Shown: one piece after another, positions 1 through 64,000 of the stretch
How positions within the stretch are numbered: the stretch's first letter is position 1
Layout of the letters: each line of letters starts with the position of its first letter
DNA from: Takakia lepidozioides
Lineage: Eukaryota > Plantae > Bryophyta
Assembly: GCA_030704615.1 (NCBI GenBank)
Contig: CM060733.1
Location: 10,664,001 to 10,728,000, forward strand
Length of the DNA: 64,000 nucleotides
Direction of reading: 5' to 3'
Notes under the pieces: model-generated
Database searches by the model: none
What the model saw: only the letters and a program-made list of their open reading frames with translations
What the model was told of the DNA's origin: nothing
Program-made: the position numbers and the translations under genes

Positions 1-1234
1 GATACCAATTTTGAAGAAGCATTGGGTTTTTGCACAAGTATATGGCATGATTTGATGGAAGTGTCGAGGGTGTGGGATGCAGATGAGCATAATCTGTGGA
101 ACGTGAAGTTGTGAAGGAAGTTCTAAAGCCCAAATTGAATGACTTGTGTGATATTGTACATGAGTACATCATTCAGACCATCCTCGTCTCAGTCATGTTG
201 GGGTAAGAAATCTACTTCTTGACATTCAGATTTCCAAGTTTTAGTCATTTATCAATTAGTTGGCATAGGACGTCTTTTCAAATCTCCCACTCCACCCATC
301 TTCAATCTCATGGCTGACCCTCGGATTTTGACAGATATATAATCATAGTCCACACTTATATAAATCCATACGACGCTTGTTTCGTGAGGAGCAAGGGCTG
401 GAAGGCATGAGCATCCACGGCAATTCAGTACCCTCCTGATTTGCCTCCTTGTCCTCCATTTGCTGTTTGGCTCCCTCAAGTGTACGGGATCATCTCTCAA
501 TTCAATCAGATGGGCTTGATCCCTACAACACGTGAGGAATTACTGGATCTTTCAAGGCCTCCATCATTTACTTCTACTCTTTACTGCCCTGTCATTCAAG
601 AGTTACAGCGATATGGTAACCATTACAGGGTGACATCCCCGGCATGAACACAACAAGTATGGTGTCTTTTGATTGTGTAGTCTCATTTGTTTTCCAGCAC
701 CAGCCCATTACCAACAATTCAGCAAATGACATGGAGGAACCTACAAGATATGTGGGTCTTATAAGGGAGATTTTGCAAATTGACTATGGCCAAACACAGC
801 CTATAGTGTTTTTGTGTTCGTGGGTACGGGCGAGTCGCGTGGGTCGTCAACCTATGTCAATGAAGCAGGATGATGCTGGCTTCACACTTGTCAATTTTAA
901 CCGTATGCTTCCACCTTCTGAGCAACCTTTTGTGTTTCCTGGCCAGGTTGATCAAGTGTTTTTTTCTGATTGTGTGAAGGAGCCGGGGTGGAAAGTCGTC
1001 CTGGAGAAGAGCCCCCGAGCACGTAGAGTGGTCTGCGACATATCAATTGATAATGATGATGTGGCGGAAGTGGAAGGATTGTTAGCCCCACAAAGACTAG
1101 TGGAGACTCTGGTTACTGATGGCCCAACATGCAGCGGTACCGGTTTACTCCAAGCAGTGCCTCCTTGTACCTCCGAGCACCCCGTATACGTGGTGATGAT
1201 GTTCAGCCAACCCTTGGACAGATCAAGTCTGTGA
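1..1234 (+). pseudogene. Degenerate CACTA Tnp2/TnpD transposase C-terminal region (DUF4218/DUF4216-like)
   Basis: Y-x-x-EEALGFC at 1-35. ORF 644-1234 reads YVGLIREILQIDY...VFLCSWV...DDAGFTLVNF...EQPFVFPGQVDQVFF...GWKVVL, typical of the CACTA transposase tail. Upstream part broken by frameshifts. Confidence 0.8.
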
Positions 1235-1754
1235 TGAAGACAGTGATACATGTAGTGACCCAGACATAGATGAGGATGATGAAGATTAGATATGCGCGAT
1301 TTGTGCACTCCAGTTATAGACCATGCATGATAGTTTAAGGTGGTAACACTCCCTTCGCATTCCCATTAAGATATCATGCTTGGACACTGGATTTTATGAT
1401 CAATTATGGAGTGCTTTCCTTTCAGCATCCTTTATTCATTTGTTGTTGCATTGGCTTTGGACCAACCCGTGCTGGTACCATTGCCATGGGTTCTGCCTGC
1501 AATGTTTTCTTACCATGGATTCGCACACACGCCACGAAAGGCCATCCAGACCATCCTCTGGAAATGCTCCAATGTTGTTTCAAACATCTCCACATTGCAA
1601 TGGATACAACAATGACATACGATGAGTGAAAGTGAGACTAGACCTCCAGCCAGCCGGCTTTCCCACATCAAATTGAAGGGGATCTGTAGATTATAGATAA
1701 CGGCTGTTGCCTTCTCAATGTCTTTTCCAATCACCTTCTGCAATGAACTGGGTA

Positions 1755-2620
1755 TAAGATCCTTCAAATCACAAGTTTGAGCATCACGCACAAGCCACTT
1801 ACGGGGATAGAGTTTCCAATGCGAACCATTGGTCTTTTATTGATAGCATTGTTGTAAAATACATGGCTCAACATGGTCAATTTCGGGAATGACATATAGT
1901 ACGCTTTCATGTACTATGTAAAGCATGCAACTATGTACCAGTGACGTGGCTTGTTCGCCACTTAACCTGTTTGCCCATTCAGCCATCTCCACATTGTCAT
2001 GGATTTGCATGCTGGATTGTGAGGCATCCACACCGTCCTCTGAAATGCTATCATGGGGTTTCAGCTATGTCCACATTTCCCTGGATTATGCCTGCACGAA
2101 GCAAGGCCAACTGCATTCAGCACCCTCCACTTTATTATAGTATTGCAGCAACATTCAAAGCACTTCAATTTGTATTCATCGAAAACATCTAGGCTGGAAA
2201 AAGACATTTTTGCAGCAAAACTTAGGAAAGTACTTCTCCCCTTCCACTACACACGTGAAATGAAAGAAGCCAACCAACATCATACCAACCAAGAAAATAT
2301 GAAACCAGCCAAGAAAAGAGCCAATATATGCAGTGAAGGTCGACACTAAATGAAACTTATCCAACACTTACATTAGAGGAGGGAAACTAAGTCTTACCTC
2401 CATAAGCTTGCCCACATCAAATTTGGGAGCTTTCAGATTTTTCCTTTCCGGTTGAATGAACTTGGCTACAAGATCCTTCAAATCACAAGTTGAGCTTCAC
2501 ACACAATGAACTTACAGGGATTGAGCTTCCAATGCGAACCAGAAGTCTTATATTGATAGCATTGTTGTAAAACACATGGACCAACAATGACAGTCACTGG
2601 AATGACATATAGTACAGCAT
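1755..2620. repeat. Dispersed direct duplication of about 150-170 bp inside the CACTA element (about 1755-1905 and 2468-2620)
   Basis: Both copies share AAGATCCTTCAAATCACAAGTT...TTCCAATGCGAACCA...TATTGATAGCATTGTTGTAAAA...GGAATGACATATAGTAC. Confidence 0.85.
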
Positions 2621-3860
2621 GCCGCTTCCAGTTGACCATCTACCCATGTAGGTTTCTTGTAACTATCATTCCACAGGGAATCATAGGTAATGTGGAGCTT
2701 GAAATCCAGCCCTCTTGGATGAATCTGGACCCACACTCTATCCCTGCTCCTTCAGCTATCCATGCCTCTGACAGCCTACAATTCTACAGCAAACACCCCA
2801 ACCATACTGGTGTGGAGTTCTTCCCCAAACACCCCAACCCTACTTATCACAATCTGAAATGCATCTGCTTCTCTCTGTAGTCCAACAGGCATTCGTCTTT
2901 TTGTCTCCATTGTCCCACCATTGGGGTCGGAAAGTGTTCACCCCAAAGCTTCTCCTTACCTCTATTATATGTTTTTGGATACTTCCCTGCTGCCACACTG
3001 GCAGTAACTTGCCAAAGTCACTCCAAACCACCACAGATCTACCCAACGACCTAACTTACAGAATTCAATATGCATCTTGCGGCCGAGTCTGAGGAGAGGG
3101 CAACACAGGCTGAAATAGGTTGAAGAAGAAGGTGCCCTACCACATTATCCTTGACCTGTCCTGACCCATGGAGGATTTGACCGATGACCTCTTGTGTGTG
3201 CTGCTTGTGTCTGTAGTCAGGTAATGTCGGATTGGTCTATGAGATCGAACCACTACGGCGTAGATGAGTAGTCAGAGATTGAAACACGCTTGCTAAGACC
3301 AAGCTGACTCTCCCAAGAACGGCGAGCTCGCTTCTCCTCGTCTCGTCTCCTCCTCATCTTCTCCTTCGTGCATCATTTGCTCAACGCCTCCATCCCACGC
3401 CCCTGTATATCCTGCTATCATCGCGTTCCATCCCTCAGCTATGTGGTGTGGCGCATGAGACAAAAAAACGCCAAATCCCAGCCCTCCTTTCTGTTCACGA
3501 TTACACTAATGAGCAACCTTATTTGCATTATATGTGCCTTCAAAATGACACGTGTAGTGATGTAGTCGTATAAATAGAGCTCTGAAACCATCTTCAGTCA
3601 TGGAGTCATAAGATTCCATGAAACGTCGTCCACGTGTAGTCAAACATATCACACTAGTCATATAAACCATCCCTGTCATCATGATCAACAATGTTTGACC
3701 AATGCTCCCTAACTTTCCGGAGTCATGTAGTGATATCCATTACTACAAAGTCATAAAACTAAAACTGTAATGCATTTCAGCGCTCTGTAGTCATGTACCT
3801 AGTGCAGTTTTTATGACTCCGCCAAAGCCGTAGTCCTAAAAACGCTCATCTCTTGTAGTG

Positions 3861-4178
3861 TGAGGTGGCGAACCTCACTTGGGACGTGGGGAGATTATCT
3901 CCACGTGAGACGTAGGCAGGCTCGTCTTCTTCTAGTCGAGCCTTCCGATGCCTCTCTCGCCACCATAGCTCTAGTACTTGAGATGGAGAGTGGGTGAGGT
4001 CTGTATGGTGGAGTCCTTTAACAAAGGTGCCATTGGCTTGACTTATAGAGTGGTTTCTCCTCTTTTCACCATTTTCATATCACTAGAAGAAGACCTGCTT
4101 ACATCTATGAGTGCAAGGTGTTAGCATAGTTAGCACTTGTGTGTGGAAGATAGCTTAATATATAGCTCTTAAGTTACA
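3861..4178 (+). repeat. Probable 3' part of the 5' LTR of the outer Gypsy element
   Basis: 3861-4050 aligns by eye with the reverse complement of about 60090-60292, which flanks a related RT/RH fragment. A possible LTR end GTTACA lies at 4173-4178. No clear PBS recognised. Confidence 0.5.
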
Positions 4179-4962
4179 AGGTGTTGTAGGGTCTGCAAGA
4201 AGGAAACCTTGTGGTGTTTATGTACAAGAGGAGGTCTTCAAGGAGAGCCCCATTGAAAAGTTTGAGAGCTTGTGAAAAAGCTCTTGTTTTGCAAGTGTTG
4301 CAGGGTTTGATGAGTTCAAGAAGAGCTCGGGTATTAAGGGAGCAAGTGGTGCATGTGTGGAGCATGGTTTCAGCTTGTGGGAGTCTTCAACTTCAAGCTT
4401 AGGAGAGCTATGAGTAGAGATAGACATCTGATTTCTCTTTGGGGCAGAATAGTGTATTTGTAGAGCATGCTTTGAGTTGGGGTTTCAATCCCAAGCTTGG
4501 GAAGAGCATGTCTATGGAAGTGGCAAGTGCAGGGTTGGATTAAGAGGTGCACTATGGCCATGGAAGGAAGCACTATGAGTGCATGCAATGGCTAGAAGAG
4601 GGTATGCCATAGAAAGCTCTATAGCTTGTTCTATGCTTGTTTCAATAAGTTTCATAGAGAAAGAGAGCTTATTGTATGGCAAATAGTTTGCTCAGGGAGT
4701 TAGAGGCACTCTTGGTGGTCTATTGAGCTCAAGAAACCAAGAACATCACCTCTGGTTGCTCCATAGAAGCCATAGCTCGTTGCAGTAATCGCAGAGGCAA
4801 AGCGGCGCAAACCCTAGCCTGGGAATGCGTAAAAACACGAGTGAACTCCTTGGGAACTCGAGGGAACGCGTGAGAACGATTGGGAACTCTTTTGGGAACT
4901 TGTGGGAACGCATAGGAACACGTGAGAACATTGCCCCAGAGTTGGGAGCACCACCATTGTCC

Positions 4963-5400
4963 CATCGGATGAACTATTGAGCCAGTGGATGACATTCGGC
5001 ACTTCTAGATGAGAATCAGCAGTGGATGAAACTGCACCAGCGGATGAAATCTCGTCAGCGGATGAACTATCACACTATCGGATGAAAAATTGTGGAGACG
5101 GATGAAACTGCGTCAGCGGATGAAATCGTGGCAGCAGATGAACGATCGTACCATTGGATGAAAAATCGCGGCGACAGATGAAACTGCGTCAGCGGATGAA
5201 ATCGTGGCAGCGGATGAACTATCGTGCCAACGGATGAAAAATCGATACAACGGATGAAACTGCGCCAGCGGATGAAATATCGCGCCAGTGGATGAAATAT
5301 CGCACCGACGGATGAACTATCGTGGCGGATGAAATATCGGACCTGCGGATGAGAAATCGCGGTTTTGGATGAAATTCAGTCAGTGACGGATGAAAAATCG
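4963..5400 (+). repeat. Tandem array of about 20 GGATGAA-core units (17-21 bp) in the retroelement 5' UTR
   Basis: Units such as AGCGGATGAAATCGTGGC, AGCGGATGAACTATCG, CGGATGAAAAATCG and GACGGATGAAACTGCGTC recur with a 4-unit higher-order period of about 76-78 bp. Confidence 0.9.
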
Positions 5401-5444
5401 ACTGACTGTGGATATTTTTGGAGCCTTCTTGGGACTTGTACGAG

Positions 5445-5790
5445 GACTATTTGGGATCTATTGAGGCCAATATCTTGCAGGTATTGGGGCCTGTTTGAGA
5501 ACTATTTGGGGTCTATTGAAGCCAATATCTTGCAGGCTTGTGGAGCCTGCTTGGGGCCGTTTGAAGCACTATTTGGGGTCCTTGAGGCCAATGTTTGGCA
5601 GGCCTGTGGAGCCTTGTGAGGGCTGGTTGGAGGACGATTGGGGGTCCTTGGAGGCCCATATTGGGCAGGCTTATGGAGTTTTCTATGAGCTCTTTGGGGG
5701 ACTATTGGAGGTCTTTGGGGGCAAATACTTGGCAGATTTGAAGAGCTTCTTAAGAGCTGTTGAAGGACTGTTGGAGGTCCTTGGAGGCCG
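5445..5790 (+). repeat. Degenerate tandem repeat of about 55-70 bp (5-6 copies) upstream of gag
   Basis: Recurrent TATTTGGGGTC(T/C)(A)TTGAGGCCAATAT(C)TTGCAGGC(T/C)TGTGGAGCC-like unit. Confidence 0.75.
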
Positions 5791-5917
5791 AGCACCAGCG
5801 ATACTAGTGGATATACAAGACGAGGTATGCGGTTTAGGCCACCTTCACCTTCAGTGTCTTGTGGAAAGTTCAGACTCAGAGTTAGGAGGATTCTCGCTGA
5901 GGGTGCAAGCCATTTCC

Positions 5918-7163
5918 ATGCCATTGTTGTGGGATACGATGGAGGAAATGTATGGAGCTACTAAGGGGCCACGTCGGTACTTTGGAGCTGTGGGCACCAT
6001 CGAGCTTGATGATTTCATACCGGAGTTTGATAGTTGGTGTGATTTGCAGCAGATGCGCAATCCACAACTGTTTACGCCTTTTATGGCATGGAAGGGGCTG
6101 TTTCAGTACCTTGAGGGGCTGCCTTATGGATGACTATCATGAGTTTAGGTGGGGAAATGAGGTGGAGATTGAGGAGTGACGATAATATTGGTCACCTGAC
6201 TGTGTCTCCATCACTAGAGACACAAGGGCAGCGGCGACAAAAGCAGCTACACCAACATCCCCAACTGCAAGCACTAATAGTGGGACAAGTAAAGATGGAG
6301 CTGGGAAATCCACTCAAGCTCCTGCTGCAGCACCAGCACCCATGCCTGCCTTTAACCCAGTTGTGGAGTTCTTCGAGGAGTTGAGGAGAAACTACCAGGG
6401 GATAAGGACGGAGAAATTGCGGAGCTTGCAAGAGTTCCAGCGCAAGCCTACTGAAAGTTTGAGGGAGGCTTACACGCACATGAGGCGATTGATAAATGTA
6501 ACCCAAAGGGTTACGGAAGCTCAAGTAGTCCAATTCTAGTATGGGATATTGGACAAGGAGCTGAGGAGAAGGGTGCGGGATGCAACTCTCCTACAAGTGG
6601 CCCAACTCACCTTAACAAACGTGTTTTTGCTGGCAGAGCGGATAGAGCTCAATATGGTGGAGGAGCGAGTGGTCATGGTAGGGTTTGGTAAGGAGACACA
6701 ACGAAGCGGGGCTCCTAGCCAACAACAACCACTACCCCAACGTGCTCAAGGCAACAAGAGGGCTCAGGCGAAGCCCAGGGAAGGACAGAGAAGATCTCAA
6801 TTTCAGAGGTCACTTCCTTCATTCTTAGGCCATCAACAGTCATGTGTGACATGTTGGGATTGTGGAGGACCCAATGTTAAGAAAGATTGCCCGGAGAGAG
6901 GCAAAGGGCCGGCACAGGCATAACCTACACAACTACAGTGTGGGCATTGTGGCAAGTATGGGCATGATGAGGCCCATTGTTATGACTTGCATCTTGAGCT
7001 GCGGCTAGGCCAGTTCCAAAAGAACAATGGTGGCCGAGGATGAGGCAATGTAGTCCAGAGAGGTAGAGGAGGCAGAGGTCGTGGTGGAGGTCGTAATCAA
7101 AACCACGGAGCACATGGTCAAGGTCAAGGTCATGACCAAGGCATGGTGGATAGGCTTGCCTAG
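5918..7163 (+). pseudogene. gag: gag of outer Gypsy element with two zinc knuckles (frameshifts and stops)
   Basis: ATG at 5918. Capsid-like F-Q-R-KPTESLREAYTHMRRL. Knuckles CWDCGGPNVKKDC (about 6852, degenerate) and CGHCGKYGHDEAHC (about 6939-6980). Confidence 0.75.
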
Positions 7164-7673
7164 CTAGAGCAACGTCTTGTTACCATGGCCACTACTCATG
7201 TTGCGCCAGCTCCAAGGCCTGAGGTTCAAGCCCCACCTACACAACTTCCTATGCCTAGGGAAGACCAGATTGATATGGGCTTCATGTGTGGAGCCGCACT
7301 TGTAGGACCATTGCATGTGGACTCTGCAGCTGCTGTCACTCGAGCAGTAATGCGTGCTCCTGAGCCAAGAGGAGTAGATGTGGATTCTAATCCACAAAGA
7401 GGGGAAGCAAGTCGATAGACAAGGCTTCCACAGTCTTTCACATTGGCTGAGGCGATGCCAACTACGCCATCGATGGTACCCGCTCACCCAAGTGTGTCAG
7501 AGGTAGAGCCACGAGTGCCAGTGGGGAGAGTTGGTGTGGCTCGAGAAATGCCAGTGGGTGGTGCTGCAAAGCAAGGTGCAACTAGTATATTGTTGGGGGC
7601 AGCTACGGCAATTTGTCAAGCTCCATTGTTTTCTGCCACGACAATTGCAATACCGGGGATTTGACCAGCTGCT

Positions 7674-8262
7674 GTGTTCAGACTAGCAGCTAGACTCTGT
7701 GAGAGTGGTGATGCATCGGCATTATTTGCGGGGATAGCGGATAATGTGCAGTGTATGGATGCCCTGGACTCAAGGGTGAAGACAGCCACAGCTGCATCAT
7801 GGCAAGCGGCAGCTGTAAGGTTGCAGGAGTTGTCAGCTAGATCAGCCATTGAGCGTAGTATGGTGACTCCTGGGGTAGTCCTGGTGAACAATCAGGATGG
7901 TGTGTTTCAGTTAGGTGGCCCAGCCAGGAGGAGGTATAGGCCACTATGGGCCGTGTTGGACTCGGGAGCACAGCCATTGATGTTGGGGAGAGCAGCAATT
8001 GCAGGCTTGGGCCTTACAAAGGCGGATTTGGAACCTTGCTCTTTCCAAATTCAAACATCTTTGGGTGGTTCAGAGAAGGCGCAAGGGATTACACGCCATG
8101 AGCTCTTCATTCGATTGCAGCCAGATCATCATACAGACGGCTCAGTCATGAGAGCTAAAGCCATTATTACGGACGCGATGTCCTATGATGTGCTTGTTGG
8201 TGGGGCGGTGTTATACCTCATGGGACTCACTCTGGACTTTTGGGAGGAAACGACATCCTACA
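7674..8262 (+). pseudogene. Retropepsin aspartic protease domain of outer element
   Basis: AVLDSGAQPLMLG (D-S-G-A active site) and downstream YDVLVGG motif. Frameshift near 8260 leads into the MTase-containing frame. Confidence 0.8.
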
Positions 8263-9893
8263 AGGGGAATGGCAGTCAGGAGATGGCCGATGTGCACTGC
8301 TTCCAGTGCGGTTTATTGGGAATGTAGCGGTGGATAATAAGAACATGATGCCCACATTGGCTGCATTTTCAGGGGTTTGGGGTGGTGAGCTCTTGGAGGG
8401 CAATAGCCATGCAGATGATAGGCCATCACCTCATGAGGACAAACAATTGGCATACAAGGTTGATTTGCTTCCTCATGTGCCTGTGCATATTCCATTGTGG
8501 GATACGGTTGGGAATTTGCACCGAGTAGCAGGCGAGTGTGTGCACCAAGCATGGCAGGAGGCCTTTCCATTGATGAGTAAGGGGAGTTCAATGACATCAC
8601 CTGGACCTCCTGAGTTAGCTCCTTTGGACACGGTGCCCATTACCTGGCAACCACCTGATCCAGGGATTTGTTTGCTAGACCTGTTTGGAGGCATGAGCAC
8701 TGGGCTTGTAGGAGTGTTGCAAGTTGGGATTAAAGTACGCAAGTACTTGTATGTGGAGAAGGATGAGATAGCTCGGCGTATTTCTATGCGTCACATCGCC
8801 TTGTTCACACACCGGTATCCTGAGTTGTTGCCTCTCTTAGCAATTCAAGGGTATCAAAAGGCATTGCCAGCAGATATTACCTTGCTGGGGGCGGATGATT
8901 TGGACTGGCATGGTGCCATTGACTTGGTGATAGCCGGATGGCCTTGTCAAGGACATTCTCCCGCAGGTCATGGGAATGGCATGCATGATGCACGATCGCA
9001 TTTGTTTTGGGAGATGTTGCGAGTGTTGCGGGACTTACAGACGAGGCAAGTGCAACCTCTAGGCTATATCTTGGAGAATGTTCCTCTTATGGGGGATTCT
9101 CGGGCCAGGGTTATGGCCAGTGTGCATCAGGTGCGGTCTTGGATTGGATCGGCGGTGCTATTGGATGCAACAACGGTGGGATCACGCGCGCATCGACCTC
9201 GATTGTGGTGGACCAATCTTGCACCACCAGAGCTGCTCAAGAGAGCATACGATTCCATTCAATGGCCACCCAATCTCACGGTTGAGGGCATTTTGGACCA
9301 AAGGAGACAACCACAGAGGGTGCGACATGATGACCATTCACCTCTAGCAGTGGTCAATCGAGTGGGACAGCCACATGCGGCCTTGCCTACGCTCATGAGC
9401 TTTCCATCGTCTCATGCTTTTCGAGACAATGGTCCTGGATTGATTTGGGATAGTGTGCTAATTGGTGGAGCCCAATGCGGATGAGCAAGAGCGGGCAATG
9501 GGTTTTACCACGGGCACTATAGATGTACCAGCTCTGTCAGAGGTATCACGTCGCCAAATGTTGGGTCAAGCAATGGATCTAAATTGCTTGACATGGATAA
9601 TTGGCTTGTGCATGGCTGAGCAATGGAGATTGCAAGCATTAGTGGCTACTATTGCACTCCCATTGGATAGTGCATCCTCCCTGCCAACCGGGACGGTTGA
9701 GGCAGTGAGTGGGGGCGAGCACAGGATCGTGGGTTGCAAACACCCATGGCAGATGTGGGATGAGATGCGCAAAGAGAGAGTCATTGGATCTCTCAAGCAG
9801 CAGTATAATGAGTGGGGAGAGTCATGGACTGATGATCAGTTGAAGGCTAAGGTGACCAAGGTTTTTGAAGAGGTTGAGAATGTTTCTTGCTGA
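8240..9893 (+). pseudogene. DNMT3-like C5 cytosine DNA methyltransferase domain embedded in the retroelement pol polyprotein (core 8666-9600; one frameshift near 9460)
   Basis: Motif I LLDLFGGMSTG (8666+), II YLYVEKD, III DI, IV DLVIAGWPCQ (catalytic Cys 8945-8947), VI YILENV (Glu 9074), VIII AHRPRLWWTNL, IX EQERAMGF, X RRQMLGQAM. Canonical unpermuted order as in DNMT3, unlike DRM. Confidence 0.92.
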
Positions 9894-10052
9894 GAGGATG
9901 TTCTCAAGGTGGCTATGGCGGAGCAAGTGGAGACTACGCCACAGTCAAATTGGGCGGACAAGGCCCAAGAGGTTGATATCTAGCAACCAAAGGATTCGTC
10001 TCCTACCTCCAAGCATGGTGTACCCAAGGTTGCAGTCACTGAGGACAATTGG

Positions 10053-10754
10053 TGTCGCGGCCCTTTGCCTTGAGGGCAGGGGGTCGGGACACATGAGGGG
10101 CTGCCCCTGTGGTGGGGGTAGCGGCAGTGATAGGTATGGGGGGCTGAAGCACCCTTGAAGGCGCTCACTAGGTGGAGCCCCGCACACCGGGTTGCGGTGG
10201 GGGTGGCTCCACAAAGGGTGGTGGTAGCTTAGCGGGACTTAGTGGGGGTGGCATAGGACTCACCATGGGGGCGGAGACCTCGTGGTGGGAGTCGTGGGGA
10301 GTCTTGGGACTCATCACGGTCCATAGGGGCCGTGGTGAGTGGGCCAAGACTCACCGCGACTCATCACCGGGAGTCGAGGGTTTTCGTGGTGGTTCGCCAT
10401 AAAATGGCATGGCTGGTTGTGAAACCCCCGCGGACAGCTACAGAAGTATATATAGGGAGTAGTAACCCCGAGAACGGTGCAAGCCCGTTGGTGACCAAAA
10501 ACTAGTGAGTAAGCGAGCGAGCCGGAAAGCGACCAAAGAGTGGGGAGCTGTTCCGGACTGCCAACTACCAAAGGGAATTCCCGCTGGTTCCAAATCGGTG
10601 GAGGGTTCTTTGGGAGAACAAAGGGGGACCGTTATGCCCCGGTGAGCAGCCGAAGCTCCAAGTTGGCCCGGCGGCCAGGTTGGGAGTCAGGCGCGCGCAT
10701 CAAAGCGAGTAACTATGACTTGAGGGGGAGCTTACCGAAGTGAGGTGCGTGACA
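10053..10754 (+). repeat. 5' LTR of nested chromovirus (702 bp)
   Basis: Starts TGTCGCGG and ends GTGACA. About 10 substitutions and one 25-bp deletion relative to the 3' LTR (counted by eye). TATATA box near 10448. Confidence 0.96.
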
Positions 10755-10756
10755 CT

Positions 10757-10768
10757 TGGTATCAGAGC
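10757..10768 (+). promoter_or_regulatory. Primer-binding site complementary to initiator tRNA-Met
   Basis: TGGTATCAGAGC 2 nt after the LTR end. Confidence 0.95.
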
Positions 10769-10809
10769 TTAGAGTTCAGTACGCGATCGTCCTTGGGATT
10801 GGCCTCATC

Positions 10810-13800
10810 ATGGGGTCGGGCAAGCCGAAGCGAAAGCGGAACGGCCCAAAAGATGATGATCCTGGTGAGCCCGATGGGGGCGACGTGTCACCGAGGCGGC
10901 CGTTTGAGGAAGCGATGCATGTTTCCGAAAACGAGGCCGCTCAAGAGCGGGAGGAATCCGAGGAGTCGGAGCCCGAGGAATCCTTGAGAGCTCCGACAAA
11001 CCAAGAGATGCCTCCCATGCCGGCAGCCTTTTGGGAAGGGTTGTTGGCGCAGTTTGGCGGGACGTTGAAAGACGTGTTGAAGGCGGCTAATGTCACTTCC
11101 ACTAAGGCAAAGTTTAAGGTGAAGTCTAAGGAACCTGGCACCTTCAAGGGCGTCCGAAATCGGAAGGCACTCACCACCTGGCTCCTGGAGCTAGAGCAGT
11201 ACTTCCGGGCGGCCAAATTGAGTGACGAGGATCGGGTGGAAGTGGCTCCCACCTATTTGAGGGGCTATGCTCAACAATGGTGGTAGAAACGCTGGTAGAA
11301 ACGCCTTCACGACCGAGGTCCAAGCCCGGAAACCTTGAACTGGAGTGGGTTCAAGGAATTGATGAAGAGACAGTTTGTGCCCCTCAACGCGTCCTGGCTT
11401 GCCCGGGACAAGATGAGGAATTTGAAGCAAACAGATGACATTCGGGGGTATGTCCAGGCTTTCAATGTGCTGTTGCTCGAAGTCGCGGACATGGCAGAAC
11501 CAGAAATGGTCTTCAACTTTGTGGCGGGACTGGACCCATGGGCCAGGCGGAAGTTGGAGGAGAAGCCACCCAAGACTTTGAACGAGGCAATTGAGAGGGC
11601 TGAATGTTTCTCGGATGTCCCTAGGGGTGAGAGACAAGGCTGAACCGGAAAAGAAGTGGGATAGGCCACGCGGCGACAATGGCACGTGGAAATCGAAGGG
11701 AGGGCCTTCACACGTCAAGGCGGCACCCGGTGCTTCGAAAGGAAAAGCGGGTGGAGCGGCTTATGGCGGACAGAAGGCGACCTTTGATGGAGTGTGTTTC
11801 AATTGCGGGGAGCCCGGGCACATGGCCAAGAAGTGCACGAAACCTCGACAATTGAACATGACTCGGGCAACCACGGAGCTGTCGAAAGATACCATCAGTC
11901 GCTTGGTGGAAGCGGTGGTCGCCAGGACTTGCAAGGTAGGCAACTATTTTTGTGAGTTGTATCAGGAAACTGACGCCCTGCGTAAAGGGAGTCAGTTATT
12001 GTTCGTGGATGGGATAATATCTGGAACTAACGTGTCGTTGTTGGTGGACACAGGAGCGTCGCACTCCTTCATGACGCCGGCGGCGGCGCGAAAGTTGGGA
12101 CTCCCGACAAGTGACGTGGGGGCCTCTATTGAGGTGCGTTCTGCCAAAGGAAACCACAGTTGGCGACAAGGTTGGCGTTTGATGTTCCTCTTCAACTGGG
12201 GAGTTGGGAGGGACGTGAGAACTTCACCATCTACGAGATCGATGGAGTGGATCTCATTTTGGGGATGACCTTTTTGAGCAAATCCGGAGCGGTCATAGAT
12301 GGCCGCAAGAGAGTAGTCACGCTGCCATGTGGGAATGGTGGCGAGGTCTTACGAGTGTCGGAAACGCCCAAATCCGTGGGAGGGCGAATAAACCTTCTGT
12401 CAGCAAGGGAGTGGGCCGTGGAGGAGGCACACGAGCCCCCGTTTTTGCTTTACATTAGAGAAGTGAAGGGAGAAGGCGATGGGGAGCCGAGCCCAGATTG
12501 GATCAAGGGGATTTTGGAGAAATACCAGGATGTGATGCCGGAGGATTTACCAAGCGGCTTGCCACCGCAAGAGGAGTTGACCACAAGATTGAGGTGATAC
12601 CGGGATCGAACCGCCTGCCAAGGCACCCTACCGGTTGAGCCACAGGGAGTTGGTCGAGCTGAAGACTCAGCTCAAGGATCTAATGTCAAAGGGATGCATC
12701 CGGCCGAGTAAGTCACCTTACGGAGCCCCGGTGCTATTCGCAGAAAAGAAGGATGGGACGCTGCGGATGTGTGTCGATTACAGGGCTTTGAATAAGGTGA
12801 CTATTAAAAACCGGTACCATTTGCCAAGGATTGACGACCTCTTCGACCGGTTGGCAGGAGCGAAGTATTTCAGCCGGATCGACTTGCGCTCCGGCTATCA
12901 TCAAATTCGGGTGGCGGAAGGAGATGAGGAGAAGACCAGGACAAGGTATGGTTCATATGAGTTCTTGGTGATGCCTTTTGGGCTCACCAATGCACCTGTG
13001 ACCTTTAGCACGCTGATGAACAGCCTTTTTCAGGAGTGGTTGGATGACTTTGTGATCGTGTACATCGACGACATCTTGGTGTACTCGAAAACAAAGGAGG
13101 AGCACCTGGAGCACCTCAAAAGGGTGTTCCAAAAGTTGCGGGAAGGGAAGCTGTACGCCAAAGCTTCAAAGTGCGAATTCGGGGTCACGAAATTGGAGTT
13201 CTTGGGGCATGTGATTACACATGATGGGATCAAAATGGATGACAGAAATGTGAGGACGATCTTGGACTGGGAGCCTCCGACTTCGGTCCCGGGAGTGCGA
13301 TCCTTCCTAGGACTCGCCTCCTATTACCGGAAGTATGTGAGAAATTTCGCCAAGATCGCGGGGCCGCTGTCGGACCTTCTGTGTAAATCCAAAGTCTGGG
13401 TATGGAACACATTTTGTGGCCAAGCTTTTGTTGAATTGAAGCAGCGGATGGCGGAAGCTCCAGTCTTGAAAATCCCGGAGTTCGATCGTCCATTTGAGAT
13501 TCATACAGATGCGTCGGACTTCGCGATTGGGGGTGTACTTATGCAAGATGGACGTCCAGTGGCTTACGAAAGTAAGAAACTGAATGAAGTGGAGCGACAG
13601 TGGCCGACGCACGAAAAAGAGATGAAGGCGGTGGTGCATTGCCTTGAGCTTTGGCGCCACTATGTTGGTTCCAACCCAGTGAAGGTGTTCACGGACAATG
13701 TCACAGTGAAGTATTTTGCCACGCAGCCCAAGTTGTCCCCAAAACAACTTAGGTGGCAAGATACTTTGACGGTGTTCGACGTGGATATCCAGTACAAACC

Positions 13801-15318
13801 GGGATGGGACAATGTGGTGGCCGATGCTTTAAGTAGAAAGTAGCAGCTCCTGTTGGTGTACAGGGGCGAGACGGCGCTCCAAAGAAGGCTTGCCGGAAGG
13901 ATGAGCTGGCGAAGTCCGTGATGCAAGACTTGAGGATGGGGGTTAAATCGCAGTTCCACTTGCAAAATGGACTGCTCCGGTATAAGCAAAAGCGCCTCTA
14001 CATGCTGAAGGGAGGGATCAGAGATAGTCTCTTGAGAGAATGCCATGATGGCCCGCTTGCGGGCCACGGCGGAGCCAAGCGCATCGCGGCACTCTTGAAG
14101 AAAGAGTATTTCTGGCCCAAACTCAGGGAGGAGGCAGAGGAGTATGTCAAGACATGCACGACATGCCAACAAAACCGGAGCGAGTACAAAAAGCAAGCGG
14201 GGCTATTACAGCCCTTGCCGATTCCAGAGGGGACTTGGGAAAGCGTCTCGATGGATTTCATGACTGCTATGCCGCTGTCAAAAGGATTCGATGCAATCAT
14301 GGTGGTGGTGGATAGGTTCAGTAAAATGGGCCATTTCATCCCCACCAAGGAGACGGCAACGGCGCAGGAGACAGGACGACTTTACTTCGCCAACGTCTTA
14401 AAGCATCATGGAGTCCCGAAGGATATTGTCTCGGACCGCGATCCAAAGTTTACGAGTAAATTTTGGAGGACACTTTGGAAGAAGATGGGGACGAGGCTGA
14501 AGATGAGCACCGCCTTCCGACCTACGACCGACGGCCAAACGGAAAGAGTGAATTCCGTAGTGAAGCAGATCTTGCGGAATTACGTGTCGGCAGACCAATC
14601 AGACTGGGTGGAACACTTAGACGCGGTAGAGTTCTGTTATAATAACACATAACACTCCGCAACGGGAGTTTCCCCTTTCGTATTGGTCTATGGAAAAGCA
14701 CCTCTGGTGCCGACAAGTTGGGCCACCCAGGACGTTGAGGAACCGGCAGTAGCGGCGGTACTGGAAGAACGCGAGCGTTTGTTGAAGCTCGCAAAGTACA
14801 ACATTGCCAAAGCTAGGAAACGGTATGAAAGGCAGGCGAATTGGAAGCGGAGGGAAGTGAAGTTTGAGGCAGGCACGGAGGTCTGGTCGAACATCAAGAA
14901 TTTCCGACTACCTCCGGAAGTGAGTCCAAAATTCGTACCTCCGTATGCGGGACCATTTCGCATCCGGAAGGTTATGAATGAGGATGTGTATGAATTGGAG
15001 CTGCCGGCAAACAGCAAGGTGCACCCAGTATTCCACGTTTCCCTTTTGAAGCCTTACTTCAAAGATGAAGCGCGTCCGAATCGGCATCAAGTGTTGCGTC
15101 CGCCACCTGTGCTGTTGGATCATGAAAATGAACCTGAGTACGAGGTGGAGGCAGTACTTAAGTCGAGGAGGTTCAAGAACCGAGAAACGGAGTATCTCGT
15201 CAAATGGAAGGGCTATCATCATGTGGAGGCATCTTGGGTGCGTGCCTCAGAAATGGGAAACGCATCCGAGGCGGTTGCAGTTTTCGAAGGGCGACCTCAA
15301 AAGCGGAAGAAGCGTTGA
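10810..15318 (+). pseudogene. gag-pol of nested chromovirus with C-terminal chromodomain (several stops and frameshifts)
   Basis: CFNCGEPGHMAKKC knuckle, LVDTGASHSF protease, [19 protein letters not shown] RNase H, HHCC and DDE integrase, GPF, chromodomain EYEVEAVLKSRR...YLVKWKGY...SW, basic tail KRKKR. Confidence 0.93.
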
Positions 15319-16223
15319 TGGGGACATCAACCTTGGAGCGTGGGGGAGGAAATGCATGCTTAGCCCGGTTTAGCTAGCTCAGGAATCCGATTGCAAAAAC
15401 TTGTATTGTACAAAAAAATTTGTTATAAAAGAAATGGGTTCCAAATGTTGTGTGTCCTATTTTGTTTGGAATGGTGATGCATGGTGTGGTTGGCTAGTGT
15501 GTAGAATGCATGCTAGCTTACAAAAGTGGGAGAGGTAAATTGGGTTAATCGTGTGTTTGCGCAGTGCCGAAATCGGGTGACTCCCATCCAAGGGGCAAGG
15601 AAACATGCGCCTTCTTTGGGAGTTCACGTGCTAGTGCGCACCTGGCGCGTGCGCGTACTATAACTGTGCTACCGAGGTGGTTGCCTTGTAGTGCGGGCTA
15701 ACACGGAAACTATGTGCTTCCGTTCACGTACTATAATCGTGTAGCCTCGGGACGAAGTCGTAGTGCGGCTTCGACGTGTTCCCGTACCTCAGGCCAGCAT
15801 TCCAAGACGGACCCAATTGTAGTGATTGGGGCGCACAGTTGGTTCAAGGTTATCTTCCTAGTCAAAGGGGGTTCGAGGTGAACCCTTGCGCAAAGTGATG
15901 CCAAAAGCGGCATCAGGAGCGATCGCAAGCAATGTTGTTGCAGTAAGGCGATTCGATCCTCGGGGAGGATCGTTCCTTGACCTTGAAGAAGGCCAAGAAG
16001 AGTGCACTGGGAGGAGCTTGAGAGGCTCCACCCTTGGCCGGGACTTGGAGGAAGTCAGCCGAACTAGCTAGTGGAGAGTAGAGTCAAGTATGGGGTTTGG
16101 TTCTTTGCCATGGGACGCCGTACGGAAACAAACTCCTTGATGTGGGACGCCACAACTTGGATGTTCGTTTCTACAAAATGGACAAGTCGATGAGGACATC
16201 GACTCCCTGTTGGTAGGGGTGTG

Positions 16224-16950
16224 TGTCGCGGCCCTTTGCCTTGAGGGCAGGGGGTCGGGACACATGAGGGGCTGCCCCTGTGGTGGGGGCAGCGGCAGCG
16301 ATAGGTATGGGGGGCTGAAGCACCCTTGAGTGCCCAAGGCACTCAGGGAAGCGGAGGCGCTCACTAGGTGGAGCCCCGCACACCGGGTTGCGGTGGGGGT
16401 GGCTCCACAAGGGGTGGTGGTAGCTTAGCGGGACTTAGTGGGGGTGGCATAGGACTCACCATGGGGGCGGAGACCTCGTGGTGGGAGTCGTGGGGAGTCT
16501 TGGGACTCATCACGGTCCATAGGGGCCGTGGTGAGTGGGCCAAGACTCACCGCGACTCATCACCGGGAGTCGAGGGTTTTCGTGGTGGTTTGCCATAAAA
16601 TGGCATGGATGGTTGTGAAACCCCCGCGGACAGCTACATAAGTATATATAGGGAGTAGTAACCCCGAGAACGGTGCAAGCCCGTTGGTGACCAAAAACTA
16701 GTGAGTAAGTGAGCGAGCCGGAAAGCGACCAAAGAGTGGGGAGCTGTTCCGGACTGCCAACTACCAAAGGGAATTCCCGCTGGTTCCAAATCGGTGGAGG
16801 GTTCTTTGGGAGAACAAAGGGGGACCGTTATGCCCCGGTGAGCAGCCGAAGCTCCAAGTTGGCCCGGCGGCCAGGTTGGGAGTCAGGCGCCCGCATCAAA
16901 GCGAGTAACTATGACTTGAGGGGGAGCTTACCGAAGTGAGGTGCGCAACA
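16224..16950 (+). repeat. 3' LTR of nested chromovirus (727 bp)
   Basis: Direct repeat of 10053-10754. Preceded by G-rich PPT-like TGGTAGGGGTGTG (16211-16223). Confidence 0.96.
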
Positions 16951-16955
16951 ATTGG

Positions 16956-19865
16956 GAACCAGATGTTGGACCTACAGTCACCGGAGGAGAGAGACGGATG
17001 ATCCAGCGATTTCTAAGGGCTTATAGAAATTGCTTTGCCTTCAGTTTGAAGGATTTGGGGAGTTTGAAGGGTCAGGAGATTCGTATTGATTTGGCAAATG
17101 ACATGTCAATCTTTCGAAGGCCCTACCGGTATAGTGACATGGAAAGGTCATTGATCCAGTCACGGACTATGGAGTTGTTCGAAGCTGGATTGGTGGAGTT
17201 GTCAGGCAGGGAGTATGCCTCGGCAACGGTGATGCCAGCTAAGAAGGATATCTATGGCAATTGCACAGAAAGAAGGATGTGTGGAGACTATTGTCCTGTG
17301 AACCATCAGACTAAGTCCGATAGATATGCCATGCCAACTCCAGAGGAGATCTTTGATGCTATTGGGCATGCAAAGGTGTTTAGCACATTGGACTTGCGAT
17401 CCGGTTACCACCAGTTGCCAATCAAAGAGGCTGACAAGCAAAAGACGACATTCTGGGGGATTGACCAACATGGGAAGGATTGTTTGTACCAATGGCGGTT
17501 CTTACCGTTTGGGTTGAAGAATGCTCTTGCAGAGTTTCAGAGGGTCATGGATAGGATTCTCGCGGGGCTAGACCTCGCGCCGGTGCTACATTGATGACAT
17601 CATCGTCTTTAGTGCTACGGTTGAGGAGCATGAGAGATACCTTCAGGTGGTGTTTGAGCGCTTGAGAGCGCACGGGTTGAAACTGCACCCCGGAAAGTGC
17701 AAGTTCTTCCACAATCAGATTGAGTATTTGGGCCACATGATAAACCCTGGAGGATTGGGTGTTCAACAGACAAAGGTGGAGGCCATTGCATGCATTCCAC
17801 GCCCCATGGATGTGAGCAGAGTTCGTGCTTTCATGGGATTGGCAAACTACTATCGACGGTGAGGAGCAGGAGGAAGCCTTTGAGGAATTCAAGGCTCGAT
17901 TGACTTCTGCGCCTATTCTGAGGCGGCCTATTTGGGGGCAGCCTTTCCAGCTACATACGGATTGGAGTATGCTGGGGATTGGAGCAGTGCTCACACAAGT
18001 GGATGATGAGGGAAGAGAGTTCATAGTGGCATATGCTAGCTGCTCGAACAATGATGCCGATGCGAAGTATAGTTTCTATGAAGGGGAGTGTCTAGCTGCG
18101 GTATGGGCAGTGATACATTTTAGATGCTACCTCTATGACAATCTCTTCACCCTTGTCACAGATCACCAATCATTGAAGTGGTTGATGGAGTGAGACAAGC
18201 TTATAGGGAAGCTTGCACGGTGGGCACTTATGCTTCAAGAGTACGACTTCTAGATGGTGCATCGAGCCGGTATTGTCAATCGGGATGCAGATGGATTGAG
18301 TCATAATCCATGCATGAGCAAGCATGATGATACTGGAGCTCGGTGGCATGGTGAGACAAATGAGGAGATGGTGCCAGGATGACATGCATCGGCCTTTTTG
18401 TGCATTCCAGCAATTGGAGCTCAAGCTGGTTCATCCCATGCGATTGGTCATGTAGATAGCGTGCATGACGATCCAGAGACTAGTGAGGAGTTTGGTGGTG
18501 CTAAGGATGTGGATGCACTAGTGTTGGCATACCTTCGTACCGGAGAGACAACAGCCAGTGTGACTGCTAAGGAGAGAGATCGGGTCCTACAACGAGCCAA
18601 GAGGTTCAAGTGGGAGGGGACTCACCTACTCCGGGTATGGGAGGATGGACGAGTGAGGATTGTGCCTCATCCAACACAACGAGCGCGATTGGTACTCCAT
18701 GCCCATGAGGAGTTATGACATTTTGGGGTGCGACGCACTCATAGTTTACTGCAAGGGCAGTATTGGTGGCGGGGCATGCACACGGATGTGCAACAGTTAG
18801 TGTCAAGGTGCATGGTGTGTGATAGAGTGCGGGCTTCTTTCAATACCCCTACTCCACAATTGCATCATTTACCCACTATGGGTTTGGGCTATCATTGGAG
18901 TCTTGACTTCGCAGGCTCATTGCCATTGACGATTCGCCATAACAAGTATGTGCTGGTGATGGTGGAACACTTCTCCAAATGGATTGAACTGGTAGAATTG
19001 CTTGACAAGGCAAGTGAAGAGGCCGCGTATGCATTCTAAGCTCGAGTGCTTAGCCATTTTGGTGCTCTAGCCGAGGTACTCACGGACCAGGGGAGAGAGT
19101 TCTTGGGGGAGTTTCAGGTTTTGTGTAAGCAAGCCTTGATAGATCACCGCACTACTTCTCGGGATCATCCCGAGGCTGATGGCTTAGCGGAGAGAGTTGT
19201 TCAGACAGTCAAGAGAGGTTTGTGCAAGTACGGTTTGCAGAAGGGACACCTAGGAGATTGGGACCTTCAGCTGCCTTGGCTAGCTATGGGCTATAGGTTC
19301 AGCAAACAAGCTTCACTTGCCTCATTCTCACCTTACTTTCTTCTCTTCGGCCAAGAGCCGGATTTATCTGCATCTATTTGTAGGGAGGCTGCAATAGTTC
19401 TCAACCTTGATGATCCGGATGTGTGGACACAAGCATGTGCCCAGCGGGCAGAGTTGTTCAAGAGAGTCATGCCTATGGCTTTTGAGAACCTTGCTATTGC
19501 CCAACACCGAGACACATTGAGGTACGCCATTATACGTGGAGGGGGATATCGGCCAAGTGTTCGGCGTTTCCACCCTGGGGACTATGTGTATCTGCAGCAG
19601 ACAGCGCCTACGACCTTGGATGTCACAACAGGACGTGTGATTCTAAGGGTCAGGGAGATGTTGCCTTCAGGAATGTTGATTTTGGAGGGTCGAGACGGCA
19701 TGGTATGGAAGGACCATGTGCGCAATTGTGCGCCATGTCACCTTCCACATGTGGATGGAAGGATAGATCCCAACCTTGTAGTGGTACTTGCAGGGTTGCG
19801 TTGCATGTTCTGTGGGCATGCTGGTGGTGCCGCAACCATGTTGGTGAGTGACAAATGCTCAAGCA
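16956..19865 (+). pseudogene. pol: RT-RNase H-integrase-PHD portion of outer element pol
   Basis: [28 protein letters not shown] (about 17587). RNase H LHTDWS...YEGECLAAVWAV...VTDHQSLKWL. Integrase H-x3-H...C-x2-C, LDFAG, TDQGREF, ADGLAER. Terminal CMFC-x7-MLVSDKC, cut off at about 19862. Confidence 0.92.
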
Positions 19866-20650
19866 AAATTGGATAAAGCTAGGTTTTGATTTGGTCAAAC
19901 CAATTTCTTTCTCACTTCTTTTTTGGGACCTGATATTTGAGGTCCGGGCCAATGCTATAGTCTCACAATTTCCACGGTGGACTTGGCTCATTTTTTGTTA
20001 TGTCATGCATAAATGAGCTGGGTCCATTGCTATAAGGCTGGAATCTCTGGATGATTTTTGGTAGGTTTCTAGGGGCAATTTACTGCAGCTGGGTACCCAA
20101 AATTGGTAAAGTGTCAAAAAAGGGCTTGGGAACTTGAGGGTTAATAAGGTAGAACGTGCATTCAAAAGCAGACTATATTTGAATTGGCCATTTGATCTAT
20201 TGAAATTGACCATTTCGAACCCCAAACCTAAACATACATTCGGTGGTATCGCAAAGTAGAGCTGTTACAGGCCTTCTTCGTACTGGTCGAGCATTGAATG
20301 CTATGGATCAGGCTGATACCCGACTGGTAGGGTAGCTTGATACCTGAACAAATGTCCGGGTTCAAACCTGGGGTTGGACCCAATACCAGACCAGTAACTT
20401 GCTCTTTGCCCTTGTCCATACGCTCTCCTACAATGCACATACATATATACCGACACTCGCTTCGTAATCTCTGATACATAATTCATATACTTACATCCAA
20501 CACAAACCGAACTGAACTGACGTACTCCTTCGCTTCTATTTAGAGTAGGTATTAGTGGCCGGCACTCCGAAATCAGGCCCAAATGAATCACCCCGAACTT
20601 CAGAGTGGTTTCGAAGGTGCACACTTTGTGAGTCACTCCTTCCATGGGAG

Positions 20651-21167
20651 CGCAAAAGTATCACATCTTTCTCCAAGGGGCAATGCAGGTTTGCATGCAC
20701 GTCTCGGAATGCGTTTTCTCGTACGCAAAAGTATCACATCCTTTCTCCAAGGGGCAATGCAGGTTTGCATGCATGTGTCGGAGTGCGTTTTCTCGTACGC
20801 AAAAGTATCACATCCTTTCTCCAAGGGGCAATGCAGGTTTGCATGCACGTCTAGGAATGCGTTTTCTCGTACGCAATAGTATCACATCCTTTCTCCAAGG
20901 GGCAATGCAGGTTTGCATGCACGTCTAGGAATGCGTTTTCTCGTACGCAAAAGTATCACATCCTTTCTCCAAGTGGCAATGCAGGTTTGCATGCATGTGT
21001 CGGAGTGCGTTTTCTCGTACGCAAAAGTATCACATCCTTTCTCCAAGGGGCAATGCAGGTTTGCATGCATGTGTCGGAATGCGTTTTCTCGTACGCAAAA
21101 GTATCACATCCTTCCTCCAAGGGGCAATGCAGGTTTGCATGCATGTCTCGGAATGCGTTTTCTTGTA
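20651..21167. repeat. 74-bp tandem satellite, 7 copies
   Basis: Unit CGCAAAAGTATCACATCCTTTCTCCAAGGGGCAATGCAGGTTTGCATGCA(C/T)GT(C/G)TCGGA(A/G)TGCGTTTTCTCGTA starts at 20651, 20724, 20798, 20872, 20946, 21020 and 21094. No unique spacers. Confidence 0.97.
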
Positions 21168-22379
21168 GGGGGACGCCACCTCACCCAAGTCTGTTGATGC
21201 TTTAAGCTTTTCCTCTGAGGGGATGCATCCTCACCTGAGGCACTTTAGACACAGCGGCCCAAATCACTTTGGGCGCTCTTTGCAGGTACTTGTTAAAATA
21301 ATGTGGCAAACTTTAAACTTCTGGCCGCTCCACAAAGTTAGAGCTGTGTTTGTTGTGCATGTAAAGTTAGCTGTCTCTCTCTCTCTCCAAGGGCTATGTT
21401 CCCCGCATGACTGTGTTAATGACGTAGCGGATGTTGGGTCAAATCCATTACACGAACTACGAAGATGAACTGTAGGCAAGATGTATGTACAATCATGTAT
21501 GGGCAGGTATAATTTGTTGCGTGATTGTTGAACATTTATCTCCCCTGAATCAGTTTTTTCACCCAGTTTGCCATCCCATTCCTCAACCCACTACCTCCAT
21601 GAACATGCTTTGTCACCCCAAAGTATTGAAGTTCAGAAGATTCACGATTCATGAATATGCTCCCAGTCTTTCAATTCCCAGCCGCGCACTCTGCTCAACT
21701 GACTCTCAAAACAAAGTGAGATAGACTTGTAAATTGCGGGTCTCATATTGATTGAAATGCAGAGGCTTCACCCGTATTCTGCAGCGCATGCGCCAGCAGA
21801 CTCTTGTATTAAGAAGAGATGCCAAACCTGGTCTCCGTGTTGAGCTCATCCTCTCCGACACATGACGGTGCACTGCAAGCTGCTGGCCACAGACCCTTAC
21901 GGAAGCGTTGATTATCAGCGCTCTTTGGTGAGGCAGCACGCCGGGTGCCGGCAGGGGCTTGGCTGCGGCTTGGCTGCTCCCGCCCTTCAAGACTCTTTTT
22001 TTAAAATAAATAAATAAATAAATAATTTTAATTTTAATGTTTCCAATAAAACCAGAAGCAGGCCAGTTTCCTTTATAGAATGAAAATAAAAAATAAAAAA
22101 TAGAAACAAGCCTCAAACAGCAATTGGCTCTCTTGCTTTGCTTTGGCACAACATAAGAGGAAGGTAAGACTAGGGATCATGACTCAGCACAACACACCAA
22201 TCAGCGCCTTGACACGGTGTAAGGTACTTTGACCACATTTTCTCCGTTGACTTGCATGTCTCCGCAAAGTCTCTCTCTACAAGACAGCCAACAAAAACCA
22301 GGGGGGAGTCAGGAGGACAAATTTGAGGAGATTGCGGAGCAGTTCTCGGAACCACAGGGCAGGACACCCCCCATGTTAA

Positions 22380-22907
22380 CCCTTAAAGGACAAGTGGCCC
22401 GTTTTGGGCCTTGCAGGAAGGGAAAAATGCAATAACTGTTTTGTTTTTTAATCAATTTTGCCTAGAATTCGAGTATGTTGTTCCTTGCCAAGTGTAGGAT
22501 CCTGCTATACAAAAATCCAAAATTCTGGAATTGAAATATAATTGTTCTATAAGCAGTGTCTTCTGAGGTCGGCCTTTATGGCACTCAGTCGACGTTATTT
22601 TTTCCTCTTGTACCCCGGCCTAGCCGCGTTCCTTTTAATATGAGTTCAGGGGCCTCTGTTCCCTTTTCTCTTAAATATATATACATATATATATATAAAA
22701 TAATTTGCCGTACGTTCTCAGATTTTGCCCCCAACACGCAACGGTGGCATTTCCTGGATTTTCGCCTGATTGGCCTGAAATTCCATCTGTATGTGCAGCT
22801 AGTAGTTGAATTTGAAGATTTTTTCTTTCCAGGGAGATATGGCAGAATTTCGCCATCTGGGTGTGGTTTTGGCACAACCCAAAAAAAAGTCACTTGTCCT
22901 GTAAGGG
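22380..22907. mobile_element. piggyBac-type non-autonomous element (MITE), 528 bp
   Basis: TTAA on both flanks (22376-22379, 22908-22911). TIRs CCCTTAAAGGACAAGTGGC and GTCACTTGTCCTGTAAGGG match at 17 of 19 positions. Confidence 0.85.
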
Positions 22908-23555
22908 TTAATATATTTCTACAACTTATATCTCATTATGCGTGCAAATGCTAATATATATATATACATATATTGGTTAACAGGGTAGAATTTATATCTC
23001 ATATTATATATATGAATATATATTTCATATGTTATATTACTTAATGGCAAGTACAATAATTTTTGTATGGCATACCTCTATCAGTTTTCAAATCTTGCAA
23101 CATATTGAATATGTGTTCTCTCTCGTTAGTATTATACATATGAATGGGTAATATATTTTATTAAATAATTTATTATACATATGAATGATAATGTATTTTC
23201 TATATCTTATATTATATCATGGAAAAATATAATAATCTTTGTGAGTCATATCTGTATTAGTTTTCATATTTATGTATGAATAAGTGGGTGTTTTTGTTTT
23301 TTTTTCAAGAAAAAGGGAAGGTGTCTCCTGTTACTGCCTGTGCAGTTGAGCACATACATTTTTGACCATGTATCCCAAAAGACAAATGAAAGGCCAATAT
23401 TCCAAGAAAAAACCCAATTTTCTATTTTTCATGAATTTCCCACCACACAAAATATTTGAAATTTTACAGTTCCCACACCGTAGGTCCAAAAATTATGAAA
23501 CCACCTTAATGCGCCCCTACTCCAAGTTACCTATTTAAAAACAAAGGAAAACCGC

Positions 23556-23625
23556 ACATCGGCTGGTAGCTCGGCGCACAATGTGACGCCTTGGTGGTTC
23601 GGGGTTCAAACCCGCTGCCTTGCCC
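23556..23625 (+). mobile_element. tRNA-derived SINE-like head (degenerate)
   Basis: A-box-like TAGCTCGG and B-box GGTTCAAACCC (23603-23613). Downstream sequence resembles the copy at about 29242-29280. Confidence 0.4.
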
Positions 23626-24267
23626 CGTGTGTGGATTGTTCGTGGCGTTCTGTCTGGATGTCTCTCCATGGCCCATAAATGAAAGGGGGTTGTTTTTCCC
23701 CCTCCTTAAGGGCCTCAATTGTGGGCTGTCGCTGCCAGGTTTCCTTTCTTCTTCTTTTTTGGTTAGAAAAACAAGATTATTATTATAAGTAAATAAAGGT
23801 CAGGCCCTTTAAATCATACTAATGAAGGAAGGTGCCTTTGGAGAAAATAACCAAGGCCGGAGACCATGGTGCTTTAGCTATTCTAGACAATCTTTCTTTG
23901 TTTCTAAAAGCTTCTTCATTATTTTGCCACTTCATCCACCTACTCAAGTAATTATAAGCAGATTTCAAAATCCAAAGGTATTGAGACATGACTTAGATAT
24001 TACTATTTTTTTAATTTTTCAGGAAGAAATATAAGCTATAATAAATATATCGACCGAATATATATATAATGAGAGACATCCATCTATTCAAGTAATCCTA
24101 AAATCCAAAAGGTATTAGAAATATTTAGACCTTGATAGATTAGTTTTATTCATTAGGAAGTAATGTTATTCCTAAGAAAATATTACTAACATAACATTTT
24201 CAAGTTTTAAAATCCAGAAAATATTAGAGATATGACCTAATAGATCATCTTAATTTCTTATGAAGTA

Positions 24268-25030
24268 CGGTAGCCTCGGTTGGGCAGAAATTTGCCCAAT
24301 AATTATTATTTGTTTCTTTGAATGGTTGGGCAATATCACATTAATATATCTTATTTGGGCAATCCAATTATGAAGTTTACAATAATTTAGACAGGTCATG
24401 AGCCAAATATGTATTAATTGGGCAAAGAGTCACCGAGCAATGAATTATCAAACCTACCAACTAGTCTTAAATAATTTATCTGATATGAAATAAATTAGGC
24501 AGCACTGATCCAGCTATTCTGAGGTGATAACCGGTATCGGTACATTATTTGACACAAGGCGCACGCGGATCAAGCTGCAACATTGATCCACTTGTTTGCT
24601 CGGTGTAGATTGAAACGCAAACAAGTTACTTTGAGATAGAGGAGAACTGAGTAGAGCAGCTTTAGCATTGAGAGGGCAAGGCTGCAAGCAAAGACCAGAG
24701 TGTATACATGGAAGTTTGATGGCAAAACTAAGTGATTTTTCCACTCTAGAAAGTATTGTGGTGTTGACTTTGGAAAAGCTTGCAAGGGATTTTGATACGA
24801 GGTTTGTAGAACCTTATCTAAGCACAGGAAGCACATGAATCAAGATAATTTCAAAACATATTTAATCATAATTTTCAACATTCGGGCATTTTTTTGATGA
24901 AAATTTATAAAATTTCAGCATTTGTTTTCAATAATTTTTCATGATTGGACTATTAAGTTCTGGATTTTATGTTTTTTTGGAAAATTTATTAAAATAATTA
25001 TTTTCTGCCCAATCGTATAAGAGGCTACGG
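24268..25030. mobile_element. Tc1/mariner (pogo-like) non-autonomous element, 763 bp
   Basis: TA on both flanks. Imperfect TIRs CGGTAGCCTC..TTGGGCAGAAA and TTTCTGCCCAA..GAGGCTACGG. Confidence 0.7.
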
Positions 25031-25199
25031 TAGTATAAGTTATAGACACATATTAACATATAATTACTTTAATATAAAATATTCTGATATACAAGATAGA
25101 CTATTTGATATTCCCGCGAATAAATTTCAACTAACCTTACTAAAACTCTTGAAGGCCATCCTCCTCTTTCCCAAAAACAAAAAAAAAGCAGCACAACAG

Positions 25200-25345
25200 G
25201 GCTGTGGCCCGGCAGTAAGACATCCTGTGCATTGCCCTGTGCATCTAGGGTTCAAACCCCTGTGTGCTCTCTCTCCGCTTTCGGCGAGGGCGAGTGACGA
25301 AGGCACGCCGGAGCAGCCCAGCCCCTGCCGGGTCCGGCGTTAAAG
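25200..25345 (+). mobile_element. tRNA-derived SINE-like element (degenerate)
   Basis: A-box-like TGGCCCGGCAGTAAG and B-box GGTTCAAACCC (25249-25259) followed by a GC-rich body. Confidence 0.4.
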
Positions 25346-28300
25346 GCGCCTGTAATCAGATTAGCAGTGCTCTTTAGGGCTTCGCCAGCAAAACGCATGT
25401 TTTCTTTGCTGGCCAATTTTCGCCAAATTTCGACCTCAGAAAATTAAATGGAATATTCTTTCTCAAATTCCCTGTTTCTTCATGGATGAAATCTGCAAAT
25501 TTCTTCCAATGAAAAATAAATTATGGATGATATAAATGGATTTAAGCACGAAAATGGATGATTCTGTCCTTATTTCAATGGATGAACATAATGTATGGCT
25601 GTTTTTTGCCAAACTCTGTAGCCACTTATTCCTTTTTCCAAATTCCATATAAAAACACTGCGGGCCCTGTGAATGAGAGACTCGTTGATGTAATCCGAAG
25701 CGAGCAGGATATTAACGAGGACACCACGCATGCGTAGCATCGGGCTTTGAAACCGGGAATGTGGGGAATGATTTGAGAAAAGCGGAATGGCCAGCTCGGC
25801 ATGCGCTTCAAATCTGCGATTCCCGTGCCCACATTGGCGACGCAGAGCGGAGTCGGGGAATCCCTGTCTCGTGCACATTCTGATGGAGGCAGACGAGAAG
25901 GAGGGGATGGAGGAGGGGCCATGTGCGCAGGCGTAATGGCGCTGACTCTCGGGTCCATGGGATGCTTGTTGGGATGCAGTGTGAAGGGAGAGCGGGAGGA
26001 TCGAATCGGATAGTATCGTGAATTATTTGTGACGACGGCTCGCTTTCCTGCTACGCTGCACGACGCTGCTGCTCTTTACGAGCAGCCCTTTCCACGGCTG
26101 CCGTGCCTTGCTTCCCCGTACTCGTCTTCAATGCTGAACTCCCTTTCCACCAGGCTGCCCACCTCCCATTCCCTGTACTGTAGAATCATCCACTAGCTCC
26201 ATGTTTTCACACTTGCTTGCTTTCTCACAGCTCCGGCTCTACATTCCGTGGACCGAATATTGTACGCCATGTCTGACGTAGGATGAGGGGATGCTTGGTG
26301 GGCGTAGTATGGCAGAGCAGGAAAATGACACACGCAAGGCCATGGCAGGTTGAATTGAAGGGGATTTGTTTGGTAGCTGTTAAGGGCATTTGTCATGCTC
26401 AGACTCTACCCCACCACCGCCTGCTGCGCTTCACTTTTGGCTGGCACTGGAGCCGACCCGGTAAACGGTTGTCGGCGCACATGTGTGTATCCTGTAGACT
26501 CTAGAGCTTTGAGCTCTAGAGGCTAGCTAGGCTCATGGGCTGGCTTCCTATTCCTATCCTCATCTCCTTCTCTGCTGGATCTAATAAGTGTGCTTCTGCT
26601 AAGTATACTATGCATCCCTCCGCCCCCCCCCCGCCCACATTGAATTGAACTCATATCAGCGAGCCTGAGTCTTGTGGGTGGTAAGCAAACGGTTATGGAC
26701 GTACACATCAATGATTGAGGAACCAGTTCCGGACGTTATTGGAGGGCAGGCTGTCTCGCTGAAGCAGAATAGCTACAGGGGTATACATAGTAGACCACCT
26801 TGGTTCCCCTGCAATGTACAACGCCAAGAGTAGGTATGTCAGTAAATGAGAAGTTACTGATTGTGGTGGATTTCAAGTAGAGAATAATTGTCTTAAAGTC
26901 TGTCTACTGCGGCATCATGTGAGAGAAGGGGTTGCTTCCACATGATGTGCTACTTATGAGTGGATAGCTCGTCAAGCAAGGATTTTGCATCCTACCGGAG
27001 GTCTCCTAGTTTTTTAGAAAACAGAAACAGATTGGGAGGCGCAGTAATAGCTCGATGATAGAGAAGCGGAAAACACCTATGTAAGTAGTGGACCATGCGA
27101 AATCTCTTTCTTGCCTCGTTTGTGATGTACCTTGTCTGGACTTTGAGGCTACAGTAAATGCAATCTGTAAGCAAAGTGAATGCCGCCGTGTCCGTTGTAC
27201 CGTGGAGATCATCTTATCTACACACCTAACAAGACACGGAGACAAAGTGTACCTCATGATTTCTTGTAAAGTATGAAAATGGTAAGTCGGTGTTCCAAAG
27301 AAGACGTAGAAAGTTGGACACCAGGCTAGGGATATATCTCAACAAACGACCATGCATCATTGTCTGCAATCACATCTGAGAGAGGTGTGGTGTAGACTGT
27401 AGACGTGCGGAACATGAACACCGTGTCTCCTCCCTTCCATTCTTGATCATTTTCAACTTTCTTCCCATAAATTTTGTACCTTTGTGCTCAAACTTATGGA
27501 AGAGAAAGTGCGATTTGATCATTGATTAAGCCACCCACGTAAGCGAGTTTGAGTTCTGACTGGTTTGCCAAGTCCTCTTGCATGCGGCGGCGGTCACCTT
27601 TCAACTTAATTCAAAATTACAAATCACGACTTCACCTGTGCTTAATAAATCCCACTTGACTTTCCGATTACTACATGTGCATGTGTCCGATCGAGTAATA
27701 AGTCCGTCCTTCTCATCAGATGGAGTATGTCCATTTCTCCATCTCACAATTTTTACACAAGCTAGACATACTTATACAGATCAGCAAAGAACAATCAGGC
27801 AGACTAGACTGACGCAGGGGCTCTCCCCGGGGCCATGAACACCAGACAATGAATTGATGCACATCTTGTCCTAAAGTGCCTTTACTCCATAAGTTTCCCT
27901 GCAAATGTCAGAACTTTGTCTTAAGCCCTGCTCTCATTACAGGTTCTGCCTAATGCAGCAGTAGTCATCTAATGCAGAAGTTCTGACTAATGCCTGCCTA
28001 ATGCATTAGTCAGGGATTAAGATCTGTACAGGGAAACTGATGGGCGTCTAGCATTCAACAGGCCGAGGTCCAGAAGTTCAAATCATCACCACACAGCCAA
28101 CATAACACCTCCGATCAATCCCCCTTCTCATGATGCACCCCTCTATTAAACCCGGGTAATCATTCCATGCTCTCTAATAACTTTGCAGTACTCGGAGATT
28201 AACAGCTGGACAGCAGCTTCGAACTCTTGTGCATGATCCGGAATCCACCCGTGAATGATAGGGGGCGGCCATTGAGACCGATAATAAACATAGAGGACGA

Positions 28301-30277
28301 CGATGGCAGCCTGCAGGGCAGGTACCGTGGCAGGGAGATGAAGGGGAGGAGAGCGAGAGCCGTGGCCCCGCCAGCGCCGTGTGTTGGAGAGCACGGCCGC
28401 GCTCATCAAGACGACGCCCATCGCGCACATGGAACCGCCCTGTCTGTCTCCGCCGTCGTCGCTCCGTCCGTCCGTCCCTTCGTCCGTCCAGCGCTGTGAC
28501 CGCTGCGTTTTGCGTCGGTGGCCCTACCGATGGATGAATGCCGGGATGTACCGATGTGATAGTTTTCGCGTTTACGTAATGGTGCCGATAGGGCGGACAC
28601 TCGACGACCGGACCGGCGTACTTTAGCGTCCTTTCGGTGACTGGAGACGCGCTAGAGCCTTGTCGCCAACGCTGCCGCGACATACCATAACCTAGTCACC
28701 CACATGCCATAAGCTTAATACTTATCCGGCCGGAACACCCAAGCGCCTCGCCCGTTACACTACTACATCGCACCTTTTCTAGTAGAGTGCAACCATTTTT
28801 CCGCAACCATCCCCATCACTGCGATCCGCAATCCGACCATGGACACCACCACCGCTAGTATTATTGAGCTCCAAACTTGTAAAGGGCCCCAACCCCTGGC
28901 AGGGTGGAGTAGCCGCAAGCCGAAGTGTCTCTTAGTTAGGCCGGTTTTGACTCGAGTCTTCTTTATCTTGAAAGCCTTCCATTGTCGCTCATGGTTTGGG
29001 CATGATGGCCGGAAGCAATCTTTTGGAAGTCTCTCGACATTCTCCGATCCGATCTCCGCAAATTTGAGGTCACTATCGTCCTGATGGCTGATGAGACACT
29101 TCCAGATACCCAAGTGATTCCTCCCGGCTATCTTTCATCACTCGGTATTATTATTATTATTATTATTTGAGAAAAGCTTGGCTGTGCCAGCATTTTGTAA
29201 CTTGACAAGTCGAAAGAGCACTAAGAGCCGGCCCACTTGGGTGTTCCGGGTTCAAATCTTGCTACCTTGTCGGTGTGATATGATTGAGGTTATTTTCTCC
29301 TCTTACGATAATTAAGAGGCATGATTTGTCTCGATATTATCATTTTCATGAAAAGGTTCTGAGATGAATGTCTGACGATCTGTTGATTGAAATCATTGAT
29401 GGTTTCATCCACGTAGCTCTGAAGGGCAAAGGTACTTTACGCCGACCTACATTACCAACCGATTCTGGCGCTTCATCAGCTGTGTACTGGATGAGATGTA
29501 TCATCCATCCATATGGGAGCGGCAAAGAAGGCGGCAGCAAGGCGGTCTCGGGGGCGGGACGGGTCGGCCTTTCGAGGAGCCTTTATTACTGCTCTGCCGC
29601 ATGCATGCACGACAGCGGGCCCAGCCTGCATGTTTCCTCATTATTTCCGCTCTTTGTGCAGCCTTCCCGAGTTTGATCCCCCCACCACGCCACTCCAACT
29701 TACACCTCTCATGATGGTTCCCAGGATGGATGATGATTCGCAAGCGGGTTCGCTGTCCAACTCTCAAATCAGATCGAATTTGCAGTTGGCGGTTCCACAA
29801 GATTCACACGCTCTCATCCATCCGCCCCTACCGATTACGGGTGGAATCCGCCAAAACAATTCCAGGCTTCCACGGTATTATGACGGATGGAAATGCGTGA
29901 CAGCTTTCATCCTGACACTGGCGCGCCTGCAGACAAAACCAAAAATAGAGCGCCCACATGTGGGTCGCTGGACGGATGATGTCATCCACGGCGGACGGAT
30001 GTCAGAGGCGCGCAGGATGTAAAGGCGTCACGGCCGCGATAATGGAACCCAGGCCTGCCAGGAATGCACGCATGGCCATGGCAGGCCATGGCCCCCCATG
30101 GCATGGGCATAGTAGGCATGGAGCGGGCACCGGTCGGCCCACCCGCGACACGCGTGGGGAAGGGAGTCCAGTCCCGCGTCATCTTGCGTCATCCCCCTCG
30201 AGGTCAACCAGCGGCTGCCCGCCCCGTGGCCGGGTGATGATTGCGGCGCAGGACATGCGCATGGAGCATGTGCCGCG

Positions 30278-30540
30278 CACACGTGGCAGTAAACGGCCGC
30301 AGCGCAGGCCCACACCGAGGGCGCCGCTGCCCCCGCTTTGGGCTCTCCCGTGTTTTGCGCTGGCCTGCCGCTTTGCCCCCCGCCCACGCGCACTGCGCGC
30401 GCTGACTTACGCGCCCCCTTCTTCTCTCTCGCCTTCTCACTCCTCGTCTACACATAAGCCACCCCGCTCCGCACCCCTCTTGTGTGTGCGCGCGACTGAG
30501 AGCGAGAGAGAGAGAGAGAGATCTCGAGAGAGAGGGAGTG
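30278..30540 (+). promoter_or_regulatory. Putative MYB promoter/5' leader: G-box/ABRE and GA repeat
   Basis: CACGTGGC at 30280-30287 in a CpG-rich island, a pyrimidine patch at about 30415-30445, and a (GA)n tract at about 30498-30537. Confidence 0.45.
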
Positions 30541-31160
30541 TGAGAGTGCTGAGTATACAATCTTCGAAGAGAATTTTTCGGGGGGCCGGGATTTGGTGGA
30601 GCTTTGGATTCTTTGCGGGTTGGGGGTCGTGGAGTGCGCAGCGATTGAGGGTGGCGCGTAAGGAGGAGGGATGGTGGGAGGGATGACAGCGCGCAAACTG
30701 GGCTGAAGTCGTCTTTTGCTTGTTCGTGCTGCGGGGATGGCTGTCCTTGCGGGGTCTTGGGTATGGAGCATGACGTGGTAGCTGAGCCGTAGACAGGGAG
30801 TGGATCGTGGCATTGTGGAGGTGAAATTTTGTACGGAGTCTATGGTTGTAAACGACTGGCGCCCGTGGTGTTATACACGGAGCTAGGCGGATGCGTGCAT
30901 GTGTCTGAAGATAAGATGGTTTTTGAGATGCATTGCAGCTGATGTGTTTGAAGAAAGGGACTGTCCTGGCAGCGAGTAGTAGCTTGGTCGCCCCTTGGTT
31001 GCCCCTTGGTCGAGTTCGCAATCTGAGTAGAGAGTAATATGACAACGGTCTGGAAGTATTTGGAAATCTCGCGGTGTGAGAACAGTCTTGGTATCGTGGA
31101 AAGGAGACGAAGTGGGAGCAAGAGCGAGATTGTTCGTAAGGCAGACTGCTCGTCATTATA

Positions 31161-33714
31161 ATGGGACGCCATTCATGTTGTCACAAGCAGAAGCTGAAGA
31201 AAGGGTTGTGGTCGCCTGAAGAAGATGAGAAACTGGTGCGGTACATAACCAAGCATGGCCACGGGTGTTGGAGCGCTGTTCCCAAGCAAGCTGGTAAGAA
31301 GCGTTTGTGCTGGGGATCCTTGTTGTAGAGAGCTCGTTCTTGTTTCTGTGAATGAGGTTCATTAACGTGAGCTGGCGGACACGCTCGAGCTCCAGCGGCT
31401 AAGGTGCTCAAGCTATGTCTCGACGATGGGCCACTTCAGGCGCAGTTTGCATGACCTGTATACAGATTAGACTGAACCATTTAGTGCATTCTAGCACCGT
31501 GCATGCTGCGTGCTGAGCATTTGCTCAGATGGTCTGTGTCAGGCGTGTGCATATATGCATGCAGTTGAGTTTCATAAAAATAACTTACTGAAGGTGGGGA
31601 ATGTGTGCGTACACAGGGCTGCAGCGGTGTGGCAAGAGCTGTAGACTGAGGTGGATCAACTACCTGAGACCGGATTTAAAGCGTGGTGTCTTCTCGTCTG
31701 CCGAAGAGAAACTGATCATTGATCTACATGCTGTTCTTGGTAACAGGTCTACTAAATCTTCACCTTCATGTTCGTGGTGTCCGATCTTTCGTTGAAATAT
31801 ATCTCTTACAGCTCTCCTGATTTCATGTTTATATATATGCACATGTATACCTTGGAAATGTCGTTGACCAACTCCAAGAATGAACTAACACTGAGTTGCA
31901 TTGTTCGTGCGTAATTATGCTTGCAACGCAATGTTCGGTACTAGATTCGTGAAAGGAGTGTAAAGAAACGCCCAGTTTGATTCCTGAGGCACCAGTTTTC
32001 CAATGTCTGCTGAGACACTTGCAGAAACCGACCACGATTTCGTGGACTGAACGTTGGTTTGCAGTGATGCATGAAGCCTTAATATACATTAGTATCGCTC
32101 GATCATGCATTGTACAATTTGCAGCGTACGTTAATGTAGCTAGAGCTAGCCTTCCGACGTTCACTTGAGAGCTATCCTGAGAAGATTCCCAGCATGGGCG
32201 CCGATGCAGAATTCATAACAGCTGCCCAGGCGCTTGGAAATGTTCTAAATTTGCAACATTTGTTCAATCTAGAACATGTACGATCAGACACACACTGAGA
32301 CTGATTTACATTCCTTTGGTGCTGCAGATGGTCGCAGATTGCCACCCAGCTTCCAGGTCGAACAGACAATGAGATTAAGAATTTCTGGAACTCGTGCATA
32401 AAGAAAAAGTTGCGGCAGATTGGCATCGATCCCAATACACACAAACTGGTGAACTCTGAGAATGTGCCAGACATTGCTGCGCACCCATACAACAAGGACG
32501 CTGTCTCAGGTGTGACTACCCTGCCGACCAGTGGTCTTGGCAGGTACACCAGCGATTTCAAACCAGCCACTCCCCGAATGTTCCCCTACTTAATGGAGGA
32601 TATGGTCCTTCCATCCAGGGCTGGGCAACCCAGTATCGAGAGGAAGTTTGCAGATTTCAGAAGTTCCAGACCTGGCAGTCTTACGTCAGGTATGAGCAAC
32701 TTCCAGCTTCCTACGGGTCCAATCTCTACAGATAACCTACTTGACAGGCTTAAGCATTCAGGAATGCAACTGCCACCGAAGGTTCCTGCCGCCTCACCTA
32801 CTGATGCGTCCTTCCAATCGACCATCAAAACCAGCTTATTCAATCAAGATTCAGTGTTTCAAGCGATGAAGGCAGAACACCAAAGTCCAACAACAATGGT
32901 GCCGGCTGCATTCAATCCTGTCTTCTGGTTACTTCAAGGGTCGACTCCGACAGCAAACATTAGGCCTAATTCTCCGATTTGGGGGGGCGCAGCAAGTGGA
33001 CTGGAAGAGTTGTTGCCAAAGCATCTGCTCCCAAAGAGCTGCAGTGGTACTCCAGCTCAAAGTTCACTAGAAGTAGACATGAAGCTGGCCCAATTTGCCT
33101 CCGCGACGTCAACAATGTCTCCTTTCCATCTGGACTATACCAACCCTGGCGATCTCAGCTCCATCACTGCCAGTGTCACCCACGCAGGCACTGGAATACC
33201 GGGCCACCAGCTGCCACGTCAAGTTGCTGCACCCATTCTCCCCAGTACTACTACCGTGGAAGCGCCATGTATGCAAGACAACACCGTGAGCTGTAGTAGT
33301 CTTGGCAGACATCCATATCAGTGGGATAGTAGCGCGAGTAGCAGTACCAGCAACAACACCGAGAGCAATCACGGCACTGCTTTGTTTGAAAGCAATCTTC
33401 TGTGGGCCAGCTATGCAGAAAAACCCCAAGAGGTTGTTTCAGACGTGATGTCTGGTGACAGTGATCACAGCGCAAGCTTTTCACCAGACTCCGACACCGA
33501 CACAGTCATGAAATGGTGCGATCTACTGCCAGAGCCATGCTCTAATTCTGGCACAGCTGAGCAACCAGCTGTAGCCGCATCCACTGCTCCTCCGGCGCCC
33601 ATGAATTGGCAGATGCATCAAGCTGGGCCTGATCTCTATGACCCACGTGAAGGTCCTGTTGCCCCAATGTCCCCAGAATTGCAAAGGATGGCGGCTGTTC
33701 TCGATCAGATTTGA
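31161..33714 (+). CDS. R2R3-MYB transcription factor, subgroup-13-like (AtMYB61/55/50/86 type), 3 exons, about 549 aa
   Basis: Exons 31161-31293 (133 nt), 31617-31746 (130 nt) and 32328-33714, all GT-AG. Reads [25 protein letters not shown]...[24 protein letters not shown]...[40 protein letters not shown]. Confidence 0.96.
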
Positions 33715-35596
33715 CGGTTTACTGAAGGGATACAAGTCTAAAACGATTGCTCAAAGAGTCAGAAGAGTACTTAAGCTCAAATGCTGCGCATCCCTGACGT
33801 GCTCATTGTCGGCAATGTTCAGCAGTCAACGGTTTCCAACAACATTCACGACAGCGCCTGCGGGGCCTTGCATTTCATACTTCAATAGCTCGCTCTTTTT
33901 GCAGCATAGGGTAGTAGCTAGCCTGATTCATTCGACACCCCCCCACAGATTATATAGTTCTTTAGATTGAACGATGTACATTCATGCGCATTGTATGCTT
34001 TGCTGCATCGAGAATTTAGGATATATGTGAGCCAATGACCACCTTTAGAGAGTAAGTAGCGTACCATGTGTGCTGGTGCACAGGTCAAGGTTAAGATCAT
34101 TCACGACCTCGGTGGTGGATTTGCTTAAAAAGATTATAATTAGCTCATTGTCGAATTCCAAGTGTATAAAATAGGGTTCTCTACAGGGGCCATGTTTAGA
34201 TTCCATATTCAAAGAGACGAATTGTACATATACGTACTTAGGTAAGCAGCTGCGCCGCAGCTTAATCTTAAGTTCTAACTGTACGTACCTCATTCAGTAA
34301 ACTTTACTTGTATTGCTGTCATCATGCTGTACTTAACTTGATTCTCTTCCACAAGTTGCTGTGTTTGCTCACATTGGTGCAGTTTCTGCTTGTTCAAATG
34401 TCAAATGTATGCATGGGGTGTACAGATTCTGGTCCAACTATTCCATTAAGTCTCAGGCGATCAGGGAAAAGGCATTCAGTAGCTGCCAGAACTCAAAAGT
34501 ATCAGACCGGATATTGTCATGTGTTGCAGTCTGTCTGTAGGTAATGAGAGATCAGAGCAACACGAGTTCGCAGAGAGCCTTAAATAAACTGCAAGCTTAC
34601 TTTGGGTACTCGTATTCGGGACAGGCTTCAAGAGCATCACCAAGTCACACGCTGTACTGAAGAAGTAATGATATTCATGCAGCTCTACTACAGTTTGATC
34701 AAGGTGAAATTAGCTCTCGAGGCATAAATCATCGGTAACAACTGCTTGCACTGCACGGGCAGTCGAAATATAATCACAATTTAACGTATACATGTGTAAA
34801 GCAGCTCAGCATCTCCAGACTTGTAAATCAGCTCGACCAATTTTAATTGGAGCTACTCGCTGCCCACCGACATAAACCTCAAGATATACAGATCCCTCAG
34901 TTCAGTTTGGCACATTTCCCTCTCTTGAGTGTCTTGCGCCTTCGTTGTAGTGTGAGTATAGTGAGTATCATCAGTGAGTATCACCAGTTTTCTGATGTCA
35001 CAGTCTTCACTCGCACCTGCAGCGATCCAGCTGCTAAAACGCTGGGGGCATGCATCCCCCTTCGGCACTAGTTACACCAGACTCCTCCTCTAGAACATGT
35101 TGAATTAACGGCCTGGATTTGCTAGAGCTCTTTGTGGCGGATGTCAATGAACATTGTCATTCCCGAAAAGACTCATACAAGAGAAATCAGATGAAGCACA
35201 CTAAGCACGCTCTGAGAAGCCTGGTGGGGCCCTAAGCACTTCTTTCTTTGCTTCGTGAAAACTAATTGTGAACTTGGCCCTACCTGTATCTCTGTTGGGA
35301 TAGTCAGTTATTTGCCTCATTTGTTTCACGGGGTTGTCTTTCCTGGACCCACATGTACATTGCGAGAAGGTACCCCATTACTTCATCCTCTCTTGGCATC
35401 ATAGAACCGAGGCTCTTGCTCATGCGAGCAATTGAGAGTAAGTATGAAAGATCTGGCTCTCATAAGATGCGTGTATAACATGTGATTCGTTACTTGCTGT
35501 CATCAAATCATATAAGCTTGGGCCAAAGTGTAAACAAAAATTGGGCGATGCCCATTTGAGAAGAAGGGTGCGAAGGTGGGCGCTTTCCTCGGGGTA

Positions 35597-38500
35597 ATGG
35601 CGCTCTGCGGGAGAAGGGGCACGCTTAGCGTGGGGATTGCCGCGCCAGGGTTAGGGTGCAATGGCGACCTCAGCCTGCTCCGGAAGGCCGGGCCACAGCG
35701 ATGCAGCGTGCAATGCCGCAGCAGGCCGGAACAGGACGGCGCCACACGAGGGCGTGCTCAGCGGCAGGCACTACGACGCGATGCTTTGCTTCTCTATCAC
35801 TCGCGCTTGGACAAAGCCCTTTCTTCTGAGCTGGTACCTACTTGGTGCAATTTTTGTGGCATTGCATCGCTGTGATGTGTAATGGTAGAATATTTGTGAA
35901 CGTTAGAGATCCATCATCCAGCTTGGGATACACAAAACGGTTCACGTCAGAGGCTAATCGTAGTTTCTGTTATGTAATTGCAAGCTTGTTTGACATTTTC
36001 ACCCCCATATGCTTAATTGGTCACAGTCCGGTTGCCGAATCATGTAGAAATAAATTTGAAGTGGCTCTATCTGCAAACTCCATACCGGGCTGCCTGTGAG
36101 GTTCAGCCACATTCACAATTTCTTCAGGGGCTTAACGAAATAACAGTACTTAGTCTTCTCTTCACACTGCAGGGTATCCAGTATACCCACACACTCTGCC
36201 TAAACTACTTCGAACAGTCTTTGATAGATTCAAATTGGCGAAGACTTTGAATTAGAATCACCTCAAATTACGAAATGGGTTTCAGTGTTCCTCTTCAAGA
36301 CTGCAACAACAAAGTAACCATGTGACAGAACTGCCGGATTATTGTGAAATTCAGAATGCAGAATTGGAGGGAATGAAGGAAAGGCTGAGACAGTGGTCCA
36401 GACAACGGCTCCAAGACGAGGGGTTTGCGCTCTTTGATTTGTCAGTGCGTCTGGATGGACGCCTATATCGGTATACCTCCCAACTTTGAGCTGATGACTT
36501 TGCGTGTGAGGATATGATGAACTCCTTGGCAACTGTTAAGGAATGAGGTGCAGAGTGAAAGACATTCTACTGCACTTGAAATCCACCTAAAACCATAAGT
36601 TCGTTAAAGGGTTTAGGGGATTAGTTATAGGGTTTTAGTTTCTTGTTACTGCATGTAGTAGTCCAGAAGTTCAGTGAGACCTGAGATAAACATTAGCTGC
36701 ACAAAAGTTTTTGTAGAATACATTTACTTGCACCTTCATTCACAGATGAGAATATGCCACAGCTTTCCAACCTTTGGAAATGACCATTAGTATGTGCTCT
36801 TCAATTTTTGTCATTGCACTAAAAGTACCCTAATAGTTGAGACCTTGCTATGCAGTATAGAGGGCTGGGAGATCGCCTATCATCCCCTTAAATGATGTCG
36901 TAAGCTCTGGCACCTTCTGAGTTGAAAGGTCAAAACCACTTGGGATAAAATAACCGGAACGGGTGCCCATCCCTTACTCTGTGTATGGTGCAGGGACCAG
37001 GTGTTCCGGTTCTACGACAACCAGCAAAAAAGTGGTCTTCTACCATCACAACATCAGTTCAGTCAGGTCACATTCTTGAGCTGTTACCTTCACATTAGTT
37101 AGAGAAGAGCATAACTTACCTTGTATCCTTACAGTCGTACCTCTTTCCCAGTCTAGCATGGTTTAGGGTCACCAGATCTGGATGAAATCCAGATCTTTTA
37201 TCTCAACAACACTTGAACACAAAGGATGCACTGGACATGCTGAAGGCATGAAAGCTTTTGGATGGATAAAATTGGAGCTGCAAGGTGGAAATTGGAACCA
37301 ATAGGAGTTCCCTATCTGATCATCTATGGGAAGTGCTTGTGCACCTGAGCTTCAACATGAATCTAAGTTGAAATACAGGGTGATGTGCACTCTGTGGGTC
37401 TCCAATGCTTCAATGACAACTTCCCCTGTAGAGCATGTGCATGAGCGAATTTCAACTAGGAAGAGGATTGTGGGTGGCAGTCTGCATGATTTTATCTAAA
37501 TATCACTAAAACATCAGCTACATCCTCTGAGGTGGGTGGTCTCCAGAACATTATAAGAAGTAAGAAGGGCGCCATGGGAGGAATTGGGGCAGGGAGATAT
37601 GGTGGCTATCAGTCGAAAGAACCCACTTGACGACGAGGACACCATGATTGAGGGTGTTGTTATGGAACGAGCTCGCAGGTCCATCAGCTTTTTGAATGTG
37701 TTGGTCTTGCTACTGCCTGGTGTACATGATGGATGTCGCCATGAATTTTTTTTCCATCGTCCATCCATCTCTACTGCTCACCTCTAAATTTACCAACTGG
37801 AAAGTACTCACCATTTTAGAACTTTGCTGCATCTGTGCTTTGGAAAGAAAAACTTTAGACTGGTTCACAGAAAATTGCTTGGCTAAGGTCAGGTCTTTGA
37901 AATCCCTCCTATCTCTCCTGGAAACTTGCCTCCCTGTCACAGAGGAAATTGCTCCAAAGTGAGCAAGCTCAGTAACTGTCTGTAGGACTATATGTCATAC
38001 TACTTCGAGATCTTTGACCCATCTGTGGTCTAAAATAACTTGAGTCTTGGTTATGCGTAGGTCGCTATATTGACATATCTCTCTTCATTAAGTCCTACAA
38101 CACAGACAGTCCTTACAGCCCCACTTGGACTACGTGAGCATCCTATTTTCATCTTCTTGTTGATGTGCTGCCTGTTCAGGTTTCCCTTGTCTATTCACAA
38201 TACAGAACATCAGACTGGCTCAGTTTTTCTCCTGTGTTGTCTTTTTGTCCCCTCCTCTCTTCATCTGTGTTGTTTGATGTTTTCTCAGTATCCACTACTA
38301 TACCAAGCCCCCATGTTCTTCTCCCATCCTCTTCCCCTCTTTCTACCGCATCCTACATGAAGTCCACAGCCACAAGGGCTGCAGCAAGCCAAGTCTAATG
38401 TCTCCATCCTCTTTTTTCTGTCGTTGAGCATGGTACAAGACTATGACAAGCATGATATCTTCAGTATATTCCACATGTATACAATGAATTCTGTGCACAT

Positions 38501-41500
38501 TGCAGAGTAACATCAACTTGAAAGGGTCCCTGCAGATTTCTGCGAGTGGCAGTGCCAGCCAGCCAGTCAAAAAGCTTAAATGTGCTATCAAAATGGCGCC
38601 TAGACCTCACAGCCAACCGCATTGCATATGAACGGTGTAAGCTGGCCATCGATTGCTTTGCTTCCCCTCTTCTACGACAAGCATTCAAAGGGACTATTGA
38701 GCTTCCTATGTCCATTTGTCAATCTACATCCACAAAGAATGGTGCTACATCACAAACAGCTGTGACAATTGGGGAGGGAGTGATGGCCATCAGAGGTTTG
38801 ATCATGGGAATGGAAGAGCTGCGCACCAAAACTGCAAGTGTTTTGGAGGGAGAAACCAGAAAAGACGGCTCTGTTGTAGAAGGCTACAATAATTCCGAAG
38901 GGCTGAGTGTAGCTAATAGCCCTCCATCTCGATTAAGTGGGAAGCAATTTGGGGCACACAAGGGCACTGTAAGGGCTTTGTTGCAAGCAATGCAGATGGA
39001 CCTGAACACGAGCCAGAAAGCGGCTGTTGAGGCAGCCATGTGCCAGAGGGCGACTCTCTGGCAAGGCCCGCCTGGCACTGGGAAGACGCGAACTTTGGTG
39101 CAGCTCATCACCTCCTTTTGTCGCAGTGGCCAAGGCCAGGTCCTTGCCTGTGCTGATAGGTATACCTTTCCATCATCTTATCATTCTCAGCCACGTTGCC
39201 TGGCTGTGTTCTCTGCTTTCCTGTGGTCGTAGACTTGGCTCATTGGCACCCATTTTGATTTCCTTTGGCGACTCTCTCTTTGTTTGTGTGCAATAATGTC
39301 AACATATCGTTTGATGTTTCGTTTGTTTGATGGAGGGTGACGTCTTATCCTTATCTTTCTTCAAAATAGCAGTCCTGCATGCTTGCCTTATGTATCTATT
39401 TCTTTCTGCACTCAATGTGACAAGTTCTTGGTGTGTTATTGGGCCTGTGTGGCTTGCCAATGTTTGTGGTTGTCCACTGTGGTTTTGAACAAGCACATTA
39501 CATTCTCTTTTATCTTGCTCTTTCCTCTGTACTTGCCTGCTTGTTTCACTGAAACCTTTCAGGGATGTTGGGATTATTTGTCTGCAGCAATGTTGCAGTC
39601 GATAATCTGGTGGAAGGCTTGCTGAATCAAGGTTTACGTGTGGTACGAGTGGGCCAGCCTGTTAAGGTCTCCAATTCTTCCATTTATCTCGGTTGATTTT
39701 CTGACAATATTGACCAGATGTAATAAACGTTTTGGATGAAGAGTTCCAGCTTCTTCGATTAATCATGTATCATTGATGAAATTGGGAAACTTCTCCAAAA
39801 AGAACTATCTGTATTTTCAGCAAAGAACCTTGAACTTGGTCTGGAAAGAGGAGGCGCTGGACTTGTATACCATTCTTGATCATTTTGTAAGCTGATTGTG
39901 GGGTTAGCTTCAGCCACTTTCTGCAACTAATGCTACAGTATTGGATCTAAGTAGAGTCCGTGAAGCCTCTGGTCATGTCAGCCTCAGCCCGGCTTTGCAA
40001 CTCCTGCCAGCAGCTGATTGTTTTCTCGCACATTCGAAACTGCTGGTTTGTTGGATTGACAATCCTGTTTCAAAACATGGACTGGCTAAGCAGGCAGATT
40101 CTTCTGATTCTGGTGACTGTCTTACTGTGAGTTGGAACATACAATGGTTGGCATGTCTGTGCAAACTTTGCACCCTAAAACATGTTTGATTTGACTGAGT
40201 ATCCAGAAGGGTCATACTGACTGACTACTGGCACTTTGCCACTGCTTTTGACATTTGTTTCATCATGAAGCAAGTTCTGTTGATACCCACATATCGTGAT
40301 GAGTCTCTCCTATGCAATGGTGGTGTGCTTCTGAGAAATGGAAACTATTTCAATGGTGAAGTACTGATGTGGGCCCCATGTACTTCTGTTTGAAGGTGAA
40401 AGAGGAACTTCGAGAGGCCACAATTGATGCTCAAGTTGCAGCCCACCCACTGATGGAAAAAGCATTCCAATCCAGGGAAGCTGCTATCGTTCAGAGGCAA
40501 GAGACTAGGCAAATCAACAACAGCAAAAAACGTATCAGCAGTGCCAAACAGGCGACCTCTAAGTGGGAGGAAGCCATGGACCTGGAAGCCAAGGCTATCA
40601 AAGCTGTTCTGGACAGGTTTGCTCAGTCGCGCACTTCCTGCTGATGCAGATTAGAGGCTTCCACAGCTGGACAGTCCCTTTGATGGGAATTCAATCTTCA
40701 TTGGAATGTATGTTGGACGATAGACTCATACTGCATCTTTTACTGGGTCTACCAGGCAGCAGCAGCAGCAGATTTTAGAATCTTCACCCCAACCAAGCTC
40801 AGACCTCTGCCCCATAGCTTGCTGCCATATGGCCATGCCTGGTGAGGGGTTCTCCTCATTACCAAGACTATCACATTATCCACTCACTATGCTTCACTTA
40901 ACACAATTCCCTGACCTATCTGAAGCCTTTAATCAGTGACTGTTCATATAGGGCGGAGGTGGTGGCTGCTACATGTGTGGGGGCTGGGGACGCTGTTCTT
41001 GATGATCGACGCTTCCCTCTATGTGTAATTGATGAAGCTACGCAGGTCCGTTTTTGTTCACAGCCTAGCACCACCTGCATTGCCTAGGCAGCAGTGAACA
41101 CTAAAGTATCTAGTCCCCCTGAGCGTCTCAATCTGCACATAATTTGACATGGATAGCCTTGCAGTATTATACATAGAGGCTTACAACTTGTTTGTGGGGA
41201 GGTGGATCATGCCACACAAGCCACGGGACTTCTGCACTGAATATTCATCACCAATGTTACATGAGCAACAGATTCAAATACTCGTTTGCATGTCTTTTAT
41301 AGCAAATTGAAACTGGAGGTCACAGTGGGATAAGTAGATTCCTCTGCACTGCTTAAGCTGGTATACAATGCTTGAATGGTAGCTTGTGTAGGCTACAGAG
41401 CCAGCATGCCTGGTACCAATCTTGAGAAGTGGTGCTGACAGCTTGGTATTAGTGGGAGATCCTGCTCAACTGCCTCCCACAGTTGTTTCCAAAGAAGCTA

Positions 41501-44500
41501 TGGAGGTGCCTTTTCTTCTTACTCTGAGATTGTAGGCAATGTTTGCATTAGCTCATGTCAAATATGCAACCCTCCTTGAATTTAGGATGTATATGCTACC
41601 CATGGTTCTAACCATACCAGTTGGAAAACATGTGCAAACAAAAGAAGTGTTTGTCAACAGCTTGCTTCTAGCTCTGCACCCTAACGTTGATGTTGAGGGT
41701 TGGGGTAGGTCAGATGGGCTTGGCTGTAAGTCTGTTCGAGCATCTGCAGCAGTGTGGTGTCAAGCCGTACCTGCTTAACACCCAGTACAGGTGTTGATCC
41801 TCCTCCTCATCTCCTAGGAACTTCAAAACATTATCCTACTAAGAAGGTGACATCTAGTATCTCGTAGTCAAAATTTTGTTAACAACCTGCACCAAGCCTT
41901 TTTTACTAGCCCATCAAGTTAGTCTGAAGCAGGTAGGTGGTTAGAGCCAGCTGCTTCATGGCATGGGATTGCTTGCCCCAATCCGTTAAACGTTATGTAC
42001 AGATCTTCAGTGAGTCACACACAACCTATCCTTCAGCCCATAATTTTCTTCAACTACTCAAGGGGAATGTTTTCCTATAATTATGCAGCAAACTTTGTTA
42101 TACAGACGAGCAGCTCAAGTACAAAAATGTGTTGTTTAACCAGAAAACTGCACAATCAGCTTGGCTCAGGATACCGAGCGCCCATTTATGTACGATTTTC
42201 ATCAGTTGCCCCACCCTACTGAACCTCAGTGACTCTGTCTCTATTCTACACCTTTGAGAGGATGTGGAAGGTACAACAGCCATGAGCAGAGCATGTTGAA
42301 AGTTTGTAAAACGTGGTGAAAAGACCTCTTCCATTCATCAAGCATTATTGTCCTCAAGGCCAACTGCAGAGTACTACCTAGTCGCAAGCATCATCGCACC
42401 TGCATAAAGGCAGGCTCACACTTTGTCATCTTCTAATGTGAGTTTCTCAAGATCTCAACATTGTCAAGGTCAAAATCTTGATATTGCAGGTATGCTCCAG
42501 ACTAGACACTTATGTTTCAGTTGTACAAAGACGAACTGGTAAGCCAAAAGACTGGAAGACTGAATGTTTTATGGTATGCTTGATTCCTGGCCGTTCTGTT
42601 GATCGCAGGATGCACCCAGCATTGGCAGCATGGCCATCACTCACATTTTATGGTGGTCTCCTTTTGTCTCATCCTTTGCCCTCTGACAGGCCTGCACCAA
42701 AAGGGTTTGTACTTTTCAACGACGACCACTTGAGTTCTAGAGTTTTAGTTACTGCTGGAGCATAGTGCTTAGGAGCAATCAACAGCCATTACAATCTCGT
42801 TTGTAAAACTTATGGTAATATTTTCCTTTGAGAAGAAAGAAATCGGACTCTGTAAGAAAGCAGATAAATCCATCTCAGGCTGCAATGAAAACTGGGTGTA
42901 CTGCTCAGGATGTTGTCTCGTATGCAAATGCACTGTTCTGATGTTTGCAAGCAGCTCACAGGTTTGTGATGTTAATGTGAAGACAATTTGGTTTATCAGG
43001 CTACATTGGCCCAACATGGAGAAGCCACTTGTCTTCGTAAACTGTGCTGGTGGCAAGGAGGAGACTACTGCAGAGGGCAACTCTTGGCTGAATCTTAAGG
43101 AAGCCTTACAGGTTTGATGTCTTCACTTGAAAAATGACCATACCTTAAGGCCTCTCCTAATGTAGCACTACTATGGTATCACATGTGGCCTGTTTAGGTG
43201 ATGTCTGCTCTTGAATCAGATTGTCTGATGCATGAAGTCCTGTATTTCACTTCTCAAGTTGTTAGCCTTTTATGCATGTTGTAGTGCACTACCAAGGTGG
43301 AGTTAGGTGGTCACTTTGCAGTACATCAGCAGTGTTGAGAGGTTTTTAGCAGAAGTGATGGGGCTGGAGGCTGTAGGTGGTGAAGGTTGCCCAAGTGCTG
43401 CTTGCCGAGGATGATATTTCTGGTGACATTGGTGTAATTGCTCCCTATGCTGCTCAGGTAGACACCACCTTGAAATTTATTTCTGATTTCTACATGTTGC
43501 AAAGGTATGTTTTGTTATAGTGTGCATTTAGGTTGTGAACTGGATGGGCTTCAATGGAGTCTTTCCAGGGAAGGGGCTGGAGAAGGGACCCCAGCATGCC
43601 AAGATAACGTCTGTTGGCCTTGCATTTCAGGTCAGATTACTGCGAGACCTTTTCCAAGCATCTGCAGGTCAGGATAAGGACAAGCTTGCAGCTTTGGAAG
43701 TGGCAACTGTGGACGGGTTTCAAGGGCGAGAAAAAGAGGTATACGTCACTGTTTTTTATTACAGCTCTCTCTCTCCCCCGTTCCACCAAGGCTACAGAAA
43801 ACAATATCTCATGAGTACATTTTTCCCTTCGCCCAAACTGGGCACGGGGTCTATGGCCACAAGGCTACAGCTAACAACGTTCCAGGAGTTCATCTCTCTC
43901 TCTCACTTTAGGCTGGAAGAACTGACCCTGCTAGATGAAGCTGACTTGTAGGCTGAGGCCATGTAGGAAGCATAATGTCTGATCAAAACAGAGTTCAGCA
44001 TTAAACTTCCCTGAACTTGTTAATGGGTGAGGACCTTAAGGATGACTTGAGGGGCCTACCTACCCTTGGCACTAGACTGAAAACTCACAACGGGGAGTCT
44101 TTGCCAAACAATGTCTTATGAGTACATTCCTCTCTCTCTTTCCTCTTAAGGGTTTATACCACAGTAAGTCCTACTACTGCAGTGAACCCCTTACAAAGGT
44201 AGGGTCTGTTCCCTCTGGTTTCGCTCAAACTGGGCATGGGGTCTATGGCCACAAGGCAACAGCAAACGTTCTATGAGTGCATCCTGCAGGGTACATGACC
44301 TCTTCAGCGCCAAGGCTGTCATTTGAGAAAAGCGGTCTAACTCATGTTGCCATCTAAGGTGAATCATTGTCTGTTGGGTTGCATGCAGGTAATCATATTC
44401 AGCACAGTTCGTTCCAATACATATGGGCGGCTGGGATTTGTGGTAGATCCCCGACGCATGAATGTAGCTCTCACAAGGGGAAAGCGGGGTTTGGTGGTTG

Positions 44501-44601
44501 TGGGCAGTGCCACAACACTGCAATCAGACAATCATTGGGCCTTGTGGCTGCAACACATTAGGAATGAGCAACTTTGGTATGATGAAGATGTTTTACATTA
44601 G
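35597..44601 (+). CDS. Upf1-like superfamily-1 helicase (IGHMBP2/Hcs1/Upf1 family) lacking the Upf1 CH domain, 15 exons
   Basis: Exons 35597-35833, 36355-36470, 36994-37066, 37593-37678, 38536-39159, 39588-39666, 40396-40616, 40952-41045, 41392-41505, 41714-41790, 42609-42704, 43000-43111, 43377-43457, 43631-43738, 44389-44601. Motifs [72 protein letters not shown]. Confidence 0.92.
43785..44285 (+). mobile_element. Cluster of at least four 5'-truncated LINE 3' ends in helicase intron 14
   Basis: Repeated 3' terminus (GGGGTCTATGGCCACAAGGCTAC)...AACAA(C/T)(G/A)T..(T/C)ATGAGTACAT ending near 43820, 43883, 44127 and 44282. Internal piece 43900-44085 matches the LINE copies at about 46650 and 50200. 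Confidence 0.8.
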
Positions 44602-45598
44602 CTAGGTAGCCACTGTCTGGGTGCCTGCCTGGTGTGCAATTTACACCATTGCACCCTTATCATGCCATTACATTTGATAATGACTACTATGGCAAAGATT
44701 AAGACATGCACATGGTATGTTTAGAACACAATGCAAACACCCTCTATTAGACAGAGCAAATTCTGTGAGCTAATTTCTTCCTGCAGACTCAGGCACAGGA
44801 CATTTGAGTAAAGAACTTGGTCTATCATAGTGCAGCAGTAAGGCAAAAGTCTTCCTCAATCAACAGCAAACATTAAGCCCACGCATATTTAGCTTCACAT
44901 TTGCATCAAAGGAAGGACTTGAAGATTATATATTGGTGTATGAAAACAATTTGTCCGTACTTAACAGGATAAATCCCTTGTGGAAACCCTGGCGAAATGC
45001 TTTGATGTTGATATATGTTTAATCCACTTAAGAGGATCCTGCAGACTGAATACACAAGAATCTTATTAGGTCCTAACCACCACCAAATCCAAATGCAAGT
45101 GAAGAAGACCTTACCTTTAAACAGCTTATAGACAAAGCCCCATCTAGCGTATTATATGAACAGCCGCTGCTTTTTGTTCACCTTCAATGAGAACAGCGCA
45201 GGAATGTGAAAATTGAAGTATCTAGTGTAAAAGTGGCTGTGAAGCAAGTAGTTAACCAGATCCACCACCCCTGGACAGAAGAGTTAAGAACTTGGAAGCT
45301 TTTCAAGGTAGCATTAGCAACCTGTAACCACTTGACAGTGACACTTCCAGTACTACAGAACCTTCGATAGGCCTGGGGTGATACTGGAGCTGACCCACTC
45401 TGATGTAGACACACTGAGTGGCCTACATATACAGGCCCCACAGGTATCATGTATCCTTGATCCACATCACATCCCTTCAACACTCAAGGCAAGAAAAGCT
45501 GTGGCTCTGCTTCAACACCGACCAGAAGCAGAGAAAAGCCAGGACCTTTCTACGCTTAAGACTTTCATGGATTTGAAGAAATGCCAAGAGTGTATTCT

Positions 45599-48500
45599 TT
45601 AAAGTGCAAATGACTCAAACTCTGGTCGTCTAAGGCACGGTGAAGAACCAACCTGAGTAGAGCTTGGGTTCTCAGCATGAAACATAGCAGAGGTTTTTGG
45701 ACTCACATGACTCGCATGAGCCTTCTTGGAAGTGGAGCTTTGGGCCTTCACATGAGAACCACCATCTTGCCGCAAACTGTTATTCCTTCGAAATTCAACT
45801 TTTGCTCCCTGCTCTCACCAGTTACAGTTGCAGTCAAGTTGAACTCAAGATCTCAGTTCGAAAGCAAAACTGGGGCCTGCCTTGCATGATGTAAACCTTG
45901 TCTGCTACTCCGATTAAAAACTCCGCAATAGTTTTACTGTGTTTCCATTCATTGGGAGTTAATTGTAGCTGGTAGAATAGTTTAAAAAATTGGTGGAACA
46001 ACATGATCCTTTTGCACATGGAGCAAACCATGAATGTGTCCGATCCACACAAGTAGGAGTCAGCCAGCACCAGCAAACCAACCTGGAAAATAGTGCCCAG
46101 CTTCTTCAATGCTTTTGCACGTTGCCTCAGCACCTCCTTCTTGACATTAGGTTCACGCAGTACCTGCCACCACCTTACCTACATAAGCTACATGCAAGAA
46201 CCAGGAGGCAACTTCTCATCGACTACATGTCCTAACAAACAGCTCCACAACGATGCTATGGGATCTTCTGCCAGGCGGTACGATAATGAGATAAACTGAG
46301 GGTATTTCCAAAGATCAACTGAACAGAATTGGAAAATGAGATCATAATGACCCACATAAGTCAAAGAGTGTACTCATAAGACATTGTTTGCCACCACACA
46401 AGTCAAAGAATGTACTCATGAGATGTTGTTTTCAGTAGCCTTGTGGCCATAGACCCTGCGCCCAGTTTGGGCAAAACAAAAGGGAACGGCCACTACCTTT
46501 GTGGGGGCTCCCTCCAGCAGTGGGACTCCCCTTGGTATAAATAATCGGTTCGGGCTTTCCAGATTTCCTCTAGAAAGCCCTTCACAAGCATCAATTGACA
46601 TTCTTTGTGCTTCTGCCATGGCGTTAGACAGTTCAGCCTCCAAGTCAGCTTCATCCGGCAGGGTCAGTTCTTCCTGCCTAATATTCAGGTACTTGAAAAT
46701 CTCCTCTACCTTGTTCCACCAGGACTTAACCTGTTTAACAGGACGGTCTCGCTTCCTAGGAATAGCGCGATCATCCGAGGGTATCTTGTATAAGGCATGC
46801 GAATCAACTGACCCCACCATCTGACCTTGAACTCATCACTTCCAGAGCTTAAGGGTCGTACGCAAATCTCAACCCAAACAGCCACCTTAGCTGTTCTAGA
46901 GCACGCTGACATGCTCTATTTGAGCACCGAAAGCTGAATGGAATCTAAAGTTTTAGCATGGTTGGAGTTGCCAATCCATACGGCAGACACATACTAGGCC
47001 TAGTACATTGCCAAGAATGGTCCATTTTACTTCAGTATTAATTCCTGGAAAAATTGAGTGAGACCTAAAGCTTTGCATTCAGCTTGACCCACTTTTTGTG
47101 TATGCGCATCCGAGGTACAACTGAGAAAAACTCAAAACCAAGATATGTGTAGGAATGGAGCACAGGGATCTCTTCACTACCCACCGACCATTTGAGATCC
47201 CCTCCTCCCTCCCCACAATCACTGAAGGCCACCACCCCACATTTACTAACATTGACTTCTGGCCTCCACAGGTCAAAAGTACAATCAATCAACTCCGGGA
47301 GATTGATGGGGTATAACCTAGGCCCACGAAGACATCTGCCAACATAAGTCAAGAGAAAGATAGAACAAGTTAAGTGCTTAATCTCAGTGTGTCATCATGC
47401 ATCCACCATACCGATTGGCAAACATGGGAGAGAGTACTCTCAATGTCAGCCACATTGAGCTTCCACAAAGAATCAAGCATCACTTGCTGCTTGGTCTCTA
47501 AGTACGTTTCCAGGGCCTTTTCATCCATCTCCCCACTTGCCTGCATCTGCCTCTTCATATCTTCTTGCATCTGCATCAACTGTATTGCACCTGGCCCCCA
47601 CCTCACCCCAGCATTCGGTGAATCAAGGAAGATAACTCTAGCATGTCCTGTGAATGTAGATAAACAGTTTTGACAGTTCCAACTAACACCGTGGCCATGT
47701 TCTATGCGTACACCCTATAGGTGGCACAACAGCAAACCTTGGCTACTCACCTGCCTCCCATTACCAACAGAATGAGATATGGTTCCATAGCAGAGTTAAC
47801 TTAACTTGTCCACCAGCACTTGCCAGTTTTCACCAATCTTAGTGAGGCCCACACCCACTTGCAACGAAAGTGTGTTGCAATGAGGACTGTGCCAAGGCAC
47901 TCTCTAAACAAAATCCAGTTAAATGGCTTACAAGCTTCCCCAAAAAAAGGACAACAATATGTAGACAAGGACTTCTATAACGAACAAATACACCAGTCAT
48001 AGGAATGCTACCAGCAGCAGCTGTGACTTGAGACTTAATAAAATGGCCTTTGTCGCGCACCCATTCAGTCAGGAAAGGCACCCCCAGAAAGAACACACTT
48101 TTGCCAAGCTCCTTGGCAGCCTGCCTTGAGTAGATATACCCGATTGTGTGCAGCATTGCCTCCCCAAACGCTGCCCATCCACATCAGCCCATACTTTAGG
48201 AATGTCCTTGCAACATAACATGCATAACATAACATAACATCCTCAACTCATACAGCTTTAGAAACCATGCCACCCTCTCGCAAACTTCTCTCCAAAGACA
48301 ACTTGAAGCAGTATTGACTAAGACTTCTTACGGATCAAACAAACCAAACACAGATCATACAACAGCAAGCAAGTAGGAAAGTCCAATTTTGAACCTGCAC
48401 TCAAATTTTTGGTCAGTCTCTTGGGATTAGAACTCCTACCAGCCTCTGCAAGGTTTCGAGCCTCAGAAGTGCCCCACTTAGTGAACCCCAGCTTGTCCCC

Positions 48501-51500
48501 TTCCCCATAGGGTCGAATGCGCTCCAGCAGGCGCTCCACCAACTTCTGCTCCCTTTCTTTCTGAATCTCCTGCAACACTTACACAAGACAAGCTGTTGGC
48601 CACAGGTTGAGATAGCCAAAGAACAATAGTTCACGGGAACAATAACCCCATCTTTACAGACCATTCATACAACTACTTTGATCACACAATAACGAAAATT
48701 TTGATGTACAGCATGTATGCAGGCATCACCGCAAAGGAGACTCCCAGAAAGTTCTACTTTTTAGTGTGTCTGCCTGTGCCACCAACACACAAATTTTCCA
48801 CATGCTGAAAGTGAGAAAAACCTCCCAGATATCCAAGCTGGAACTGTTGCATTAAACTTCCATTGCAATCACACAATAATGGAAATTTTCACTGTACAGG
48901 ATATGCCTTGCATTGAGCCATTGGAGAATCCCAGAAAGCCTTAACCCCTTCTTTTGACTCTATGACATTTCTTCTAAATAGAGATATATCCAAGCTGGAA
49001 ACTGTTACCTTAAACTTTCCCTGTGCTTGCTTCATATCAATTGGTTGCCCTTCGGCTGCAGTGTCCATTCCCGCCATCGAAGCCATTGCCAGCTGGCATC
49101 CATGCAATAAAAACCAACAACCGAATTGTATGGTTCACTTAGAAAGTGGTCCATAGACCGCACTACCAATCAAAAAGGTCACATGCAAAGATCAACTTGT
49201 GAGTATGCTTTCCACAAACAAGTATCACCCATGGCTGCCATAATATTAAGGCCTACCTGGCCCACATAGTCTTCGAAGGCATCACTGCCAAATAGCATTC
49301 CAAATACTGCAGCTGGGTCTAGCATGGTGTCCCTGCACACTCCATCGTTTCTACACCATCAGTGCACCTCTTCCCAGCCCTAGCATCAAGCATTCTTCTC
49401 AAGGCACACAGATGTGAGCAGACTTTAATCCATGGGCTCAATGGTATCTGGTTGGTGCTTCAGCGGTTGACACAATAATTGGAGTGACAAATGAGGTTTT
49501 GCTAGCGTCTGAACTGCTCATGAAAGTCCTCTTTCAACTTCATCAAATACACTGCAATTTACCCGACAACACATATGTTTGGCCTTCAGTGCCAGCAGTG
49601 TGGACGCTGCCATGAGGATGTACATTGAACATGTAATTGCTACCCAGAAAACAGAATTGTACGCCCACAACGTTTTCATGCCTTGTAACAAGCCTCTTAT
49701 GAGGCTCCACGCATAAACAAATCTGTAGAGTGACTACACTAAAGAATGTACTCATAAGACGTTGTTTGGCGTAGACTTGTGGCCATTGACCCCGCGCTCA
49801 GTTTGAACAGAACACAAAGGGACAGAAACTACCTTTGTCAGGGGCTCACGCCGGTAGTATGACTTACCTTGGAACAGACAATTAATCCGAGTTTTCCAGA
49901 TATCCTCTAGAAATCCCTTCACGCAAGCATCAATCTGCCGTGTGTGGTTTGCCCAATAAGTAGGCCCAAAAGGGCCTGGGCTACTGGCTCAGCCTCGAGA
50001 CTTTCAAAGTTGGTAAACAGAGGTTCAGGCACAATTCCCTTAATGGATTTGAAGAGGGCGTCTCTCTCGTGAGAGTACCCAGGACAATGAATCAGAAAGT
50101 GAATATTGTCTTCAGGTTGCCCACACAACGGGCAATTGCAATCCCGCTTTCCTCTCTGCATCTGTTTGCTGTTCAAAGGTAGGGTTCCCACCCTGAGTTT
50201 AAATTTCAGTCTAGTGCCAAGGGTGGATAAACCCTTGAGGTCATCCATGATGGCCTCTCCCAATCACAGACTGGAGACAAGTTCAGGGAAGTTTTCTGCC
50301 TAACTTCATTTTCATCAGACAATATCCTGGCAACAGACATGGCTTTGGACACTACAGCCTCTAAGTCAGATTTATCCAGCAGGGTCAAGACTTGCGGGCT
50401 TAGATTCAGATCCTTGAGAATCTCTTCTACTCTCTTCCCGAAAATGGCCACTAGGCTACGGCAAACAACGTCTTATGAGTATATTCTCTTCCCGAAACTT
50501 GACTACACTAAAGAGTGAGTAAGGCAGGCAGAAGGCATACGTTGAGACACCCTGCTTGCCAAACTTGTCATAGGCCTCCTTTTGGTGTGGGTCACTGAGA
50601 ACCTGATATGCCTCTCCCAACACCTGCAACCCCCTCTTCCTTAAAAATCCCTTTGCAACAAGTCAGAGGAAAACATCACATTTGCATCTAGCTGGCCACA
50701 GCTACCCTACAACTTCCTTTCGAACAACATCACACTCTGCCAACTCCAGCTACAAACACATTCTCAAGTTCATCTGTTCAATTGTTCCCAAGTTGGCAGA
50801 TCAGGCCACTATTGTGGCGTGCCAGGCACATCACACCTCAGTCCTGCACTAGGGCACTGCAGCAATTGCTTCATTGACAACATTTCACTTATTTACTGTC
50901 TCCATTGTGCTACTCCGAAGAGTGGATGAAACAGAACAAAGAGTATGGCAAGACAGGAGAGTGAGCTTGCCTGGAAGTTACTTGCTGCTTCTGGATCATT
51001 TGGATTTTTGTCCGGGTGCACCTGTCTTGCCTACAATTCATCCAGAATCCAATGTTATTGTCGGGATGGCATCCATAAACCTACTTCTGCTATCTCTCAA
51101 CATGCCCTTTTCTATCGGCATGTTAGGTGACTTGTTTGAACCACGACTCTGCCAGACATTTGCCAAATTTTCTTGGTTCTATACCCTGGGATTAAGTCAC
51201 ATGTCAGTTTCAGGGACAAAAGTCCAGAGGCATGTTTATCTCCAGATATCAAATCTTTTTCTTCCAGCTGTGGCCCTGCTTCCAAGCAAGTTATAATTAG
51301 ATGTCATTGCAACAGATGCTTTGATGGAAATCTTTCTAAACACCACCTCAGATGACAAACTTACCACTGTAAAAGCAAGCCTACTTTCTTGATTCTCCTC
51401 CTCTCCCTGCCCTCTTTCTCTTCCATTGAGACTGGGGATTGGACTCAAGGCCAAGGGTAGGGCAACTCTCTCTCCATCGTGGACCAAAAAAATCTTCTTT

Positions 51501-52108
51501 GTTTTCTTAATTTTCCGCTCTCTGGACAACATGCAGATCCATTCTCACTCTCTGCTCCAAATAAGCTTGTTTTTCAAGAGTGAAACACAGTAGCGATTAA
51601 GGGCATAAGAACTGTGGCCACTGCGAGATGTGAAACAACCACCTCTCAGGTGAATCTGTACCAATGAGTGTATCCCTGGTGCCAATCTCTTTGCGCTGGG
51701 CAAATTGCATAGTTCTTTCCTCTTTCCCGTAACCAATGTACAGGGCTGGGGACATATCCAAAATGACGCACTGTGAGCTTGCTGTGGTGCGGAGCCTCCC
51801 ATCGAGCTCTCACCATCAACGAACTCAATGGGTGCACTAGTAGACCCAGCTAGTAAATATGAAGAAAGTCGCAGACGTAGCGCATGTCCTCAGCCTGTCG
51901 CTGACCTCCCTTTGCGCAATTACTTCAACAAGCCAAAACACATAATGCAAAAAGTGGCACACGGCTCTAGTCTTTCCGAATCCGAGACGAGGAGACAAAC
52001 TGAGGGGGAAGAAAAATGCACCTTCAAATAGTAAGCTTTTTTGATGTCGGCTGGGCTGGCATCCGGCCGCACCCCCAGAACCTCATAGTACTCTGTCTCT
52101 TTGACCAT
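45599..52108 (-). CDS. ATJ10: DnaJ/Hsp40 chaperone with DnaJ-X domain (chaperone protein dnaJ 10-like), at least 10 exons; 3' end uncertain
   Basis: Exons 52108-52022, 51030-50971 (HPD motif, GC donor), 50623-50541, 49332-49257, 49092-49009, 48569-48440, 48170-48012, 47590-47412, 46163-46083 and 45808-45599 (or spliced at 45653 to a further exon). Reads [13 protein letters not shown]...HPDKNP...[14 protein letters not shown]...[14 protein letters not shown]...[13 protein letters not shown]. Confidence 0.92.
46369..47341 (-). mobile_element. 5'-truncated, internally deleted LINE plus a second mini 3' end at the same site, in DnaJ intron 8
   Basis: Target duplication ACA(T/C)AAGTCAA(A)GA at 46354, 46396 and 47342. 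RT tail motifs VNVSKCGVV and SYTYLG in ORF 47065-47352. Shared family 3' terminus. Confidence 0.85.
49746..50499 (-). mobile_element. 5'-truncated LINE (RTE/RTEX-like C-terminus with CCHC finger) in DnaJ intron 3
   Basis: 15-bp TSD TGACTACACTAAAGA (49731-49745, 50500-50514). Encodes [11 protein letters not shown]...[20 protein letters not shown]. Nested opposite-strand 41-bp 3' end at 50444-50484 with 13-bp TSD TCTCTTCCCGAAA. Confidence 0.88.
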
Positions 52109-53599
52109 GTCCCGCAAATTCTCTCTCCCTCCAGGCTCTCTCAATCGACCTCCAATGTCAGATTTTTCGAGAGCACAGAAAACTTTGTAATGTTCTCATG
52201 AACGCTCCAGTTGCATCCCAATCCTGCCTCGTCTCGTCAAGTCAGGGCAGATTGCAGCATGCGTGACCTGCAAGCCCGATCATCCTCGCTCGTTCGAAAT
52301 TCAACACAGAACCACGCAGGAAAGCACCACATCAACAGGAAGGTGGGGGTGGGGGCAGCGAGCTCGGCAGAGACCAAGCCTCCGTCGCTGGAAGGACAGA
52401 TTTCATCCATGAACCATGTCTCTAAGTGAATGTTTTGTCATCCATGGAACGGTTATCTGCACCAACGCAGATGACAAAGGCTGACGAAGATACCATCATC
52501 CACAGATTCTGTTGACGATTGGATGACTATCGATGAATGTCTTCTCTGTCGGGCGGGCATCTGTTTTTCGGGATTTTTGTTTTTTCCCTCTACGGCCTAT
52601 TATGGTCACCAGTTTTTCGTATGTGGCTTTGTGATCTGGGGTTCAATCTTTTGGCAACCGTGTACGCAAAACACACATTCTCTTTCACTTTCATTCAGGT
52701 ACCATGTAACTGACCCTAATAGCGCTGGTGTATCCTGTGACTTGTATCTATGTTTGCAAACATATTATCTCTATTAACCTGAGCCCTATTATGTAACCAT
52801 GGATTGTGCCTCACTCGGTTTTTTCTCCGTACTCATGCCGTCTCTGCTCTCACAATACACCCTCCACACCTTTTTAATGGATAGTCGGCCAAACCTCCAG
52901 AGAACTTGAAAGTCCTCGGGCACCCACACATTAAATAATTTGTTGACTGAAGACTAGTGTTGGGTATGTCACGGTGACAACTGGACATGTTGGGCAGTTA
53001 TTTTATTCTTTCATGACCTCTGGCCGGTTTTTTCATATTTTTCTAATGGAAAGAACCACCTGTCCCAGTAAATTGTAAGAACCTTAAGAACCGACAGATT
53101 TCATCAAATAACCAGCGGATCTTTGGCAGATCTGTGACTGTTGCCAGGCTGGCTATTTCAAAACTCCGCAACCAGGCGGGTATGAGCCTTTGCGGCTCTT
53201 GGCTTTTAGGAGAACCACGATTATATATGCATATAACCTCTTGATAACCTCCGGGGGTTTGTTATTGAATCAAAGGACGAGACCTAGGGACCCTACTTGT
53301 TAATACGAAATACATTAAAAGCCTGGGGCCAAACTTATGCAAGCGGAGTGGGGTATGGCTCCTCTTTGTGAATAGCAAAAACTACTTTCATCCATAACAA
53401 GGCGTGAGATACACGGAGGCCCTGCCATTGCTTTATTGATATGAAGTTTTAGGGAATTATGTTACGGCTAATAATAATGTATCTTACGACGATGGGTCTC
53501 TCTCTACAAGAGAGCCAATAAAGAAATGAGTGTAACATGTGCCCAACTGGGAGCTAAAAACTTTCATGTTCCCATAAAGTCTCATGGGGAAAGAGAGGA

Positions 53600-54160
53600 C
53601 TCCGGCCGAAGCCGGCGTAACTAACTAAGAGCCACTTCACCTTTCGGCTACTGCCCCCTTTCGGGGGTGGGCCCTATACATATATATATAAATATAACTA
53701 AAGAGAGAGTGTCATGAGGGACACTAGGTGGTGGGGGGAGTGGGGGGGGGTTGGGTTTGGGGGGCATATGGGCCCGAGGCGCTTTAGAAGAACCAGACTC
53801 GAGTTGGCATTTGTTGGTGATGATAGTTGTGAGGGAACGGAGTGCTGTGAGGTGGGGAAGGCACAGCAGGGGCTTAACGATTTTTGACACTGATGTGTAG
53901 TCTCATCTTTAGATTAAGGAGGAGCCAATAAATAAATAAGAACCTCTTCCCCAAGCGGGTGATGGGAGGGCTCTATGGAAAAAAAGACTGACCGACCTAC
54001 AGAGTGACCAGCTGGCCACTGGCCACTTTCAATCTTGCGTTTGTTGAGGATGAGAGTAGTAACTCTTGTAAGAGCTGTAGGGTGTGGAGAAGTTTAGTGG
54101 TAGCGGTATCTTTTAGGACATCAATATTGTGGCTACAATCAACCCTCTTTAAATGCTATG
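53600..54160 (-). mobile_element. Possible tandem 3' ends of a non-LTR retrotransposon
   Basis: Two similar C-terminal peptides, PHPTALTRVTTLILNKRKIESG (about 54087-54022) and PHLTALRSLTTIITNKCQLESG (about 53857-53792), followed by a Pro-rich tail, (TA)n and hairpins. Confidence 0.4.
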
Positions 54161-54742
54161 CATAAAGAGTATAGAAAACAAAACATGTATACATACATAA
54201 CAACTAACCATAAAAGAGGATATCACAATGGCTAGAGGTGAATTACATGGAAGATAACATTAATTTTTCATTTGTTGTGTTTCTGGGTTTGTCCCTCTCC
54301 TATTATGGCGTGTTTGCTTAATGGCCCTTGAGGTCTATTTTTTCCCCCTTTAATAGAATTTCTGACCTTCTATCTTTATTAATTTTCAAGAAATCCATTT
54401 GTCGACAATTAGATGTCCTTGTAGCACAACTCTTTTTCAATTGGCTAACATTTGGAAAACAATAGATGCGTAAATTGAGGTTGCTAGATAGTATGTAGAC
54501 CGGCTTTAATTTATATCATACGCTTGAGGGCTTGAGGGCACTAATAGTTGAGATGAAAGAGACCACATCTATTTTGGCACCTCTTTTTAACCAACTACTA
54601 GGAGGTGCATAGTGACATAATAAGTAAAGCAACACCATAGAGAGTAGGATTATCCTAACCCTTAACATATAACACTCTTTCACTCATTTTTAGTGTAAAA
54701 TTCTGGAGAGTACGTAACAATAAAAGAGATAGGTAACCTTTA

Positions 54743-56260
54743 GAGCATCTCATGCAATGCAAACCATCAAAAAGCCCCTGCAAATGCCGCTTGGGGGGGG
54801 CCAATTTCCTAGATAATGGAGGAGTAGAAAAGAACCTCTGCCGTGCAAACATAGTGTCTCGCTATCTTGGCCTTGTTGGCAAGTTTGGGGCCCATCTCGC
54901 TACGCTGACAATAGGGCATGACCACGTCTTCTTCGTCTTCGTAGGTGCTCTCCTCATTTTAGAATGGATCTAGCTTGGTGGAGGCAGCAAATAGAGGCCC
55001 AAATGCAAACGACCTAAGAGGATGACGTTGAGGGAGGATGCAATTCTCAAAATTCTCATATATAAGTTGCAACAAAACATAGAAGACAATGAGCCAACAA
55101 GAGGGAAACATGGAGGCTCAATGGAAGGCCTTTCTGCAAATGTGATGCGCAATCGAACTCAAGGGCATGCGTGCATCTATGTTGACTATTTTGCAGATAA
55201 TCCTACATTCTATGATGTGCATTTTAAGCGACGTCTTAGAATACGCCGTGCTTTATTTTTAAGAATCATGAATGCAGTATGTGAGCATGATAGTTTTTTT
55301 GTTCAAAAGATGGATGCTTCAGGATTGTTTGGCTTATCTTGTATTTAAAAATGCACAGCTGCACTTCCCATGCTTGCATATGGAGTTGCAGCTGATGCAA
55401 CAGATGAATATTATAGGATAGGTGAATCCACTGCAATGGAAAGCATGAAGCGTTTTGTCAGAGCAGTAAGAGAGGTCTTTGAGTCCACCTATTTGAGATA
55501 GCCTACAAAGGCTGACATTGAGAAGCAGATGCAGATTAATCCAATAGGGGCTTTCCAGGAATGTTTGCTTCCATAGACTGTATGCACTAGCAATGGAAGA
55601 ATTGCCCAGTTGCATGGCAGGGGCATTTCCAACACAATGGTAAGAAGCGGTCAATAATTTGGAAGCGATTGCTGATCAGTCATTTTGGATATGGCATGCC
55701 TTCTTTGCTTCTTTGGCTTGCCGGGGGGGGGGGGGGAGACAAGTGCTTGATAGATCATCATTCCTGAACAATTTGCTTTGGGGTGAAGCACATTATCTAA
55801 CATTTGTTGTCAAAGGCCATGAATACAACCGTTATTATTTGTTGGCAGACGGATATATCCTCCGTGGAATTGCTTCACCTAGACTATCTATAGGCCACAA
55901 GACGAGATGCGATCACATTATGTAGCTTGTCAAGAGGCTTTCCGTAAGGATGTTGAGCGATGCTTTTGAGTGCTTCAAGTACGTTGAGTGATAGTATAAA
56001 ATCCTTCAAGGCACTAACAGATTGCAACTATCCAAGATATACTCATGGCTTGTGTCATTATGCATAATATCATGGTGATAGAAGATGAACAAGGTGTAGA
56101 GCTTGAGAATCTGTTTGAGCTACATCAAGGGGTTTAGCCACAAAGAGGGCTGACCTTTGAGCAATTGATACAAGGCACAATAAAATTAGAAGATCATCAC
56201 ACTCACTTATCATTGAGATCAGACCTTGTGATCCACTTGTGGGCATTGAAAAGAGCTGGT
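54743..56260 (+). pseudogene. PIF/Harbinger DDE transposase pseudogene with a candidate left TIR
   Basis: DYFADNP...F.RR.RI.R.LF, KCTAAL.MLAYG..AD..DEY.RIGESTA, FPGMFASIDCMH.QWKNCPVAWQG, LEAIADQSFWIWHAFF, YYLLADG. Many stops. TTA-GAGCATCTC at 54740-54751 resembles a PIF/Tourist terminus. Confidence 0.88.
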
Positions 56261-56479
56261 GCTCTTCGAGTAATAAAGATTACAGACATTCATCGTACAT
56301 TTGAATTTATAAGTTTTGTGGAGGTCGGTCTCACAGACTCTTATAATTTTGATTTCTCTTCATGTACATGCTTGAAAGGTGCAGCTGGAGCCTTAGATCA
56401 TGACGAGATAACCCCTATGTGGGCAGCTAATGAGAACAAAATGCTCTATGTGTTTTCATTGTCATTTTTATCCTATTTC

Positions 56480-56832
56480 GACCCTGCCTTGAATCTTTGC
56501 TATTTTCTTTCTCCAAACTCAATGCCCAAAGGTGCTTGATAGTTCTTTGGAAAGATAGCTTCACCATTCAGCTCTGGTCTTAAATTTCACATAATTCGAT
56601 GCACATGCCACAAAGTTATGGGCAAAACTCTGAGGCACACCAGTTGCCAATGCAATTTTTAGCGCAATTTGACCCCGCCTTGAATCTTTTCGATTTTCTT
56701 CCTCCAAACTCAATGCCCATAGGTTCTTGATGAATCTTGGGAAAGACAGCTTCATCATTCAGTTGTGGTTTCAAATTTCATTCAATCCGATGCACATGTC
56801 ACACAGTTATGAGCAAAACTCTGGGGCACATC
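56480..56832. repeat. Tandem duplication with a period of about 191 bp
   Basis: GACCC(T/C)GCCTTGAATCTTT...CAAAACTCTG(A/G)GGCACA occurs at about 56481 and about 56672. Confidence 0.85.
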
Positions 56833-58299
56833 AATTTTTGCAAATTGAACTAATTACAAAATAGTTCATTAAACTTCTAGACTATAGTCACTACATTCCA
56901 CAAGGCTGCAACATACAACAGAGTCTTTTGTCAAAACTTAAGGCCATTTGATTGGACATGTTGCCAAAATCCAAAAGCATAGAAGCAGCCTAATTTAAAC
57001 TGCTAGTACTTGCAAACTGCAACTATCAAAAATTTGTGGTGTTCCCTGTAGAGAAAGATAGAGGCCGGCTGGTTCCATCCATTGCTTGGTTACCCAATGT
57101 AATCTCTTCATTATCAATATGCATTGGAAAATTGATCTATAGGATTCAGTCGAAGAAGGGTAGGAGCTCATGATCCGTTGTCACCTGAGATGGTGTCATT
57201 GACAACAGGAGCAAGTGTCGTGGTTGGAGCTCTCTCTGCTTCATTCCCCGCTTCCTCAGGTACTGCAACAAATGTCGGAGCAAGTGGTGGTGCTAGATTG
57301 ATCGCCTCTGCAGCCTCCAATCTCCGCCTCAACTTCCCAAGCTCCTCCCGACTTCTCAAGCACAAATACTCACTACAAATGTGGTTGTAGGACTAGTATT
57401 TGGCGATGTTTGGCCGCCTACAATCTCCGCCTCATCTTTATCCAGATCGATGATCACGCTGATGTTTGCCTTGTGCTTCATGTTGCTTTTGTTAGGCGTC
57501 GATTTTCTCACGTCTTCCTGCACATCAGCCCACCTTCGAAAATCGCAGTAGCCATGCTGGTTGGGTTGCAAATACGTGTAGCTAAGAAAAGGATCCAAAC
57601 ATGATACCGACGGGCTAGATATGGAGCCCTCTATCTCGGCGAAATATGGCGGGGAAAATACAATTTTGTGCGGCCCCGCCACAAATTATTAGGCACTGTT
57701 GCACCGTTGGGGTTTAAAAGCCATTCCAACTTGCGACCGGACAAAATGAACTTGCACTCTGATTGGTTAAAAACCGAATTTTGTCCACTACACGCTTTCA
57801 AACTTGGCTCTGAAGATGAGTTTCTCCAACGTGCCGAGTCATCGCTCTAATTTCGCCACCTCAGCGGACAAAACAAAGCAAATTTGGGGCTAGGGTAGTA
57901 GCAGGCCCCAAATCTTCTCCACTGGACAAAACCTAACGAAGCCTGTCGGCGGTTCTCTTCGCGCCTCTTTCTCTCAATTTTCACATAGCTCTTTCAACCT
58001 CTGATCACGACCGTCAAATCTCCAGTAAGCAACTCGAGCATGTCACTTCGTTAGCATCGTTTGCACAAATATGCAGCTCATTTGGAAGACCATCTGCACT
58101 ACACAATGCAACTACCAGATCCAAACTTCCTACATTCAGGAGGCCAGAAAGCGTTGGTAGGCCAAAAAACCGTTGTACCAACATGTGACAATGAAGCAGG
58201 TACTGAATTGCCGTCAAGTGATCCTGTTATTTTTACCAAAAAAAAAACAATGGTTACTCCAAAGAAATCCGCTTGGATGACCATCAAGGCAAAAGACAA

Positions 58300-59168
58300 G
58301 ACAAAATGAAATTGCACTTCAAACGATAACAAAGATTACGAATAAGATGATGATGACGGTACAAAGCGCGGCCCAAATTGGAAGGACCATTAGATGATAA
58401 ACCTCATACCTCTGCATGGAGAGATGCATGACAATTTTGCAGGAATGAAAAAACAACGTTTGTGTATGTCTTCAATACTCATATTGTCTCTCACTAGTTG
58501 AATCACCAATGTTGTATTATATTTAACTCTCTCAACAATGCAATCTGTATTGTCTCTCACTATTTGAATCACCAATGTTGTACTATATTTAACTATGTCG
58601 ACAATGCAATCTGAGAGTACAATTGTATGTCTAATATTCTATTGTGGTTGTTGGTTTCAAATGTTGATAATTGGGCTCTACTCCATGTAAAATTGGTTGC
58701 AGCCTGCCCCGATTTTGAACGTAGCAGTGATACATGAAGGAAGAAGTGGAAGAAGATATATGAGGACTACAAGGCTGATTTCACTGCCAACGGAATTAGT
58801 GGGAATGAAAAAAATCCGCAAAATGTAAGTGATACATGCTTGTTGACAATTGTTCAATGCATGAAAGAGCAAATGTTTTCAACCATCATCATGGTAGTGC
58901 TACAGATGCTGACCCCAATGGTGGGAATGTTATAGAAGAACCAAGAGGGTTTAGGTGTTGACATTGATGCAACACCAAAACCAAGTCTTACAACTCCACA
59001 GACCTAACTGGGCGAAAAGGAGAAAAACAAACAACACAAGCAGCAATCAAGGAGCTTTCTCAACAATCAAAATTACTCCTTGACAATATGAAAGAAACCG
59101 AGAATGAAAACTTAGCATTACTCCAGCAAATGCTCGGGACAATGTCTGAACTTGTGAAGAAATTCTAG
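58300..59168 (+). pseudogene. Degenerate Myb/SANT (trihelix-like) DNA-binding gene, probable Harbinger companion ORF
   Basis: KRGPNWKDH.MINLI (about 58363), then after an intron RSSDT*RKKWKKIYEDYK (about 58720), and a C-terminal amphipathic helix ...LALLQQMLGTMSELVKKF*. Confidence 0.55.
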
Positions 59169-59954
59169 AGGGCAGCAAAGGTGTGAGCAGAACCGTGAGC
59201 AGCTTCTTTTATGCGTGAGTAGATTCCCCGAAGCGTGAGCAGATTACTGATGCGGACCCTAGAACCGAGGGAACAAGTGGGCCTATTGCCGTGGACGCAA
59301 ACTCCACTACAACGACGCAATTTCCTCTCTATCGGACCAGATACAGACAGGCTCCATGACGACAATGTGGCACGAATGTGCGATGAAAAATTTACAGATG
59401 AATGTATTTGGGATGGACGTAAAAGAGTATGGATGAACGTTGGATGAGTGGGATTGAACCATGGATGACTGCAACAACATCTATCTCTACTAAGGTTCCA
59501 CTCATAGAACTGGAACAAGCTGAGCAGATAGCGTCACAGGCTGCTAATGTTGTGGCTGAGGCATTCCCTGCAGCAGTTGGTGTGCCAAAGCGGAAAGCTC
59601 GTAAGAGAAAAGAGGTGGAAGCTGTTGGAGTGGTTGGTCCACTGTCTTTAGTGTCTGCACTTGATAGCTCCACTCAGGCTTCGGGACAACTGATCATTTC
59701 CCTCAACCACCAGCTGGTCCAGGTGTTAAGTCGGGAGAGCATCCTTTCAAGGCAGTGTCATTTCAATCTTGCAACCTGGGCCCCTATCACATGAAGATTG
59801 TTCCAACACATTTTATTGACATGGTCGTGGCCTCCTCCATTGAGCAGCATCTTGCCCTTGTGGAGCTTCTTGGGTTTTTCAAAAACGTAAGATCTCATTG
59901 GTTGTTCATAATGATGTGGTTTGATTTCTCCTCTTTGTGTCTTGTTGTATTCAG

Positions 59955-61450
59955 TGTCGTGCACCTAAGCATCGTGCCACAACATACATCGCTGTCCACC
60001 ACACAATTTAAGCACACAATCCTAGAAAGTTATATCACAATAGTGATAAGGAAAGTGAACATAATGGAATCCCACCACTCATGAACCACTCAATTACATA
60101 AACTAAGTTAAACCAAGGGCGCCCTTGCTAAGGGAATCCACCCAACAAAGCCCTCACCACACTCCCTCTCAATACCTAGAGCTATGGAGGTGAGAGAGGC
60201 TCATGGAGGCTCAACTACAAGAAGATGAGCCTCCTCCATCCTCACAAGGGGAAAACCTATCCCCATGTCCCAAGTGAGGCTCAACACCTCACTTGGCATG
60301 TGAGACCAAATGAAGTCCCATCCTGGCACCATCTCCTCTTCGTCTCACCATGCCAACGAGCTCCTGTATCATCAAGCTCACTTGTGCATGGATTGCGACT
60401 CAATCCATCCGCATCCCGGTTGACTATTCCGGCTCGATGCACTACCTAGAAGTCGTACTCTTGAAGCAGAAGTGCCCACCGTGCAAGCTTCTCTATCAGC
60501 TTGTCTGACTCCATCAACCATTTCAATGGTTGGTGATCCGTGACAAGGGTGAAGAGATTGCCATAGAGGTAGCATCTAAAATGTGCCACTGCCCATACTA
60601 CAGCTAGACAATCCCCTTCATAATATCTATATTTCGCCTCAGCGTCATTGTTCGAGCGGCTAGCATATGCCACTACGAACTCTCTTCCCTCATCATCCAC
60701 CTGTGTGAGCACTGCTCCAATCCCCAGCATACTCCAATCCGTATGTAGCTGGAAAGGCCGCCCCCGAATAGAGTGCCTCAAAATAGGTGCAGCAGTCAAT
60801 CGAGCCTTGAGTTCCTCAAAGGCTTCCTCCCGCTCCTCCTCCCACTGCCACTTATGACCCACCTTGGTCAACTTGGTAAGAGCCTTCGCAATGCTGCTAA
60901 ATCCCTTAACAAACCGACAATAGTAGTTTGCCGACCCCATGAAAGCACGAACTCTGCTTACATCTATGGGGCGTGGAATGCGTGCAATGGCCTCCACCTT
61001 TGTCTGTTGAACACCCAATCCTCCAGGGTATATCATATGACCCAGATACTCAATCTTATCATGGAAGAACTTGCATTTTCCAGGGTGCAGTTTCAATCCA
61101 TGCGCCCTTAAGCGCTCAAACACCACCTGAAGTTATCTCTCATGCTCCTCAACCGTGACATTAAAGATGATGATGTCAACAATGTAGCACCGGACGAAGT
61201 CTAGCCCTGCAAGAATCTTATCCATGACCCTCTGAACTCCCCTACATGGGAACTCCCTTAAGTCCCACATAGCTCTCATCCAATCCCTGGGCATGACCCT
61301 CGATCTCATCCATACTAGTACCCTGTAGTGCACTCATCCCCTCTGTGTGGGCCATGTTCTTCATGAGGGATTATCAACCATGCTCCTTGGCGTAGTTGTA
61401 CTCTACTTGAGATGGCTTTCTCTTGAACGCGTGTTGCTACACATGCCACA
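59955..61450 (-). mobile_element. Deleted relative of the outer Gypsy family: LTR-like part, RT/RNase H fragment, LTR-like part
   Basis: 61240-60325 is highly similar to 17533-18380 (ORF 60446-61126, VFERLRAHGLKLHPGKCKFF...LHTDWSMLGIG...). 60292-60090 matches 3861-4050. No TSD found. Confidence 0.8.
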
Positions 61451-61523
61451 AATTAAAGTCAGTTCTTCGCGATGATGGAGCCAGAAAGAAGAAATAACAA
61501 AATCCATAGGGAAGTACGACTTA

Positions 61524-62265
61524 CAAATCGCAAGATAAAACCCTTGGATCCGCCGGCACCCGACTTGTGTGTGGATTCGTGCTTGTCAAGGCGGACTGTT
61601 GTTGCTTCGCGTGCCCGGTCAAATTTGGCCTTGTTTGCGGCATCAACCTCTCCTGCAATGAGTGCATCCCATGATACCTATGCACCCCCTCCCAACAATT
61701 AGTGAATTACACACATACGTTGCATCGAATCCACCTCATTAATGCACATGTGACAAATGGAAGGTGACATGATTCAGGATTTGCCAACCTGTGTAATTCC
61801 ATAAGGTGGTTTGGGTATGGCCCCCTTTTCCATTGCCCTCCGAATGATCTGTCTGGCACGGTACCTCCTGTCCTTCAAGTTTCGCCCCACCATCTCCATC
61901 ACCCTTGTGTCACTCCAATTGCCCGGAAACCGGCGGTCTAACTCACGGGCATACGCCCGCTTCGCGCCAAAGTGCTGATCAGCCCACTCGATGTGCAAAG
62001 AGAACCACCTCAATGCGAGTTCGAAGGTTGGCTTCTTCATAGCCTCCCAGAATGCACCGCAGGGGTCACCATGGCGATTCACCTCCACCGGTGGCACCAC
62101 GATCTTTGCCAACTCCACGTCCTGTATCGCCAAGGCCATCTCATCATCTCCCTTCTTTGTAGCCTCCTTCTCTTGCTCCTTTGTCTGCCCTCCCCCGCAT
62201 GCAATGCATTTTCTAGGATGAAATACCCCACGCCCCCCACATGTAATCATCCCATTAGCACACAT
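61524..62265 (-). pseudogene. CACTA second ORF (TnpA/Ptta, Transposase_24-like) exon remnants
   Basis: W...K...ELDRRF....V.EMVGRNLKDRRYR in 61774-62265. The next spliced exon reads VSWDALI...ANKAK...R...THKSGAGG (about 61677-61524). Confidence 0.55.
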
Positions 62266-62469
62266 AATACAACACCATTATGACTTTCCCTTTATGTAGC
62301 ATCTCCCTCATTTGGGTGTGAATGGTCAAAACCGAACGTCGCTCCTTCCACTCCTCACTCACTCCTTCCAAAACCACAATCAGATCTTGCATGAGTACTA
62401 CTCTCTAAACCCTAAACTTTGTGGAATACACTTTACATACATTGAAAAGATTAAAGAAAGTAATCTCCA

Positions 62470-62690
62470 TGCGAGGGGGAATGGCGCTTATACCTTGCGT
62501 GGTACTTTTTTCCCTTGGACTTCATCCCGATATCGGTCTTTCTTGCCTTGGTGAGATGCGAATCCTCTTCGTAGTATAGGGTTTTATCCCATGGACATGC
62601 ATGAAAAATCTTATAGCCCATCCCCACAGAGTCCAAGACTTCGCGCGCCTCTTTCTGCGACCGTGGCATCTCTGGGTTTCAAGTGTGGAG
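62470..62690 (-). pseudogene. CACTA Tnp2 transposase N-terminal fragment
   Basis: MPRSQKEAREVLDSVGMGYKIFHACPWDKTLY, then frameshifted RYRDEVQGKKVPRKV.RH.P. Confidence 0.75.
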
Positions 62691-63277
62691 CAATCATGCA
62701 TTCTTCATAGAGAAATATGCAAAAGTGACCCTAGAAACACACTTATTTTTTTTCCATTTTTTTTTGGTCCCATTTTTTGCATGGATGTAGTGGTGCAAAG
62801 CCCGATGTCACAAAACAAAATAGAGCTAAAAATAAAATCATTACGCCCTCAAAAACCGCAATCATATATTTTCTAAATGTAAATATTTATTTTTAAATTC
62901 GATTTAATTCAAAATTGGTGCAAGGGTGAGTGCGTCTTTGGGGGGCATTCCCCCCCCCCCCCCCCCTGCTGGATCTTTGTACAGGTGATGCATACATATC
63001 TAAGCACATGTAGGAAAAAATGAAGCTTGAGCCACATCCGTTTGTTGGGTGCAATGCATGAGAGGATTTTCTTTCACATTAATAAGCAAAATTGGTTGAT
63101 AGGGTGAATGCGTCATTGGGGGGGCAAATGATTTGTTTGGGTTTGAAACTTTGCATGCGTGTACGTGCGCACATACATGTAATTATTGAATGACATATTT
63201 GATGCACACACACATGAAGGTGTTGTTTGCATTTCGCTTATAATGAAGTGTATGGTTGCAATGACACATTATAATAT

Positions 63278-63735
63278 ATGTCTCTATGTTCATTTGTTCG
63301 TATCAGGACTTTGTCCATCCTTCCGGTCTTTTCTCTTGGGCACCCATCCGAAAACAATCCAAGTACATCAGGCGGGAGCTGTGGGCGAGACCCTACCCCC
63401 ACGGTACCGGACGATGATGACGATGACAGTGATAGTGACAGTGACAACAACAATGAGCATGGAATTAACCAGGAGGATGTGCAAGCCATGGAGGATCTCT
63501 TAATGCATCATGTGGGTGCTGATGCATCCCATGAAGAGGGAACCCGACCAATCGATGATCCTGAAATGACCCCCTCAAATGACATGGAGAGGGAGGCGAG
63601 AACTCCCTTGTACGAAGGGGCGAAAGTGAGTCGACTTTCAACAATCTTACTTTTGTTCAATCTTCAAATTTGATTTGGCATAAGTAATGCTGGGATGTCT
63701 GTCATAATGCGAACTATTGCAGACTATATCCTCCG
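63278..63735 (+). pseudogene. CACTA Tnp2 transposase far N-terminal fragment (opposite strand to its continuation)
   Basis: EARTPLYEGAKVSRLSTILLLFNLQI*FGISNAGMSVIMRTIADYIL is the segment that normally directly precedes the P.S..EA...IHACP motif. Confidence 0.7.
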
Positions 63736-64000
63736 CCATCACTACCGCGGTTCCCTTGTGCAGCAAAAAAACAGACAGCTGAGACAGTGAATCTTCCCTC
63801 ATCTCTAAGCCATCGCCATCGCCTTAAAGAGCCCGCCCAGGCGGCGCTCACAGGAGCCATAAACACTCAAGGATTGGTAGCTCAAGGTATCTGCAGCACG
63901 AGCACCATCACTCCTCACAAGCCGCCATCGCACGCGCTCTCGCAGCGCAAAAAGAAAGACATTAGGGTTGCGCAGGGTTTTCCCTTGTCTGGCCCGTCAT

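Follow-up and report, generated by a model that had tools for sequence, protein, structure and literature searches.

The window, the 64,000 nucleotides of Takakia lepidozioides DNA analysed in the present study, contains a dead, decayed copy of an abundant multi-copy Ty3/Gypsy element that carries its own DNMT3-like methyltransferase. Herein, we propose that the first open reading frame (ORF1) of this family specifies Gag, protease and methyltransferase and ends at a leaky TAG-CAR-YYA stop, that each particle contains many methyltransferase molecules, and that the enzyme likely methylates the new DNA of the element itself; we give this reading a probability of about 0.6. The role of retroelement DNMTs was left open in the relevant passages of de Mendoza et al. 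(2018, PMC5890265), and copies in the model plant Marchantia polymorpha, with its genetics and methylomes, make this function testable.

Layout of the copy and its methyltransferase

The domains read, on the forward strand, gag, protease, C5 methyltransferase, a nested chromovirus, reverse transcriptase (RT), RNase H, integrase and half a PHD finger, which is the gag-protease-RT-RNase H-integrase order with a DDE integrase expected of Ty3/Gypsy elements. The element begins near 3861, upstream of the start at 5918 given in the earlier note, with the remnant of a left terminal repeat (A1, 3861..4085) that is about 80% like repeat A2 of a second copy, has the same end letters and is truncated at its start by a CACTA-type end at 3851-3860. 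The gag region with its zinc knuckle (5939..7070), which tblastn aligns to Marchantia P0001 starting at Met1 of that protein, is frameshifted and contains stops, and its Pfam match (Retrotrans_gag, PF03732, 6186-6536, E 0.0004) is weak and under the cut-off, as is that of the protease (Asp_protease_2, 7665-8324). The aspartic protease (7830..8264, LDSGA at 7956-7970) is frameshifted near 8264, where other host contigs show an indel difference. Downstream of the methyltransferase (8657..9620), RT and RNase H (16956..18340) contain stops, a frameshift near 17580 and a gap of about 74 nt near 17860, followed by the integrase, with D, D and E present, and the first half of the PHD finger (18512..19866); from position 16920 onwards, Pfam recognises RVT_1, RT_RNaseH and integrase domains. 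The PHD finger, whole in the related locus L067 (PF00628), is broken off near 19866. With frameshifts, stops and a lost 3' end, the copy is dead, as previously stated. One of the two point stops placed in the methyltransferase frame by the earlier note, the TGA at 9891..9893, is present and is likely ordinary decay, five loci and L067 having no second linker stop; the other lies at 9981-83 rather than 9980 and is probably programmed.

The nested chromovirus (10053..16950, forward strand; Chromo PF00385) is younger and not part of the element. Copies of ATTGG flank it at 10048-52 and 16951-55, the reading frames agree on either side, and its LTR pair shows 10 differences in 702 aligned sites. 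Its excision at this duplication had been proposed to join the methyltransferase linker to RT, and uninterrupted host copies have exactly such an empty site, host contigs joining 10044 to 16948 in all four runs (7, 13, 2 and 1 contigs).

A methyltransferase domain between protease and RT was confirmed by a DNA_methylase match (PF00145, E 1.3e-12, within 8189-9481). Motifs I to X follow in unpermuted order (I LDLFGG, IV GWPCQ, VI ILENV, VIII RAHRPRLWW, IX EQERAMGF, X RRQMLGQAM) with the catalytic Cys (codon 8945-47, motif IV), Glu (codon 9074-76, motif VI) and Arg. These residues had been reported correctly; the frame, which had been described without further breaks, is interrupted twice, once between motifs VIII and IX (near 9460) and once between protease and methyltransferase (near 8264). 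The domain is intronless, lies within the Gypsy polyprotein and is 69% identical to Marchantia P0001. The proposed DNMT3 likeness is upheld by both structure-database comparisons: with a natural homologue as query, 29 of 29 PDB sequence matches were DNMT3A/B/C, as were 35 of 35 among the fold matches listed. Phage methyltransferase clusters appear in the Atlas as well (0.96), and the DNMT3 placement is that of the best PDB matches, the tree having been built without host DNMT3 or DRM. No close prokaryotic donor was seen, because IMG/VR gave no match to a single query and only distant phage-type methyltransferases to an alignment query (55 loci, best E 2e-12), and a search of genome contigs returned two retroelement contigs and two weak prokaryote matches.

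Catalysis has probably been selected, because the Cys, the Glu and both motif VIII Arg are each kept in 104-107 of 107 retroelement domains, Cys and Glu in all of them. Between hosts, methyltransferase dN/dS was 0.10-0.15 for the window against related loci, below the Ka/Ks of 0.2 used to indicate purifying selection, in five of seven pairs, with two pairs saturated and dS near saturation; the corresponding values were 0.06-0.16 for RT and 0.28-0.54 for the protease-methyltransferase linker. When three dead loci belonging to one family were compared, the methyltransferase (0.72, range 0.54-0.97), gag core (0.71) and protease (0.69) exceeded RT (0.47), RNase H (0.38) and integrase (0.51), suggesting that the methyltransferase is less constrained than the RT-integrase part. 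CpG depletion (0.47 in the outer element versus 0.87 in the nested one) was rejected as a sign of self-methylation, because a host MYB exon is equally low (0.52) and the outer and nested copies differ in age.

Split repeats, predicted self-priming and a predicted circle

An ordinary two-LTR element, as assumed in the earlier note, is not borne out. No paired LTRs surround the window element, whose 3' end is lost, and in loci L004 and L006 the 5' and 3' ends between the 4-bp duplications differ from each other. Instead, the repeats are split in a DIRS-like manner, A-coding-B-A-B, a composite in which A1 comes from the first copy and A2-B2 from the second, the layout being assembled from several copies with no single full-length copy seen. 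The second copy (59955..61236, reverse strand) is internally deleted, 90% like the first, and comprises RT-RNase H (61236-60319), repeat A2 (60320-60041) and repeat B2 (60040-59955, ending GACA); 60320 was rejected as the start of repeat A, being the deletion break of this copy. At 60041 the host contigs fork, leading to the purine tract in one direction and to the 5' leader in the opposite one, and beyond 59955 contig depth drops more than 300-fold and the loose ends are mixed. The joints between purine tract and B1 and between B and A are found in host contigs, L001 and L067, and GACAGCTGTC follows the purine tract in L067 and L068 and also occurs in the host loose ends at 59955. Both ends are available for two distinct loci, L004 and L006, which begin with TGTCA and finish with (G/A)ACA and thus have TG...CA ends, together with a short target duplication. 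A palindromic CA-GC-TG junction has halves that equal these element ends; the B-A joint of L001 lacks the palindrome. Copies of the form A-coding-B could equally reflect B-B recombination or assembly collapse.

The predicted self-primer (3924..3936, forward strand) is a 13-nt perfect complement of the predicted primer-binding site at the end of A1 (4082..4094, forward strand) and is the longest inverted match in the region, a length reached in 0 of 100 shuffles. RNAalifold recovered this helix, 10-13 bp at the end of repeat A, with compensatory changes. No tRNA primer-binding site was found in the five elements examined, all of which have a self-complementary 10-13-mer instead, and Rfam and ARAGORN gave no matches. 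In the frames of L067 and L068, Pfam detected protease, rve and PHD domains and no tyrosine recombinase. From these sequences, the RNA probably primes itself from the 13-mer, and reverse transcription would then place a B-A repeat at each cDNA end. The split repeats, the palindromic junction, the 4-bp target duplications and the self-priming helix together suggest integration by cutting a circular intermediate; at about even odds, the cDNA ends may join into a circle, with the integrase cutting it open at the CA-GC-TG palindrome upon insertion and thereby generating A-coding-B-A-B. We know of no characterised Gypsy element that requires integration from a circle, and to our knowledge all characterised Ty3/Gypsy elements integrate linear DNA. 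The latter speaks for the main competing view, which is only somewhat less probable, that template switches during reverse transcription make A-coding-B-A-B and linear DNA integrates as usual, with no need for a circle. Against this view, the two element ends correspond to the two halves of a single internal palindrome, the A2-B2 junction links the end set by the primer precisely to the start set by the purine tract, as an end-to-end circle joint would, and foamy virus integrase is described as cutting a palindromic LTR-LTR junction (PMC1180852).

The conserved stop and the role of the enzyme

In the proposed mechanism, translation of ORF1 would yield Gag, protease and the DNMT3-like methyltransferase, ending at TAG-CAR-YYA, and occasional readthrough would add RT-RNase H-integrase-PHD. 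Many methyltransferase molecules per particle are predicted because the enzyme lies ahead of the leaky stop and would be made with Gag. Abundance on a par with Gag would favour action on the DNA of the element itself, and the balance tips slightly towards the packaged methyltransferase methylating the element cDNA or circle, such that a new copy would be inserted already marked. The domain may instead be kept for another job, such as host or insertion-site methylation, DNA or RNA binding in the particle, or protection or marking of the palindrome, a view to which we assign a distinctly smaller share of probability. Gag-level dosage would suit a structural or bulk binding role, E replaces P of motif IV in 52 of 107 domains, CpG depletion in the unbroken frame of L067 is only mild (0.77), and the Klebsormidium nitens domain gave no DNA methylation in yeast, a result its authors deem inconclusive in the passage concerned (PMC5890265). 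Against this view, the catalytic residues are retained almost universally, and a Gag-packaged protein would meet the cDNA first.

The methyltransferase had also been described as lying simply inside pol, which the stop at 9981..9989 (forward strand; TAG CAA CCA), recurring in related loci, contradicts: since this TAG is conserved with a CAR-YYA context, gag-protease-methyltransferase forms ORF1, and RT-integrase is likely made by readthrough. In L067, otherwise stop-free, the entire frame contains a single internal stop, TAG CAA TCA. The window and L067 match the tobacco mosaic virus (TMV) type UAG-CAR-YYA in full with the downstream frame in phase, CAR-YYA being described as the TMV readthrough signal (PMC2754532, PMC2194720, in part); the loci have CAA CCC after the stop, five of six letters, one off the consensus. 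The stop occurs in five of six distinct loci, none of which has the CAG/CAA sense codon there, and L005 has a sense codon; for comparison, about 20% of copies show stops where CAG/CAA codons have decayed. The more distant relatives P0027, P0162 and L068 have no stop, and the fold downstream of it is weak and inconsistent (z -2.5, -2.4, -0.8, +0.7). On this context, RT-RNase H-integrase-PHD is likely produced by readthrough of the ORF1 stop. Alternatives without readthrough, in which the stop is circumvented through splicing, a second transcript or reinitiation or else reflects convergent decay, appear unlikely. An ATG lies 7 nt past the stop in five loci, where reinitiation is possible, one control codon is a stop in five of seven copies, and a similar-looking stop in Tca2 gave no readthrough in a reporter, according to the passage in PMC2194720. 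However, the window and L067 have no ATG near the stop, the first Met after the stop in L067 being 117 residues downstream and within RT; TAG-CAA-YC is shared by three lineages with unalignable linkers and, where measured, nearly saturated synonymous sites; and CAR-YYA occurs at 35 of 7024 positions in the element.

Relatives and known systems

Among 37 longer homologues, protease-methyltransferase(-RT) proteins occur in Marchantia, Calypogeia and Sphagnum, and the same domain order extends to Closterium and Klebsormidium nitens, such that the same-order relatives anticipated in the earlier note exist in liverworts, peat moss and green algae. In 11 metagenome loci (about seven distinct), protease precedes or RT follows the methyltransferase wherever the contig reaches, the contigs of L009-L011 ending before RT; every locus was found with the methyltransferase as bait, and sisters lacking it lie outside the reach of this search. 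Methyltransferase and RT distances correlate (rho 0.54, reached in 0 of 999 permutations). That a single copy once captured part of a host DNMT3 gene is already refuted by these homologues with the same order in several plant lineages, the correlation also speaks against it, and the idea has next to no probability; the methyltransferase is a lasting family domain, as had been suggested. Four Marchantia models of methyltransferase-RT fusions (P0005, P0010, P0011, P0015) were rejected as proof of a continuous frame, because they leave out the linker, apparently through splicing by the gene predictor. In a sister group from Scenedesmus, the methyltransferase sits between RNase H and integrase, and RT-only proteins may be second frames of either kind.

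The window domain falls in a clade of 31 protease-methyltransferase-RT type domains (support 0.94, tree without host DNMT3) that includes P0247, K. nitens GAQ93235.1, a gag-zinc knuckle-protease-methyltransferase protein that is presumably one of the KnitGypsy-Dnmt3 copies of de Mendoza et al.; in an RT tree rooted on the nested chromovirus, the protease-methyltransferase-RT group was not resolved (support 0.2). By this methyltransferase clade, the window family is the land-plant branch of KnitGypsy-Dnmt3, and its separation from the K. nitens element falls away; no description of a land-plant family was found in the literature, as stated before. A broader and tentative reading, less probable than its parts, is a green-plant Ty3/Gypsy lineage off the linear route, which would prime itself, circularise and have its palindrome opened by a DDE integrase, and whose land-plant branch would use the leaky stop to load a Gag-level DNMT3-type enzyme that methylates the circle. 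Such a lineage would have been inherited across chlorophytes, streptophyte algae, mosses and liverworts. In bryophyte annotations, elements of the window type can raise the apparent number of DNMT3 genes, and finders that rely on paired LTRs would miss elements built in this way.

Several known systems resemble the window family in part. First, KnitGypsy-Dnmt3, described from one alga, K. nitens, is likewise of the Gypsy type with an intronless DNMT3-type domain in its polyprotein and with A-coding-B-A-B repeats, whereas the window host is a land plant; in the passages of PMC5890265, the capture is regarded as peculiar to the lineage of K. nitens, and they contain no description of the conserved stop, palindromic junction, self-priming or RNase H-methyltransferase-integrase sister group. 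SymbioDIRS-Dnmt3, whose domains are reported there to methylate CG in yeast, SymbioLINE-Dnmt, and the EpiLTRs of Euglena and Cymbomonas-type algae (bioRxiv 10.64898/2026.05.21.726589) also encode C5 methyltransferases but, as described, belong to other retroelement classes or DNMT clades. The A-coding-B-A-B repeats are as in DIRS, which uses a tyrosine recombinase, whereas the window family has a DDE integrase plus PHD and a protease. Second, in the parts of PMC6317226 at hand (Neumann et al. 2019), Phygy and Selgy of mosses and club mosses are non-chromovirus Gypsy elements like the window family, and Tcn1 is self-priming, as predicted here; these passages mention neither methyltransferase nor PHD. 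That survey demanded paired LTRs at 95% similarity and would for this reason likely miss split-repeat elements. Third, in foamy virus, the palindromic junction of two att ends is presented as a possible integrase substrate (PMC1180852), whereas in the window family the element itself encodes the palindrome internally, and the predicted circle would be an obligate step. Fourth, in the sections consulted of PMC2754532 and PMC2194720, a single in-frame stop governs the relative amounts of two products in TMV and in the stop-separated frames of MuLV, SIRE1 and Tca2, and the window stop shares its six-base context with TMV; in the window family, it follows gag-protease-methyltransferase and would place a chromatin enzyme on the abundant side.

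The methyltransferase domain and its surroundings

In the present study, three-frame translation combined with Pfam searches placed gag from the ATG at 5939, the protease (PR) motif LDSGA at 7956-7970 and a C5 cytosine methyltransferase (MTase) at 8657-9620 (PF00145, E 1.3e-12). These are followed by a nested chromovirus at 10053-16950 with ATTGG at either side, beyond which lie the reverse transcriptase (RT), RNase H (RH), DDE integrase (INT) and a PHD finger truncated to half near 19866. The reading frames on the two sides of the chromovirus agree by three-frame translation, and contigs from 4/4 public runs (at most three samples) skip it, joining 10044 to 16948. Thus, the earlier note was borne out in placing an MTase between PR and RT and in joining the frames across an insertion at an ATTGG duplication. 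The window copy is dead, as had been stated, because its frame is shifted near 8264, 9460 and 17580, sequence is deleted near 17860 and stops are numerous.

Several neighboring features were also observed. The chromovirus has a chromodomain by Pfam and is young, with LTRs differing at 10/702 sites; the letters 3' of its 5' LTR resemble a tRNA-Met primer site. L001, a related metagenome locus, is interrupted twice by related chromovirus LTR starts. Positions 3851-3860 are a CACTA-type transposon end inserted in repeat A1, and the transposon side (1-3860) is multi-copy in host contigs. An unrelated multi-copy piece (19867-20141) replaces the 3' end of the element and stops at a GGG-TTAA end reminiscent of piggyBac. 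Tandem arrays have 76-nt units at 5025-5336, within the 5' leader, and 74-nt units (seven copies) at 20593-21258. The last exon of an R2R3-MYB gene lies at 32305-33714; the best named full-length match for 32329-33711, from Ceratodon purpureus at only 38% identity, suggests that the host is likely a moss. Superfamily-1 helicase exons (AAA_11; 38522-43951 and 43787-50487) adjoin short repeats in direct and inverted orientation. At 61300-64000, stretches that look coding but match no Pfam family are probably another transposon cutting off a second, internally deleted copy of the element (copy 2). CHG C-to-T decay was low between the two window copies (4/66) and high between loci L001 and L006 (39/99), whereas CG decay was high in both pairs; CHG methylation may therefore not be the same in all these hosts.

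Relatives, enzyme identity and selection

A search with the window MTase revealed 37 longer relatives among 3144 candidates, the top matches being Marchantia polymorpha (69%), Calypogeia fissa (66%) and Sphagnum troendelagicum (55%). In the longer relatives, PR precedes the domain and RT, where present, comes after, and this order is repeated in 11 metagenome loci (about seven distinct) as far as the contigs extend. Further copies of the same order, which the earlier note had proposed to seek, therefore exist in these bryophytes and in the metagenome loci. Using P0007, a natural homologue, as the query, 230 clusters (50% identity) were obtained at E <=1e-30; the best 150 comprised 18 of type A (MTase after PR or before RT), 68 of type B (MTase between RNase H and integrase) and 64 too short for typing. 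Among 20 looked up, the named members of type A were Closterium (two) and Klebsormidium nitens (GAQ93235.1), and that of type B was Scenedesmus sp. PABB004. A FastTree phylogeny of 107 domains was built without host DNMT3 and rooted on eight prokaryote or phage enzymes, after removal of 11 entries that were redundant or gapped and of every short or unclassified one. In this tree, type A (31 domains, support 0.94) and type B (76 domains, support 0.89) formed separate clades, and the window MTase grouped with Marchantia and Calypogeia (support 0.99). MTase and RT distances were correlated across 48 elements with both domains, two near-duplicate pairs included (rho 0.54, 0/999 permutations), and within type B alone (rho 0.35, 1/999), and 9/16 well-supported MTase splits were seen again in the RT tree. 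Because the distances correlate, the splits recur and the types form clades, the MTase has long travelled with the element, having moved within pol once or been captured twice.

The RT-RH-MTase-INT-PHD sister group is large (proteins P0030-P0037 and P0195-P0317, contig L068), with Scenedesmus as its one named member. Two eukaryote-type retroelement contigs, L067 (1-9285) and L068 (1-13480), were placed in cyanobacterial genome bins, likely through contamination; the content of L067 points to a plant or algal retroelement, and L068 carries an additional 713-aa frame 3' of pol without a Pfam match.

All 29 matches of P0007 among PDB sequences were DNMT3A, B or C, and its structure model (pLDDT 80.5) retrieved only DNMT3 entries among the 35 matches listed (best E 4e-17). 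In the Atlas, a streptophyte cluster ranked first (0.97) and two phage clusters close after it (0.96), a ranking that does not single out one donor of the MTase. The motif IV Cys and motif VI Glu were present in 107/107 domains, a set selected by similarity. Neutral dN/dS across copies, which the earlier note had named as a refuting outcome, is at odds with the values between window and loci: 0.10-0.15 for the MTase in 5/7 pairs (two saturated), near those of RT (0.06-0.16) and lower than in the PR-MTase linker (0.28-0.54). However, the MTase value was 0.72 (0.54-0.97) among three dead loci of one family, with gag core and PR similar and RT (0.47), RH (0.38) and INT (0.51) lower; much of the divergence among these loci is post-insertion decay.

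A conserved stop upstream of RT

The window stop at 9981 reads TAG CAA CCA, and the equivalent position lies 18-24 codons upstream of the conserved Trp opening RT. The earlier note regarded this stop as decay, a reading that probably does not hold. A stop was present in 5/6 loci (TAG CAA CCC in L003, L006 and L010; TAA CAA CCC in L001 and L004), with a sense codon in L005 and CAG or CAA in none. As a control in the same loci, CAG codons had turned into stops in 15/70 copies and CAA in 21/112, and three or more stops occurred at 6/876 codon positions, one reaching 5/7. L067 carries all domains in one frame, with TAG CAA TCA as the sole internal stop, and the first Met of its second frame is residue 117, inside RT. 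In the window and L067, the context is of the tobacco mosaic virus type, a readthrough signal of CAR-YYA after UAG (PMC2754532, PMC2194720). In addition, many relatives terminate 94-116 residues past motif X, and a start just upstream of RT is found in many RT-INT-PHD proteins of ~1040 residues. The stop is thus likely read through, in which case the MTase would be produced in amounts like those of Gag, and RT-INT in a fraction of these. Predicted to be abundant in the particle, the MTase would most simply methylate the element's cDNA or a circle. Since the frame is continuous in the distant relatives P0027, P0162 and L068, the stop is, on these sequences, a trait of one branch only.

Element ends and comparison with known systems

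No LTR pair was found around the window element. Copy 2 (61236-59955, minus strand) ends in segment A and then a short segment B, and its segment A recurs upstream of gag at 3861-4085. In host contigs (four runs, two samples), depth drops sharply past 59955, where the flanks are mixed (43, 17, 29, 32 and 4 loose ends, agreement 0.4-0.64), and the contigs fork at 60041, where upstream of B they lead into a purine tract and downstream of A into the 5' leader. Loci L004 and L006 start with TGTCA and terminate in purine tract-B-ACA, with 4-bp duplications, and B is joined to A in L001. The sequence GACAGCTGTC lies 3' of the purine tract in L067 and in the type B element L068, and the same letters adjoin the break in the host loose ends at 59955. 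Pieced together from several copies, with no single full-length copy seen, the repeat layout is A-coding-B-A-B. A 10-13-nt perfect complement pairs a site inside A with the end of A1 in 5/5 elements (in L004, the script returned a different, longer partner), compared with 0, 0, 0, 4 and 0 of 100 shuffles for the five. RNAalifold recovers the A1 helix, with changes on both sides. The arrangement is similar to the self-priming of Tcn1 (PMC6317226) and Tf1.

Herein, a replication and integration route is proposed. RNA would start at the 13-mer and plus-strand DNA at the purine tract, and reverse transcription from these starts would leave B-gc-A at both cDNA ends. These ends would be joined, and one CA/GC/TG palindrome would be cut after CA on each strand, giving A-coding-B-A-B with processed ends; such joining and cutting would account for the direct contact, in A2-B2, of the primer-defined end with the tract-defined start. 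An A-coding-B arrangement alone could come equally from a one-repeat circle, B-B recombination or assembly collapse. A junction of the proposed type is cut by foamy virus integrase (PMC1180852).

Our literature search revealed no account in land plants or chlorophytes, although bryophyte members may appear in figures, preprint supplements, subscription journals or Repbase; the search also revealed no account of the conserved stop, the palindromic junction or the RT-RH-MTase-INT-PHD sister group. The word 'Marchantia' is absent from the text and supplements of PMC5890265 that were searched, and PMC12344493 and bioRxiv 10.64898/2026.05.21.726589 write 'streptophytes', pointing back to earlier work. 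The element is real and ancient, and more specific than the first reading had it: it represents a branch, in land plants, of a kind already known from algae, its conserved stop is likely read through and its ends have an unusual structure. The Klebsormidium nitens element KnitGypsy-Dnmt3, in the Fig. 4 legend of PMC5890265, has the same A-coding-B-A-B layout as the window family.
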